NCBI RefSeq assembly: GCF_025526975.1
Contig: NW_026515675.1
Coordinates: 372,001 to 436,000, forward strand
DNA from: Fimicolochytrium jonesii
Taxonomy: Eukaryota
DNA: 64,000 nucleotides
Reading direction: 5' to 3'
Shown here: in pieces, positions 1-64,000 of the stretch
Position numbering within the stretch: the first letter of the stretch is position 1
Layout of the letters: the number at the start of each line of letters is the position of its first letter
Notes under the pieces: generated by a model
Told to the model about the DNA's origin: nothing
Seen by the model: only the letters and a program-made list of their open reading frames with translations
Databases searched by the model: none
Translations under genes and position numbers: made by a program

Positions 1-1072
1 ATGCGCAGCAACTTCCGCTTCCTTAAACAGCACCTTGCACGAACCCTTTGAACGCCCTGCTCCATCTTTCGCGATAGTACACTCCAACACTTTGCCGTAC
101 CCGGCCAGAATCGCCTGCTAAGTTTTTGAGATGGTGCTCGTAGGGCCTCGAAAAAGGCGAACGCAACGCACCTTGACATCATCCGCGGTTGCGTTCGGGT
201 GTAAGTTCTCAATGATAACCGCGCGAGAAGCTGCGCCTTTAATGTTGATAGAGTTTCCGCGAACAGCAGCCGCTGCGTAACTACCGACGGAAGGTCCCAG
301 GCGGTCGATCATCATTCCGTTGCTGTTTCCGATGTGAACGTTACGAGCTGGGGACTGGGCGTTGCTGGGTTTTCCGTGCTGCTTTCGCCCAATGGTTTTG
401 CGCAGGTCCCCTTGCACGCCTGGTCCGATGGTTTTGCGCAGGTCAACTTGAACGCCTGGGTTGGCCGCTGCGAACAGGTCGTTCGTCCATTGTCCCTGTA
501 CTGCTCTTCCACGGCGTCCAAGACCTATCCTCTGAGTAGGGGGTCTCTGTTCGTATGGGATATAGGGTCAGTGCGGGGTTGGTAAAGCGTTGGGGTGAAA
601 ACCCGTTGGGTGAAGGGACGGTCAGACGGGTCCGCTGGCTTCTCTCGCGACAAGGACGTTGGGCGAGATATGAGAAAGACCGCGAATGCTCCGCCATCGC
701 TCGCAGAACCATTAGTCCCCTTAGAAGGTACTTGCTTCGCTCGCCGGCGCATATGCTCCAGGTCGCGCTCGCTATCGTTCGGCTTCTGGTTCCCACTTCT
801 CGAAACTTACAGAGTATGGAGTAGGTCGCTGAGTACGCTTGCTTTTCTGAATACGTCCACCTTGAACGGCAGGTGGGCGACGGCTCTGGTTCCTGTTTGT
901 AGTAATGATCTCGTCCAGAGACTGCAAGCATGGGTGTTGGAATGGTCGAAGTGTGACGGGACGGCAAAAGGGCGGAGAGAAAATTGAGAGGAACACGCAG
1001 TGGTCAGGGGGAGTGATACGTGGCAAAGCGTACGAGCGGTATAACCGGAAGTCTATCCCGTACCAGGTCCAT
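1..1072 (-). CDS. ALYREF/Yra1/POLDIP3-family RRM protein (spliced; 3' end runs off the window)
   Basis: ATG GAC CTG at 1072-1064, then a GTACGG...TGCAG intron, gives MDLSLDEII, the N-terminal motif of TREX adaptors. DLRKTIG occurs twice. The spliced RRM reads VIIENLHPNATADDVK|AILAGYGKVLECTIAKDGAGRSKGSCKVLF. Internal exon boundaries are not all resolved. Confidence 0.7.
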
Positions 1073-2434
1073 TTTGTCCATGTTTGCCAGGAATATACGG
1101 TGATCTCCGAAATGGGAGATCTCTCAGGCTTTCGGAGGCGGGGTTGGCGTGGGACTTGGCGTCGATGAGGATGAGGAATGACCGAAGGGGTGGAGCTAAG
1201 TGGACCCGCCAGAGAAGAGCTGTCCTTTCGGGCTGTTGTTTACGAGAATCAGAGAGCGGCAGTCCTGGCTACGTATATACAGTTTAAGAAGGTCTAGTCG
1301 TTGCGACTGAGCGGGTGGGAAAGGACTTCCTCGTTGTCTCGAAATTCCCAATTCGGCACAACGCACGCGACCCAGAGACCCAGCACGACCCCTTGAGGGC
1401 AAGGCTGGCAAACCCCCACCACACACCACTCTGGCAAGCACTTCCGTCCACCATACTGCATATATGTACAGTAAGCTGCCATTCAATATGCATAACACGC
1501 TGGAGGAAGTTGAGGGTCAGAGCGAGTGGGCTGCTGGCGATATTTCGATACTTCTCACTCCCGCAGGAGTTTAGTGGTTTTGTGTGCAATTATAGGACTT
1601 CAACGACACCCGGCGGACGAGTATTATTTGCCGAACGTCTGTCAGGTCGTAATATACAGTACCTTCCCGAGGTGTAAAGGTGATGCGATACATGTGCACG
1701 TAAGGGCGCATAGACATACAATCTATAGCGCCTGTCGTCCAGCTCACCTCGTACAAATATCTTTGCCCAATCGTCCTGTATCAATGTGTTGGGATATCAT
1801 CCGTCTCCCTCATCAACCCTGAAATATTGGGTCGCCAACCCCCTCCACTCCGCCTTGTTTCTGGTGCATGTATGATATGTACTGTACTTGTCCGTAATAT
1901 GTGTACATGGAGGCATGCTGTCGGCTCTCGGACTCCAGCCACTCCAAGCGAGTTTTGCAAAGCGTTCATTCGAGTCAGTGTCCATCTCCGGACACATGCC
2001 ACTGCAGTGAGAGCCAGAGCTAGTATCAATCTTCCATGAGGCATCGCGACCGTATGTACAGTACTGTACATACTGTACAGTACGTTCCCTCAACCGCTGT
2101 CTGAAGGAGTCTGAAGGTTTGCTGTCGCCCGCCCGTGCATCATTTTATCAGAAAGTGTCCGCCCAGCCGGACGCGGAAGGGCCGCGTGTGTTTCGGCCAG
2201 TTTTCGGCTTTTCAAATGAACTCTGCAGGCCAAGAAGCACTGCCAGGACCAACTCCAGTTACTCCACGGGTGTTAAATTGCGATATACGATATCGATAGG
2301 CTACTGTGCGAACAGGAAGGCGTGGGTTGGCTGATCACACGTATAGAGAGTCTTTTATCTCCTCACGCCTTACAAATCTCGGGGAAAAAGCAGGCCGGCT
2401 TTCTCCGCCCACAGAGTTTTGGAACTTCCAGTAG

Positions 2435-5307
2435 ATGATCATGGGTCGTAAGGTTATTTACAAGCTAGAGAGAGGCAACAACGCCAGGGAAGCCCGGGAC
2501 GAGTCCCCTACCGGTCCCGAAGGCGACAATCTCCCCAAAAAAACCCGGACCCTCCTCCTTAAAAGCCAGCTAGCTACGAAAAACAAGGACTACGCACAGC
2601 TTGACAAGCTTTTGGGGGAACTTGGAGACCTTTATGAGGAAGCTGAAGATCTTGGAAAAACAATTCAGACTGCGAAGAAGGAGCTGAGCAATGCCGCGTT
2701 CCTGAAGGGCCGGGAGGCTGAGATGGCGAAAACGCGGGCGTACTACCGGATGTGCACAAGTTATCGCAAACTAGACCAATTCGCGCCAGCCTTGACTTTC
2801 TGTACCAAGTACATTACATGTGCTGAAAAGCTCCGGGATGTGCAGGATCAGCTGCAGGGGCATATCGAGCTTGGACTGATTCATATCGCCCGGTTCGAAG
2901 CGAATGAGCAGCACGATGAGGCTGAACTCAATGCAGCCATGACGGCGTTCAAGTCTGCGAGCAAGCTGATATCGCACATCCCGAGGGACAGGAAAGGACC
3001 CGTCAGAGCAAACCTGAATCTGAACATCGGCATCACGCTCAACCACAGCAACCAGCCCGACCGCGCTCTGGAATTCTTTGAGAAAGCGCTCGCTCTCTAC
3101 AAAAAGGACGGAAACAAGCCGCACGAAGCCATGGCTTACTTCAACATGTCACTTGCATATCACAAAAAGAAGGATATAGAACAGTCGATACGGCATCTGT
3201 GGCTTGAACAGAGGATATGGCATGATTTGGGCAACGTTGTTGAGGAGGCCCGAGCGTTGTGGGAGGTTGCTGTGAGAAACAGGGAGGGGTTCAAGTACCT
3301 CGAGGCGATCCAGACGTTTCGATCTTATATCGGTCTTTGCCAGATCATCGATGACGCGGCGGGACGGTCGAAAGCGAGAGCAGCAATTGAGGAGACTAAT
3401 GAATGTATCGAGAAGGAGAGGCGGGTGGTTGAGCTTACAGAGACCTACAACCAAATCTGCAAAGTCGACGAAAACCAAAACATTCGCCGTAAGCTCGAAC
3501 TGTTGGACCAGCGCGGAAAGTTGCTCCTCGACCTCGGCAAACATGGCCCGGCGCTGAAAGATTTTCTCGAGGAAAAACAATTCGCTTACAAGTTGAGTCT
3601 GAACAAATCGCGTATTGGAGAGATCTTGGCGAATATCGGCACTTGTTACGCGGCCATAGACCGCCACGCTGAGGCGCTCCGCGTGTTCCGCGACGCTCTA
3701 CACGAATTCGTCGGGGCTGACGAGGACCGGCTGCATCTACTCCTCCAACTCGCCGACTCCTCCATACGCGTCAGTGAAACGTACGACGTGATTTCCCGGA
3801 CCCTCGAAGAAGCTTTGAAGTTGGCGCGAAAACTGGGAGATCTGGACGCGCAGCGAGAGGCATTGATACCTTTACGAGCGGTCGCGAGGGCTCACGGCGC
3901 GGCGGCGAGAGCCAAGGGATATGATGAGCAGTTGCTGCAGGTTGAGCAGCTGTTGGCTGCATCGAAGAGTGATACACAAGGGGATTCGGTGGAGCCCAGG
4001 TCGGATTTGACGGTGGATGATGAGGTGCTCAATCAGGCGGGCTTTGACGACGACCACATGGAGATGAGGGACGGAGAGCAGAATCCCAAACCGGCAATGG
4101 ATGAGCCGACGACTGTGTCAGCACATCAGCCATCGAGCTCCCCACCTCCGCACATTACCACCCAACCCATCCGCGACCGCACGTCCAAGTATAAAATCCA
4201 TCTGATAGATAGCGATATCGATGAGCCCCTCTCTCCGCCGCGTTTACGAGCAACCGCCAAGCGCACGGCAGAAACGACATCAGCGCCGGTTAAGGTCATC
4301 GAGCTGTTGAGTCCGTCCCCGAAACGAAGTGCGGAAGTGATGTCGCCAGTGACTGGGCAGAGTATTGCTAAGCGGAGGTGAGTTAACTTTCCTCGATATC
4401 CTCGTGCTGGCGACATATATTCGGCACATTCTGGTTAACTCACCCATCACCTTTGTAGAATGCGGGTAGAATCGTCGCCCGACCCGCCCGAGCTTCAGGA
4501 CTCGTTCGGTTATTTGAGCCTGCCTGGACCGGCGTTGCGGACCGTTGATGAGAACGGGCCGGCATTCATCAAGTCAGACTCGCAGTACGTGAAGGGATCT
4601 GTGTCTTGTCTTTTGAACTACGTGGTGGTGAATCTCCTATTCAACATTACCCATTTGCCCTTCTCGAACAGATGCGTCCTCGACATCGACGGACCGTTCA
4701 TCGACCCTTCAACAGCCAAGCCTCTGAACAACTCCACACAGTTATCCTCAGCAGTCCCATCCTCCCAACCCCGCCCTCCTCACCTTCGCCTCCCGCTAAC
4801 ACCTTCGAACCCCCAACTCACGCCTCTCAGCCGCCGACACCCAACCCCCAGCAGCACCGACGCCGGCTCTGTCGCGTCGTTCTCCACCCCGATCCACCGG
4901 TCTCGCTCCAACCCTTCGCAGTCTCAAACCAAAAGACGGAAACCACCACTGAAAATCCGCGTTGTCCTCGGCAATGCCGGAGAAGAGGAAACCCTCGCCA
5001 TCCCCTGCCCTGATGGACCTACCGGCACACCCAAGACAGTAGGGTGGGTGGTCGAGGAGGCTAGGAGGCGGTATAAGGATATCTATCATACTCAGGTATG
5101 CGGAGGGTTAGGAGAGGGGGAGAAAAGGGGTGTTAGTTGTCTCACAGATGGCGTTCATTGATGGGATTCTCTTTTTAGCCGCCGATTATGAAGATTATGA
5201 CGACGGACCCAGAAACAAACGAGGAGGAGACTTTGGGGGGTGATGATATCGTTGAGCATGTATTGGTCAATAAGCAGAAGATTCGGTGTATTAATCGCCC
5301 GGGATGA
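2435..5307 (+). CDS. Tonsoku-like (TONSL-type) protein: N-terminal TPR repeats and C-terminal ubiquitin-like domain
   Basis: The 648-aa first ORF has TPR repeats (NLNIGITL..ALEFFEKAL, NIGTCY..AEALRVF). Introns at 4378-4458 and 5096-5178, plus a probable in-frame intron near 4585-4671. The C-terminus LKIRVVLG..LAIPCP..TVGWVVEEARRRY..DDIVEHVL resembles the TONSL UBL domain. TGA at 5305-5307. Confidence 0.7.
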
Positions 5308-5863
5308 TGGGGATAGCCACGGTATGTGGTAGGTGGAGTGGATTGGAGATTGGAGTGCTGGGTGAAGGCCGATGCGCGGCGGACATACTCCTGGTTCCAT
5401 GCGGACGTTTACCCCCGAAATAGTCACAGATAGTCCACGATACCTTCGAGTGACGCTGCCGAAGACAGATAAACGCATATTCGACCCCCGCATTTGTGTA
5501 CGTACGAGACACATAGAACATCGGCTTATATTGAGGGACGGGCGATATGGACTTAAACGGGCCCTTGATGTTGCTCGTTACACACATACATACACCGCAT
5601 TCTACAAACATATGGCACGCCGCGATGAGATTACAGGCTAAAACTCCGAGTCGTGCCTGGCACACGTTTCGACATGGGTTTTGCCATGACGGTATATGTA
5701 GGTGCGCGACCTCGATCTTGCGGTCCCAACGGCATTATCCAGACGCCGACGGTACCATAGGAGAGCGAGTTTCGGGACGTGCAGACGTGTCGTATCCGCA
5801 AGATGATGGCGCTCATCAAAACAAAGATATAATGAGACTTCTGCGCCATACGATCGGGAGGGC

Positions 5864-6788
5864 TTACAAGCCCCAATCCTCCTCGTCCGAATCATCCTCC
5901 CTTCGCCGATTGTACTGGTAGTAAGGGTTTTCCGAGGATCAGTCAAAGTGAAAGAAGGAGCATCCATGTTCTCTTGAACACCGTTGTACGCACCACGATC
6001 TTAGTTTCCTTCTGATTCGCTTCGTTGATTTGTTCTAGGAGCCCGATCAGGGTTGTCTCGTTTACTTTCTGTCTGATTTGACCGCTTTGTGCCTGCATGA
6101 CCGGTGAGAGGTTCTTAGTTTTTGACCTGCACTGATTGGATCTCAGGACGGTGATGATTCGACTGATGGGCGTACCATACGAATCAAGAGGTCTTCCACC
6201 GCGCGGGCTTTGTCGCTTTTTACGATTTTGATTCGGGCCACTGGATAGGGCGAGTGAACGGTTGGTTGGTTGAGCGGTACGATTGAAAGAAGACGTTCTC
6301 ACACCGGGGCTTACGTCGTTCCCGGGCGTCGTTGTCAAGGATTTGGAAGAGCTGCGAACAGAGAGTGGTCTTAGTGACGGGATTGGTCCTCCTGGGTGCT
6401 TCAGTGAACCATGTTTCAGAACGCCATCCCTACCATGTTCCGCCGCATCTCATCCATTTGGCTACAGCACAGGGATCACCGGGAGAAGTGAGCCCACAAT
6501 CCCACACTCCACCCCTCCGCGACTCCAACAAGGACGATCACCTCTTCTTCTCCGCTTCCTCCGCAGCGTTCTGCCCTTGGCCCCCTGCGCCTGCCACCAT
6601 CCCTGCTGGTAGACCTCCAGAAGCCGATGCAGCGCCGCCCTTCGAGAGGATGGAAGAGTAAGCGATACTGTTGGTATTGGACGATGGAGTGATCTAGAGA
6701 GTGTGACAGAGAATGAGTGACCTACTTGGGCGGCCCTCATTTCGGCCATGCGCTTTGCGCGGATAGCTTGCAGTTCGTCGTCGGCCAT
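5864..6788 (-). CDS. PDCD5: Programmed cell death protein 5 (dsDNA-binding domain), multi-exon
   Basis: Spliced product MADDELQAIRAKRMAEMRAAQ...QILDNDARERLARIKIVKSDKARAVEDLLIRMAQSGQIRQKVNETTLIGLLEQIN...YNRRREDDSDEEDWGL, joined by GT-AG introns. Confidence 0.92.
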
Positions 6789-7218
6789 GGTTGTGTGGGT
6801 TTCTATTTGTGAGTTTGTTGGGTGGTTCTGAAGCAGCTGACGATGTAGCGGAAAGTCTCAGCAGTGGCCAGCAGGTGAGGCTGCTGAGGACGATGCAAGG
6901 AGTGTCAGGCAATGCAAATGCAATGCGTTCATACTGAACGCGACGACCCTTGTTCTGTTCTTCTCATGAGTCTCATGTTCTTCTCAGGCTCTCCTCCTCC
7001 TCCTCCGGCCTCCTCCCTCCTCTTCTTTCCTTCGACAGAGACGGCATCCCTTCTTCTTCGCTATTGCTCAGCTTCGGCTCGCTCGCTCCCAGGTCGACCT
7101 TTTGTTTAGGCACCGTGGCTCCCCGGCCCAGCCAAGCTTCATAGCCTGGGCGCGCTGGCCGACACGCCGTCCGGACTACCTACATAGATACAGTAGAAAT
7201 AGAAAGACGGTTATCAGC

Positions 7219-10200
7219 ATGGCTTCCGTCAAAGATAACACTCTGCTGCACCGACCGCGGCCTTATCAGCTGGAACTATACCAGCAAGCCCGTCAGCGCA
7301 ATATTGTGGCCTATCTGGACACGGGAAGTGGGAAGACGCTGGTGTCTGTGCTCCTCATTCAGGACTTTGCGACGGAGCTGGTTGAGATCTCTTCAAAAGA
7401 TATTCTCAACGACGTTTCCGTCGAACCAGAGGCGGACGGTGCTCCCGCTGAAACAGGGACTGCGGAGGAGAAAACCGACTCAGACCGTGTCGCTGAAAAC
7501 GGTGTGGTTGGAGCCAGCGGTCAAACGAACTCCACGCAGCCTTCGCCAATAGCACCTTCCCCTCTCCAAGAGATAGTCCCCGGCGTGCACTTACCGGAGC
7601 AGCCGAAGAAGGTGGTCTTTTTGGTTCCCACCGTCCCGCTTGTAGCTCAGCAAGCAGCAAAGATTAGAGAAAATACGGACTTTGTAGTTGGCGAGTACTC
7701 GCGGGAAGATATTGTGTCGGTGGCGTACTGGGACATTCGTGGATGGTACTACGAGCTCTCTCAACGGCAGGTGCTTGTGTTTACTCCCCAGATCTTCCTC
7801 AACATCTTGACGCATGGCTTCCTTAAGCTGTCGCGGGACGTGAGTCTGCTTATCATCGATGAATGTCACCACGCCGTAAAGCAGCATCCTTACAATCTTA
7901 TGATGAGAGAATTCTATCACTCGATACCATCGAACGCCGAAAGGCCGAAAGTTTTCGGGATGACAGCATCACCGATATACCAAAAAACTATCACTCGAGA
8001 TGAATCAAAATTCAGACTACAGGAACTGGAATCGAATCTCGATTGCAAAGTCGTCACAGTCACAGACAGGAGCAGCCTGGGAGACTTCATTCCTCGCGCG
8101 TCGGAAACAGTGGTGGAGTACTTGGAGTCGGCGGATCGCGACTTTACGTACGCAAATCCGGTGAATGCATTAGAGGAAGTGATGCAAAATCCGTCCCTGT
8201 CGCAGTCGACTCGGTGCTACCACTTTTGGATGGCACGGCTGACGGAGGAGATCCAGAATTCCCGAGATGACGATGCGGCGGATGCTGCCGATCGATTGGT
8301 CCGAAGCCAGGATCAGATTCGGTCGATGAAGATCGAGTTGGGACCTTGGCTCGCTGGCAAAGCTGCGCAGGAGCAAATACGTGCCTTGTCGCATAGACGG
8401 AGAGGGCAGGCAAATCCAAAGGCACCCACGAAGGCATCCCACGGTAGCGACGTCCTGGCTGCAGGGAACGAGACATCGAAATGGAGGAATGCTTGCGCCG
8501 AAATGCCATCTCTATCGGAAATCACACAAAATGATATCACGCCAAAGGTGCACACACTCCTTCGGCTTCTAGAAGAACGCGCTCAGAATGCTACCGAAGG
8601 AGCAAGCTTCCGCGCTATGATTTTCGTCGAACGGCGGCTAAGCGCCAAAGTTTTGTCAGAATTTCTGAACCTCGTGGCGACCACTCGCTTTCCAGTAGTC
8701 AAATGCGCATTCGTCACTGGCCACGGCGCAAGCAAATCCGGCAAGACGGCCGGTCGTAGCGCGATGAACGTCACATACCAAAAGCGGACATTTGATCGGT
8801 TTCGAAAAGGCGACATGAACACGTTGGTGGTAACCAGGGTGGCGGAGGAAGGGCTGGACATTCCGGCCTGTAAACTCATCATCGTGTTTGATATCTTCCG
8901 CTCGCACACGGGGTATGTGCAGTCCAGAGGCCGCGCCCGTGATCTGGACGGCTCGGAGTACCTTATCATGGTCCAGCGGAACGACATGCACGCCCTGCGG
9001 ACCGTTGCGCGGGCCAAAGTGGCGGAAGTGATGACGCAGGATATAGCCCAGGAACTGTCGGGACAGGCGTCGCAGCGGCAGATCGTAGCGGGCGAGATCA
9101 CGAAAACGGATATAGATGATAATACCACCGAGCTGCTCCTAGGGGCGTTCGAGACGCCGCTTAGGTCGAAAGCCGGGGCGATAATTTCCGCGTCGGGGGC
9201 AACGACGTTGCTTCATCGTTACTGTGCCCTGGGGAGTTTGCAGCGGAAGGAATTGGCCGCATTCTATTCGCTCGAATTTGACCACCAGACGGGCACGTAT
9301 GAGCAATGGCGGGCGTATGTCAATGATCACTTGTATGGATCGGTCAAAAGTGACAACACGACCGATGGGCCCAAGTCTCCGTACGGCTACGCATACGCCT
9401 TCCGTTTCCCTGCGTCGACACCCCTATCAAACGAGGTCGTTTATGGACCAATCCGCGGAACCAAAAAGCTGGCCCAGCAAAGTGTTGCATTGGCAGCCTG
9501 CAAGCGTCTATACGATGTCGGCGCACTGAACGAGCATTTGCTGCCCAACCTGCAATTTAAGAAGAAGCCCGGGGCCTTTTCTCTTCCAGCTCTTTTGCAA
9601 AAGTGGAGACTGAAGATGAACATAGACCCAGAGGTCAAATCCGCCATTTTGGCGACAGAGGAGGGAAGCCGAGAGATTGCTCTGGCGGACTATCCACGTG
9701 ACGTGCCTAGCGTCTTTGGTGCCGACCAGGCTTGGACAAGAATCGGGCTTGACGTTGGCAGCAGCCTACCGAGCACAACGATGGAGCCAACACCATTCTA
9801 TGTTACGATGATATCGCTGGGACCTGAAATAGACTCGGAGATCAGAAGTCAGCCTGGTGATCCACACGCAGACTTCATTCGCGAAACCCTCAGCGCGATT
9901 CCCGGATCGGACACTCGAACCCTTCCTTCCTACAGACGAAGTTTCGCAATCTTAACGACGCACCCGATACCCACGTCCGATATCCCGAAATTTGCGCTTT
10001 GGCTCGGCGGCGAACGAACCTGTCAGGTCGAGTTGCTGGCATGGGACCCTAATCAGAGACCGGGGGATGAGTCAGAATCTTCCACGGCGGGTGTAAGTGA
10101 AAATGCTATGGAAGAAGACGAGAATGAAGATGAGGAACATCACCGCGCTGTTCACCCGCCTCGCGAAACGATCGCCGCGAAGGCTGTCTTGTTCAGCCCA

Positions 10201-13001
10201 GATGAGCTGGAGTCCATCGTCAAATTCCAGAAAACTTTCTGGCATCTGGCTTCCAAGCATTCAACGCCGCTGGGCCGGCCGCTGAATAGTTCGTTGGGGA
10301 AAAGGAAGCGCGATGTGGTCGAAGCACCAATTGCGGAAGATCAAGCGAAGCAGGGTGTCGAGGAACATGCTTCCTTGCCCGTTGGAAAATCTGAAATTCT
10401 GGAGGGGGTGGCCCAGGAGACGAACGGCCCGAGCGCGACACACGGTCCCAGTATTCCAACCACACCCGTCCAACCTTTATCCGATGCTCGGACATCAGAG
10501 CCGAGAAAATATATGATTTTGCCGGTGCGAGGCATTCCGCTCCATCACGATGAACAAACCACAACCGTCAAACCCGCAGATGAGACTACGCCAGAGTGGA
10601 TGATGTCATTGGACCCGCCCCGCTGCGAGTGGGTGCTTGACTGGCCGATGATCCGGAGATTGGCGGACGAAGAATTCGGGGATCTCTATGTGTGGATGGT
10701 TTTGCTTTCAAGGATGATGGCTTTGGCTCCGAACGCGAGTGCGGGATCTACGGTGGAAAACAACGAGTTGCGAGTTGCGGCAGGGACCGAGGGATATGAT
10801 AGACTGGGGACAGTGTCAGTACAGGAACAGGGGGCCGCGTCGGTTCTAGATGACGACGATAAGGTTTGCGGACTGAAACGCAAACGAGTGGATGGAGAGG
10901 AATGGGCGATATCCAAGCGCCAGGCGGTGGAGAAGGCTTCGGCGTTCGACGTTTTGTTCACCCAACTGCAAAGCTTGGCTTCAAATTCAGTGGGAATTGA
11001 GAATGAAACATTCGATCAGCGACCGGAGATTCTCGAAAAGATCACGACCATTCTGAAAGAGCTAGTCATCCACACACCGCATAGCAACGTCAAGTATACT
11101 ATCGAAGGCATAAACCTCGACATGCACCCCACTGCCAAGTTTGATAAACAGAAGCTGGGTAACACCGTCACTTTCCTCGACTACGTCACGAAGCAAGGCT
11201 ACACAGTGCGGCACCCTGACACCAGTGGCATGATCGAAGCCCGCCATGCTCCGAACGTGCACAATTTGCTGCGACCGAGCAAGCGGATAACGCACGGGTT
11301 ACCGCCCAAGGAGACTGCGCCTTCGACTCACAAAGTGTTCTTGGTACCGGAGGCGTGCAAGGTGTTGCCGTTCCCGCGAGATATATATCGCATGGCGGAT
11401 ATCTTTCCCTCCATTCTGCACAAGCTGGACGTTTATTGCACGATTGACGAGTTTCGGAAAAACATCGGATTGCCAGTGACGAATGAGACTCTTTTAGCTG
11501 CGTTTTCGTCGCCCTCCGCGCAGGAGATGAGCAACTATGAGCGGCTTGAGACGCTCGGTGACTCGTTCCTCAAGTATGCCGTGTCCATGGACTTGTTCAA
11601 AAGGTTTGCGGATGCGGACGAAGGGTTTCTGTCTACGCGACGGTCGCGCATTGTGAGCAATCGCAATCTGTTCAAGATCGCGTTGAAGCATCGGCTTTTT
11701 GCCGTGATGAACGTTACACCCTTCAACCCACGATCGTGGGTACCCCCATGGACAGCCCAGTCGAACAACCACCGGCGGCTCAATCGGGGAGCGGATCCCA
11801 AAGACGAGGACGGGCACCCGTTCGCTAGTGCGAAAGGGCCGTGGTGGAGACAGATTAGTCAAAAAATGCTGGCTGATTTCCTCGAAGCGCTCATCGGTGC
11901 GTATTACACGGACTCGGGGAACGATGTGGCGTTGATGTTTCTGCACCGATTTGGTCTCGTTTCCGACGCGGTCATCTCGCCGACAATGCTGTGTTTTGAA
12001 GACAGGCATGTCAAGGATGGTCAGAGTGGCGTGAAGGATCTCGACGGCGACTTGAGCCCGGAGGAGGGTATCATGGAAGCTGAGACGAAAGCTTCACCGG
12101 AAGGCCGTCAACCCTCCCTGTCACAATACCGGACGGAGACCATGGACTCTCTCAAGGCCGTTGAGCAGAACTTGAAATACCGGTTTAACAACCGCAGTTT
12201 ACTGATGCAGGCGCTTACGCACGGGTCTGCCGTCGGCGCCGGTTCTTCCGGCTCGTATCAGCGATTGGAATATCTTGGAGACGCCGTCCTGGACTGGGTG
12301 CTGACGCGTTTTTTCTTCAACTCATACCCGCATCTCAGCCCGTCCGCGTTGACAGATTTGCGCCAAGCCGCAGTCAACAATGAGAGCTTTTCGCGAATGG
12401 CAGCGCTACTCGAGCTGCACAAATCTTTACGCCATGATGCCCCTGGCCTCCACGAAGAGATTGCGACGTACGTCAAATATCTCGGCAGCCTCGATAAGTC
12501 TGCTCACCCCATCGAAACGGCAATGGGCGGACCGAAGGTGCTGGGAGATCTTTTTGAAGCTGTGGCAGGAGCAGTGTTCATCGACTCTGGATGCAACCTT
12601 GAAGTCATGTGGACGGTGTTCAAGCCGTTAATGATTGACTTTTTGGAGATCCATGCCAATCCGGATGTGGTAACCAAGAGTCCGATTCGACAACTGCAAG
12701 AATTCTTCCAGAGGAGGGGCTTTGCAGTAAACGACGTCACTTACAGGTACGAGTCTCGCCTGGGGTCGACGATTGCATAGAGAACTGTTTTCTGATTTGT
12801 TCCTGTCACCACAGCTACGAGATCAAATGCCAAACTCATCATTGCGAGTTGAGAGTCTTGGACGAGCTCATTGGAGTGGCCGAGGCGAATTCGCAACAGC
12901 TTGCCAAGCGACTCGCGACGCTGAAGGGGTTGAGTTGGCTCACAGAGTCCGAAGAGAAGATCGCAGTGCTTCTCCAAACCAGTCAAGCTTTGCGGGATTA
13001 G
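7219..13001 (+). CDS. DCL: Dicer-like ribonuclease III
   Basis: Helicase motifs PRPYQ, DTGSGKT, DECHH, GMTAS, EEGLDIP and YVQSRGRAR. A DUF283-like region and a PAZ-like segment follow. RNase IIIa is ERLETLGDSFLK and RNase IIIb is QRLEYLGDAVLD. An intron at 12747-12814 completes the C-terminal dsRBD; TAG at 12999-13001. Confidence 0.95.
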
Positions 13002-13762
13002 GAGCTCTTAGGCGTCTTCGACCCACGAGAGACTATCAATGGGGTATATACAAGAGCATGAATGTACATAGACGTATTTATATGCATGGTTCGGCTTGCG
13101 AGCTTGGATTGTGTTCGCGACGAAGAGGCTTGGGCTTCAAGAGTTACTGTATCTGGATGGAGGCCGGTAAACGACCGTCTTTGACATGCAAGCTGAACTG
13201 GTTTACTGTAGCCTTGTTTGTATCCCCAGACTACCGCGGCTGTCTTTCTGTGGTGGGTTGGTCTCGGAGAACAACGCGCCTGTGGGACGTACCTAGTGAC
13301 CCAGTGACGCCAGTAACGCGTTCACGTTACTGAGAACTTGACCAGTAACGCAAATCACGTGACCTCGCATGTATCTTTGGAAGTCACGATGTACGGCACT
13401 AATGGAAAACGTAAATGCCCTCAATGGGGCATTTCTGCCATTCATGGGTACAATGGAAATGATTAGTTATGCGTGTGACCATATGCTGGGTGAGGACTAG
13501 ACTATTTGTTCGTACAGCTGAGGGTTATTGCGTTTTCGAGCGAGAAGTCCAAAGCGACATTGAAAATTGGCATAATTCTCAGCTTGGACACACTGGACGG
13601 CAACGACATGGCTGCGAACCCTACAGCAACCACAGAGGCCGCCACTGCAGCTGGTCTGGATGATGGTGACGGCCCGAGGGACGACGATAGCATAGTGGAG
13701 GACTTGGACGACGTGCAGGATGCGGAAGTTCACCAAAGCACCATTAAACTAATGCAAAAGAA

Positions 13763-14047
13763 TGTGATGTGGACTACCTTCCACACAGGTTGTATAACTG
13801 ATGTTCGTATACAATAACTACTTTGCTGTAAGGTATTGTAGATGGACTGGGTGTTCGCCAGCGCTGCTATTCGTTATGCAGTAAATGAGTTACTTCCAGT
13901 GAATAGGAACGCGCGACGAGCACTCTTAAAGTACCCATGAGGCCAGAGTCCACTGGAGAACACTCTCGGGAACATGTTTCTCTTAGACAGCGATACATGT
14001 TCCGCCGACGCGTCGTTCTCCAATTAGACTGGACAACCCACATTACA
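13763..14047 (-). repeat. 3' LTR of an old Ty3/Gypsy chromovirus (family A); polypurine tract at ~14048-14082
   Basis: Termini are TGTGATGT...ACATTACA. An adjacent poly-C run is a G-rich PPT on the minus strand. Homologous to 47624-47943 and 53844-53934. Confidence 0.8.
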
Positions 14048-14470
14048 CCCCCCCCCTCCCCCCCCCCCCCCACCCCCCCCCCAGATTCCACGATGCAAAC
14101 CTACTCCTGCAAGCTTGAGCAATGTAGAATATGAAGGTGTCCGGGATCGCACCCAGCGCAATCCTTAATGGTCCTCCTCATCGGTCCAAATAACCATGGT
14201 TCTGCAGCAAAAAGCCATGGCTTTGCAGCGGAAAGCCACGGTTCTGCAACTGAACATCAGGATAGTATGTCATTCAGGAAATCTTTCCAGAAGACCGTTG
14301 TGGGAAGCGGCTTTTGCAAACCATTCTGATTCAATGGTAATTGCCATCCACGCTACCTGCTACCGGCAGCGGGCATCCCAGCTGTGAATGCAACGGGTGT
14401 GCTTTCTATTGCACGTTGCCTAATACAAGTTGTCAGGCAATGGATGTACGCAACCATTGAGCCAACAAAG

Positions 14471-15080
14471 TATTGAAACCTTAGCTGATATAGGTGTATC
14501 TGAGAGGTCACTAAGACTGGGTCGCCGATGACTGAGGGACGTAGCTGCCCAAAGGGCAGTGTTGTGATGTAGAAGACAGTAGTGTGGCTAGAGTAGTGCG
14601 ATAGAAAGTAGTGTATTGAAGAGGATAAAGTGAAGAGAGGGGATGGGCAACAGGTCTGCCTTTTATACGAATCTGGGGCTTCTTTCTTGGGGATTTAGCT
14701 ATGTGCTGGGGCGTCCAAAGAACCTTCTGAGACCCCCTCAGAACGCCCAAGGCGTCTCTGAGTGCCGCAGTTAAGGTTGGTAAGGTTTTGCCAAGTCTGT
14801 GTAGCCTGCTGATGCCCTCTTGGACGTCTGCCAAGTCCGCGGAGCCCGCGGAAGGTGCTACAGGCTTCCACAAGCCCAATAAAGCCCGATCTAGCTACTA
14901 CAACCCAATCACAGCTCCATACGGGCACTACTGACCGCCATGAGCTCTAAGAACATCATGAAAGCGCAGTGCTGACGCCTGGATGTCTGGGAACTGGTCC
15001 AGACATCTTCAGAGCCTTCCAAGACGCGTCCTAAGTCTTGCAGAGCCTTCTAAGTGCCGCATCTTGGTGCTATCTCAATA
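14471..15080 (-). repeat. Copia 3' LTR
   Basis: TATTG...CAATA termini; near-identical to 19476-20085. Confidence 0.93.
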
Positions 15081-18000
15081 CTCCCTCTCACTTGAAGGCT
15101 CTGCAGCCTCTAAGTGCATCGCAGCTCTCAGACGTGTGAAGTCTGGCATGGGGAGGGGCTTGGTGAGCGCATCAGCTATCATCTCCTTTGTTGGGCAGTA
15201 CTGGAGGGTAACTGTCTTGTGTGCGACTTGTTCACGAATGAAGTGGTATCGGATGTCGATGTGCTTGGTTCGTGCATGGTGAACTGGGTTTGTGGCGAGT
15301 GCCATAGCTCCTTGGTTGTCTTCCCAGATGACTGTGGGCCCTTGAGCGAGTCCTGTCTTGTCTTGGTGCATGCTCATTTCTCTGAGTAGAGATCTGAGCC
15401 ACATGGCTTCTTTACAGGCGTCTGTGAGTGCCATGTATTTGCCTTTGGTGGAGGAGAGTGCTGTAGTGCATTGTTTGCGTGATTTCCAGCTTACTGGCCC
15501 GCCGAAGGTGAAGAGGTATCCTGTGGTCGATCTTCGAGTGTCTGGGCAGCCTCCCCAGTCTGAGTCTGACCATCCCACGAGTTTGGGGGTTCCTTGGACG
15601 GCTCCCATTCGAAGTTGGTAGTGTTTGGTCGTCTTGAGATACGCCAGAATGCGCTTGGCAGCTTTCCAATGTCCTTTGCCTGGATTGGCTAAGAACTGGC
15701 TCACAGCTCCAACTGCTTGGGCTATGTCTGGTCTTGTGCCGATCATTGCGTAGATCAGACTGCCTGACAATGGCTCGATAGGGCTTGTTCTGCATCTCTG
15801 CAGTCTCTTCAGGCGTTTGAGGTGCCATTTCCTTGGTGAGAGGGCTTCCCACGACGCTGGGAGTTGATACAGGCTTGCAATCGGTCATCCCGTATGTTTC
15901 AAGGCATTTTTCGATGTACCCAGTCTGGTTGAGCAGTCAGGAGTCGTGTGGCTCGGTCTCGAGTGACTAGGAGACCCAGGAAGTAGTGCAGGGCACCTAG
16001 ATCACGCATTTCGTACGCCTTCTGAAGTTCCTTGGCCTTGAAGCTGTCAAGATCGAGGCTCTTGTTGCTCATAAGTATGAGATCGTCCACATAGAGGATC
16101 AGGATGAGGAGCCAGCCCTCAAGAACCTGATATAGACGCAATGGTCTGAATCAAGACCAGTGAAGCCTTTCTCAACGAGAGTGCCGTGGATTTCGATGTT
16201 CCACTCCCTGGGGGCTTGTTCGAGACCATAGAGTGTCTTCTTGAGTTTAAGCACTAAGATGCTCTTCTCCTGGCTTGATGTAGCCCGGTGGCTGCTTCAT
16301 ATAGATCTCCTCACTGAGTGTCGGGTTCAGGAATGCAGTGGATACGTCCATTTGGTCCATTTCGAGGTCCTGAGCTGCTCCCCACATGACAGGAGTAGCC
16401 GAATGGTGTCGAACTTGGCCACTGGTGCGAATGTTTCGTTGTAGTCAACTCCCTCTTCTTGTGAGAAGCCTTGGGCGACTAGTCTGGCCTTGTAGCGTTC
16501 GAGACTGCCATCAGCATTCGTCTTGATCTTGTAAATCCACTTGCATCCGACAAGGTTGCCATCTTTGGGTGCTGGACAGAGCTCCCAGGTGCCGTTCTTG
16601 ACGAGGGATGCGTATTCAGCATCCATGGCTTCCTTCCACTTGGCTGAGGCGTTGGAGTTTAGAGCTTGCTTGAGGGTTTTGGGCTCTGTGTGCAGTACTT
16701 CGGTAGCCAGGGCATAGGCAAGGTTGCTTTGGCGTACTGCAAGTGCTCTGGGAGCGTGTGATGCGTCCGTAGTGCACCAAGTCATCATCTTCCTGGTCTT
16801 CCTGGTCGTCTAGGTCCTCTGGGGCCTCTGCCCATTGATCAGTGTCAGGTTGTGGGTTGGGAGATGAGTCAGGGAGGCTCAGAATCCCCCCCTGCAGCGT
16901 GCGGGCCGTAATTCGGTGGTGTCTGTGGGCTTGGGTGCGTGTGAAACAATGTTGTCAGGCTCAGGATCGAATTCAAAGCTAGCTAAGCTGTCATAGGAGC
17001 GATCTGATGTGTCTTCATGTGTATCTTCGTTGTCCAGGCTGTTGTAGAACTTGTTTTCATTGAACTGGACGTCTCTTGATTCGATAATGGTGCCCTGATC
17101 ATCGGGTTCGAGTGACTGGAGCCTCCAGGCTTTGCTGGAAGAGCTATAGCCGAGAAAGAGGCACTTCTTGGCTTTGTTGTCCAGTTTTCCTCGGTTTTTC
17201 TTGAGTACCATAGCATAGGCTATGCATCCAAACACTCTGAGATGAAGGAGGATGGGCTTGCAACCAAAGAAGGCTTCGTATGGCGTCTTGGAGTTGTCTA
17301 GGGCAACTGTAGGGCAGCGATTTCTAATGTGGACAGCTGCAAGCAGCGCTTCTCCCCAGTACTCGTGTCCAAGACCAGCCTGGGTGAGTGGGCAGCGTGC
17401 CATTTCGACTAGAGTTCGATTCATACGTTCCGCTACTCCGTTCTGCTGTGGGGTGTCGGTACCAGCGCGCTGATGTTGGATTCCAGCCTTTCTGAGTGCG
17501 AGGGTGAATTGGATGGATTCGTATTCGCCTCCTTTGTCCGATCTGAGGACTTTGATGGATTTCCCAGTCTGTTTCTCCATAAGAGCCTTGTATTCCTCCC
17601 ATGCATCAAAGGTATCGCTTTTCTTGCGTAGGAGCTTGACCCAGACGATTCTGGACTTGTCATCAATGAATGATGCAAAGTAGGTACATCCCCCAAAGGT
17701 AGACGTCCTCATGGGGCCACAGAGGTCAGTGTGGATGAGTGCCAGGACATCTGTGGCTCGGGTAGCTTGTTTCTTTGGGAAGGGAGCTCTGGACTGCTTG
17801 GAGAGCGTGCAGACTTCGCAGATGTGGCCATCAGGATGTCCGGTGACTGTGATATCACGTTGGTAGCCATTGGTGAGCTTCTGGACGTCTTGGGCATTCA
17901 GATGACCAAGTCTCTGATGCCAGATATGAAAGGGTGTGCTACGAAGTGCTCCTGCTGAGTAGGCGTGTTCAGGGGTAGCTTGGGCTGTCATGGTGTACAG

Positions 18001-19214
18001 GCCGTTGTCCTTGAGAGCCCTGAAGGCGAGAGCGCCATCCCTGGTCTTGATTGTGCATTCTGCACTCGAAAACTCGACTTGTGCTCCGTTCTCAGTCAGC
18101 TGGGCTACTGAGATGAGGTTCTTTTCGAGTTTGGGAACAAACCAGACGTTTCGAAGGGTGCCAGCGTGCTCCCCTTGTGTTCTAATCGAGATGGAGCCTG
18201 TTCCGATGGCTAGGACTGACCGGTTATCAGCTAGCTGGACCTGGATCTCAGTTTCCAGCGTCTTCTAGTCCTGGAGCCATTCCCTGACATGTGTCATGTG
18301 TGAGGAGGCTCCTGAATCGATAATCCAGCACTCTGGGTTGATTTTCGTGCGTTTCATAGCTGCCATGAAGAGGAACCCGGTTCCCTGGCTGGCCTGGTGT
18401 GGTTCGGCTGGATTTGCATTGTTGGCTTGAGCTAGCTCTCGTTTGAGCTTCTTGCACTCGTTCTTCCAGTGCCCTTCAATACCACAGTGGTGGCACTTTC
18501 CCTTCTTCCTGGCGAACCTGGCTGAACCCCCAGCCTCCTGCTGGTGTCCCCCGTCCCCAACAAAGGCGTTTCGAGTCGATCTGACTGGTTTTGAGTTCTC
18601 CTTGCGCCTAGCTTCTTCATTCAGAAGTCTGGCCGTCAAGAACTCCATGTCTAAGTCGTCTGCCCTGCTTTCGAGGCTTGTGATGACTTGTTCGTAGCTG
18701 TTTGGTAACCTGTATATCAAGGTCGTCATGATATCGTCTTCGGGTACTGGTGCGCCGCTAGCCTCCAGCTGTTGTGCGAGCTGTCTGACTTTGTTGATGT
18801 GGTTTGTGATCGAGTCAGACTTGTTCATAGTGATGGTAAGGAACTTTCGACGTAGGAAGAGCTTGCTGGCGAGCCCCTTTTGTTTGTGCACCTCAGCTAG
18901 CTTAGACCAGGCTTCCCAAGCCGTCTGAGCTGTATGCACATGCATAAGCTGCGTGTCGTTCAGACTGAGGCAGATGTATGCCAAAGCCCTCTTGTCCTTC
19001 CTCTCCATCGACTCCTCCTCCTCCCCGTCAGCCCCCTTTCCCTGCGACGAGCTTGCTGTAGCCGTAGCTCCTTCCTTCTCCTTCTTCCCAACTTCCATTG
19101 CCACCCAAAGTCCCTTTGCCTTCAACATCATCATCATCCTAAACTTCCATAGATGGTAGTTCTCCCTGTGAACTTATCCACCATAAGTTTCGAAGTCTCT
19201 GAGTCTCCAGCCAT
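15075..19214 (-). pseudogene. Copia gag-pol, broken by stops and frameshifts
   Basis: Fragments 18265-19137, 16879-17991, 16327-16788, 15899-16141 and 15075-15770 carry consecutive Copia domains. There is a 1-bp loss just after the gag start and a TAG at 18265. Confidence 0.9.
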
Positions 19215-19475
19215 TGTGTGTTCGAGCTAAAGTTGTCTGTTTCGGGTGTGTGGACGCGTTTTGGATGACGCTGTATTGTTGGACGCGTTTTGAGTGTCAA
19301 GTAGTGCGTATCTTTTCGAGTTGAGCACTTTGGCGCGTTTTTCGGTCGGAAACTGGTGATTTTGGAGGGATATGTGGAGTGTAGGGCGTAGGAAGCGTCC
19401 GTAGGGGGTTGGGAACGTCTTGAATGGGATTGGCGAAGACGGTTTTAGTGATGATAAAGCTCAGGGCTCATAACC

Positions 19476-20085
19476 TATTGAAACCTTAGCTGATATAGGT
19501 GTATCTGAGAGGTCCCTAAGACTGGGTTGCCGATGACTGAGGGATGTAGCTGCCCAAAGGGCAGTGTTGTGATGTAGAAGACAGTAGTGTGGCTAGAGTA
19601 GTGCGATAGAAAGTAGTGTATTGAAGAGGATAAAGTGAAGAGAGGGGATGGGCAACAGGTCTTCCTTTTATACAAATCTGGGGCTTCTTTCTTGGGGATT
19701 TAGCTATGTGCTGGGGCGTCCAAAGCACCTTTTGAGACCCCCTCAGAACGCCCAAGGCGTCTCTGAGTGCCGCAGTTAAGGTTGGTAAGGTTTTGCCAAG
19801 TCTGTGTAGCCTGCTGATGCCCTCATGGACGTCTGCCAAGTCCGCGGAGCCCGCGGAAGGTGCTGCAGGCTTCCACAAGCCCAATAAAGTCCATTCTAGC
19901 TACTACAACCCAATCACAGCTCCATACGGGCACTACTGACCGCCATGAGCTCTAAGAACATCATGAAAGCGCAGTGCTGACGCCTGGATGTCTGGGAACT
20001 GGTCCAGACATCTTCAGAGCCTTCCAAGACGCGTCCTAAGTCTTGCAGAGCCTTCTAAGTGCCGCATCTTGGTGCTATCTCAATA
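19476..20085 (-). repeat. Copia 5' LTR
   Basis: TATTG...CAATA termini; followed on the minus strand by the PBS ending at 19475. Confidence 0.93.
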
Positions 20086-20381
20086 CAAAGCTCTGTTGTT
20101 CAGAGTCAATGCCTATGTGTACCTCCGGGCATACAACCACTGAGTCTCCAGGAGTGATCACTTCCTGCTTACTCATTATGGACGGCGGCCGTAAATGCAT
20201 TTACCCTATGCGGATGTCGTTTACCATCAAGGGGTCATGGTAACACTCGTTTTGTGTAGCACGATGCAATCCCTCCACAGCTTTGACTTATGTCCAACAA
20301 TATCGTGAATGAGAACTTCTCTGCTCAATTGCAGCGATATCCGATGTTTTTCTTGAACAGAAGGTCCCATCTGGCTACAGA

Positions 20382-21849
20382 TCATTCATGGCTTTCAGCC
20401 AACTGTGCACTCTTGCATTGCAGAGCCTCAGTTCCCTTGGAGCGCTTCCACTTTCGCTTAATTGTAATGGATTCTACTTCACCAAGGACCAAGATGAAGT
20501 CGTCCAATGCAGCGCAGTCTTTCACTCGCTCGTGCGTTTCCCATGTAGTCTGCTCAGGTGGCCAACCAACCCAGTGAACGAGATACTGAGGTTTTCCATG
20601 GAGCAACCTAGTAGTATTCTTTGTCGCCTTTGACTTGGATGGGCATTGGGTTAGAGTCATCTACATTGTCGATGCGCATTGGATCTAGAGTCGCCTCGTG
20701 CCATGGCTTCAAGATATCCGTCTGGAAGACCGGGTATAAAGCGCCCATTAAAGCTGGCAGCTCCAACTCGTATGTTCCCGGGTGTGGTCCTTCCTTCTTC
20801 ACGATGAAGGGTCCAAGCCAGCTCTGTCTGAACTGGAGTGGCTTCTTGTTGAAAGCAGGGATTGTTATCCCGTCGCTGTGACGTTCACGATCGTGATACT
20901 TCGCTTGTTTGTCCTGGGCTTCCTGCAGTCTCTGATGCACTATGAGTTCAATGGATCAGTATGCCTCAGCACGCTTCTCCATCTGTACAATGAGCTCACG
21001 CCATGACTTATGCAAGAATGGGATCTACATATCGTCCATACGTTGCAACACCTTTGCATCAACTTGCCAATGCATCGGTGCCTGCGGAATTCTACCCAGA
21101 TCAACCTCGAAAGGGCAGTATCCAGTGCTGTTCTGCATACGGTTGTAGGCAAACTCCAACAACGGCAGTTTGTCAACCCAATCGTCTCCCGTTACATCAA
21201 GGTATGGTTTAAGCTTCCTCTTCAAGATAGGGAGACACCGTTCGCCCTTTCCGTCCGTCTGTTGGTGTCGTGCCGTGCTCAAGCTCTGCTTAGAGCCCAA
21301 CAACAATTGAAACACCTTCCAGAACTCTGCCAGGTAGCGTGGATCTTGATCTCCGACAATCACAGCTACAGTACCTGTATGGCGCTATGCTTGACGGAAG
21401 TAAAGCTGGGCCAACTCCTCAGCAGTTATTGGGGGTGTTGCAGGTATAAAGTACGCGTGCGATGACAGATAGTTGATGAAGACAATAGTACTGTTGTAGA
21501 ACGCATCACTATGCACCTTCCCCCCCCCCACGACCGTGTTATTGGCATCAAGACAGGATCCATACCAATCATGTGCCAGCATCGGTCGGGAATTGGGAGC
21601 AAACGAAGTAAGCCAACACGCTTACCTGTCGGCAAGCTTGCAATACAGTTCCTCGTAAAGCAGCTGGCACGTAAAACTTATCATGATACAGTAAACAATC
21701 ATGCTCATCGATTGAAAAACGTCGATCGAATGTAGACTGCTGTTCCTTTGGCTGTGACAACGCATTCTTCTGAGAAGCAAAGTACTCATCAGCCTCCAAG
21801 GTTTATACCCAATCCTCAAGCGTAACATTCCCCAAAAGAATATACTTGA
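20382..21849 (-). pseudogene. Degenerate Gypsy A integrase and chromodomain (left copy of the inverted duplication)
   Basis: Motifs HQQTDGKGER, LPLLEFAYN, WLGPF and QYLVHWVGWPPEQTTWE. Reverse complement of 43170-44637. Confidence 0.85.
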
Positions 21850-22443
21850 TGTTATGGACGACGCGTCCATACCATGCGCTTACCTCATGACAGCATCCCA
21901 ACAGTCAGTCAATGTCAATTCCCTGTCAAAACCTGACATCTGCCAAACCTCGCAGCCGCACGCAGCCGCGCTACCCCACACCTGCCACTGCCTTCATTTC
22001 TCCACGCAGCCGCACGTAGCCACACCTCCCAACACTCGGCGCTTACAAACCCTTCTCCATACTTCCCCACGTACCCGCCCACAGCCTCAGCGTAGCCACC
22101 CCATCCCCAGTCTTCTGTTTCCATACTTCCCCACGTACCCGCCCACAGCCTCAGCGTAGCCACCCCATCCCCAGTCTTCTGTTTCTATGCTTCCCCACCC
22201 TTGGCGCTTCTCTTGGCTTCCCTCTCATTCCGTACCCTTCTGCTTCCCCACGCTTCCCCAGCCTTCCCAGAAAAACATAAATAGCCGCCTCCCCTGAGCT
22301 CCCCACTTCCTGATCCCCCAGCAGATCAACACCAGTTCTTCCTAGTCTTGTTCTAGTTCTTGTTTCGGTCTGAATACCATTACCTGTCAACAACCTGCAC
22401 CACAAGTTGCCTCTATTTCCATCGGCTCCGCCCTTTCATAACA
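21850..22443 (+). repeat. Lone LTR of the Tf1-like Gypsy family B, with an internal 64-bp tandem duplication
   Basis: TGTTATG...CATAACA termini; reverse complement of 42640-43169. Unit 22057-22120 is repeated at 22121-22184. The flanks CTTGA and GTCAC do not match each other. Confidence 0.9.
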
Positions 22444-22560
22444 GTCACGCTGGGCATCTTCGATGACCCCTCAGACATGCTCCCGAATCGCGTGGCGTAG
22501 ACGAGATGGATAGCTTCACGATTTTTTTTTCTACAGGTAGCTTTCATAACAGAAGCTGCA

Positions 22561-23133
22561 ATGGAGGATCAAAAGGATACGCCAGTACAGAAGAACACAA
22601 ATCGGCCTCCTACTCCAGTTCCTGACGCAGACGATGGGATAAACAAAGTGCTTGACGCAACCATCAAGGAACGCCAGAAGAAGCCTAGAACAGCAGCTCA
22701 ACTGGAGGCTTTGAAGCGAGCGCAACAGAAACGCGCGGAGAACCTGCGGAAGCTCACCAAGATGAAAAAAGAGCAGGAAACGGAGGAGGCTAAGCGTCGC
22801 GAGTTAGAGGAGAAGGAAGCTGAGAAGGAACGAGCAAGGAAGATCATCGAGAAGTACGAGCGAGAAAAGGAGAAAGCCAAATTGAAAGCCAAGGAAGAGA
22901 GGGCCGCTAGGAAGGCGGAGCGGCATCAAATGGCAGGTGTGGAGCCAAAACAAACAGCAGCCAAGAAGAAGCCAATCGCGGCGGCACAACCCCAACAACG
23001 CGCGGCGAGTCCAGAGCTGCCGGATGATCTGGCCTACAGTAGCGAGGATGAAGCCACGACCGTCTCGGTTCCAACAGCTCAATCAATTCCAGTTGACGAG
23101 TTCATGGGGATCTTCGGGATGCGCTGGAGGTAA
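22561..23133 (+). CDS. Viral hypothetical K/E-rich coiled-coil protein (190 aa)
   Basis: Clean ORF with KKPRTAAQLEALKRAQQKRAENL followed by a charged helix; lies directly upstream of the MCP. Confidence 0.7.
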   Translation: MEDQKDTPVQKNTNRPPTPVPDADDGINKVLDATIKERQKKPRTAAQLEALKRAQQKRAENLRKLTKMKKEQETEEAKRRELEEKEAEKERARKIIEKYEREKEKAKLKAKEERAARKAERHQMAGVEPKQTAAKKKPIAAAQPQQRAASPELPDDLAYSSEDEATTVSVPTAQSIPVDEFMGIFGMRWR

Positions 23134-23207
23134 GAGTTGCAACCGTCGACTGTTCTTTTTTTTTCTTAGACAGAAAGCAAGACAGCAGGACGGCGCTAAA
23201 CATCAGC

Positions 23208-24509
23208 ATGAGCACGAACCCGGTCGTCCCGGCAAACTGGCAATATGCGTCTCGCCAGTTCTCGATGCATAGCGACGCCCTGAGTGAAAACATCGCCATC
23301 TATCGTCCGATCAAAGAAAACTTCGATTCGCGAACGAGCGCCAACAGTTTCAAAATAGTGATTGACAGTAGCTCGTCGTTCCTGCGGCCCCAAAGGTCAT
23401 ACCTGAGTGGGACCGTCTCCCTTTTCAACGCCGATGGGATGGCTCTGAAGACGGCCACTGTGTCCGACATTGGCGCAATGGGGTGCTTCAGATCAGCTTC
23501 TATTCGAATTGGCGGGAAGCTTGTAGATGAGATCAACGATTTTCCTTTGTTCTTGACTGACCTGTACCAATTCGTTGACAAGGAAAGGCGAAAGTATCTA
23601 GCGTACCATGAAGGCGCTGGCAATGCAAACGTGTTCAAGAATGACAATGGCTCGTTTACTTTTAAGCTCCACCTTCAGTTTGGGAGCATGAGGCCCCTGA
23701 ACGGGCAACCGTTGCCACTGTGCGTCTTGCCTAACCAAGCTTGTGAGCTGTCTTTGACTCTCAACACCCCCCAAAGCGCGTTCACAGATGCTCCTGCGGG
23801 TTCCTACTTCATCGTGAGCAACCTCCGCTACGTGGCCCAGCTTGTCACCCCAAGCAGCGAATATCTGAGCACCCTCTGGCGTGGCATTCAATCGGGCAAA
23901 TATTTGGAGATGGACTTCGTGTCTGTTAACCAACTTTCGAGCGTTTGCTCGGGAGCAAGTCAGAACAACTTTATTCTCCCCTTGTCCAACTCCCGTGTCA
24001 TCGGTCTCACCCACCGTTGGCGGGATGACAACACTTTTGCGACGACTACGGGAGATAAGTCGCGGATCTACACCACAGCTAACTTGAAGTCGTGGAGATA
24101 CCAGATTGGCCAGTACCGATTGCCGCTCACTGAGGACTTCGACGTAAGCGATTCAGTCATGATTGGGGCCCTCTCACTCAGCGAGAACACGTCCTATTAC
24201 TCGGAGGACATTGATCTAGACAAGTTCTACACCGATCGATTTATCATGCGGTACAGCTGGCAGAGTGGGGACGAAGATACCGAGTCATCGCTTAACCTTG
24301 TCGGCTCTGATGGTAACCTCCGCGTAATCACTACGCACGCGTTACCGGCGCCAAGCACGGCCGTGTCGTTGCTCATCGGGAAAAACCTAAGAAGGGTGTC
24401 ATACCTCCCCAGCTTAGGCAATGGGTTCTGGCCCAACAGGCTGCAGCACGGCGCAAAGGGCGATGAAAGTCCTCACGACGCGAGAAGTTGTGGCCACGTT
24501 TATCGATAA
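23208..24509 (+). CDS. Probable double-jelly-roll major capsid protein (PLV-type), C-terminus probably truncated near 24374
   Basis: Beta-rich pattern FKIVI..SFLRPQRSYL...GAMGCFRSASIRIGGKLVDEI...LPL..ELSLTL...YFIVSNLRYVAQLV...WRYQIGQYRLP matches the order of motifs I recognise in PLV/Polinton MCPs. Not confirmed by HMM. Confidence 0.7.
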   Translation: MSTNPVVPANWQYASRQFSMHSDALSENIAIYRPIKENFDSRTSANSFKIVIDSSSSFLRPQRSYLSGTVSLFNADGMALKTATVSDIGAMGCFRSASIRIGGKLVDEINDFPLFLTDLYQFVDKERRKYLAYHEGAGNANVFKNDNGSFTFKLHLQFGSMRPLNGQPLPLCVLPNQACELSLTLNTPQSAFTDAPAGSYFIVSNLRYVAQLVTPSSEYLSTLWRGIQSGKYLEMDFVSVNQLSSVCSGASQNNFILPLSNSRVIGLTHRWRDDNTFATTTGDKSRIYTTANLKSWRYQIGQYRLPLTEDFDVSDSVMIGALSLSENTSYYSEDIDLDKFYTDRFIMRYSWQSGDEDTESSLNLVGSDGNLRVITTHALPAPSTAVSLLIGKNLRRVSYLPSLGNGFWPNRLQHGAKGDESPHDARSCGHVYR

Positions 24510-24585
24510 AATCAACCTCGTCGGCACCACCATGAAAGCATGGTGGCGCAAAGCGAGAAGCAAACAAGATTCATATTTCACATAG
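24463..24585 (+). CDS. Putative 40-aa viral micro-ORF
   Basis: MKVLTTREVVATFIDKINLVGTTMKAWWRKARSKQDSYFT*. Its ATG overlaps the TGA of an upstream basic frame (ATGA) and it ends 5 bp from the convergent gene. Confidence 0.4.
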   Translation: MKVLTTREVVATFIDKINLVGTTMKAWWRKARSKQDSYFT

Positions 24586-24590
24586 ACACA

Positions 24591-26144
24591 TTACTTACCT
24601 TTCCTCGTCGAGGTCTGTATGTATCCAGGGTCGTAACTCAACTTTTCTGGCGCTTGAGCTGTTCTCGCAGACCGCTTCGTTGCAGGGGCCTTGCCTTTCC
24701 CCTTGCCCTTTGTAGCTTTCCGTAGCGGCACCGCGGGAGTGTCTTCGTTCGCCTCCACCGTTGGCTCTGGCCCGAAAACTTGGGTCTGCGTGGGATTAGG
24801 CGACCATCTTAGTCCGCTGGGACCAGGAGCAGAAGGCTGCGGTTCGGGAGAGAACTGAGGCGCTACGTCGGGTGAGATAGACATAGGCGAAGCCGAGTTC
24901 CCGCTTGTATGGCCATAGCGTTCCGGCGACGAGTTTAGGGAGCTCTGGCCAAAGATAGAATCGAAGGAAGGAAGGGATGGGGTTGGGGAACCTCTCGGTT
25001 GCCACTGCGTTTGGATCGGAGGTGGTACTGGACGTGTAGAAGCGGAGGCTGGAGTGGCAGAAGGTGAGTATTGCGTTCCCATGTCGGCGACCTCTTGAGT
25101 CCTCTGTTTCTTTAGAGTCTCAATCAAGGTTCGCATAGCCGCTATCTCGGTGATAGCCACCGCAGAAATCGTCTCAACCTGCTTCACGAGACGCAACATC
25201 TCGTCCGGACTGATTGTCGCCGGAAGGCTGCTTTCTTGGAAGCCCATCGACACGAGGATGTTGCGGAATGTGCCCATCGTAGCCGCGGATATATTCCCGA
25301 GCTGAGCCTCTTGGCCGCGAAGCTGCTGCTGGAGGGTTTCGTTTCCAAAACGAAGCTGATCCATGAACGTCTGGAAGCGCCCCCCGTTTGCAAAGATGAG
25401 ATCCAGAGTCGTCCGATCAAGGTCAGGAAGATCGGTTGCTGATGCAACGGAGCGCATGTCGCGGACCGCGTGCTTTGGAGGAGGGAGAACCGGGCTCGTC
25501 TGTGTACCGAAGGTCACACTGGAGACCTTTCCGAGCCGTCCCACCTCGTCGGTCAAGCTTTCGCCGTCATTCCGTTTCGTGACGACTGGGTTGGAACCGA
25601 GGATAGGCTTTCCTGCGTTGCTGTTCGCGTTCTCGGGCAGATGCGCGTTGTCTCCACGCCGAACGTTGCTGGTCACATCCCCCATGAATTGGTTCTGTTG
25701 AGTTCGAACCCAGCCCGGCTGATGAAAGATGGTTGTGGAACCGTCAGCCCCCGTCTGGGATGCCACGGATCTAGGTAGGGCGATGGTTCTGCCTCGACGC
25801 GGGAAGAGATTATTGGCATCGAGCTCGTCAAAGTAGGCTTGCTTTGCTCGCTCCCGTTCCACCGCGTGAAGCGCATCAACGGCGTCCCGAGCGACTTTAC
25901 TCTGGTAAGGAGCTGCCCGAAGCGCGATTTGTTCTTTGATGGCCGGGCGCCTGTCAAAGACGCCTTTGGCAACTCCCTTTCCTGGGACATGGAATCCTGT
26001 GTGGAAGAGCCTGTTCTACGTCTCGCCAGGTCTACCGCGAATGTATGCGTATTGTCTCGCATGGATGTTGAGGATTGGCTGATTTGGGTAAGTGAAAGCG
26101 CCAGCGCTTGGCAGGCTAGCGTTCCTGTCGTCGTACTCAACCAT
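24591..26144 (-). pseudogene. Viral hypothetical protein (~517 aa) with one in-frame TAG
   Basis: ATG at 26144 (MVEYDDRN...) is in frame with the 423-aa ORF 24591-25862; the only interruption is TAG at 26018-26016. Central helical region, Pro/Ser-rich stretch and basic C-terminus. Confidence 0.65.
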
Positions 26145-26213
26145 CCCTGGTTTAATTTTTCTTCTATAACCTTGATCAAGAAGAAAAGAAAACGCAGGCC
26201 GCTTGCAGCACCG

Positions 26214-26510
26214 ATGGGGTTCTTTGACAAAGCACGAAGCAAAGCGAACACTTTCTTTTCGAAAGTCCCAGGTCACATTCAGAAGGCTCGGGGATTCCTC
26301 GATCAAGCGGTCTCGGGCGTCAGGACCGGCCACAAGCTCTTAACTCATGTCCGCCAGGGAATCGAAACCAATGATATCTTCGACGGCAAGGTGAAAGAAG
26401 CTTCACGTAAGGTAGGCTCCTTTGCTGATCTAGGCTTGAAAAAAGTTGACGCCTACCACAAAGGAGGCGATCAATTCCTCGGGCATCTGCAGAACATTCC
26501 TCTGGCCTGA
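26214..26510 (+). CDS. Small amphipathic viral protein (98 aa), candidate membrane-active virion protein
   Basis: MGFFDKARSKANTFFSKVPGHIQKARGFLDQAVSG...; Gly2 followed by basic amphipathic helices. Confidence 0.6.
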   Translation: MGFFDKARSKANTFFSKVPGHIQKARGFLDQAVSGVRTGHKLLTHVRQGIETNDIFDGKVKEASRKVGSFADLGLKKVDAYHKGGDQFLGHLQNIPLA

Positions 26511-26577
26511 GCAGATCTCATATCGCTCTTTTTTCCATCGCTTGTCATTAATCTAGGAATCAACCGCTTCCTTCGAG

Positions 26578-29500
26578 ATGAACATCAACTCTCGAACGAG
26601 CAGCGGCATAAGGACGCTGGATAGGCTGAACCTGGTAGCGCCGACCGTTAGCAGTTCAATCAAAGCTGCTGGCGACAATGTCTCCATGACGGGGTTCGAC
26701 TCAGCCGCGTTTCAGGCTCTATCAAACGAGAATGGCCCTCTTGAAGTGAATCGTGTAGAGGCCACCGAGCCGCTGGAATCGAAGACCGAAGCCGGCCTGG
26801 CAACCGTCAGCCTCGTTCATGATGAGACCCTCCAAGTCACTGATGGTAAACTTGGCACAACTCCCGTGCCAAAAGTTGAGGTCATCGCGCCTCTAGATGA
26901 GACGGACAACCGCCTTACACTGAAATGGACGGATCCCTTAACGGTCACGGATGAGGGCCTGACGCTCTCGTATGACCAAGATACCTTGAAGGTCAATGAT
27001 GGGGAGCTCTCCGTAGTCTTCCCTGCCCCGGAAACACTTCAGCCTCCTCTGATTCGAGACAGGGATGGCATCGAATTGCGGCACGATTCTACGCTCGTTG
27101 TAACGGCGAATGGAGACTTGTCCGTCCCAAAGGAACCGCTAAAGCAACCCTTAACGCGAGACGGGTCAGGCGTAGGGTTGAAATTGAATACGGATGACTT
27201 CGCCGTGGACGCCACTGGCGCGTTGGCCATCGTCCCAACAAACTATGAAGCTCCTCTGCATGAATCTGCCACGGCAGACAAGACCGTGTCCTTGCACACG
27301 GATGACAGTCCTCACGTCATCGGGGACGCTCTCAGCGTCGTACCTGAAGCATTATCAGCTCCCTTGACGTGGGAGGATGGGACACTTACGGTGCGTCTAG
27401 GGAAGGGTCTGAAGGTCAATGATGATGAAGAGCTGGAGACCAACATTGAGCAGGTCGTCGTTGGGCGCGGGGCCATCAGTAGTGATAAAGCTGGAAGCCT
27501 GGCGCTCGAAGATGTGCTGTCAATGGGCTACTCGTCCATCTCTGAGCTATTCAACGATGACGTTGATGTTGATGCCAGTGTTATTCGGCTCAAGACCTCC
27601 GATGATCTACAACAGACGGGAAACAAACTCGCTATACGATCCCAGGGACTAGGCAGAGTCCCGTTCTACAATGGGATCTCAGGGGTTCACCTATAATGAG
27701 ACTCTGAACGAGCTCCATGCGCCGCACATATACGTCAACTCTAACTTTTCACCTGCCGACACAGAAGTGCCCACAAAAGCGTATGTGGAACAGCTATACC
27801 AAAGTGATGCGGGCTCTCCCATCAACATCTCCGGGGTGAGCAACGGACGCAGAACCATCGACCTGCGAACAGACGCTAACCTAGCGGTTGAGAATCAAGT
27901 CCTCAGCGTCAATCCGTCTCCTTTGGTGGACAACAAAGGGGTCCGAGTGATTGACGGTAAGATCGGTATCGGACTCACGTTCCAGCCGGGAAACGGCGGT
28001 CTCAAGATAGAGAACCAGAACCAGGTCAAACTCGCACCTAATGTCAGCGGAGCCATCACTTTTGACGGCAATAACACGTTTTCGGAGAAGCTCACCGCCA
28101 GCCAGGGTGTAAAGAGGGTCGAGAATGATCTCCAGCTGGACCTACAAGCGGGAGACTCGACAGTCACTGTGAGCGGCAACACGGTGAAGGGAAACTACCA
28201 GGCTAACACCGGTGTCCGCCTCACAGGGAACACCATCTCAGGAGCGTACACAGCGGGAAACAACGTTAGCATAAGCGGCGCTACAATCAGCTGTACTTAC
28301 CAGCCCGAACCCGAAACTCCTACAGTCATCACTGGCGCACTTCCCATCATCGTCACAGGAGCTGACAAGGAATACAATATCTCTAAACAGCCGCTGGTAA
28401 TATCTGGAGGAGCAGGGATCGTGGTGGCGGGTTCTGAGGGTACCGGTTACGTAATCAGCAGCGTTCAGCCTTATAAGCAGAAGAAGCAGGACTCTGACCC
28501 GGAGGAGAACATGGAGGAGTCTGATCCGTTTGCAGAGAGTGACCCGTTGACCGCTTCTGGATCCTCTCCCGTTGTCAGCGTGACTGGCCCCCTCGGGTTT
28601 CTTCTCAGCAGTGGTGCGTCGCTCATAGGAGGGCCTTTGGCCAGTGGTGTGGCTGTTGCGCCTACCTCGGCCTTCGGCGCTCTTGGGGCTCTCGCGGGAG
28701 CTGTTGGGGGAACAACCATTGTAGGCGGCTTTGCATCTGTTTTTGGACGCGAACGAAAGAATAAGACAGACGCTAGCGGGAATCCGATCATAGACGCCAA
28801 CAACAACCCGGTGCTAGAAGACGGCTCGCAAGTTATCATTTCGATGCTGCCGAAACCCGACGACACCTCCTGTGATGTTACAAGGTTATTATTTGACACT
28901 CCCAGTTCTTGTTCTTACCGCTCAGTGCTCTTTGAGGTCCCTCAACAAGCCGTCAATCTCGACCTTCTCAAACAGTACCACATCGCGGCCATCAAGCCTC
29001 AGATAGATCTCAAGTTCGACAAAACGGGAAGTCTTCCCTATGCTCAGCTTAGCGGCGTACCGGACCTTTCCGTCTACGAGAAGAGGCTCACTTTCGCTCC
29101 TTCCCCTGTGCTGACGCGGGCAGCGGACACGGTGACATTCGACTCGACCAAGATCACCTCTCTCGGAACATTGGCCGGTCTGACACTTAGTGGAGCTTTA
29201 AGTGGGACGACAGCAACGTTCTCTGGGGCAATATCTTCACCTACCCTCAGCAACTATCTCCTCTCAGCCACAGCTGCCACCTCCTACCAACCGCTGAATG
29301 CTAAGCTTTCGACGATCGCTGCAAGTACAGCCGCGGCTTCGTACTTTTTGGTGGGAGACGGCGGCGCATATGCCTCGACCAGCCCTCTGAACGCCAGGTC
29401 AGCCCTTGGACTTGGCTCTTTGTCTTTCAAATCATCGCTGGACTTAGCAGCGGACGTCGGGACAAGTGTCTTGCCGGAGCCACGGATAGATGCATTGATA

Positions 29501-32500
29501 GCTAGGAAGACCTATGTGGATTCCCTGGTGGTTACCGCCGGCGCTGGCCTTACGAAGGCGGGCACAGCACTCAGTGTCAACGACGCGCAGCCTGGCATCA
29601 CCAGCCTTGGGACCCTGTCTAGTCTGACGACAAACGGTCTTTCCGTGCTCGGTAACAGTCGGACGCAGGGTTGCATTGTGCAGGGGTCCCAGCCGGCGCT
29701 GAATCTATCGAGTATGGCAACCGGAGGGGCTAGCTGGCAGTTATATTCGACCGTAGCCGGTGATTCACTGGGTCCCGGGTTCCTTTCGCTCTTGAATACA
29801 ACTGGAGGCGGGTCTACGCCGGTCCTCAACGTCAATGGGAGTGATCTGACACTCACTATCGCCAGGGCTCTAACAGTGAGTGGAGCGGTGACTATTCAGG
29901 CAACTCCAACAGCGGCTACTCACGCTGCATCAAAGGGATACGTTGACGGATTGATCAACACCACACAGACGGGAGCGCAACCGCTCAATGGCAAGCTTAG
30001 CACTATATCCAATGCAACTGCCGCTGCTAGCTACTTCCTTGTAGGAGATGGGACAAACTTCATCTCGACCAGTCCTGTCGCTTCTAGAAGTGCGCTCGGG
30101 CTTGGTTCTTTGGCCTTGAAGAGCATTGTCACGCTCACATCAGATGTGACTGGTATCTTGCCTCTTGCGAACCTAGATACACAGGTAAGTACCAAGGCAT
30201 ATGTTGATGCTCAGACCGTCACAGCTGGGAATAATCTGTCAAAGGCCGGGACTGTGATATCTCTCAATCCAGATGTACGGTTGAACAGTCTACGTTTAAC
30301 TTCCACCGACTTGAACTCGTCTGCGCTTCTTGTCAACGGTATCGGTCAGTTTGGACAGGTCCAAGCGGCTGACTTGATTGTCTCTGGAAACAGCTACCTG
30401 CAAGATGTGACGGTTAATGCTGGTTTGAACGTAATTGGTAGTTCCAGCCTAAGCGGACTTAATGTCACAAGTGTATTGAATGTCAGCAGGACAGCCACCG
30501 TGTCAACACCAACATCGGGGGCACATGCGGCGACGAAAGCCTACGTTGATGGTCTTTACACTGCTGGGACGGGCCTGACACGTGCTGGAAACGCCTTCAG
30601 CGTGAATGTGGCTCAGCCTCAGATCACATCAGTTGGCACATTATCGTCGCTGGCTGTAAGCGGAGCGGTGACTGTCGCGGGAACAGCCAATTCGGCCGTG
30701 CCGACAGCGGGGGCCATGCAAGTTGCTGGTGGGCTAGGGGTGGGGAAAAATCTAGTTGTTGCGGGGCAGAGCAACATCATTGGCTATGATTCAAACGTAG
30801 ATGCATATTCATCGTTCAATGTCCCTTTGACTGTCTGTACACAGGTGTCTAATGCAGCGGTGGGGGCTCCGACCCCTGTTCTGCAACTTGCTCAGGCTGG
30901 GACTCCCGCTTCCAAGGTCGCGGGATCTGCGACTTTCAACATGTCAAGGTATGCACTTGCCGGTGTACAGCCCAAAACACAATTGGATCTCTTCCTGAGC
31001 GATACCGACTGGGGGGTGGGAAAGACCGCGCTAACCCTGCGTGGCGACGGAACCGTTCTGATCCCTTCGAACGCTCTAAGTGTGTCTGTACCTGTCACGA
31101 GCAGCTACACAACAGGATACTTCTTGCAGCCGTCGCTCACCGCTGGGTCTCTCACTCAGTTCATCCATGGTGTCGGCATGAGTACATATAATTCAGCGTG
31201 CTTTGACTTCAACTACGCAGGAGCAGGTAACTCCGGTAACTATCTCGGACTGGGTCACTACGGCGCGAACGGATTACTCCGCGTCTATGGGAACGGGGTT
31301 GTCCAATGTACCTCTAGCGAGGACTCAAGTGGACCCGGTACTGGTGCTTTGCAAGTGGTAGGAGGGGTGGGTGTCTCCAAAAGTCTATTTGCTGGAGGAA
31401 CATCGGCGACGTCAAGTCATACATTGCAACTCAACTCCACAACATCCGATGTTCTCAAGATCCAGAGTCTTTCGGCTTTGGGGTTTTCCACTATTGGCTT
31501 CTTGAACAACACGGGAACGGTAGTGGGCGCTTTTGGTTATGCTGGAACCGGTACAAGTGCTCCCAATGCTGGAAACTTTTTCCTCTATTCCGGGTCAGCG
31601 GCAAACTTTGTGATCAATAGCAATGTTCCAAGTGTGCAGATTCTATCCACGGCAGACTCCTCATCTTCGACATCAGGTGCATTTCAAGTCAAAGGTGGAG
31701 CCGGGTTTGCAGGCAATGTTAACGTAGGAAAGGACTTGACCGTTGCGGGGACACTTTACAGCAATATCACCTCAGCAGGACCGATTGTTGCATCGCATCT
31801 TGGAGCACCTAACTTAGCAGCCGGAAGTTTCACGACTTTACAGCTCGGCACAGGGGCATCTACAAACAATATGGCAAGGTTGTACTTCAACTACGCCGGC
31901 CCAGGTCTTGCAGCAAACACGCTGGGGTTGGGGCTCTGGAACTCTCCACAAGGTCTTGTCGTTGATGGAACGGGGAAGGTTGCTATCCCAACCGGTAACT
32001 TGCAAGTTAACGGAAACCTCCCTATCATCAGCGGAAACGACACAATCGGACCACTGTCAATCGACCCCAATTTCACATCCAATAACTATGTTAGGGTCTG
32101 GGACGATTTACGTGTTGTTGGAGACTTCTCTGTATACAACTCCGCTGAAGCCGTTGCTTGGCTCAAAGTTGCGTCGAGCGATGGTAGCGTTGTACTGAAA
32201 GGGTCCTCGGATACCTCGGCAGTTGGGTCGGGCGCTTTGCAGGTATCCGGGGGCGCATCTGTGGCAAAATCTCTGTATGTTGGGCCAAATCTCAATGTAG
32301 CCGGCGACCTCCTCACTCCCGCCTTGACGTCTACAAGCACTCTAGTTGTGCATCCCACGACACCGGCAACAAACTACTCCTGGAACGGATACAGCGTGAC
32401 TTACTCCTCGGAGTATACCTACAACAACTCAAACGGAATAGATGGGCTTACGGGACATGGTTGTGACTGTTACATGTATGCATCCTACGCATCGAGATTG

Positions 32501-33406
32501 CGGTGGGCAACAAGTAGCACTTCAACAGGCACACTCAGCCTCGATTCAACAGCGCAAAGTCTGCATTTCTCCCTCCTCCGGCTCCCGACCGCAATTGCCA
32601 TGGCTCAAGTCAAACTAACTGCGTATCTGCCTGATGGCGTGTTGATGCCAACCACGTTCACTGTAGTGGCGCGGACAAGCGAATCGTCGGTCAAGACCAT
32701 CGCCACGTTCTCCAACATCAGCGCGTCTAGTTGGTTGATGGACGGGAATTCGTTTTCGTTCTCAAATACCACTGCCTATCCCGTGTGGGGGATTTCGTGG
32801 CAGTACGCAAATCAGACAACAGCAGGAGGGGTCGCCATACGAGGGATACAGTGGAATCAATTGATTCCAAAGGCCGCCTTGGTGAATGCTCAGGCGGATA
32901 CGCTGAATGCGTCTACTGTGACTGTATCAGGCACGACCACCACTAATAGCCTGGTTGCGAACTCAGCCCTCTGTAAAGGTGACTTGACTTGTAGCACGAA
33001 CATGTATTGCAACACCCTTGTGCAGAGCTTTGTCGCCATCAAAGACTGGTTGGCGGATGTCCTTGTGCCTAATGCCAATGGTTACACCAACACTAGCCCC
33101 AGTCCTATCGGGTGGATCCCAAAAATGTCGGCATGCGTTGCTCACTGCATGTTCTCCGCCGCTCCAAATGTTATGAACGCTCGAATCACATGTGGTGTAC
33201 AAATCCTCGATGGAGCTACGGTTGTGGCAGCGAAGAGTTTCTCAATCTATGGGACCATAAATAATTACAACGTTCAGACCCCCTTCTGCTTCCAGCTGCC
33301 CATTCTCTTCAACAGCACCTCGACCGGGCTCACCGTAAAGCTCAGCATTCCGACCTCGATGACGTTCAGTAATTTGTACGTTTTGTTCTACACACAGGTC
33401 TTCTAG
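26578..33406 (+). CDS. Giant fibre/spike protein (~2270 aa), split by a 1-nt frameshift at the G run 27682-27685
   Basis: The 372-aa and 1911-aa ORFs join as YNGISG|FTYNETLNEL if one G is removed. Contains adenovirus-shaft-like repeats (APL..LTL...L.V....L.V), T/SKAYVD-type repeats, four GA(L/M/F)QVxGG repeats and a discoidin-like C-terminal module. Confidence 0.78.
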
Positions 33407-33851
33407 TCGCTAAATGGTACACGTGTCGCGGCGAAGTCTACTGATAAGTCGCCGATAGTTTCGTGTGAGGTGCGTGTGTGTGTGCCGTGGGATAGGGCCG
33501 TGATCATTAGCTGTCGTGGCGCGGTCGTACCATAGCGGCGGCGTTTGGATGATGGAGCCGACGGTTTGGGTTCCAGCCCCGGGTTTCGGGATGTAGACGC
33601 GGCGGTCCCGTAGGGTTGTGCAGCAGGTTTGGGTGCGCTTTTATCGATAACGGTGCATCGCCAAAACGTCTTCGCACCAGGGGCGTAACTGGGGCGTACT
33701 AGATACATGCAGAATGTAATAGATACGTTTGACGTAACAGATATGCTACAGGGGTGTAACTGGGACGTAATGATTATATAGTACATAATAAGCGTAATAC
33801 AGCACAGTTACATAAACAATACGCCACAGTTACATAACCAGAAAATACCAG

Positions 33852-33895
33852 TGTCGTAGTGCAGGTGTAATTTAAATTACACCTGCACTACGACA
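33852..33895. repeat. Perfect 44-bp palindrome (candidate hairpin telomere or resolution site)
   Basis: TGTCGTAGTGCAGGTGTAATTT|AAATTACACCTGCACTACGACA, 22-bp arms with no spacer. The palindrome is certain; the function is inferred. Confidence 0.95.
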
Positions 33896-34653
33896 ATCGG
33901 GTACGTGGAAAGAAGTTCAAGTCTTTGTTGGACATCAAAGATGCATATCACCGCCTCTTGGTTTGCAAAGCTGATAGAGACAAAACAGCGTTTCAAACGC
34001 GGTTTGGTCATTTTGAGTACTTGGTTATGCCGTTTGGATTCCCAAATGCACTGGCAACATTTCACCGGTTAACCAATAAGATGTTGGGCAAGATGTATGA
34101 TGCGTATGTCATATCTTACCTGGACGATATCTTGATCTTCTCGGAAACAGCCAAGGAGCATATCGCTCATGCCGAGAGTGTTTTGGCTGTTCTTGCCGAG
34201 CATAAACTTTATGTCAAGCCATGCAAGTGCAAATGGATGCAGAAAGAGCTTGAATTCTGCGGCCACATCCTGGGGGAGGATACAATGGCCATTACTCCCT
34301 TGAATTTAAAGTTTGAAAGTTTGCACGTCCTACCAAACAGAAAGAGGTTGACAAAGTACCTGAGTCAATACGTCGATCGTTATGCATACATTGCGTATCC
34401 ATTGACAGAGCTACAGTTGGGCAATAGGCCATGGCACTGGGGCGATGTTGAGGAAACAGCTTTTGTTAAGCTGAAGGAAGCTATTATTACAGCTCCTACA
34501 CTCGTGTCTTACGACCCAAAGCGAGATTTATACATGTTTACGGATGCATCAGGTTTTTGCAATAGGAGGATGGCTCGCGCAGCCGGCGGATCCAGTGGAG
34601 CATTACCCATCACCGTTGCCTACCTCTGTGAAGGGATTTAAAAATCTGCCACC
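33896..34653 (+). pseudogene. Gypsy A reverse transcriptase (C-terminal part) and start of RNase H
   Basis: [34 protein letters not shown]. Confidence 0.88.
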
Positions 34654-36855
34654 CATTTGTTCAGCCCACAATAGTCGATACACATACGGAGACTGCCATC
34701 CTTTTTCTTAGCAAATAACACTGCAGCGCCCCAGGAGCTCTGCGAGTGCTGAATCCAACCGCGCTCAAGCATGCGGGTAACCTTCTCATTCAGCTCTTTG
34801 AGTTGCGCTCATATGCCATAAAGGATTAAAGCTCGATATGGAAGTTATCCTCTCCTCTATCAGGTGGCAACTCTGCGGGCTCGACCAACAAACTATCGAC
34901 ATACTTCTCTAACGTTGGATATAGAAGGTGATCCGATGGCATGCCCAAATCAACCTTCTGTCTTGTAAGTTCGATCATTTGAACCTCTGGCTCTGGTTCG
35001 GCGCGATCGCGCTCATTTGCAGGGACATAAGCTGCTGACGCATTCACTGCAGCTTCTATGTCCATAGCGTATGCCATGTAACACTTCCCATACACCTTCT
35101 TTTGAGATAAGCGAGTGAACTTCTTATATGTTACAACTCCTTCACTTGAGTCTTCTTGTTCAGGCATCGCTGCCTTGAAACGTTTGGACTTCTTTCTGAT
35201 GTCAAAGGACCGCAGATCGGCTGCATTACAGGACAATTTGGATTCCCACTTGCTAGTTACCTGTCTGGCAACCAGGGTGTGTTCAACTTCATCTGCACGG
35301 AAGCATAAAACCGGAATCTCAGCCTCTATGTGCTCGAAACGAACGTCATCAAGCATATAGATCCATGGTAATCCGAGGATAACGTCCACCCGCAGAGGAG
35401 CAACCAAAAATGGAAGCTTTCCTCGTGAATAGTGCCGTGGATCCCCCCATAACTGAAAATCGCCACAAAATAGCTTGTTGGCGTTGAATGTATGGCCGTC
35501 GTCACCCCAGGTGACATGAATGGGTGTTTTGGGGTTATAGGTTTGAAAACCGTGTTTTGACACCCATCCCTGTCATATCATAAGTGTTGTGCGTCCTGTA
35601 TCGATCAGAATGTGACAAAACTTGCCATTCAACTTGCCATGAACCAGAAATGCACATCGAGCGATCAACGCATCGGGTTGCAGTTGCAGTGCTTCAGGCC
35701 TCGGAAAAACAGTTTCAGTCTCGTCTGGCCGGCACAGACGCGCCCCCAAAGCAGACGTATTGCTACAATCAACCAGTATACCAACCGCAGACTCAGGGTG
35801 TATAGCCTCAAGTTCCTCTTCAATGGACACCATTGCACAATGAGACAAATAAGCAGTGTCTTTATTACACGTCTCTACTGAAAACCCTTTTTCTGACCAG
35901 CATCCCAACGCGGCTTATCCTTAGCCTTGTCGGATTTCTTGTCCTTCTTCTTTTTCGGACAATCTCGCGCACGGTGCCCCATCTCACCACAATTGGAACA
36001 CTTCATGTTTGAGAGGTCTGGGCGTGCGTAAGGCTTAGCAGCTTCCGCCTTCTTAGCTTTCCCCCCCTTCTTGCCCGCAGTACCCACGGCAGAAGAGAAG
36101 TTAGCACGTTTAGGCGCACTACTACCACAAGCAACTGCTTGTTAGCATCGGTCCCCTTATCGGCGAGACGACGCACAGCAAAAGAACTGAGCGCACGATC
36201 CATCAAACGAATCAACGGATATGTGAGCAAAGGGTGTTGCTCCCTATAATCGACCATCGTATGCAACAACGACTGGGCAACTTGTAGCCGACGGTATTGG
36301 TCTTGTCGCGAGTAAGAGCGCGAAGAAACAGGTTATTCAAATCGTCAGGAGTGATAACCTCCAGGTTGCGCTGTGCTTCGGCAACGATACGTTTGAACTC
36401 TGTCGCATAAGAATCCATCGACTTATGGAAAGTCATACGATGCAGAGCTTTGAGCGCGTTGGTTTTCGCGGTTGTAGGATAAAAGGCTAACTTGAAAGCC
36501 GTTTCGAAATCCTCTTTCCGCATGTCAAGCCTGCATGCGGTATCGAACCAGGCACGTGCGTCGCCTTCGAGCGAGCCAGATACCTTCTGCATGTACTTAA
36601 AGTCCCAATCGGATGGCCAAAAGTAAGCATGACATCTGTATGCTTCTGCAAAAACGACGAGAGCTGCCTCGCGCTTTTTGCCGTTGAAAGGATGCTGCGA
36701 GATCCATGTCCCATGGTGCCTACGCTGCTTGATGTAGAACGCTCCACAGATCCATCCTGCAGCAGGGCATCATGTTGCATAGCAGAATTACGCTCCAACG
36801 TAGCGTGCAAGCGATTTTCACCCCAAGGAACATCAGGCTCAACAGGACCAGGCTA
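34654..36855 (-). pseudogene. Inverted Gypsy gag-protease-RT N-terminal segment
   Basis: LEGDARAWF gag, CSNCGEMGHRARDC knuckle, ILIDTG protease, DVILGLPW and [13 protein letters not shown], all on the minus strand. Confidence 0.82.
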
Positions 36856-37285
36856 GAGCATTACCCATCACCGTTGCCTACCTCAGTAAAGGGATTTAAG
36901 AATCTGCCACCATTAAAGCCGATAGCTTTCTTTAGACGGAAGATGCAGTCTGCTGAAACACGTTACCCCGTGCATGAACAGGAGCTATTAGCTCTGGTTA
37001 AGATATGCAAGGCGAATAGGCATTACTTGCAGGATTGGATAAATGATCGCCCGTTTCGAGCGTTCACCGATCACGCTAGTTTGGTCAGGCTGCAGACACA
37101 GCCCTTCCTTAGCCATCGCCAAGCACGGTGGGTTGAATTCCTGCAACAGTTCAAATTTGATATTGAATATCAACCTGGTCGTTGGAACACCGTCCCTGAT
37201 GTGTTGAGTCGTAATCCTTATTACGCCCCATGCTGCGCCGAGTGTAACAAGCGAGCTGAGATTGCTGCAGCCATGGGAATGTCCG
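36856..37285 (+). pseudogene. Gypsy A RNase H, interrupted by the family B element
   Basis: AETRYPVHEQELLA, FTDHASL, RQARWVEFLQQF, DVLSR. Confidence 0.88.
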
Positions 37286-37290
37286 TCAAG

Positions 37291-37820
37291 TGTTATGAAT
37301 GGGCGGAGCCGATGGAAATAGAGGCGACTTGTGGTGCAGGTTGTTGACAGGTAATGGTATTCAGTCCGAAACAAGAACTAGAACAAGACTAGGAAGAACT
37401 GGGGTTGATCTGCTGGGGGATCAGGAAGTGGGGAGCTCAGGGGAGGCGGCTATTTATGTTTTCCTGGGAAGGCTGGGGAAGCGTGGGGAAGCAGAAGGGT
37501 ACGGAATGAGAGGGAAGCCAAGAGAAGCGCCAAGGGTGGGGAAGCATAGAAACAGAAGACTGGGGATGGGGTGGCTACGCTGAGGCTGTGGGCGGGTACG
37601 TGGGGAAGTATGGAGAAGGGTTTGTGAGCGCCGAGTGTTGGGAGGTGTGGCTACGTGCGGCTGCGTGGAGAAATGAAGGCAGTGGCAGGTGTGGGGTAGC
37701 GCGGCTGCGTGCGGCTGCGAGGTTTGGCAGATGTCAGGTTTTGACAGGGAATTGACATTGACTGACTGTTGGGATGCTGTCATGAGGTAAGCGCATGGTA
37801 TGGACGCGTCGTCCATAACA
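37291..37820 (-). repeat. Gypsy B 3' LTR
   Basis: TGTTATG...CATAACA; about 7 substitutions versus the 5' LTR by eye. Confidence 0.93.
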
Positions 37821-40800
37821 TCACCCCCTCCTTTAGCCACGGCGTCCGGATGTTGTTTTGATGTTGGCAGGCTTTGGTCGGGGTTTGTCGGGGTACTTTT
37901 GGTGGAACTGGGCAACAAGCTCTTGACATCGGGCAAGGTGTTCCACTGGCTCCCATGTGTTCTCCAAGCTTGGCCAACCCTGCCACTTGATGAGGTACTG
38001 AAGGTGCGTGCGTCGAATACGGGAGTCAAGAATGTCTTCCACAATCCATTCCTCCTGTCCTTCGACTTCTTCTGGTGGGGTGGGTTCTGGCTCAGTTCGC
38101 TCCGGAATGGTGAAACGTGGTTCAAGAAGGGAGACATGGAAGACGTTGTGAATTTTGTAGGATGGGGGAAGCTTGAGGCGATATGTGACCGAGTTGATCT
38201 TCTCCGTGATTGTGAAGGGGCCAATCTTACGGTGATCAAGTTTCTGGGAAGGTCGGAGAGTCTTGAGATTCCGCTGTAAGAGCCAGACACTGTCCCCGGG
38301 TTTCATGTCTGGGCCAGGTGCCCTCTTAGCATCGGCAAAGCGCTTCATGCGTCCTTGGGCCTCCTTGAGCTCAGTGGCAAGCTGTTCATGGATTTCCTTG
38401 AGATGGTTGGCACGAGCTTCGGCTGCAGGATTAAGGGATTCGGTTGTGGTGGCGGAAGCCAGACTAAATCGAGGATGGAACCCATAGTTGGCGTAGAAGG
38501 GGGTTGTCTGGGTGGCGGAGTGGATGGTGTTATTGTAAGAGAACTCAGCAGAAGACAAGAGTTCCTTCCAGTTATCTTGTTGATAGTTGCAAAAGCAGCG
38601 AAGGTATTGCTCAAGAATCTGATTGGTCCGCTCGGTTTGTCCATCGCTCTGGGGATGGAACGCCGATGAGAGGTTGACCTTGGTTCCCAGGAGAGCGAAG
38701 AGACGTTTCCAGAAGTGGGAGTTGAACTGTGGGCCACGGTCAGATACAATATCGTCGGGGAGTCCATGGAGCCGGATGACATGGTGCCAGATCAGATCTG
38801 CAGTTGACTCAGCGGTGGCAGTTTTCCTGCACGGTACAAAGTGCGCCATCTTGGTGAACCGGCAGATGACAACGAGCACAGAATCAACCCCATCACTGGC
38901 GGGTAGATCCGTGATGAAGTCCATGGAAATTGACCCCCAGGGGCGGTCAGGGACCTGCAGGGGTTGGAGGAGACCGTAGGGCTTGTGTCTGCTGGTCTTG
39001 GCTTGAGCACATACGTCGCAGGACCTGATGTAGGACTTGACAAAACGCCACTGGTTAGGCAGGCCACCAGTAGTTGCGTGAGATGAGCTCCAGGGTCTTT
39101 GACATGCCGTAGTGTCCTGCCAAACGCGTGTCATGCATGTCCCGGCAGATCTCAGCACGGAGCTTGTTGGTGGGGACGTAGACAAGGTTGTCGTACAGCA
39201 GAACCCCATTTTCCTCGGAGAATCGCTTTATCCGTTCTTGGTCTTCTTGAGATTGCTGGGCAATGGGGGCCCTAAGCTGTCGCCGGATGGTTTGCGCAAA
39301 CACATCGGATGCCAGGGCAGCTTTGATTTGGTCAAGGAGCGAGGAGTCCAGTGGGGTCAGATAAGTGGCGGCCAGGCGGAGATGGTCAGGGGTGAGGATC
39401 GTGGTTTCCTGGGAGCGGAATGCTTCTTCCCCCTCCCTTAGCTCGTATTCAGAGCGACGAGAGAGGGCGTCAGCTTGGTGTTGCTGGGTACCAGGGCGGT
39501 ATGTGATGAGAAAGTCGAAATCAGCAAAGAAGATTGACCAGCGGGATTGGCGGCGGTTGAGGGTACGGGTAGTCATGAAGTACTGGAGGTTCTTGTGGTC
39601 ACAGTAAAGGATGACCTTGTGGCGGGCACCAATGAGGTGGTGTGGCCATTGAGCAAATGAGTCTTGGATAGCCAGGAGTTCCTTGTCGTAGATCTCATAG
39701 TTGATTTCCTCAGGAGTAAATTTGCGGGAGTGAAAGGCCACGGGGTGGAGTTGATCTGTGTCATCGGGTTGAAGGAGGACGGCGCCAAGGGCAAAGTCGG
39801 AGGCATCGGATTCGACAATGAAGGGCTTGTCAGGGTCGGGGTGAGTCAGGATAGGTGCGGAGGTGAAGGCTTTCTTGAGGGTTTCAAAAGCTAGGTGTGC
39901 AGCGTGGGTCCATTTGAATGGCAAGTCTTTGCGAGTGAGCGTGGTCAGGGGTGCAACGATCGCAGAGTACCCTTTGATGAATCGCCGGTAGAAGTTGGCA
40001 AAACCAAGGAAGCGCTGGATGCCTTTGACATTCGTCGGGGGTTCCCATTCGGTAATGGCAGCCGTCTTCTTTGGGTCCATGGAAATGCCTTGCTGGGAGA
40101 TGATAAACCCCAGGAACTCAACAGAGTCACGGTTGAATTCGCATTTTTCCGGTTTCGCATACAGCCCGTGCTGGCGGAGTCGTGAGAGCACCTCTCGGAC
40201 GTGGTTGGGGTGGTCTTCTGGTTTTTTGAGAAGATCAGAATGTCGTCAAGGTAGACCACAACAAAAATGTCGAGAATGTCACGGAATATGTCGTTCATGA
40301 GGTGTTGGAATACTCCAGGGGCATTGGTGAGCCCAAACGGCATGACATCATACTCGAATAGGCCGTAGCGACATCGGAACGCTGTCTTCCATTCATCCCC
40401 TGGCCGGATCCGAAGAAGGTTGTAGGCTCCCCGGAGGTCAATCTTGGTGAGCCGGCGTGCCCCTCGAAGACGATCCATGATGCTGTTAATCAAGGGCAAG
40501 GGATAGCGATTCTTGATGGTGATATTGTTGAGTCCACGATAGTCGACGCACAGACAGAGGGAACCGTCCTTTTTCTTGACAAAGAGGACTGGGGCACCGG
40601 CGGGAGACTTGGAGTGCTTGAAGAACCCCTTAGCTAGGTTCTCTTCAAGGTAGTCACAGAGTGCCTGCATTTCAGGCTCGCTGAGACTATAGATCGGGCC
40701 GAACGGTGGCTGTTTGCCCTCTTCTAAGTCGATGGGACAGTCGTAGGGTCGGTGCTCTGGGAGGGTATCCGCGTTCTTCTTGGCGAAGACGTCCGCAAAA

Positions 40801-42639
40801 TCTTGGTATTCTTCAGGAATGATGGCCTTCGGATCTTTTGGAGGAGTGGTCGCCAGGGCTTGGGAATCTGACTTGGTCGGATTGGCGTAGGCAATGAATG
40901 CCTGGTCATGCCTTGCCGCCACACGGAAAGCTGGGGCGCTGATAAACGATACGTGGATCGGTGTGGGTGCTGGGTCCAGTGTGTTGGGTGTCTGGGCTAG
41001 TGAGACTGAAATCTCGTCTTGATGGATACGGATCAGAGGTTCAGGGGTTTTTGAGGGTTTCGGGCTAGGTTCTGTTGGCAGGGCATCCCAGGAGGCGTAT
41101 TGTCCAAAACCGCAATGGCAGCGGACGCAAAGAGTGCGAGTCTTCCAGTGTAGCTCCACATCATGGAGCTCAAACCAGGGAAGCCCCAGGATGATTGGCG
41201 CATGCGGGGAACATGTCACATGGAATACCACCTCCTCAAAATGGTCGTTGACCCACATACCCAAAGGTTGGGTGTGATGGGTAATGGAGCCCGCATGGCT
41301 GGGACGTCCGTCAACCAGTGCAAGCGCAATGGGTCCTCCTTCTTGACAAGTGGGATGCGGTGCTTGCGGGCATAACTTTTGTCGATGAAGCACGACATCG
41401 CACCGGTGTCGAGTAGTGCTGAAAGCTGAACTGGAGCTCGCTGGGCCGATATCTGCAGGGTAACAGGGTACTCGAATGGTGAGGATGGGCCCAAAGTCCG
41501 CATGGGTGAGGGTATCTCAGATAGGAGATTGACATTGTTGGTGGTCAGGAGAAGGGTGTTGCTGGAGATGCCAGGATCGGAGCAAGGTTTTGTGGCTTCT
41601 CCCTTGGCAGTACTTGCGTGGTGAGAAGGCCCAGGACAGGTATTGCCCAGCTGCTCGGCCTTTACTGCAGCTGGACTTGGGCAAAATCCTGGATGGGTGC
41701 AGGTTCCTTAACCGCGACATTCGCCGTGCGTATCTTGTTCGGGCAGAGTTTGGCTATGTGGCCAGGTTTACCACAATAGAGGCAAAGTTTGTTTGTGATG
41801 CGGTGTTGGCGCTCTAGCGGTGTGAGGGGTCCTCACGGACGAGCAGCGTCAATGATCATAGGGTCGTCTGGGCGGTTGTCGGGGCCCATGAGGGTGGGGC
41901 TAGTGGTAACTGGCACATAGGGCTGTCGGTTCCTGCTTCGCTCTAGACGGCGCTCAAACAATCGGTTGTCACATTGGATGGCCTGTTCCATCACGGTGTC
42001 GATTGAGGCGGTAGGGGGCATCGTGAGCATTAAGTCCTTGACGTCTTCTTTGAGGCCGCGACGGAAGGTGGCAATCAATGCCTGGTCATTCCACGACACA
42101 TCGCATTGCAGCTGTCGGAATTCAGCTACATACTCTGTTGCTGCACGGGTTTGTCGAAGGTTCTGGAGCTTGTTTTCGGATGTGCGGATCCTGTCGCTGT
42201 CTCCAGAGACTGCTTGCATTTGCTGGATGAAATCATCCAGGTTCGTAAGGGAATGATGGTCTTGTTCGACAAGGGGCGCCAGCCAGGCCTGGGCGGTGCC
42301 AGTGAGGTAGGTGCCAATAGTTCGTATCTTGGTCTGATCGTTGGGGTAGCGCCTGGGTTGGAGGGCGAACATGAGCCGGATCTGGTTGAGGAACCCACAG
42401 AACTTGCTTCGGGTGCCATCAAATTTGTCTGGGAGACTGATTTTGGGTTCGGGGGCGTGGGTGGCAGGGGCAGTGGTCTGGGTTTGCGCTAGTTCGGCTT
42501 GTAGGGTGGTATTCTGTGCTCGAAGTTCGTCAATCGCATTGCACATGGCTTGCCAGGCTTCGGCCGTGAGGGGAAGGGCGTCGGACATGGTGATTTGGCG
42601 TGGAGGTACAGCGGCGGGGGGTTGTTGAGCAGATCAAAC

Positions 42640-43169
42640 TGTTATGAATGGGCGGAGCCGATGGAAATAGAGGCGACTTGTGGTGCAGGTTGTTGACAGG
42701 TAATGGTATTCAGACCGAAACAAGAACTAGAACAAGACTAGGAAGAACTGGTGTTGATCTGCTGGGGGATCAGGAAGTGGGGAGCTCAGGGGAGGCGGCT
42801 ATTTATGTTTTTCTGGGAAGGCCGGGGAAGCGTGGGGAAGCAGAAGGGTACGGAATGAGAGGGAAGCCAAGAGAAGCGCCAAGGGTGGGGAAGCATAGAA
42901 ACAGAAGACTGGGGATGGGGTGGCTACGCTGAGGCTGTGGGCGGGTACATGGGGAAGTATGGAGAAGGGTTTGTAAGCGCCGAGTGTTGGGAGGTGTGGC
43001 TACGTGCGGCTGCGTGGAGAAATGAAGGCAGTGGCAGGTGTGGGGTAGCGCGGCTGCGTGCGGCTGCAAGGTTTGGCAGATGTCAGGTTTTGACAGGGAA
43101 TTGACATTGACTGACTGTTGGGATGCTGTCATGAGGTAAGCGCATGGTATGGACGCGTCGTCCATAACA
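42640..43169 (-). repeat. Gypsy B 5' LTR
   Basis: TGTTATG...CATAACA; lies upstream of the gag ATG at 42588. Confidence 0.93.
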
Positions 43170-43174
43170 TCAAG

Positions 43175-44637
43175 TATATTCTTTTGGGGAATGTTACGCT
43201 TGAGGATTGGATATAAACCTTGGAGGCTGATGAGTACTTTGCTTCTCAGAAGAATGCGTTGTCACAGCCAAAGGAACAGCAGTCTACATTCGATCGACGT
43301 TTTTCAATCGATGAGCATGATTGTTTACTGTATCACGATAAGTTCTACGTGCCAGCTGCTTTACGAGGAACTGTATTGCAAGCTTGCCGACAGGTAAGCG
43401 TGTTGGCTTACTTCGTTTGCTCCCAATTCCCGACCGATGCTGGCACATGATTGGTATGGATCCTGTCTTGATGCCAATAACACGGTCGTGGGGGGGGGGA
43501 AGGTGCATAGTGATGCGTTCTACAACAGTACTATTGTCTTCATCAACTATCTGTCATCGCACGCGTACTTTATACCTGCAACACCCCCAATAACTGCTGA
43601 GGAGTTGGCCCAGCTTTACTTCCGTCAAGCATAGCGCCATACAGGTACTGTAGCTGTGATTGTCGGAGATCAAGATCCACGCTACCTGGCAGAGTTCTGG
43701 AAGGTGTTTCAATTGTTGTTGGGCTCTAAGCAGAGCTTGAGCACGGCACGACACCAACAGACGGACGGAAAGGGCGAACGGTGTCTCCCTATCTTGAAGA
43801 GGAAGCTTAAACCATACCTTGATGTAACGGGAGACGATTGGGTTGACAAACTGCCGTTGTTGGAGTTTGCCTACAACCGTATGCAGAACAGCACTGGATA
43901 CTGCCCTTTCGAGGTTGATCTGGGTAGAATTCCGCAGGCACCGATGCATTGGCAAGTTGATGCAAAGGTGTTGCAACGTATGGACGATATGTAGATCCCA
44001 TTCTTGCATAAGTCACGACGTGAGCTCATTGTACAGATGGAGAAGCGTGCTGAGGCATACTGATCCATTGAACTCATAGTGCATCAGAGACTGCAGGAAG
44101 CCCAGGACAAACAAGCGAAGTATCACGATCGTGAACGTCACAGCGACGGGATAACAATCCCTGCTTTCAACAAGAAGCCGCTCAAGTTCAGACAGAGCTG
44201 GCTTGGACCCTTCATCGTGAAGAAGGAAGGACCACACCCGGAAACATACGAGTTAGAGCTGCCAGCTTCAATGGGCGCTTTATACCCGGTCTTCCAGACG
44301 GATATCTTGAAGCCATGGCACGAGGCGACTCTAGATCCAATGCGCATCGACAATGTAGATGACTCTAACCCAATGCCCATCCAAGTCAAAGGCGAGAAAG
44401 AATACTACTAGGTTGCTCCATGGAAAACCTCAGTATCTCGTTCAGTGGGTTGGTTGGCCACCTGAGCAGACTACATGGGAAACGCACGAGCGAGTGAAAG
44501 ACTGCGCTGCATTGGACGACTTCATCTTGGTCCTTGGTGAAGTAGAATCCATTACAATTAAGCGAAAGTTGAAGCGCTCCAAGGGAACTGAGGCTGTGCA
44601 ATGCAAGAGTGCACAGTTGGCTGAAAGCCATGAATGA
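43175..44637 (+). pseudogene. Degenerate Gypsy A integrase and chromodomain (right copy)
   Basis: Continues the RNase H at 36856-37285 across the B insertion; same motifs as 20382-21849. Confidence 0.85.
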
Positions 44638-44933
44638 TCTGTAGCCGGATGGGACCTTCTGTTCAAGAAAAACATCGGATATCGCTGCAATTGAGCAGAG
44701 AAGTTCTCATTCACGATATTGTTGGACATAAGTCAAAGCTGTGGAGGGATTGCATCGTGCTACACAAAACGAGTGTTACCATGACCCCTTCATGGTAAAC
44801 GACATCCGCATAGGGTAAATGCATTTACGGCCGCCATCCATAATGAGTAAGCAGGAAGTGATCACTCCTGGAGACTCAGTGGTTGTATGCCCGGAGGTAC
44901 ACATAGGCATTGACTCTGAACAACAGAGCTTTG

Positions 44934-47900
44934 TATTGAGATAGCACCAAGATGCGGCACTTAGAAGGCTCTGCAAGACTTAGGACGCGTCTTGGAAGGC
45001 TCTGAAGATGTCTGGACCAGTTCCCAGACATCCAGGCGTCAGCACTGCGCTTTCATGATGTTCTTAGAGCTCATGGCGGTCAGTAGTGCCCGTATGGAGC
45101 TGTGATTGGGTTGTAGTAGCTAGAATGGACTTTATTGGGCTTGTGGAAGCCTGCAGCACCTTCCGCGGGCTCCGCGGACTTGGCAGACGTCCATGAGGGC
45201 ATCAGCAGGCTACACAGACTTGGCAAAACCTTACCAACCTTAACTGCGGCACTCAGAGACGCCTTGGGCGTTCTGAGGGGGTCTCAAAAGGTGCTTTGGA
45301 CGCCCCAGCACATAGCTAAATCCCCAAGAAAGAAGCCCCAGATTTGTATAAAAGGAAGACCTGTTGCCCATCCCCTCTCTTCACTTTATCCTCTTCAATA
45401 CACTACTTTCTATCGCACTACTCTAGCCACACTACTGTCTTCTACATCACAACACTGCCCTTTGGGCAGCTACATCCCTCAGTCATCGGCAACCCAGTCT
45501 TAGGGACCTCTCAGATACACCTATATCAGCTAAGGTTTCAATAGGTTATGAGCCCTGAGCTTTATCATCACTAAAACCGTCTTCGCCAATCCCATTCAAG
45601 ACGTTCCCAACCCCCTACGGACGCTTCCTACGCCCTACACTCCACATATCCCTCCAAAATCACCAGTTTCCGACCGAAAAACGCGCCAAAGTGCTCAACT
45701 CGAAAAGATACGCACTACTTGACACCCAAAACGCGTCCAACAATACAGCGTCATCCAAAACGCGTCCACACACCCGAAACAGACAACTTTAGCTCGAACA
45801 CACAATGGCTGGAGACTCAGAGACTTCGAAACTTATGGTGGATAAGTTCACAGGGAGAACTACCATCTATGGAAGTTTAGGATGATGATGATGTTGAAGG
45901 CAAAGGGACTTTGGGTGGCAATGGAAGTTGGGAAGAAGGAGAAGGAAGGAGCTACGGCTACAGCAAGCTCGTCGCAGGGAAAGGGGGCTGACGGGGAGGA
46001 GGAGGAGTCGATGGAGAGGAAAGACAAGAGGGCTTTGGCATACATCTGCCTCAGTCTGAACGACACGCAGCTTATGCATGTGCATACAGCTCAGACGGCT
46101 TGGGAAGCCTGGTCTAAGCTAGCTGAGGTGCACAAACAAAAGGGGCTCGCCAGCAAGCTCTTCTACGTCGAAAGTTCCTTACCATCACTATGAACGAGTC
46201 TGACTCGATCACAAACCACATCAACAAAGTCAGACAGCTCGCACAACAGCTGGAGGCTAGCGGCGCACCAGTACCCGAAGACGATATCATGACGACCTTG
46301 ATATACAGGTTACCAAACAGCTACAAACAAGTCATCACAAGCCTCGAAAGCAGGGCAGACGACTTAGACATGGAGTTCTTGACGGCCAGACTTCTGAATG
46401 AAGAAGCTAAGCGCAAGGAGAACTCAAAACCAGTCAGATCGACTGGAAACGCCTTCGTTGGGGACGGGGGACACCAGCAGGAGGCTGGGGGTTCAGCCAG
46501 GTTCGCCAGGAAGACGGGAAAGTGCCATCACTGTGGCATTGAAGGGCATTGGAAGAACGAGTGCAAGAAGCTCAAACAAGAGCTAGCTCAAGCCAACAAT
46601 GCACATCAAGCCGAACCACACCAGGCCAGCCAGGGAACTGGGTTCCTCTTCATGGCAACTATGAAACGCACTGAAATCAGCCCAGAGTACTGGAGTATCG
46701 ATTCAGGAGCCTCCTCACACATGACACACGTCAGGGAATGCTCCTGGACTACAAGACGCTGGAAACCGAGATCCAGGTCCAGCCAGCTGACAACCGGTCA
46801 GTCCTAGCCATCGGAACAGGCTCCATCTTGATCAGAACACACGGGGAGCACGCTGGCACCCTTCGAAACGTCCGGTTCATTCCCAAACTGGCAAAGAACC
46901 TCATCTCATTAGCGCAGCTGACTGAGAATGGAGCACAAGTTGAGTTCTCGAGCGCAGAGTGCACAATCAAGACCAGGGACGGTGCTCTCACCTTCAGAGC
47001 TCTCAAGGAGAACGGTCTGTACACCATGACAGCCCAGACTATCCCTGAACACGCCTACTCAGCAGGAGCACTTCGTAGCACACCCTTTCATATCTGGCAT
47101 CAGAGACTCGGTCATCTGAATGCCCAAGACGTCCAGAAGCTCACCAACGGCTACCAACGTGACATCAGAGTCACCGGACACCCTGATGTATCTGCGAAGT
47201 CTGCACACTCTTCGAGCAGTCCAGAGCTCCCTTCCCGAAGAAACAAGCTACCCGAGCCACAGAAGTGCTGACACTCGTCCACACTGACTGACCTCTGTGG
47301 CGTCATGAGGACGTCTACCTCTGGGGGAATCCCCTATTTCGCATCATGGTTTGCGGACAAGTCCAGAATTGTCTGGATCAAGCTCCTAAGCAAGAAAAGC
47401 AATACCTTTGACACCTGGGAAGAGTACAAAGCTCTTATGGAGAAGCAGACTGGGAAATCGATCAAAGCCTTCAGATCTGACAAAGGAGGAGAAAACAAGC
47501 CTACCCAATTCGCTCTTGCTCTCAGAAGGGCTGGAATTCAGCACCAGCGCGCTGCTACCAACACCCCACAGCAGAACGGGGTAGCGGAGCGTATGAACAG
47601 TACTCTAGTCAAAATGGCACGCTTGTGATGTGGACTACCTTCCACACGGGTTGTTTAGCTGATGGTTGTATACAATAGCTACGTTGCCGTAAAGTATTGT
47701 AGATGGACTGGGTGTTTACCGGTGCTGCTATTCAATATTGAGTAACAGAGTTACTTGTTGTGAACAGGAACGCGTGGCAAGCACTGTTAAAAGTACCCAT
47801 GAGGCTGAAGTCCACTGGAGAACACGCTCTCTGCGGGGCAATAATCAAATTATTGCCTCGGACGCGTCAGATACAGTGTATGTGCCGTGCTAATACACTG

Positions 47901-48549
47901 TATGTGCCTCGTTCTCCGACGAGACCGCATAACCCACATTACAACGCTGCCTACTTACTCAGGCCGGTTTCGGACACAAATACTGGGGCAAAGCTCTACT
48001 TGCTGCCCTTCATATCCTAAATTGCTGTCCTATGGTCGCCCTTGACAACTTCAAGACTCCGTATGAAGTTTTCTTCGTTTGCAAGCCCATTCTGAATCAT
48101 CTCAGAGTGTTTGGATGCATAGCATATGCTATGGTTCTCAAGAAAAACCAAGGAAAGGTTCACAACAAAGCCAAGAAGTGTCTCTTTTTTCATGTACAGC
48201 TCCTTCAGCAAAGCCTGGAGGCTTCAATCACATGAACCCGAGAACCAAGGCGCCATTATCGAATCCAGAGACGAGTTCTACAACAGTCTGGAGGACGATG
48301 ACATGCATGAGGACATGTCAGCTCGCTCCCACGACAGCTTAGCGAGCTGAATTCGACCTGGAATCTGACAACACTGCTTCCCGCACATCAAAGCCTACAG
48401 ACAACATCGAATCATGCTTGCACACCGCAGAGGGGGATTCTGAGCTTCCTGATGCATCTCCCCACCCACAACCTGACACTGATCAATGGGCAGAGGCCTC
48501 AGAGGCCCTAGATGACCAGGAAAACATTGAAGAAATCAACTTGGTGCAG
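44934..48549 (+). mobile_element. Second Copia copy (5' LTR 44934-45543, gag, PR, INT), truncated and apparently chimeric
   Basis: LTR, PBS and gag start are near-identical to copy 1 up to ~46160, then increasingly diverged. Ends before RT. Confidence 0.88.
47624..47943 (-). repeat. Solo LTR related to Gypsy A, inserted in the Copia integrase
   Basis: TGTGATGT...ACATTACA with an ACGCT TSD on both sides (47619-47623 and 47944-47948). Confidence 0.9.
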
Positions 48550-48553
48550 GGTA

Positions 48554-51500
48554 GCACTCAGAGACGTCTTGGGCAACTTGAGGGGGTCTCAGAAGGTGCT
48601 TTGGATGCCCCAGCACATAGCTAGATCCACAGGAAAGAAGCTCCAGAATCCTATAAAAGGCAGACATGTTGCCCATCCCCTCCCTTCACTTTACCCTCTG
48701 CAATACACATCTTTCTCTTGCACAACTCTAGCTACAGTACTCTCTACTACATCACAACACTGTCCTTTGGGTAGCCACATCATCTATTCCTTGGCAACCG
48801 GTCTTAGTGACCTCTCAGATACACCTATATCTGCTAAGGTTTCAATAGGCTATGAGCCCTGAGCTTTATCATCACTAAAACCGGCTTCACCAACCTTATG
48901 CAAGATGCCTGAAACCCGCTACCGTTGCAACTTACGCTCCATCATCGATATATCCTCCCGAAATCACCAAGTTTCGACCAAAAATGCGCCAAAGTGCTCC
49001 ACTTGATAAGATACGCACTACTTGACACCCAAAATGCATCCAACGATACAACCTCATCAGAAACACGTCCCCACACTTGAAACAGATGAATCCAGCTTGA
49101 AGGCACACATACACGATGGCTTGAGACTCAGAGACTTCGAAACTTACGGTGGACAAGTTCACGAGGGAGAACTATCATCTATGGAAGTTTAGGATGATGA
49201 TGATGTTGAAGGCCAAGGGACTTTGGGTGGCGGTGGAGGCTGGAAAGAAGGAGACGGAAGGAAATACAGCTACAGCAATCACGTCGAAGGGAAAGGGGGC
49301 TGCAGGGGTGGAGGAGGAGTCGACGGAGAGGAAGGTCGAACGGGCTTTGGCAAACATCTGCCTCACTCTGAATGATACACGGCTTATGCACGCACGGGGA
49401 AGCCTGGTCTAAGCTAGCTGAGGTGCACAAATGAAAGGGGCCTGCCAGCAAGCCCTTCCTACGTCGAATGTTCCTTTACATCACCATGGACGAATCAGAG
49501 TTGATCACAAACCATATCAACAAAGTCAGACAGCTTGCACAACAGCTGGAGGCTATTGGTGCACCAGTACCCAAAGATGATATCATGACTACCTTGATAT
49601 ATAGCTTACCAAACAGCCATGAGCAATTCATCCCGAGCCTGGAAAGCAGGGCGGATGACTTAGACATGGAGCTCTTGATGGCCAGGCTTGTCAACGAGGA
49701 AGCTAGGCGCAAGGATTACTCGAACCCAGTAAGATTGATTGGAAACGCCTTCGTTGGGGATGGAGGGCAGGAGCAGGAGGCTGGGGGCTCAGCTCGGTTC
49801 GCCAGGAAGAAGGGAAAGCACCCTCAGGGCGACTGGGGCCTTGAAGGGCATTGGAAGAACGAGTGCAAGAAGCTCAAACGAGAGCTAGTTCAAGCCAACA
49901 ATGCGAGTCAAGTCAAGTCACAACAGACTGGCCAGGGAATGGCAGCTGCTAAACGGACCGAAACCAGCCCAGAGTGCTGGATTATCGATCAGGAGTCTCA
50001 CCTCACATGATGCATGTCGAGGAATGGCTGCACAACTACAATACGCTGGACACCAAGATCCAGGTCCAGCTAGCTGACAACTGGTCCGTTCTAGCTATCG
50101 GAACAGGCTCCATTACGATCAGAACACATGGGGAGCACACTGGCACCTTTTGAAACGTCTGGTTGGTTCCCAAACTCGAGAAAAACCTCATCTCGGTAGC
50201 CCAGCTGATTGACAATGGAGCACAAGTTGAGTTCTCAAGTGCAGAGTGCCCAATCAAGACTATCTCGCCTTCAGAGCTATCAAAGAGAACGGTCTCTACG
50301 CCATGAAGGCACAAGCTATCCCTGAACACGCCTACTCGGCAGGAGCACTTGGCAGCACGCCTTTTCATATCTGGCATCAGAGACTTGGTCATCTGAATGC
50401 CCAAGATCTCCAGAAGCTCACCAACTGCTACCAACGGAACTCAGAGCCACCGGACACCCTGATGGTCACATCTGCGGAGTCTGCACGCTCTCCAAGCAGT
50501 CCAGAGCTCCCTCCCCAAAGAAACAAGCTACCCAAGCCACAGAAGTCCTGGCACTCGTCCACACTGACCTATGTGGCCCCATGAGGACGTCTAGCTTTGG
50601 GGGATGTACCTACTTCGCATCATGGATTAATGACAAGTCCAGAATCATCTGGGTCAAGCTTCTAAGCAAGAAAAGCGATACCTTTGATGCCTGGGAGGAA
50701 TACAAGGCTCTTATGGAGAAACGGACTGGGAAATCAGTCAAAGTCCTCAGATTGGACAAAGGAGGTGAATACGAATCCACCGGCACTCAGAAGAGCTGGA
50801 ATCCAACACCAGCGCGCTGCTACCGACACCCCACAGCAGAATGGAGTAGGGGAGCATATGAATCGAACCCTAGTCGAAATGGCATGATGCCTACTCAGCC
50901 AGGCTGGTCTTGGACATGAATACTGGGGAGAAGCCCTGCTCGCAGCCATGCACATTCGAAATTGATACCCTACAGCTGCCCTAGACAACTTCAAGACGCC
51001 GTACAGAGCATTCTTCGGTCCCAAGCCCATCCTCCTTCATCAGATGATCATATGGATCAAGACATGTCAGCTCGCTCCTGTGACAGCTTAGCGAGCTTTG
51101 AATTCGACCCAGAACCTGACAACACTGCTGCACGCGCACCCAAGTCCACAGGCAACACTGAATCACGCTTGCACGCTGCAGAGGGGGATTCTGAGCTTCT
51201 GACGCTTCGCCCAACCCACAACCGGACACAAATCAATGGGCAGAGACCTCAGAGGATCTAGATGACCAGGAAGAACCTCAAGACGATGAATTGGTGCAGT
51301 ACAGACGCATCACACGCTCTCAGAGCACTCGAATTCGACAAAGCAACCTGGCCTATGCTCTCGCAACCGAAGTACATGCACACAGAGCCCAACACATTCA
51401 AGCAGGCACTCAACTCCAATGATTCAACAAGGTGGAAGGAAGCTATGGACGCTGAATACGACTCCCTAGTCAAGAATGGGATTTGGGAGCTCTGCCCAGC

Positions 51501-52331
51501 ACCCAGAGATCGCAACCTCATCGGCTGCAAGTGGGTGTACGAGATCAAGACAAATGCTGATGGCGGTATCGAACATTACAAGGCCAGACTTGTCGCCCAA
51601 GGCTTCTCACAAGAAGAGGGAGTTAACTACAATGAAACCTTCGCCCCAGTAGCCAAGTTCGACATCATTAGACTCCTGCTCTCATGGGGAGCAGCGCAAG
51701 ACCTCAAAATGGACCAGATGGAGGTATCCACCACATTCCTGAATCCAACACTCAGTGAGCAAATCTATATGAAGCAGCCACCGGGCTACATCAAGCCAGG
51801 AGAAGAGCCTCTTGTGCTCAAGCTCAAGAAGGCCCTCTATGGTCTGAAACAAGCTCCAAGGGAATGGAACATCGAAATCCACAGCACACACACCTAGAAA
51901 GGCTTCACACGCCTTGATTCAGACCACCGCATCTACGTCAGGCTCTTTAAGGGATGGGTACTCATCCTGATCCTCTACGTCAATGATCTGATACTTGTGA
52001 GCAACAAGAGACTCAACCTCGACCACTCCAAGGCCAAGGTACTTCAGAAGGCATATGATATGCGTGACCTTGGTGCTCTACACTACTTCCTGGGCCTTCT
52101 AGCCACCAGAGACCAAGCCAAACGACTCTCGATGCCCAACCAGACTGGGTACATCGAAAAATGCCTCGAAACGTACGGCATGGTCGATTGCAAGCCGGTA
52201 GCCACACCCAGTGTTGTAGGAAGCCCTCTCACCAAATAAAAGATACCCCAGACGCCCGAAGAGACTGCAGAGACGCACGACAAACCCTATCGAGCCATTA
52301 TAGGCTGTCTGATCTATGCGATCATCGGGAC
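48554..52331 (+). mobile_element. Third, more degenerate Copia copy (partial 5' LTR 48554-48847, gag to RT)
   Basis: Right half of the LTR ending CAATA, PBS GGCTATGAGCCC, and fragmented gag/INT/RT (KARLVAQG, LKKALYGLKQAPREW). Cut off at 52331. Confidence 0.88.
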
Positions 52332-53580
52332 TGTAATGTCAGAGGAAACTTGGATGATAATGGGCCCTTCCGAGAGTGTATTGAAGTGAAGGAAAAAGGA
52401 AGAAGTCCTTCGCAGCGGCTGCTCGACTGACAGCTTTATATATGAGCTGCCGGTGGGGCTTGCGTGGTTTCGAGGAGGCTTAGAGCCTTATGTATTGTAT
52501 CACCGTGAGCTTGGGTGGCCAGCCTGAGTCTCGGATCATGTAGAAGTAAAGAAGTATAATATGAAACACAAGTGAATATGAGATATCCCGACACCTCACT
52601 CAGATCCTGAGGAGGGTGCCAAAGAAAATAAGAGGTGAACTACGAGGGATATGTGAAGAAAAGGGCGAGCTCATGTTCATTTTATAGTGTTGACGCTCTG
52701 TGTGATGTGTTTGTTTGAAACAAAGGTGTCCCTAAGCTGACGTCATATGTGATATGTGTAGGGTTGGTTCTGGCATCGCCACGCGTGATATGATGAAGTT
52801 TACTTCGCTAATGACAGCGGTGTGATTGATATGCGGTTCTTGCGGCGTTGCGCATGTGATGTGATATGGAATGATCAGTTCTTGCATCGTCGCGTGGGTC
52901 TAATGCATTTACGCTGTTTGTTTCCATAGGACCACAGAGCGTGAGTGTGTTCTACGCCATTGTTTGTAGGCAGGCGTTTGACGAAGTGCAGATTCAGGGT
53001 CCCATGTCGGGTCAGGATAGCCGGTCCATTTGACTGGAAGATTTTGTACGGCGCGTCGCTCGTCGATAATATCTTCTACAACCCATTCCGGTTGTCCGCG
53101 TTCTTCGATTGATTCAGGAGGTTGTGGAACAGCACGTTGCGGGTATTCCTCTTTGCGATGTGGTCGTAAAATGTCGACGTGAAAGACAGGCCAAATGCCG
53201 CTGATCTTTGATGGTGATAAATCGAGTTCGTAGGTATCGGGATGCGTTCCGAGTGCGATAATTTTGAATGGTCCGATCCACGTAGCTGAGAATCGAAGTC
53301 CTTTTCGTTTGTCAACTTCTAGGTTGATACCTTGTTGATGTAAATCAACCAGGTCGCCGATCTTATAGGTGACTGGCGTTCGACCTTGGTCGTGTTGACG
53401 TGCGAATTGATCTTGGGATCTCTGTAGGTTTTCGCGTATGATACGGGCGATATCTTCCTGCCCTCTCTTTACGTAGAGTTCGATTTTGTTTCGATGCACA
53501 GCTCGCGTGAAAGTGACCAGGTTGACGGCGTACGAGGAGATGAGGAGATTCAAGGGGAGATCAGTATTTGTGCGCATATG
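52332..53580 (-). mobile_element. 3' fragment of another Gypsy chromovirus (integrase tail, chromodomain, probable LTR)
   Basis: WIGPFKII..TYELDL..PVFHVDIL..EWVVEDII..VKWTGYPDPTWDPE in ORF 52909-53679. TGTAATG at 52332 abuts the broken Copia. The inner LTR boundary is uncertain. Confidence 0.7.
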
Positions 53581-53843
53581 ACCAGCGTGATCAGTAGTAG
53601 GATAGAGACACCCCCCCCTCCCCCCTCCCCCCCCCACTATAAAAAGGATTCCACTGGCGTAGATTAGGAGGCATTTCACGGCTATAGACTGGACCCTGAG
53701 TTTGTACCATAAGAGCCCATTGACCCAACTGACTAGCGTACCTACGACTAGCAGTATGGGGTTGCCAATATACGGAGTACGCCGAAGCGTGTCTGCTTGT
53801 GTGGTGAGAATTGGGATTTAGTTGGTCTCTGCCTTTTACCTTG

Positions 53844-53934
53844 CACCCAGTCCGTCTACAATACCTTACAGCAAAGTAGCTATTGTATACGAACATCAGT
53901 TATACAACCCGTGTGGAAGGTAGTCCACATCACA
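53844..53934 (+). repeat. Terminal fragment of a Gypsy A LTR, opposite orientation
   Basis: Reverse complement of ~13763-13853, ending ACATCACA. Confidence 0.8.
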
Positions 53935-54431
53935 GACAGACCATACGCCAATACGGGAGTTTCTTCCTATCTTTGCTTTACGAACTCGACTAGTTGAACA
54001 AGCACATCGCGACCGTTGCCACCGAATTGACCCGTACACACGAGGATCTTTGGCGATGAAGCGGACCTTCATGGGGTTCGGGTCTCTCTTGTTCTTGCAT
54101 TTCCTTTCTGCACCCCTCTGTGTTTGAAACTGGCCCCCAAAGGGAGGAATTGCGGGCTGTGACCCCCGTCTCTACAGTGAGGTGAAAGATAAGGAGAGCC
54201 TGAGCCCAAGTTGAAATACGGCTACGGACTCACGGAGGTGTCAACCTTTGAACACCCACCCTTTCTTTTGACAGCAAACTTGACTGTTGCAAAATGCTGT
54301 CAACACGGCAAAGTCCATCTTGTTGAGGAGCCAAATCCTGCTGCCGGTGTCGCCCACCTGCCCAGAGAAGCAGGTGTGGACGAATAAGAGCCAAGGGAAA
54401 ATACAAGATTGCCCCATACGGGCTGTCCTCA

Positions 54432-56585
54432 GTGGAAGCGCATCGAGAGAAGTTCCTTGCGTCCTGCTCCTATCACCCTCCGTTCTCCTTCGCAGCATGC
54501 CGCGGACTACTCATACCACCGCGTCCCTTCACGGGAGCTCATGAACACCGTCCTCAGACAGACGTGGTAAGAAAGATTTTCGACGCCGGGTGCGCCGTGC
54601 CCTTTGGGTTCACTTGCCCGCGAGAGGACAAACCGCTCATCACACGCGAGGCCGTGCGTGCCGGCGCTTGGGATATCCTGAGGGAACTGCTGTGGAGAGG
54701 CCTTGATGACGGCGACCTTTCCACCTGGCTGAACGATAAGGCGGTATCCCACTCGGACGAGGTTACCGTGTTGGTGGAGGAGATTTTGGAGAAACGGTAT
54801 TACCACCTACGCGATTTCCCGGATCTTGCGTATTTGTTGGGCGATAGCACAAAGACGCTGAACATGATCAAAACGCGCCCATTCGACTAGGAGGATGCCA
54901 TCCCGTCCGCAACGGTGAGAGGTCAATTGGATCTACTCGAATCTAGTGGAAAAATGCATCAACCCGGAGGGACAATGGCGGTGTGCAATGAAGTGGGCGG
55001 GAACGGCAGGAAGCTCTGAACGAAGTTGAACGAGCTACACCTTTAGGTTATGCGCTGCACATAAGGAATTTGGATTTAGCTCAACTCTGGGTCGATCATG
55101 GCTGAATTGACAGATGATCTCGTTGCGACTTATAAATCTTTGATCTTTCCGACGATTCGATGGCGGCTGAGCAGGCGTCCTTCTTGAAACCTTTCTTGAG
55201 GGGCCCCACGTCGGAAGGGTTCACCACCGCGCTCGAGCAGATTGCGTGGGCCGGTCACACGATGGTAGTGCGGTCCCTTTTTGAGCGTTTCGGCGATACC
55301 ACTCCGAAAAAGGCGGTTGTGGTTACTCTGGAAGCCGCGGCTTCCGCTCGCCGCGAGGAGACTATATTGGTATTGCTCAAGAGAGTCGGCGAACGAATGC
55401 AGGACCGAGATCCCGCCGTTCTTTTGTGGGTATGGCTGGAATGCCCTAGAGATAATGCGGAGCATCATGGCAAGCTGAGTCACCAAGTATTGTCTCTGGC
55501 GAAACACTGGGTTCAGAGGGTTCAGACGTCAACGCGGCAGCATGGTCGTTGGCGGGCTTGCCATCTATGGTCGTTCAGTTGATTGGTGCATGGTCACATT
55601 CGCAGCCATAATACGCCGTACGCCACAGGAAGGGACGAATAAAAGCATATGGGCCGAAGCCTTGGAGCGCTGCTCTTTGACGGATTGTGCGATGACCGAC
55701 CAAACCGCGATCATACGGGCATGCGATATGCTTTGCTCCGCGCTCGGCGCCGCTGAGCGCGATGATACTGCAGAATACGATAGTGTGGTTCACTGTCTCC
55801 GGGGTCTGTTCGCGAGCTGCAAGGAAGGCGACAATTCCCGATGGTTTCTTTCTGACATACTTCCGGAGGAGACCGTCAGGCAGGCTTGATCTCCTTCGGA
55901 TATTACTCCGTGGAGTTGTCGAGACCAACGATCAAAGCGACCCACGTGATAGCTGGGACACCACCGTGAGTGATCCCTGGGGAGAGAGACCCATCCGAAG
56001 GGGAGAGGATGGCGGCCGGCGAAAGAGGTGCGCAGCAGCTCTTACTAGCCATCAAGGCAAAGAACGTGCGTTCCGTGCGCTTCCTCGTTCCGACGGCGTT
56101 TCGCCGACAGTCCCGGCGACAACATTTCTGAGTAGAGGCAAGGGTGCAGAAGCGCCAGACTGACCATGATGTCATCTCATCCGTGGGAAGCCGCGTTTCT
56201 GTCAGCGATGAAGGACCCGGATGAAATCTTAACCGCCCTATTGGACTGGGATGGATTTCGCGACAAGTCCGACGGCGGGGATATTGTACCCCAATGGAAC
56301 GATCGAGCCGAGAACTTTTTTGCTGAATGCCTTGAACAAGCCGCACGAGAAAATAGTCTTCCGGTTGTTCGAATGTTGCGAATAGGAACACCTGTTCCGG
56401 ACCATACGCTCTATAGCTTGCTGGCGAAGTGCGAGCCAGTAACGCTGGAGGTTCTGTTGGACGAAGAATCACGAACACATTCGGACACCGACGAGGGCCA
56501 CACCATGCCCGCGAATGCTACATATGGGAAGGACGCAGCAGCAGTCGCAGCAAGTAGGGTGTTACCCTCTCAAGGCCGCTGTTGA
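54432..56585 (+). pseudogene. Fragmented ankyrin-like helical-repeat gene
   Basis: Consecutive broken ORFs with LEQIAWAGHTMVVRSLF, LEAAASARREETILVLL and LEQAARENSLPVVRML; several stops and frameshifts. Confidence 0.45.
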
Positions 56586-58238
56586 CCCCGCCGTTCCTAC
56601 CCCAGTGATTAAAAGGCCGCGATGGTGCCACCGGCACGAGACGTTGAATAATTCTGAATACGCTTTCTGTGAGTTCTGCCATGCCACGTGTAGGGCCTGT
56701 CTTTTCGATATGCTCGGGCGATGATGGGTTGCGGTGCGGCCATTATCGCACTGAGCTGAGCAATACGTGTTCCATCGATCCCCCATACGACCGCATTCTT
56801 TTGCCCTTCTCGTGGCTTGGGGTGGCTACATCAATGCCCGACAATGATCGAAGATCGAAGATCACTGCCGCTGTCGCAGCATTGCAGGAATATATAGCAG
56901 AAAATGGCCGAGAAGTATCTGGTGGATGGGTTTGAAGATCTGTCGGATTCGCTGCGTGTACAGCCTTTCGTGTGACTGCCCAGTCGAGGCCGTAATGAGC
57001 CGCGACAGCAGGAACAACCCGCATGGGCGAGGACATAAATTCAAACGTATGCCGTTATAAATCTAAAATAGGAAAACCAATGGATTGCATGAGATGTTCC
57101 GCTTGCATGAGATACCATGCTTTCTCATTCATGAGTTCCAAACATCAGGCCTCTGTGCGAGAGACGGCTCACACAGCAGTTCTGATCAAGGGACCACTCG
57201 CGCCCTTGTACGAGAACGGAAGGGAATAAGAAGGTGCACGGCTTGGTGAGTAACGCAATCATCAAGTACAGGTCTGATAAAGTATGCACCAACTCGAATT
57301 TTGCTCAAATCCTACACAGACGGGATGTACAAACCTTGGCCGCAGACCCTGACACCCAAAAACCCACTTGACACTACAACCAAGACGCCGCTGCCAAGTT
57401 GAATATGGTCAAAATTGTGATAAGCACGATCAACGGACTACCCAGGCCCGCTGCCTTGTCCCGAACAGTACATAATCAAGCCTAAGGTCAAGCAGGAGCG
57501 GTCAAGAAAAGTTACTTCCCGGGACGTTGTCACGCTCCCTTCGGGCATGGGCTTCAGAGTTACGGCTATATATAAGCGTATAGGACACGTAGTATACACT
57601 TAGGAGGTTTAGGAGGTGTTCAATCGGCAGCTTCTGCCGAGTTCATCACAGAATCTTCGAAGATGGTGGATATGGTGTGTCGTCAGCTTCCTGTGAAGGC
57701 TCGACTACGTAAACGGCAAATGCCCATGGGATCAGGGGTCTTAACTTCGCCAACATAACGGACGCGTCAAAGTTGCGTAAGCAAAACGCGTTCCCGAAAT
57801 TTGCAGCGAGACCCTCGTTTTACGCTCGCTGTGGGCCACTTCGCAAGCCTGGCTTCCATTCCCCCTTCGCCCAGCAAACCGCCACGCCGTAAGCTACAGA
57901 AGCGAGAACACGGACAAACTTACATATGCACTCGGCCATCAGTAACTGCGAACCCTTGTTGTGAACTTCCTCGTCCTTCCATGTCTAATCAATGGGCTGC
58001 GCTCCGTTGTGATCAAAACGTCTTCTTGCCCCAAGCTGAACTATAAGGCTTTCTCGCATTCCTACTGTACTTGAGAAGAAAAGTTCTCCAAAAGCCGTGC
58101 TTTCTCCGTCGCGGCCTCTGATTGCAATCCAACACGTTCACGTTTTTGCCGATTTTTCTGTGTGCTGGCACCATTCTACCGACGAACCTCATAGGTAACA
58201 AGCTGTCAAGACCATAATTTCTCAGATCACTCCTAGCC

Positions 58239-60284
58239 ATGGCCATGTTGGCTCCAGATCCAGCGTTGTCCGCGGCCGAAGCGCTGGTCAGTTTCCATTC
58301 AGCCCCGTTCATCGCATCCTCGCCACACCCGGTGGGCGAGCAGATTGGCCTCGCAACGGCCACTGCAGCTCAGCAACCTGGCCCTCGTGAAGACATGAAG
58401 CCAGTGACCGACAAGCACATCAATTGGGCCGCAACTCAGGCACTCCTCGCACGAGGCACTGCCGCTGCCTTCAGCCCACCTATCACGAGCAGACAGCGGG
58501 CGTTACTGAACGAGCGCATCATGAATTGGCAGGCATCGCTCCCACCCCCTGAAGCCATGCAAGCGATGGCCAAATCATTCCGTGAAGAAGAGGAAGCAAT
58601 GCGCCTTGGCCTTGGCCTTGCGCCTGTTGACGCTCTCACCGAAGATATGGCTGGAAGGTTTACGAACTTGAGGAGCGACTTGATGGCTGTCGATGGCTCC
58701 ACGGACTTGGACATGTACCTCTTATCGACTTACGACATCCATGCGCCATCATACAAAGAACCCGAAGAGCGTGCGCAGAAGGTTCGCAACGTCAGGGCTC
58801 GCAAGTATGGAGCTGCAGGCGGCTCGTCTGGACAAGCTGGACCATCGGCTCGAAAGAAAGTCGGACAGTCTATCAAACTCAAGCCTCTGAATGAGGTCAA
58901 CTTGAAGAGAACCATCAAGCAGCAGAGAGAACATAATGTGGAGAGAGTGCCATTGCCGTCCATTCGAGCAATCCTGGCAGGAAAGTCACAAGGTCCCTCA
59001 ACATCTGCATTCGAAAGTGCACAAGCAGGGGCCGCGCCAGCAGCAGGACCCAGTAGTACCCGCGCTGTCTCGCCAACGTCCGTTCAATCAGGCAGGCATG
59101 GCTCACGTTTCGACGCAGCTGCCGCCGCCCAGCCTTACCTCCCGCCTCCTTTGACCCATGGAAAGATCATTTCGGACGCTCCTAATGGTCGCATGCACCT
59201 ACCGCGCGGACATCCTGGTCGCCTGGCGAACCCTCAACGACATGAACAGGATAATCTGGGCCAAGTATCCTCGACCAATGCAAAAACTCCCATGGCATAT
59301 GACAACGATGATGATGATCTCATGGTGGTGTCAGCCTACACGCCGCCAACGGTTCAAGGCGCACGAAGCTCTCAACGACGTGGCAGTAACGGTGACTTTG
59401 AGTCTTCGCCACCTTCCAAGCGGATTGCCTTGCGCCACGGTCCTTCAACTGGCACCAGCCCACCTGATGTTGCACTTCCAGTCGATGACATCCTCCATAG
59501 GCAACAAAGTCACATTCATGAGCTACATCAACAGAACTTCTGGCTGCAACAGCAACTACTTGCTCAGACCCATGCGGCGGCAGCAGCAGCGGTCGTCATG
59601 TCGGGCGGAGTGCGTGTGCGCTCACCACATATGGACAGCCAATCTTGCTTGCCGATGATTCCGCACCCTCCGCCACGTATACCCTCCGTCTCAACCTCAC
59701 CAGCATCAGCTCGACGCATGTCGTACAAAGGAAATGCCTACCTTCACAGGGACTATCACCATGCATATCCTCAGCACGTCCCATCATCTGCACATTTACA
59801 TCGCCATAGGCAAATGCTGGCCAACCAGACCGCTGGGTTATCGACGTTGCACCGCAAAAAGCCGTACTCGGTCGCGTTAGACGGGGCTGCCGCTCAACAG
59901 CATAAGCAGGCGACACTTCGAGCGATTAGCGCAACTGGGGGAAGTGTCGCGCCACGTAGTCGCCCGAAAGACAAGAATTTGCGACTCGACGAGACCAACA
60001 TGGCGGGTGCCGAAATGGGTGAGCGACTGGACGAAGCTACAGCAACGAGCCCACCTTTAGCTTCCTTCAGCAGCGAGCAGGCCCCCTCGCAAGACACGGG
60101 CTTGAACCCACCCTCGGCTTATGACCTGCACACCTCTCCCAGCTCTCAGCGCCCACACTTACTGCCCTCTCCAGCTTCGTCATGCAAGCCCCTGTCACCA
60201 AATCACGAATCTCAAGCGCAGACACATATGACGGTCCCGATGGAAAGCACATCGACCCATAATGAAATAACGAGGGTTGAGTAG
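58239..60284 (+). CDS. Hypothetical low-complexity, largely disordered protein (681 aa)
   Basis: Long uninterrupted ORF rich in A/S/P/H/Q; no domain recognised. Confidence 0.65.
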   Translation: MAMLAPDPALSAAEALVSFHSAPFIASSPHPVGEQIGLATATAAQQPGPREDMKPVTDKHINWAATQALLARGTAAAFSPPITSRQRALLNERIMNWQASLPPPEAMQAMAKSFREEEEAMRLGLGLAPVDALTEDMAGRFTNLRSDLMAVDGSTDLDMYLLSTYDIHAPSYKEPEERAQKVRNVRARKYGAAGGSSGQAGPSARKKVGQSIKLKPLNEVNLKRTIKQQREHNVERVPLPSIRAILAGKSQGPSTSAFESAQAGAAPAAGPSSTRAVSPTSVQSGRHGSRFDAAAAAQPYLPPPLTHGKIISDAPNGRMHLPRGHPGRLANPQRHEQDNLGQVSSTNAKTPMAYDNDDDDLMVVSAYTPPTVQGARSSQRRGSNGDFESSPPSKRIALRHGPSTGTSPPDVALPVDDILHRQQSHIHELHQQNFWLQQQLLAQTHAAAAAAVVMSGGVRVRSPHMDSQSCLPMIPHPPPRIPSVSTSPASARRMSYKGNAYLHRDYHHAYPQHVPSSAHLHRHRQMLANQTAGLSTLHRKKPYSVALDGAAAQQHKQATLRAISATGGSVAPRSRPKDKNLRLDETNMAGAEMGERLDEATATSPPLASFSSEQAPSQDTGLNPPSAYDLHTSPSSQRPHLLPSPASSCKPLSPNHESQAQTHMTVPMESTSTHNEITRVE

Positions 60285-60985
60285 GGTGGAAAGCTGGCAC
60301 CGGTCGAGGACAAGAATTGAGATACTTACGGCAGTGCGCACGCGGCGGGAACCGCGGCGACATCATGAAGGAGGGGGCTTTTCAATAGGCAGGAAATACG
60401 TAAGCCCAGGGTCCTTACGTTGCTGGGGAAGTTGTTCAAACAACAGATGCTTGTAACATAAATCGATGCTCTTCGAGCTACTCAATATACGTACAAGCCA
60501 TGTCTTTTTTTGGAATTTGGACTGACATGTTTCCGGATGTGAGAGAAGCATCCCATCATCCCATCCCCATCCCATGCGTCCACGTGACCCTACTACAGTT
60601 TATTGTTTCCTTCCCTACATGTCGGAGTACGCTGGACCTTGTTCTTCTCTTTTTAGTCTTCATCCTGAATGGAGCTTGATAAACGTTGACAATAGATACA
60701 TCATAGAGCTTTCTCTTACATGGTAGCATCCACCAAAGGCAACAACACCGACCAACGAGCAGACCACCTACGTACGAGCCCATCGTTGTCCCAGCGCTTT
60801 GAGTTGATCAGTCGACCACGTTCCCACGCTATTCCGTGAGAACTTAGCACATTTCATAAGTAAACCCGGCGACACACGGAAACCCATCCATCCATCCCGT
60901 CCCGCCAACAATCCATCCATCCGACGACGATCGAACCATCTCCGCACGACCAATCACCTTCCCTACTGTTCTCCGACGCTACAGA

Positions 60986-62368
60986 ATGACCAAACTCGGC
61001 AAGACAAGGTCCCGCACCGTTGTGGTACGTGGTGAAGCCTCCGACGGGCGCCAATTCGAACGTGTAGAAGAGGACGTCGAACGCACGGAGAGGTCTGGCC
61101 TCGACGAGGAAACAGATCTCAGCCGTGCAAACCAGGCGCACGAGGAAGCTATCCCGGAAGAGGACCAGGAAGTCCAGCCGGAGGAAGTCGAGATCGAGGG
61201 CCCTCCCACCCCGCCGGATGATCAGGCAGACGACTCCGACGATAATGACCCGGAACTGCCCACCCGCGCCGAACTCGCCCAACTGTCCAAGCGCCTCTTT
61301 CAGCAGAACCAAGAAATCATGGCCTTGCTCCGACGTCAGACCACGGACGCCAAGATCGCCGCGCAGCCAGTGCTCCCGCCCCGCCCGTATCCGAACCGCA
61401 CCCTGCGCATCGACCCCCAGACCCAGCTTCCTTCGCCGGTCACCCCTGAATCCTTTATCATCCCCGAAACCGCCGTAGCTAAGGATCTGCGCAAGAGTCT
61501 ACACCGCTACGACGGCACACGCGACATCGCTAAATGCAACCAATTCCTCGCTGCGTTCGAACGTTACTTCCGCGCCGCTCCTCCAATGACCGACGTCGGC
61601 AAGATCGAGATGGCTGCGGGCCGTCTAGACGGCCTCGCCGCCACATGGTTCGATCAGGTCGGCTGTCGCGTAGTCGTCACTTGGCAAGATTTCGCAGCGG
61701 CGGTCCGAACTCGTTTTGTCCCCAGCGGTGCAACTGATCAGGCCCGCGACGCTCTCGAGACCCTGAAGCAGTTAACCTCAGTGGACGCTTACTACAAGGA
61801 ATTCCAGAAGCTCCACCTGTCCTGCCCCCAGGTCAGTGACGCGGACGCCGCCAGATACTTTATCCGCGGCCTCAAGGACAAGATTGCAGAGCACATTCTC
61901 GCCCAATCAAATGTCAAGACACTTTCCGTGGATGAGGTCTACGACATCGCCGACCGTCTCGACCGCGCTAGCTACCGCGCCTTCTTGGCCAAGAAAGCAA
62001 AACAAGACCAGGATCCCCGGAACCAAGCCAACCCCTTCGCTTCAAGTGGCACGCCGACCTCCAACTGGCCAGCGAAGCGCGCCTTTCCCCCTGGTGCGGC
62101 TGTTGCCCAGGCCGAAACAAAGAAGAGCCGCTTCGCCAATTGGCCGGCCGCGAAACTAGAACGGTTGACCCCTGAAGAGCGCGCCCGCTGCCTCCGAGAA
62201 GGACTATGCCTAAGGTGCCGTCAACACGGGCACGTCGGATACCTCTGCCCCAACATGCCGCCGCGCCCAGTCGCTGTTCAGAACCTCGAAACCTCGGATG
62301 TCCAAGACCACCACACGACCGAGGGCGATATGATCCATCCCGACCGCCAGATCCCGACGGGTTTTTAA
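60986..62368 (+). CDS. gag: Gypsy C Gag
   Basis: [32 protein letters not shown] and the [14 protein letters not shown] knuckle. Confidence 0.9.
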
Positions 62369-64000
62369 AGCGTCCCAGAGCGACGGCCACGCTCTCGGGA
62401 CCTAACCTTGGTCGACCCCCTGATTCGATCCCTGTGGGAAGCGGCGAAGCAACCACACCTAAGAAACGACGCCGTGTTCATTTCTTCGCCGACACAACAC
62501 AATTCCAAAAACCTACCACACTATCCACCGCAAATCGTACTCCCCTCAAACCCAGGAAGGACCCAGCTCCAGTACAACCGATCCTGCACACGAAACGTTC
62601 CGTAGACCCTGCAGCATTCCGACATGCGCCTCTCCAATCCGTGTCCCTCCCTGTCTCCGACAGTGACCTTGATACCCCAATGGTGCTGAACTTGGCAAAA
62701 CCTCTTTCCGTACTCCACGGTGACCACGACCCTAGCCCCATCGTCCACGATGGTGACCCCAGACCTAAGAGCCCGTCTCCAACGGTGACCCAGATACTCA
62801 GCCCGTTGGCCGCAACGGTGACCCGCGATCCCAGACCCCCCCGGAAACCCCCCAAACCCAATTCGACACAGACCCCACACTCAAAACTGCCCACCGACGC
62901 CACCGACCCCTCCCCGTTGTCCATTGCGAAAGACCCAAGCACATCGCAAGCTCTAGTCCACGTCCAACGAAAGCTGAAGGCCATCGGCGGCACGCTTGAC
63001 GCCCGACAGGAACAAGCCCTCCTAGCGGAGCTCTGCGTACACTCTCACCGATGTCAGCCCGGGCCTCTCGTGACCGACGCTAGGCTTACAGTCCAAGCCA
63101 CCATCCACGGCCACCACGCTACAGTCCTTCTCGATACCGGATGTTCCACCTACGTGATAAGCGATCAGTTCGTCCAACGCCATCGCCTCCGCCGCCGTGA
63201 ATCCCATATCCAACTCGAATACGCGGCACGGGACTCCCGGGGCTCCTCATCCTCATACACCGTCACAGATATCACTATCAACGACTACGCCGAAAAACTC
63301 CCCTGGATTGTGGCCAATATCCGATACGACGCCATCATCGGCCTTCCATGGTTCTTGGCCTTCAGCCCCGCCTTCATCACAACCGGACCTCGTGTCTCGC
63401 TCGCCATCACCGATCCCGACACAAATGCCCGCCACCTCTTGCCCACCGACGCCCTGAATGACCTACCGCGCCGGCGCAAACCCTTCACCAGACCCCGGCC
63501 CCCCTTAGTCGCCCCGCTCACGACCGACGGGCACGACTCCGGATACGAGTCCGACGAGGTTCCCCTTTCGCACCACCAGGCCCGCCGCATGCTCCGCAAG
63601 GGAGGAGTCGTAGTCGGCGCCATTACCGTGAAGCCCATCAAGGATCCCGACAAGACCGACTTCGTAAAGAATCTTGACACAGTCCCGCGACAAGTCAGGG
63701 ACATTGTCGCCAGTCATGAGGAAGTCTTCCGCATCAATGACCACGTCGTCCCCAACATCGAACACTCCATCCCGACCCAACCCGGCGCCAAACCCGCTTT
63801 CTCGCGCCTTCACCACATGGCACCGGCGGAGTTGGAGGAACTACAGCGCCGCATCACTATCCTGCTGCAGCGGGGGTGGATCAAGCCCTCCTCATCCCCC
63901 TGGGGAGCGGCCGTTCTGTTCGTAGCCAAGAAAGACGGGGGCCTCAGATTCTGTGTCGACTACCGGGCGCTCAACCGTGTAACCGTGCCCGATCGGACCC
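62365..64000 (+). CDS. pol: Gypsy C Pol (protease, RT start), -1 frame relative to gag
   Basis: Frame begins at the gag stop and carries VLLDTGCST (~63124) and [27 protein letters not shown] at the window end. Confidence 0.88.

What the first reader, a model, noticed from the sequence alone, without database searches (positions are those of the whole stretch)
22444..33895. Endogenous capsid-encoding dsDNA virus (Polinton-like/MELD type) hidden in a fungal retrotransposon nest
Seen: 11.5 kb of intronless, tightly packed ORFs unlike the spliced host genes or LTR elements around them. They comprise a coiled-coil ORF, a beta-rich ~390-430-aa ORF, a divergent gene pair and a giant fibre, followed by a repeat/palindrome terminus. 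Known: PLVs, Polintons and virophages encode a double-jelly-roll MCP of this size, and dsDNA viruses of fungi are little described. From memory, some chytrid 'MELD virus' sequences have been deposited; this needs verifying. Inference: this is the morphogenesis half of a linear virus whose replication/packaging half was cut off at the LTR. Only a few lesions are visible, suggesting fairly recent integration.
Basis: partly seen in the sequence, partly recalled or inferred. Interest (0 to 1): 0.92.

Follow-up and report, generated by a model that had tools for sequence, protein, structure and literature searches.

The report
Broken Polinton-like virus in chytrid fungus
The capsid-and-fibre half of a small DNA virus, with a perfect palindrome at its end, lies among retrotransposons in what is likely a chytrid fungus chromosome; this copy is broken, and viruses of this kind have already been reported from chytrid genomes.

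Summary
Observation confirmed. Five intronless genes cover 91% of 22446-33895. The 388-residue protein at 23208 is predicted to fold as a double jelly-roll capsid (pLDDT 90; Z 25 to PBCV-1 Vp54, 11-13% identity). The fibre passes Pfam's avian adenovirus fibre cut-off. A perfect 44-bp palindrome abuts a Ty3 reverse transcriptase cut mid-domain. Close named relatives are all from chytrids, with the same neighbours. The copy is defective: the capsid lacks about 19 C-terminal residues, one gene has a stop, the fibre is split, and the left part is lost at an LTR with mismatched flanks. ATPase, penton, replicase and integrase are absent here, and no complete relative could be fetched. Chytrid Polinton-like (MELD) viruses are in print (Starrett 2021; Bellas 2021, 2026), as are palindromic ends in a protist's PLVs (2026 preprint). 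The scan noted such ends earlier in other chytrid DNA. What is less described: this capsid family differs from the published S. punctatus group and spans several chytrid genera, and all five genes have a T-tract just before the start codon. Verdict: new member of a known kind.

The parts
21847..22443 (+). Lone Ty3 LTR at the left break (host retroelement, not viral); end of an inverted duplicate of 42638-47623
   Evidence: Left flank CTTGA equals the target-site duplication of the intact Ty3 at 37288-43172; right flank GTCAC does not. 18856-22134 is 99% complementary to 42885-46163.
22446..22500 (+). 3' stub of a gene cut by the left break; likely the end of the penton gene (inferred)
   Evidence: Frame ends at 22500. 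In Geranomyces P0005 a stretch that by eye resembles a penton C-terminus precedes the coiled-coil and capsid homologues (pentons seen). Not tested statistically.
22561..23133 (+). 190-aa charged coiled-coil protein, function unknown
   Evidence: 41% over 66 aa to the part of P0005 that precedes its capsid; no Pfam family above cut-off.
23208..24371 (+). [quoted passage not shown]
   Evidence: AlphaFold2 with 72 sequences, pLDDT 90.3, pTM 0.84; Foldseek PBCV-1 Vp54 E 1.9e-13, TM 0.63; VIA Z 25.1, rmsd 3.1, 329 aligned; full-length homologues 407-415 aa.
24372..24466 (+). Likely 3' remnant of a small basic gene whose start was deleted together with the capsid's end (inferred)
   Evidence: Basic reading frame ending at 24466 begins where capsid homology stops. 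No homologue was searched.
24591..26144 (-). About 517-codon gene of unknown function with one premature stop (26016-26018)
   Evidence: 85% to F. jonesii P0092 (519 aa), 54% to Geranomyces P0094; no Pfam hit; no usable Atlas hit.
26214..26510 (+). 98-aa basic protein starting Met-Gly; candidate membrane-penetration protein in the manner of adenovirus protein VI (inferred, weak)
   Evidence: Hydrophobic moment of residues 2-37 reached by 229 of 10,000 shuffles; no Pfam hit. The likeness to protein VI is recalled.
26578..33406 (+). Giant fibre gene (about 2,280 codons) with adenovirus-like shaft repeats, split by a frame change near 27680
   Evidence: Pfam Av_adeno_fibre E 2.6e-13, 50.1 bits (cut-off 22.7); Adeno_shaft 34.9 bits (cut-off 30); continuous in P0096 (87%) and P0024.
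33670..33851 (.). Sub-terminal short repeats (likely part of the terminal inverted repeat or origin)
   Evidence: Direct repeats of 21 and 22 nt and imperfect inverted repeats; 12 YGTAM-type words in 33670-33900 against about 1.2 per equal length elsewhere in the element (motif chosen after inspection).
33852..33895 (.). Perfect 44-bp palindrome forming the surviving viral end
   Evidence: Arms of 22 nt, no spacer; beyond chance; directly followed by a Ty3 reverse transcriptase that starts mid-domain.
33896..37287 (.). Rearranged Ty3 element (host flank): RT-RNase H on +, its gag-protease-RT start inverted at 34654-36855
   Evidence: Pfam RVT_1, RT_RNaseH, Retrotrans_gag; RT resumes at residue 348 of the reference pol, while the inverted piece ends at 330.

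Best explanation
This is the defective, capsid-and-fibre half of a likely Polinton-like virus that lies among retrotransposons in a chromosome of a likely Spizellomycetales chytrid and ends in a perfect palindrome. Shown: a double jelly-roll capsid gene, an adenovirus-like fibre gene, three further intronless genes, a palindromic end joined to the middle of a Ty3 reverse transcriptase, three internal lesions, and loss of everything left of 22446 at an LTR. Inferred for the intact parent: a linear genome of roughly 15-25 kb is packed into an icosahedral capsid; long trimeric vertex fibres bind the wall-less zoospore; the small Met-Gly protein helps cross the membrane; the genome integrates in the nucleus; after excision the terminal palindromes fold back and prime copying (about 50% for this step). 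A T-tract before each gene would act as a shared expression signal. After integration, an LTR-centred rearrangement that made the 0.7%-diverged inverted duplicate removed the packaging, replication and integration genes.
For: Fold. Fibre. Of 15 close capsid homologues, 10 carry names and all 10 are chytrid proteins (53-62% identity); 77 homologues in the wider search. In a quick tree of 66 of 72 rows (6 under 350 aa dropped) the window protein is in a 10-row clade with SH-aLRT 100 whose named members are Gaertneriomyces, Spizellomyces and Thoreauomyces. Gene order is shared: coiled coil next to capsid in Geranomyces, capsid and fibre on one Powellomyces contig, and the F. jonesii homologues of the minus gene and fibre have consecutive locus numbers on a 293,611-nt contig. 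Homologues sit both on 11-25 kb contigs and on contigs over 1 Mb. Host context: a Dicer gene and Copia/Ty3 elements. Ends. Published parallels.
Against: No ATPase, penton, replicase or integrase is in the window, and no complete relative could be fetched, so the gene set that separates PLVs from Polintons is unseen. Best structural matches are giant-virus capsids; PLV structures hardly figure among the matches. Only one end survives, so terminal inverted repeats and a target-site duplication cannot be tested. The two RT pieces do not rejoin cleanly: 17 codons are missing. The junctions were not checked against reads. The first fold with 14 sequences resolved only one barrel (pLDDT 59.8).
Confidence: 0.87

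Rival explanations
1. A relic of a fungal giant virus (Mycodnaviridae or other Nucleocytoviricota).
For: Top fold matches are PBCV-1, faustovirus and iridovirus capsids. Giant-virus capsid genes are reported in F. jonesii and G. semiglobifer.
Against: Only 8-16% identity in those structural matches; Pfam Capsid_N scores 15.1 bits against a cut-off of 24, and 3 of 72 family members match at E<=0.01, whereas that paper required E<1e-10. A terminus lies 9.5 kb from the capsid gene; adenovirus-like fibre; no giant-virus gene in the window.
Confidence: 0.03
2. A bona fide Polinton (protein-primed polymerase plus retroviral-type integrase) or a virophage rather than a PLV; same life style, other label.
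For: The lost half is unseen. One Powellomyces MELD virus is described with a PolB, and the S. punctatus PLV is listed with pPolB.
Against: Virophage capsids score lower (Sputnik Z 18.8, mavirus Z 17.2 against 25.1) and are longer (over 500 aa against 407-417). Terminal palindromes go preferentially with non-pPolB replication genes in Halocafeteria.
Confidence: 0.06
3. An assembly chimera: free viral DNA wrongly joined to a repeat-rich contig.
For: Both junctions lie at repeats, and an inverted duplicate starts at the left one. No reads could be laid.
Against: A free replicating virus would not carry broken capsid and fibre genes. The duplicate differs at about 25 sites in 3.7 kb plus a 64-nt tandem copy. 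Relatives are embedded in contigs over 1 Mb in other chytrids.
Confidence: 0.03
4. Domesticated host genes with a cellular jelly-roll protein.
For: GC content like the host's; homologues are annotated as fungal hypothetical proteins.
Against: Three of five genes are disrupted; many partial homologues per genome; capsid, fibre and terminus occur together.
Confidence: 0.01

Closest known systems
Powellomyces chytrid fungus MELD viruses 1-6 (Starrett et al. 2021, PMC8502044; taxids)
   Same: Host order Spizellomycetales; adenovirus-like vertex fibre; mid-size linear dsDNA; the figure legend lists a protein similar to adenovirus VI among MELD genes. P. hirtus proteins are among the capsid homologues (P0013, P0014 at 60-62%; P0024 with capsid and fibre on a 22,789-nt contig).
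   Different: Those were assembled as whole genomes with replicases; this is an integrated, truncated, decayed copy. Whether it is the same lineage as one of the six is likely but not shown: no hit carried a MELD name, and the paper's maps and table could not be read.
S. punctatus group of PLVs (Bellas and Sommaruga 2021, PMC7805220)
   Same: PLV integrated in a Spizellomycetales genome, double jelly-roll capsid.
   Different: That group's capsids (554 aa in one listed lake genome) match SPPG_00925. The S. punctatus homologues of the window's capsid are SPPG_02195, 07203 and 08453 (417 aa type, 32%). So this is a second capsid family, in line with chytrid ATPases falling in two places. No chitinase was detected here.
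Palindrome-ended endogenous virophages and PLV subtype 4 of Halocafeteria seosinensis (bioRxiv 10.64898/2026.07.28.741278)
   Same: Palindrome at the very end (52 nt there, 44 here), nesting in transposon-rich DNA, proposed hairpin priming.
   Different: Protist host; complete elements with both ends and target-site duplications; no sequence comparison was made.
Mycodnaviridae (PMC13533422)
   Same: dsDNA viruses with double jelly-roll capsids integrated in zoosporic fungi.
   Different: Giant genomes up to 350 kb with Nucleocytoviricota core genes; capsids detected at E<1e-10 with the giant-virus profile, far stronger than this protein's weak Pfam match.

Membership tests
Polinton-like viruses (PLV, Aquintoviricetes; includes MELD) | [quoted passage not shown] | tested here: met
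   (Z 25.1, rmsd 3.1, 329 aligned).
Polinton-like viruses (PLV, Aquintoviricetes; includes MELD) | Single jelly-roll penton | tested here: inconclusive
   Only a stub of under 20 codons at the left break; by-eye likeness of the matching region in P0005 to pentons.
Polinton-like viruses (PLV, Aquintoviricetes; includes MELD) | A32/FtsK-like packaging ATPase | not testable with these tools
   Left part lost; no host genome held; no complete relative fetched.
Polinton-like viruses (PLV, Aquintoviricetes; includes MELD) | Mid-size linear genome bounded by terminal inverted repeats | tested here: inconclusive
   One end with repeats and palindrome; the other end lost; several relatives on contigs of 11-25 kb, whose DNA was not seen.
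Polinton-like viruses (PLV, Aquintoviricetes; includes MELD) | Capsid groups with a described PLV capsid cluster | tested here: inconclusive
   Differs from the SPPG_00925 type; a MELD virus protein appears at rank 32 of BFVD with 8% identity; published PLV profiles were not available.
Polintons/Mavericks (Polintoviricetes) | Protein-primed PolB and retroviral-type integrase (definition) | not testable with these tools
   Replication and integration genes are not in the surviving part.
Virophages (Maveriviricetes) | Virophage-type capsid | tested here: inconclusive
   No virophage family among the Pfam matches of 72 members; mavirus and Sputnik capsids rank below PBCV-1.
Mycodnaviridae / Nucleocytoviricota | Capsid recognised by giant-virus capsid profiles | tested here: not met
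   Pfam Capsid_N 15.1 bits, cut-off 24; best family member E 3.6e-4. The NCVOG0022 profile itself was not available.
Adenoviridae | Hexon of about 900 aa with towers | tested here: not met
   Capsid family 407-417 aa; hexon Z 13-15. Only the fibre shaft is adenovirus-like.

The most novel reading that the evidence does not exclude
The family is an order-wide, still active small dsDNA virus of chytrids that unites hairpin-primed ends with an adenovirus-like entry kit (fibre, protein VI-like peptide) and expresses each late gene from a shared T-tract signal, possibly a splice acceptor for a common leader as in adenoviruses. Its hosts F. jonesii and G. semiglobifer also hold giant-virus capsid relics, so intact copies may be inducible satellites of fungal giant viruses and could yield particles of a small dsDNA virus from cultured fungi.
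Probability: 0.15. Interest if true: 0.85.

Novelty: new member of a known kind. Interest (0 to 1): 0.45.

Why it matters
A 2026 preprint states that no dsDNA virus had been isolated from fungi, and the large screen of endogenous PLVs left fungi out. This locus points to a capsid family present, unannotated as viral, in named genomes of at least seven chytrid genera (Gaertneriomyces, Geranomyces, Powellomyces, Phlyctochytrium, Spizellomyces, Thoreauomyces, Borealophlyctis), with F. jonesii holding close copies of two other genes. These are cultured fungi, so particle production and hairpin priming become testable. The locus itself is a dead fragment, and the kind is known, which caps the interest.

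Tried and rejected
Sequence searches alone did not identify the capsid: no PDB sequence hit under E 0.4. A shallow alignment gave a poor model. No host genome was held, so other copies and read depth were not examined. No sequencing run was listed, which is no evidence either way. Attempts to fetch related DNA failed: viral contigs by capsid alignment, single distant homologues, palindrome core and a capsid motif (one search found 1 coding match but returned no locus); metagenome contigs (0 of 112 candidates; 6 loci, 0 of 6 related by tblastn or HMM). The Atlas gave no usable hit for the minus-strand gene and no answer for the capsid or the 98-aa protein. No fold or PDB hit was obtained for the fibre tip. 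A tyrosine-recombinase site was considered for the palindrome (TAA-N6-TTA core, recalled likeness to Xer sites); kept as a minor option, since recombination would be expected to leave half-sites rather than a whole palindrome at the junction. A clean insertion into the Ty3 RT with a recoverable target-site duplication was rejected: 17 codons are missing between the pieces. That the lone giant-virus capsids reported in F. jonesii and G. semiglobifer are this family was considered and judged unlikely from the E<1e-10 threshold; the supplement could not be read. The careful tree did not finish; only the quick tree is cited. No complex prediction was run.
Full report
Observation. The region 22446-33895 holds five intronless genes that cover 91% of it, between a Ty3 LTR on the left and a Ty3 reverse transcriptase on the right. 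The flanks are Copia and Ty3 elements and host genes, among them a Dicer. GC is 53.3% against 54.1% in host genes; the CpG ratio is 0.96 against 0.58-0.89 in three retroelements. The 44-bp palindrome at 33852-33895 is the longest in the window and exceeds all 100 shuffles.

Capsid. Pfam gave only a sub-threshold Capsid_N match (E 0.017) and PDB sequence searches nothing. A homology search found 15 close relatives, 10 of them named and all 10 from chytrids; the wider search found 77. With 72 aligned sequences the first 388 residues folded at pLDDT 90.3; with 14 only one barrel was resolved. The model matches PBCV-1 Vp54 over its whole length (Foldseek E 1.9e-13; VIA Z 25.1) at 11-13% identity. 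Complete relatives have 19-20 further residues, and the alignment to Vp54 stops at residue 414 of 436, so the window's copy likely lacks the last strand of the second barrel.

Other genes. The 372-aa ORF at 26578 passes two adenovirus fibre cut-offs. It and the 1911-aa ORF are one protein in F. jonesii P0096 (87%) and P. hirtus P0024. The minus-strand gene matches a 519-aa F. jonesii protein at 85% and has one premature stop; its function is unknown. The 98-aa Met-Gly protein is modestly amphipathic (229 of 10,000 shuffles); its likeness to adenovirus protein VI is recalled, not tested. The coiled-coil gene precedes the capsid also in Geranomyces.

Host and spread. Named homologues come from Spizellomycetales and one Rhizophlyctidales genus (lineages checked for three species, the others recalled). 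They lie on contigs of 11-25 kb and on contigs over 1 Mb, several per genome. In a quick tree (66 of 72 rows; 6 short rows dropped) the window protein lies in a 10-row clade with support 100. I looked up names for 30 of the homologues; none is named as a virus.

Ends and age. The left LTR has the 5' flank of the intact Ty3 at 37288-43172 (CTTGA on both of that element's sides) but another 3' flank. It closes an inverted duplicate of 42638-47623 that differs at about 25 sites in its last 3.7 kb. So the virus was cut by an LTR-centred rearrangement rather than ending there. On the right the palindrome abuts the RT at reference residue 348; the RT's start lies inverted 0.8 kb further on and ends at residue 330, so the insertion site cannot be rebuilt. 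One nonsense change in 10,386 coding sites gives about 0.4% neutral divergence (95% range 0.01-2%, assuming a transition bias of 4), in line with LTR pairs of 98-98.5% identity nearby. Integration was likely recent.

Expression signal. A T-rich pyrimidine tract starts 39-58 nt before the ATG of 5 of 5 genes; 114 of 2,276 random 70-nt windows meet the same criterion, which was set after inspection, and two of the five share one intergenic stretch. Four other tracts in the element are not before a start. In two genes the tract runs straight into CAG or TAG like a splice acceptor, in a third TAG follows about 18 nt later. Because the tracts also face both genes of the divergent pair, a terminator role is less likely than a promoter or acceptor role. 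No RNA data could be had.

Mechanism. Shown: capsid fold, fibre, palindromic end, integration context, lesions. Inferred from PLV biology: penton, packaging ATPase, replicase and integrase lay in the lost half; fibred icosahedral particles infect wall-less zoospores; the genome persists integrated. Hairpin priming follows the model proposed for Halocafeteria elements, whose authors also offer accidental annealing as an alternative; I put it near 50%. Dependence on a giant virus is open; the only hint is the giant-virus capsid relics reported in two host species of close relatives.

Comparison. It works like a PLV, and one defining feature was met while none of the PLV features failed; three could not be settled. 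Six Powellomyces MELD viruses with adenovirus-like fibres, an S. punctatus PLV and PLV ATPases in numerous chytrid genomes are in print. The capsid family differs from the S. punctatus group. I found no paper that describes this family across chytrids; the library lacks most subscription journals.

What I read. PMC8502044: passages and section 3.4; its supplement was cut, so Table S1 and the genome maps, which bear on membership, were not seen. PMC7805220: passages and supplement rows. bioRxiv 2026.06.19.733378: passages and section 7. PMC13533422: passages and section 6; 6 of 10 supplements unreadable. Passages only: bioRxiv 2026.07.28.741278, 2025.04.19.649669, 2023.10.16.562556, PMC10120064, PMC11161782, PMC11258239 (not relevant). 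PMC11426020 was not held. Earlier scan notes led me to the Halocafeteria preprint.

Verdict. Interest 0.45: the copy is dead and the kind is in print, but the family is widespread in cultured fungi and offers a direct test for small dsDNA virus particles in fungi.

Noticed in passing
window 22522, 23153, 26156, 26526 (+) and 26192 (-): T-rich pyrimidine tract 39-58 nt before the start codon of all five viral genes, two running directly into a splice-acceptor-like AG; the divergent pair shares a near-palindromic intergenic stretch centred on 26173-26180.
   Followed up: partly
window 6970-12780: A Dicer-like gene (helicase, dimerisation, PAZ, two RNase III domains) in a single 1936-codon stop-to-stop frame, about 10 kb from the virus, at the edge of the retrotransposon nest.
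   Followed up: no
window 17394-22445 and 42638-47623: 5-kb inverted duplication bracketing the virus; about 99% alike over 18856-22445 and 83-98% beyond, so likely two events; a 64-nt tandem copy in the left LTR at 22056-22183.
   Followed up: partly
window 34598-34653 and 36856-36911: A 56-nt direct repeat brackets an inverted gag-protease-RT start inside the Ty3 RNase H region, a likely template-switch scar.
   Followed up: partly
window 22444-22445: The left LTR is followed by the same two bases as the 5' LTR of the intact Ty3 before viral sequence begins; could be an unprocessed cDNA end or chance (1 in 16).
   Followed up: no
window 24463-24585: Small ORF of 40 codons on + between the capsid break and the minus-strand gene; may be a further viral gene.
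   Followed up: no
protein P0089 (S. punctatus SPPG_07203): Capsid homologue annotated as fused to an HNH/AP2-like endonuclease stretch; probably two adjacent viral genes joined by gene prediction, as with P0005 and P0024.
   Followed up: no
window 58218-60284: 688-codon open frame with no Pfam match.
   Followed up: no

Follow-up and report, generated by a model that had tools for sequence, protein, structure and literature searches.

For the MELD viruses of Powellomyces, fibres resembling the vertex fibres of adenoviruses have been described in the available passages of one paper (PMC8502044). Two of these proteins, the 'fiber' of Powellomyces chytrid fungus MELD virus 6 and 3 (DAC81691.1 and DAC81653.1), were deposited at 562 and 1132 aa, respectively, and a protein grouped with the first at 90% clustering has 2428 aa. 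Long modular fibres are also known from Polinton-like viruses (PLVs) of cryptophytes and other protists. According to the accessible sections of the corresponding study, they reach up to 3.9k aa, have PF06536, the fibre domain of avian adenoviruses, fused to phage-like repeats and to domains that bind sugars, mostly carry a Peptidase_S74 chaperone at the end, with laminin G or collagen also in use, and have been proposed to mediate independent host attachment (PMC12220804). Furthermore, the S. punctatus group comprises PLVs integrated in a Spizellomycetales chytrid, and its environmental relatives were proposed to be fungal dsDNA viruses, as stated in the excerpts available (PMC7805220). In the accessible part of PMC11161782, fiber, chytrid and Powellomyces are not mentioned.

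Here, a stretch of 64,000 nucleotides from Fimicolochytrium jonesii (NW_026515675.1, positions 372,001 to 436,000), termed the window, was analysed. It is highly probable that positions 26578 to 33406 represent a single gene, disrupted by a deletion that shifts the frame, which encoded the spike for attachment to the host, a trimeric vertex fibre, of a DNA virus of the MELD/Polinton-like kind. Judged from the relatives of its genes, this virus was likely integrated into the genome of a Spizellomycetales chytrid, as in the S. punctatus group, and it has since decayed.

Both MELD virus fibres are matched by a profile of the window family (P0024 of virus 6 at E 1.7e-143, P0027 of virus 3 at E 2.8e-133). 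They are homologous to it over the N-terminal 545-630 profile positions and share the N-terminal motif and the chytrid host group with the window copy. In contrast to them, the window copy is frameshifted, belongs to a separate supported clade with Fimicolochytrium sequences and, in the ORFs scanned, has no replication and packaging genes beside it in the window. No chitinase was seen in the remnant, which differs in this from the S. punctatus group. Unlike the protist PLV fibres, the window fibre has no Peptidase_S74 match in Pfam and ends in a predicted CBM32-like domain followed by a terminal domain of ~130 aa. With the adenovirus fibre (PF00608, PF06536, knob PF00541) it has beta-spiral repeats above the Pfam cut-off and a predicted homotrimer in common, and knob-bearing fibres are retrieved reciprocally; it differs by having no knob and, by a pattern of limited sensitivity, no recognisable tail motif, by being about four times longer and by its neighbouring capsid protein of ~410 aa, which is PBCV-1/PRD1-like and not an adenovirus hexon.

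A probable fibre gene split over two reading frames

An earlier note on this DNA had read the stretch as a single ORF of ~2270 aa. This did not hold, since the span consists of a 372-aa and a 1911-aa ORF in different frames (Table 1). The repeats described there were all recovered: the quoted N-terminal ones at 26887, 27133-27145 and 27358, the T/SKAYVD-type as five [TSR]K[AGST][YF]V[DE] motifs (27773, 29504, 29930, 30191, 30533) and the four GA[LMF]QVxGG units at 30710, 31343, 31676 and 32231. The repeats are real and far above chance. The five KAYVD-type motifs compare with a shuffle mean of 0.001, the four GAxQVxGG units with 0.0005 and the five occurrences of a loose PL...G-L-x-L pattern with 0.32, the observed count being reached in none of 2000 shuffles in each case; the patterns were derived from the observed motifs, so that these tests show repetition and not family membership.

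Table 1. Features of the viral remnant and its borders (positions within the window)
Feature	Position	Strand	Remarks
Gypsy/chromovirus LTR	21850..22443	+	left border of viral remnant
190-aa Lys/Glu-rich ORF	22561..23133	+	conserved viral neighbour of capsid gene
Double jelly-roll major capsid protein gene	23208..24509	+	C-terminally truncated; homology, alignment, tblastn, model
474-codon stop-free frame	24591..26015	-	Pro/Ser-rich, basic C-terminus; no Pfam/PHROG match
98-aa basic, amphipathic ORF	26214..26510	+	hydrophobic moment up to 0.57, net positive
Fibre gene, 5' part	26578..27696	+	372 aa; conserved N-terminal ~60 aa, beta-spiral shaft, conserved neck
Triple beta-spiral repeats, adenovirus-type	26875..27450	+	~11 repeats of 15-20 aa
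Fibre gene, 3' part	27671..33406	+	1911 aa, stop-free; Gly/Ser/Thr/Ala-rich modular shaft and tip domains
Frameshifting deletion	27683..27690	+	~17 nt fewer than in relatives
Acidic tract / 68-aa uncharged Gly/Ala-rich segment (28544-28747) / basic patch	28472..28768	+	candidate membrane-active module
KAYVD-type modules	29504..30650	+	four; three then TAGxxL units
GAxQVxGG modules	30710..32254	+	four, variable inserts between
Predicted galactose-binding-domain-like domain (CBM32 / F5-8 type C / discoidin)	32339..32875	+	model and Foldseek
Terminal domain, ~130 aa	33008..33403	+	matches only P0053 and P0022; pLDDT <40
Right border, 472-bp segment with TG...CA ends	33424..33895	.	putative LTR-like

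At the junction, one base in the window stands against six codons in P0004-P0007, and 48 of the 49 relatives with both flanks read through it as one protein. Since the relatives are continuous here, the comparison shows the fibre copy to be a single gene disrupted near 27685 by a deletion that shifts the frame, and the full protein cannot be produced from it by ordinary translation. A still functional gene would require the break to be an assembly error or to be bypassed by splicing or programmed frameshifting. The 3' part, stop-free across 5.7 kb, and the identity of both parts to P0004 (74-96% where aligned) would fit to this, although a stop-free frame is compatible with recent decay as well. 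However, the missing nucleotides are unlike a homopolymer slip, the continuity of the relatives speaks against a conserved frameshift programme, and the only GT-AG pair seen across the break spans 25 nt and its removal would delete a conserved motif. In addition, the capsid gene has a truncation of its own, and neither end of the element is intact. We regard a functional copy as very unlikely.

The fibre takes up 62% of the remnant, measured from the left LTR to the stop codon, in agreement with the ~60% estimated before. Its length is ordinary for the family, in which 32 relatives have at least 1000 aa (median ~1700, maximum 2644 aa).

Shaft, trimer prediction and tip

The likeness to the adenovirus shaft noticed in the N-terminal part is borne out by the Pfam scan, with 50.1 bits for PF06536 (cut-off 22.7) and 34.9 for PF00608 (cut-off 30). 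The ~11 repeats, whose register was assigned by hand, comprise ~190 of ~2,280 residues and thus less than 10% of the protein. PF06536 is also found at E<=0.001 in 13 of 27 long relatives. Searched against 1.84 billion proteins, a profile built from four members of the family yielded 212 matches at E<=0.001; of 41 shaft-only matches scanned, 40 carry an adenovirus shaft family and 22 an adenovirus head domain. Against the PDB, the top match of the family profile is the adenovirus 'Fiber' 7tau (E 1.5e-6), and the N-terminal ORF alone gives by sequence one weak match, the fibre 6itx (E 0.3). The suggested likeness to reovirus sigma1 was not recovered: no Reovirus sigma family matches the window protein, and Reo_sigmaC_M is matched in one of 27 long relatives (Pfam). 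An adenovirus knob or head was not recovered either, the last 301 aa having no Pfam match of any kind at E<=1. The adenovirus tail motif is absent from the window and from all nine relatives inspected, by a weak pattern that catches only 9 of 22 adenovirus fibres.

For the beta-spiral segment a trimer is predicted, as had been proposed, with an ipSAE of 0.76 against 0.00 for the best of three controls; at least 96% of the contacts agree between runs and the pLDDT is at least 89. Of the solved homo-pairs 20 of 30 attain the ipSAE mark, as does 1 of 23 monomers; these counts are only a rough guide for three copies and for the custom alignment used here. The passing prediction may stem from the likeness to solved adenovirus shafts.

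Downstream, the shaft takes on a phage-like character. The last KAYVD-type module weakly resembles the C-terminal part of phage hyaluronidase fibres (phrog_2332, E 9e-5; PDB 6wv2 with the family profile, E 2.7e-4). The PHROG matches (hyaluronidase and the structural protein phrog_697) are short or compositional and serve as hints only. For the GAxQVxGG region only unnamed, phage-like look-alikes were found, and the middle shaft has no match in the PDB by sequence. In the ESM Atlas the middle region scores 0.92 to unnamed clusters and 0.88-0.89 to the nearest named ones, phage tail proteins, a level often reached by chance. A VbhA match (E 0.0012, below the cut-off) was rejected.

The partial tip model points to a galactose-binding-domain-like fold. 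Its best Foldseek match has an E of 1e-4, and 30 matches at E<=0.001 include CBM32, SUN, DOC and discoidin domains; the assignment comes solely from Foldseek on a model with a mean pLDDT of 45 (core blocks 63-87, five sequences in the alignment), which does not cover the last 130 aa. The top ESM Atlas score of 0.81 for the tip region is a lead only. The CBM32-like domain is common to the window copy and four relatives. Pfam F5/8 type C has no match in the window copy, reaches E 0.11 in the homolog P0005 and is found in 8 of 27 long relatives, and the S74 trimer chaperone, which is typical of viral fibres, in 12 of 27. SUN and DOC domains share the tip fold but are not sugar-binding modules.

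The modular build, with adenovirus-type repeats, phage-like modules and a predicted tip domain, agrees with the chimeric fibre envisaged in the earlier note. The nearest relative is 87% identical and comes from Fimicolochytrium. In a tree of a conserved 125-aa segment the window copy groups with Fimicolochytrium copies, and S74 and F5/8 tips are intermixed; this tree (32 rows with 31 relatives hand-picked from the matches, midpoint root, support for 10 of 29 branches) is not strong enough for events to be ordered and is uninformative on the direction of exchange with adenoviruses.

The viral remnant around the fibre

The viral context is confirmed by the double jelly-roll capsid gene upstream of the fibre. 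This protein has 12 homologs with 46-69% identity, and all eight that are named come from chytrids. The homology stops near 24374 (aa ~390), ~15-20 residues short of intact relatives. The first jelly roll, the only part confidently modelled, matches the capsids of PBCV-1 and PRD1 (best E 8.7e-7), and the capsid profile gave no match in the PDB by sequence. The 190-aa ORF is 42% identical over 111 aa (E 3e-12, a score inflated by its low complexity) to the region that immediately precedes the capsid domain in Geranomyces P0012. The 474-codon minus-strand frame is probably a viral gene; a proposed likeness to the N-terminus of P0025 was rejected (E 1.2). The 98-aa ORF, for which neither Pfam nor PHROG yielded a family, is by its basic and amphipathic character a candidate analogue of adenovirus protein VI.

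The remnant measures 11 kb and both ends abut LTR or LTR-like sequence. On the left, the block 18856-22445, which ends in the LTR, is an inverted copy of 42638-46163, and a target duplication of 5 bp goes with the element at 37291-~43230 rather than with the right flank of this LTR. The right-border segment ends in a perfect 44-bp palindrome (33852-33895) abutting a fragment from the middle of a reverse transcriptase gene. In comparisons of 22400-33500 and 33300-34000 with themselves by BLAST, only the LTR end and the local palindrome emerged, and neither terminal inverted repeats nor a target duplication, as is expected because the element is a remnant.

No penton, packaging ATPase, replicase or viral integrase/recombinase was detected in the 32 ORFs scanned of 112 listed, the element being cut at both ends and its remainder missing from the window. 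Therefore, the vertex location of the fibre is proposed by analogy. Searches for capsid and fibre relatives confirmed none among 3, 13 and 48 pattern matches in viral contigs and none among 19 and 218 in metagenome contigs, and hence the gene order of intact relatives is known only from fused annotations (P0012, P0021). In P0021, a capsid-like part is directly followed by the fibre. The capsid protein P0008 and the 2362-aa fibre P0022 appear to lie on the same contig, the longest contig of each being 13,029 in length.

As outcomes speaking against a viral fibre, the earlier note had named a missing beta-spiral or trimer prediction and best hits to cellular adhesins in a non-viral context, and neither was found. 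The real extracellular virion that it postulated does not apply to the window copy: since the fibre is frameshifted and the capsid gene truncated, such a virion can be inferred only for the lineage, from the intact relatives.

Possible roles in attachment and entry, and the origin of the shaft

In the intact ancestor, the conserved N-terminal ~60 aa, likely the capsid anchor, would attach the fibre to the vertex of the capsid, similar to the adenovirus tail on the penton base. The adenovirus-type repeats, by Pfam match and trimer prediction, would form a triple beta-spiral stalk, which the exchangeable phage-like modules would lengthen to roughly 100-150 nm, an estimate scaled from the dimensions of the adenovirus fibre. 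Whether through a cell wall or a zoospore coat, as the earlier note supposed, the fibre might conceivably reach the host. Near the tip, the predicted CBM32/discoidin-like domain would bind glycans of the host-cell surface as putative ligands.

A special focus might be placed on the hydrophobic module in the middle of the fibre. The succession of an acidic tract, an uncharged segment of 50-68 aa and a basic patch occurs in the window copy and, of the 36 long relatives, in 12, but in none of 22 adenovirus fibres, by thresholds set after the data were seen, and the 68-aa run of the window exceeds all 2000 shuffles (maximum 59). The module is possibly a membrane-entry peptide. It would also allow the reading that the protein, instead of being a simple external fibre, is a polyprotein or a membrane-anchored entry protein, cleaved at the basic patch or anchored via the 68-aa segment, so that its N-terminal part would become a spike and its C-terminal part a fibre of its own. 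The best 19-residue hydropathy of the carriers, 1.5-2.3, is in line with this; however, the 1.65 of the window is marginal for a transmembrane helix, 24 of the 36 relatives fail the three-part test (although a shorter hydrophobic stretch lies at a comparable position in many of them), and the cleavage is purely hypothetical. Such a split protein is considered highly improbable. A domesticated or cellular fungal adhesin reusing beta-spiral repeats, as might be suggested by the many relatives that lie on long contigs and are labelled hypothetical proteins of fungi, is largely refuted and scarcely credible, since the gene is intronless as read, adjoins a capsid gene, is broken in the window and is homologous to named virus fibres, and the Pfam scans of the window and its relatives matched no cellular adhesin family.

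Taking the stretch as a decayed viral fibre gene, this kind of fibre has already been published for the MELD viruses of chytrids (PMC8502044), and the window adds one dead copy. Beyond the published passages available, Pfam-level membership of the shaft with reciprocal retrieval of adenovirus fibres, predictions of a trimer and of a lectin-like tip, and full lengths of up to 2,644 aa are added here. The broken copy is a poor test case, and the intact relatives P0022, P0023, P0026 and P0166 are better suited. The mid-fibre module is the sole lead for which no published description was found in the literature searched, subscription journals and most supplements lying outside this search.

A more speculative and rather doubtful idea would be that the fibres of chytrid MELD viruses and PLVs are combined attachment and entry machines, with a glycan-binding tip, a stalk of 100-150 nm, an adenovirus-type beta-spiral base and an acidic / Gly-rich hydrophobic / basic module inserting into or breaching the host membrane. 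Of the living sources of the adenovirus shaft outside the adenoviruses, they would then also be the closest, and its fold would have originated in PLVs infecting fungi or protists. The fibre family as such bears on two questions, namely whether there are DNA viruses of walled fungi with an extracellular, self-attaching stage and where the shaft of the adenovirus fibre originated.

The fibre gene and its break

The span 26578–33406, which the earlier note had read as one fibre of ~2270 aa, holds two ORFs in different frames (see the table). Relatives align with the first ORF to ~27690 and with the second from ~27683. In 48 of the 49 proteins matching both flanks, these are joined by a short linker into one chain; the sole exception is the relative P0001, in which the segment is missing. 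At the junction, the window has one base where four relatives have six codons, thus ~17 nt are missing. This loss rules out a homopolymer slip as the cause of the break, and the continuity of the other relatives rules out a conserved frameshift programme. Judged from these alignments, the span is one gene broken by a deletion, and the ancestral protein would have comprised ~2,280 aa. The share of ~60% of the surviving element ascribed to the fibre holds, since its span makes up 62% of the viral remnant.

Coordinates of features in the window
Feature	Position	Strand	Description
Dicer	7102–12780		1892 aa, single ORF, apparently uninterrupted; helicase, dimerisation, PAZ and RNase III domains
Inverted duplication	18856–22445 and 42638–46163		~3.6 kb, 99% identity; copia LTR, gypsy fragment, gypsy LTR
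98-aa amphipathic basic ORF	26214–26510		Directly upstream of fibre; no family match
Fibre, first ORF	26578–27696	+	372 aa; frame differs from second ORF
Fibre, second ORF	27671–33406	+	1911 aa; frame differs from first ORF
Palindrome	33852–33895		Perfect, 44 bp, no spacer; longest in window; directly before mid-gene reverse transcriptase fragment
Gypsy/chromovirus element	37291–~43230		Two LTRs 98% identical, 5-bp target duplication; nested in older gypsy element
681-aa ORF	58239–60284		No Pfam match; just upstream of gypsy gag

Shaft repeats and relationship to known fibres

The repeats quoted in the earlier note were found where it had placed them; there are five motifs of KAYVD type and four GAxQVxGG units, and none of 2000 shuffles reached either count. 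Residues 100–291 of the first ORF contain ~11 shaft repeats of 15–20 aa each, in a register set by hand. Here, the proposed Pfam scan matched the first ORF to Av_adeno_fibre (50.1 bits, cut-off 22.7) and Adeno_shaft (34.9 bits, cut-off 30). In the same scan of the window protein no reovirus family was matched, and no match to the adenovirus knob was obtained.

A four-sequence profile gave 212 matches at E ≤ 0.001 among 1.84 billion representatives, 150 of which are listed. Among 41 scanned matches that align with the shaft only, 40 contain an adenovirus shaft family and 22 an adenovirus head domain. In BLASTP, all 22 match the window ORF with E-values from 2.6e-14 to 3.5e-4 (1e-3 for the best of 20 shuffles), an agreement that is not independent, since these proteins were chosen by the profile. 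Furthermore, three copies of residues 60–300 are predicted to trimerise (ipSAE 0.76 vs. 0.00 for the best of three controls; contact agreement at least 96%, pLDDT at least 89), judged by a mark which 20/30 solved homo-pairs and 1/23 monomers reach in calibration and which applies only roughly here. The prediction may owe its score to the resemblance of the segment to adenovirus shafts of solved structure.

The base of the window fibre works like that of the adenovirus fibre, but the protein has no knob and the element no hexon, and identity as an adenovirus fibre was rejected on these grounds. The window fibre belongs to the family of chytrid MELD/PLV fibres. The shaft family match, the neighbouring capsid gene and the homology to named virus fibres bear out its recognition as an adenovirus-like fibre belonging to a viral element; the feature is real, although frameshifted here. 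Named fibre homologs come from chytrids, as do all 8 capsid homologs that are named, out of 12, the sources being Fimicolochytrium, Geranomyces, Gaertneriomyces, Powellomyces, Thoreauomyces, Spizellomyces and Phlyctochytrium arcticum, which belong to the Spizellomycetales. In the tree, the window fibre groups with two Fimicolochytrium copies (support 100/99).

This kind of fibre was already known. In the available parts of the sources, six Powellomyces MELD virus genomes carry sequences resembling adenovirus vertex fibres (PMC8502044), two of these proteins being direct homologs of the window fibre; PLVs are present in chytrid genomes (PMC7805220; 10.64898/2026.06.19.733378), a Powellomyces MELD genome is only mentioned (10.1101/2023.10.16.562556), and giant viruses infecting zoosporic fungi are described (PMC13533422), which may serve as helpers. 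No literature report of Spizellomycetales with an endogenous capsid was found.

Distal fibre, tip and hydrophobic module

The second ORF is a Gly/Ser/Thr/Ala-rich mosaic with no credible match in the Pfam scan. It is 74–96% identical to the relative P0004 where aligned, with some blocks absent in P0004; the tip, unlike these segments, is common to another copy, P0053. The final KAYVD module has a weak match to hyaluronidase fibres of phages. Residues ~1557–1735 are predicted to form a beta-sandwich matching CBM32, discoidin, SUN and DOC domains (best E 1e-4), in a tip model of low overall confidence (mean pLDDT 45). The 27 long relatives include 8 with F5/8 type C, 12 with a C-terminal S74 chaperone and 13 with PF06536. 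The description as very long has to be tempered: family members reaching at least 1000 aa (n = 32) show a median of ~1700 and a maximum of 2644 aa, and against these the length is typical to high rather than exceptional. PLV fibres of up to 3.9k aa with PF06536 appear in the accessible text of PMC12220804. The Powellomyces relative P0025 ends in a papain-like domain (E 1.3e-5) and a CBM5/12 chitin-binding module (E 2.9e-4; residues 2251–2422), the family's only hint of wall-directed domains, which may stem from annotation fusion.

The fibre pattern is interrupted at residues 292–359 of the second ORF by a 68-aa stretch free of D, E, K, R, N, Q and H (longest in 2000 shuffles, 59), with an acidic tract before it and a basic patch after it. 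This three-part pattern occurs in 12/36 long relatives vs. 0/22 adenovirus fibres, with thresholds fixed post hoc and 24 relatives failing them. The module may act as a membrane-active peptide, as an anchor or as a linker for cleavage; no report of a membrane-penetrating PLV fibre was found in the literature.

The viral remnant and the proposed working of the fibre

Upstream of the fibre lie a Lys/Glu-rich ORF, whose match in a Geranomyces protein lies ahead of the capsid domain, and the capsid gene, whose first jelly roll, as modelled, has matches in the capsid proteins of PBCV-1 and PRD1. Capsid homology ends ~15–20 residues early. Past this break, two short frames persist in 24376–24585, a 3' fragment of basic composition with its stop at 24466 and an ORF of 40 aa; they are probably remnants of small viral genes and may resemble basic core proteins. 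A minus-strand frame and the 98-aa ORF follow before the fibre, the latter being a candidate membrane-lytic protein by analogy with adenovirus VI. Penton, ATPase, replicase and viral integrase were absent from the 32 scanned of the window's 112 ORFs.

The remnant is bordered on the left by a gypsy LTR, the end of the inverted duplicated block, and on the right by an LTR-like segment ending in the palindrome, which may represent the inverted end of an LTR, a scar left by rearrangement or a hairpin end that was replicated. The duplication stops exactly at the LTR end adjoining the remnant, which suggests that the virus lost its left part in a recent rearrangement mediated by LTRs. Elsewhere, the window consists mainly of LTR retrotransposon, with TPR and Dicer genes, the latter ~10 kb from the remnant.

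The conserved N-terminus would dock the fibre on the capsid vertex, in analogy to adenovirus, whose fibre peptide binds the penton base (PMC3386624, available part). The predicted lectin-like tip fold would bind glycans, and modules would be exchanged by recombination. Scaled from adenovirus dimensions, the fibre would measure roughly 100–150 nm. That chytrid MELD/PLV fibres are attachment and membrane-entry machines and that the adenovirus shaft also originated from PLVs is, taken jointly, unlikely. That the window holds a dead copy of a vertex-docking fibre of a viral lineage is, taken as a whole, held with high confidence, and such a fibre would imply an extracellular stage for this lineage.

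What the first reader, a model, noticed from the sequence alone, without database searches (positions are those of the whole stretch)
33852..33895. Perfect 44-bp palindrome at the virus end: candidate opened hairpin telomere or protelomerase-type site
Seen: a spacerless palindrome with 22-bp arms and an AATTT|AAATT centre. It sits exactly where viral sequence stops and a broken Gypsy RT begins (33896). Known: linear replicons with covalently closed ends (N15-like phages, Borrelia, poxviruses) give such palindromes at replicated telomere junctions or when a hairpin is nicked open. Polintons instead have protein-primed TIR ends and integrase-made TSDs. Inference: this virus may have hairpin ends and was captured by end-joining at a chromosome break, which would be an unusual replication strategy for a PLV-like element.
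Basis: partly seen in the sequence, partly recalled or inferred. Interest (0 to 1): 0.88.

Follow-up and report, generated by a model that had tools for sequence, protein, structure and literature searches.

The report
Palindromic tip of integrated chytrid virus
A perfect 44-letter DNA palindrome marks the exact spot where a capsid-encoding virus buried in a chytrid fungus genome meets a broken jumping gene; it is likely the virus's own fold-back end, likely pasted in by an integrase, a kind of end already described in 2026 for related viruses of a protist.

Summary
The palindrome is real: 22-nt arms, no spacer, at 33852-33895; 0 of 200 simulated windows exceeded 11-nt arms. It caps an 11.4-kb remnant of a Polinton-like virus (double jelly-roll capsid gene, two fibre-like genes) in a chytrid genome. 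Its outer edge lies within 2 nt of where a Gypsy reverse transcriptase starts in mid-gene. It is not RT-derived. It shares short words with the repeat-rich 200 nt on its viral side. It ends TGT...ACA, the pattern of Gypsy-integrase substrates. Best reading (0.7): the virus's own terminal palindrome, joined to the host by a retroviral-type integrase. A 2026 preprint reports 52-nt palindromes next to target-site duplications in Halocafeteria virophages and one PLV subtype, and proposes hairpin priming. Limits: the left half of the virus, with any integrase or replicase gene, is absent from the window, apparently lost by recombination between LTRs. No second copy, relative's end or read set could be fetched. 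The target-site duplication, the gene content and the hairpin function are therefore untested here.

The parts
33852..33895 (.). Perfect 44-bp palindrome, outermost part of the virus remnant; ends TGTCG...CGACA
   Evidence: folds as a 20-bp stem with a 4-nt loop, z -11.6, 0 of 200 shuffles as stable
33678..33839 (.). Subterminal short direct and inverted repeats (21-22-nt units with a GTAAC/GTTAC core); candidate protein-binding sites (inferred)
   Evidence: D1, D2, I2, I4-I6; fold of 33670-33845 z -3.3, 1 of 200 shuffles as stable
33407..33895 (.). Segment between the fibre stop codon and the junction; putative right terminal inverted repeat (partner not in the window)
   Evidence: no second copy in the window; the only ORF, 127 aa on the - strand, has no Pfam match
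27671..33406 (+). 1911-aa fibre-like protein, last viral gene before the end
   Evidence: three further related genes carry the same species label as the identical record P0191
26578..27696 (+). 372-aa protein with adenovirus fibre shaft repeats
   Evidence: Pfam PF06536 E 2.6e-13, PF00608 E 1.2e-8; same order capsid-fibre-fibre in Powellomyces gene model P0053
24591..25685 (-). 364-aa viral ORF of unknown function
   Evidence: no Pfam match
23208..24509 (+). Double jelly-roll major capsid protein gene; about 10 residues missing near the C-terminus and the frame runs on, unlike relatives
22561..23133 (+). 190-aa charged ORF upstream of the capsid gene
   Evidence: resembles by eye the N-terminal part of gene model P0005; no tblastn hit with low-complexity filter on
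21850..22443 (+). Gypsy LTR that truncates the virus on the left; its two flanks do not match (CTTGA versus GTCAC), so likely a recombinant of two LTR copies
33895..34653 (+). Gypsy RT (C-terminal part) to RNase H, starting in mid-gene at the palindrome edge: the host target
34654..36855 (-). Inverted gag-protease-RT(N) piece of a Gypsy; stops 16 codons short of the junction, so it gives no left flank for a duplication test

Best explanation
The palindrome lies at the exact edge of a Polinton-like virus remnant and is likely the virus's own terminal sequence, likely joined to a host Gypsy RT gene by a retroviral-type integrase at its ...ACA 3' end, and predicted to fold back as a hairpin that would prime replication of the free linear genome. 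Shown: palindrome, position, capsid gene, TGT...ACA ends, repeats next to it. Inferred: the integrase (its gene is not in the window), a short target-site duplication whose left copy went with the lost half, and a matching palindrome at the other end. Least certain (about even odds if the rest holds): fold-back priming of the 3' end, followed by a nick and re-copying of the tip as in rolling-hairpin replication, with the subterminal repeats binding a replication protein.
For: Outer edge within 1-2 nt of the RT break. The arm read in the RT frame matches at most 1 of 8 upstream RT residues in all 23 relatives (0 in 16, 1 in 7; 2 rows out of register). 4-mer sharing with the 200 nt on the viral side is 44 against a mean of 23.8; 1 of 317 background windows reaches it, and the RT side gives 13. 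Ends fit TGTNR, the terminus of Gypsy LTRs and Ginger transposons (PMC2836005 passages); YNACA occurs at 0.9% of window positions. The capsid model matches PBCV-1 Vp54, E 9e-10. Halocafeteria virophage subtypes 1, 2, 5, 6 and PLV subtype 4 have palindromes within TIRs next to TSDs, linked to RVE integrases and non-pPolB replicases (preprint section 7). Loss of the left half is accounted for by a recombinant LTR.
Against: No second end, no TSD and no integrase or replicase gene in the window. No relative's DNA end was obtained. Word sharing is significant only at k=4: 17, 58 and 75 of 317 windows reach it at k=5, 6, 7. YNACA occurs 7 times in the last 245 nt (2.9%), so the terminal match is weaker locally. 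Polinton ends are recalled as AG...CT, not TG...CA (recalled, no call). The locus is heavily rearranged, so a secondary breakpoint is possible. The preprint itself offers accidental annealing at breaks as an alternative and has no experiment on function.
Confidence: 0.7

Rival explanations
1. One reading: the virus has covalently closed hairpin telomeres made by a protelomerase or resolvase; one was nicked open, or a replicated telomere junction broke, and the end was captured by end-joining at a chromosome break.
For: The geometry fits a hairpin opened 22 nt from its tip: a perfect spacerless palindrome with an AT-rich centre, symmetry stopping abruptly. N15 telRL also has a perfect 22-bp core inside a 56-bp palindrome. 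No TSD can be shown here.
Against: telRL is internal and 164 bp from its telomerase gene; no TelN match in the window (left half missing). End-joining does not predict a TGTNR-type end. Published palindromic PLV and virophage ends have TSDs. A search for protelomerase + polinton + eukaryot found 0 papers.
Confidence: 0.1
2. A one-off fold-back: during the rearrangements of this transposon cluster a broken viral end snapped back, copied 22 nt of itself and was then joined to a Gypsy fragment.
For: The neighbourhood is scrambled: an inverted Gypsy piece, two RNase H copies overlapping by 56 bp, a 5-kb inverted duplication. The palindrome has no mismatch. The preprint names this alternative.
Against: It does not predict the TGT...ACA end. 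It would not recur, whereas such ends occur in all complete members of five Halocafeteria subtypes. Unchecked AI notes report 44- and 50-nt palindromes at other chytrid virus junctions (leads only).
Confidence: 0.11
3. The 33407-33895 segment is the end of a different element (an LTR or a Ginger-like miniature transposon) that sits between virus and RT.
For: TGT...ACA ends are typical of these elements. 33512-33529 is 72% like the palindrome start and could be a partner terminus (D3 and I3).
Against: No matching flanks for the 44-mer (CCAG versus ATCG) or for 33512-33895 (TAGC versus ATCG). No polypurine tract before 33424 or 33512. No other copy in a window full of LTRs.
Confidence: 0.05
4. 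Assembly or library fold-back artefact.
For: Repeat-rich locus; reads could not be examined.
Against: The palindrome is internal in a 952-kb contig, only 44 bp long, and lies on a biological boundary with an integrase-type end. Fold-back artefacts are usually much longer (own knowledge).
Confidence: 0.04

Closest known systems
Terminal palindromes of endogenous virophages (subtypes 1, 2, 5, 6) and PLV subtype 4 of Halocafeteria seosinensis (bioRxiv 10.64898/2026.07.28.741278; abstract, passages, sections 7 and 10 read; supplements closed)
   Same: Short palindrome (52 nt in subtype 5, 44 nt here) forming the last bases of an integrated double jelly-roll virus; hairpin priming proposed.
   Different: Host is a chytrid fungus, not a bicosoecid protist. 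TSD, TIR partner, RVE integrase and non-pPolB replicase are reported there and untestable here. Sequence similarity of the ends was not compared.
Polinton-like viruses of chytrid genomes (PMC7805220 passages and supplement rows; bioRxiv 10.64898/2026.06.19.733378 passages)
   Same: Integrated capsid-encoding elements in chytrid genomes are known.
   Different: Neither main text contains 'palindrom' or 'hairpin'. The Spizellomyces capsid named in the 2021 supplement is SPPG_00925; the relatives found here are SPPG_02195, 07203 and 08453, so probably another lineage.
N15 telRL / protelomerase TelN
   Same: Spacerless palindrome with a perfect core that can become a hairpin end.
   Different: 56 bp with 2 mismatched pairs, internal in the virion genome, next to the telomerase gene, resolved at the centre (cut at 24802/3 in the record). 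Here the element stops at the outer edge.
Parvovirus/AAV rolling-hairpin termini (PMC11575299, search listing only; mechanism otherwise recalled)
   Same: Terminal palindrome next to short repeats; model for how it could work.
   Different: ssDNA viruses with an HUH Rep nickase; none is found in the retained genes, and a perfect palindrome cannot show flip/flop forms.
Gypsy LTR and Ginger transposon termini (PMC2836005 passages)
   Same: TGTNR terminal pattern.
   Different: Those ends are not described as palindromes in the passages seen, and Ginger has no capsid.

Membership tests
Polinton-like virus | Double jelly-roll major capsid protein | tested here: met
   Model pLDDT 66; 144 Foldseek matches at E<=0.001, top PBCV-1 Vp54 E 9e-10, also mavirus and PRD1; TM-scores only 0.28-0.34
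Polinton-like virus | Packaging ATPase and minor capsid gene | tested here: inconclusive
   No Pfam match among retained ORFs; left half absent
Polinton-like virus | Terminal inverted repeats at both ends | not testable with these tools
PLV/virophage with palindromic ends (Halocafeteria type) | Palindrome with arms of 20 nt or more at the very end | tested here: met
   the preprint screened with minimum arm 20
PLV/virophage with palindromic ends (Halocafeteria type) | Target-site duplication next to the palindrome | tested here: inconclusive
   The upstream RT piece in the window stops 16 codons short of the junction
PLV/virophage with palindromic ends (Halocafeteria type) | RVE integrase and non-pPolB replication gene | not testable with these tools
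   Not in the retained 11.4 kb; no relative's locus obtained; only the TGTNR-type end points to such an integrase
Protelomerase system (N15 type) | Protelomerase gene near the site | tested here: not met
   No TelN tblastn hit at E<=1 in the window; a gene in the lost half is not excluded
Protelomerase system (N15 type) | Uncut site flanked by replicon DNA on both sides, or end at the symmetry centre | tested here: not met
   Virus on one side only; junction at the outer edge
Protelomerase system (N15 type) | Covalently closed ends on free DNA | not testable with these tools
   needs reads or gels of extrachromosomal DNA
LTR or Ginger-like miniature element | Matching flanks (TSD); polypurine tract before a 3' LTR | tested here: not met
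Known RNA family (miRNA-like hairpin) | Rfam gathering score | tested here: not met
   0 of 9 matches reach it; best 28 bits against 54-90

The most novel reading that the evidence does not exclude
Chytrid Polinton-like viruses keep covalently closed hairpin ends and replicate without a protein primer; a viral enzyme, possibly the integrase itself, opens the hairpin at the ACA 22 nt from the tip and joins that 3' end to host DNA. The 44-bp palindrome would then be the fixed footprint of coupled hairpin opening and integration, a chemistry for which I found no description in the papers seen, in a capsid-encoding dsDNA virus of a fungus.
Probability: 0.2. Interest if true: 0.75.

Novelty: new member of a known kind. 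Interest (0 to 1): 0.4.

Why it matters
How most Polinton-like viruses copy their ends is unknown (preprint abstract). A palindromic tip in a fungal element, far from the protist where it was first reported, suggests a widespread end type and a hairpin-primed alternative to protein priming. A chytrid genome with several related elements offers a direct test. The feature itself is already in print for another host, and this copy is a truncated remnant, so it adds range, not mechanism.

Tried and rejected
Exact DNA scans for palindrome parts found 0 matches in viral contigs and metagenomes; distant blastn against phages found none. Capsid-based locus searches gave no usable locus (pattern hits but no relative; 1 relative, 0 loci; 1 weak hit, E 8e-4 over 57 residues in a bacterial MAG, treated as chance and not examined). 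The Atlas gave no answer. Fused gene models of relatives showed no integrase or replicase domain (0 of 9; 0 of 3 fibre relatives). Rejected: RT origin of the arm; the inverted Gypsy piece as the missing left flank; the lost half lying at 52300-58300 (ORFs listed, 5 of them scanned, none viral; no second capsid or fibre hit); an Rfam family. The review PMC11426020 is not held. PMC13533422 passages mention polinton-like integrases in giant viruses of zoosporic fungi but no palindromes. PMC8547959 passages give TSD lengths and contain no 'palindrom' or 'hairpin'. Supplements of the Halocafeteria preprint are closed and may hold end sequences that bear on the TG...CA point.

Full report
Observation. 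Window 33852-33895 is a perfect palindrome with 22-nt arms and no spacer. The next best in the 64 kb has 11-nt arms, and none of 200 Markov simulations exceeded 11. Pairing beyond the arms falls to 23 of 98, so this is not part of a longer inverted duplication.

The element. Left of the palindrome lies an 11.4-kb viral remnant (22444-33895). The ORF at 23208 has 14 close relatives at 46-69% identity. All 9 named ones come from the chytrid genera Gaertneriomyces, Geranomyces, Phlyctochytrium and Powellomyces. Its predicted fold (pLDDT 66) matches double jelly-roll capsids, led by PBCV-1 Vp54 at E 9e-10, with low TM-scores. Two fibre-like genes follow, in the same order as in a Powellomyces gene model. 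A record identical to the last fibre gene over the region searched is labelled Fimicolochytrium jonesii. Three further related genes (54-57% identity) carry the same label, so related elements probably exist elsewhere in this genome. After the fibre stop come 489 bp with no other copy in the window. Their last 220 bp hold short direct and inverted repeats (fold z -3.3) and then the palindrome.

The junction. A Gypsy RT starts in mid-gene at 33895. Read in the RT frame, the right arm matches at most 1 of 8 upstream RT residues in all 23 relatives, 2 of them out of register, so the palindrome is not host RT. It shares more 4-mers with the 200 nt on its viral side than 316 of 317 background windows, and few with the RT side. 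At k=5 to 7 the excess is not significant. Its ends read TGTCG...CGACA, fitting the TGTNR pattern of Gypsy LTRs and Ginger transposons (PMC2836005 passages). That pattern occurs at 0.9% of window positions but at 2.9% within the last 245 nt, so it is moderate evidence.

Why the other end is missing. The virus is cut on the left by a Gypsy LTR (21850-22443). The intact element of that family (37291-43169) has the duplication TCAAG on both sides. The LTR beside the virus carries that element's outer flank on one side and a different 5-mer on the other, and 17394-22445 is a 95-99% inverted copy of 42638-47623. Recombination between LTR copies therefore likely removed the left half, with any integrase, replicase and left flank (inference). 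An inverted 5' Gypsy piece at 34654-36855 stops 16 codons short of the junction and cannot supply a duplication test.

What is known. [quoted passage not shown] They go with RVE integrases and non-pPolB replicases. The authors propose hairpin priming, name accidental annealing as an alternative, and have no experiment. It was the only paper found for halocafeteria + palindrom + virophage and the top hit of a broader search. Two papers that mention chytrid PLVs hold no 'palindrom' or 'hairpin' in their main text, and protelomerase + polinton + eukaryot found none. I found no report of such ends in fungi in searches; most subscription papers are not covered. Earlier AI notes of this scan describe 44- and 50-nt palindromes at chytrid virus junctions. 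They led me to the preprint; I could not see or check their sequences and do not count them as support.

Mechanism. Most likely (0.7) the palindrome is the virus's own tip and an RVE-type integrase joined its ACA 3' end to the RT gene. On free linear DNA the 3' end would fold back to prime synthesis, and a nick with re-copying would restore the tip. That step is borrowed from parvovirus replication and is untested. The protelomerase or end-joining reading (0.1) fits the geometry but not the anatomy: N15 telRL is internal, beside its enzyme gene and cut at the centre, and TelN has no match in the window. A one-off fold-back during rearrangement (0.11), a foreign element end (0.05) and an artefact (0.04) remain.

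Limits. No genome, no reads and no relative's end were available. Recurrence, target-site duplication and gene content are untested, and the best reading leans on analogy with the preprint.

Verdict. Real; a new fungal member of a recently described kind of viral end; interest 0.4.

Noticed in passing
window 34598-34653 and 36856-36911: Two RNase H pieces overlap by 56 bp with 3 differences, all at third codon positions, around an inverted gag-protease-RT piece: probably a chimera of two Gypsy copies.
   Followed up: partly
window 17394-22445 and 42638-47623: 5-kb inverted duplication of nested Copia and Gypsy DNA, 95-99% identical; its end coincides with the left cut of the virus.
   Followed up: partly
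window 37291-43169: Full-length chromodomain Gypsy with 98.7% identical LTRs and a TCAAG duplication.
   Followed up: partly
window 7219-12780: Single 1853-aa ORF for a Dicer (helicase, dimerisation, PAZ, two RNase III) about 10 kb from the virus remnant.
   Followed up: no
window 2052-2083: 22-bp palindrome (11-nt arms) followed by a further copy of its TACTGTAC unit, about 360 bp upstream of a TPR gene; within the range of simulations (7 of 200 reach 11).
   Followed up: no
window 23208-24509: Capsid gene lacks about 10 conserved residues near its end and runs on past the relatives' stop: this copy is probably decaying.
   Followed up: no
proteins P0001-P0007, P0045, P0047, P0051: The chytrid-linked capsids form one long-branched clade with two subgroups in a FastTree of full-length hits, apart from the other relatives; no support values examined.
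   Followed up: partly
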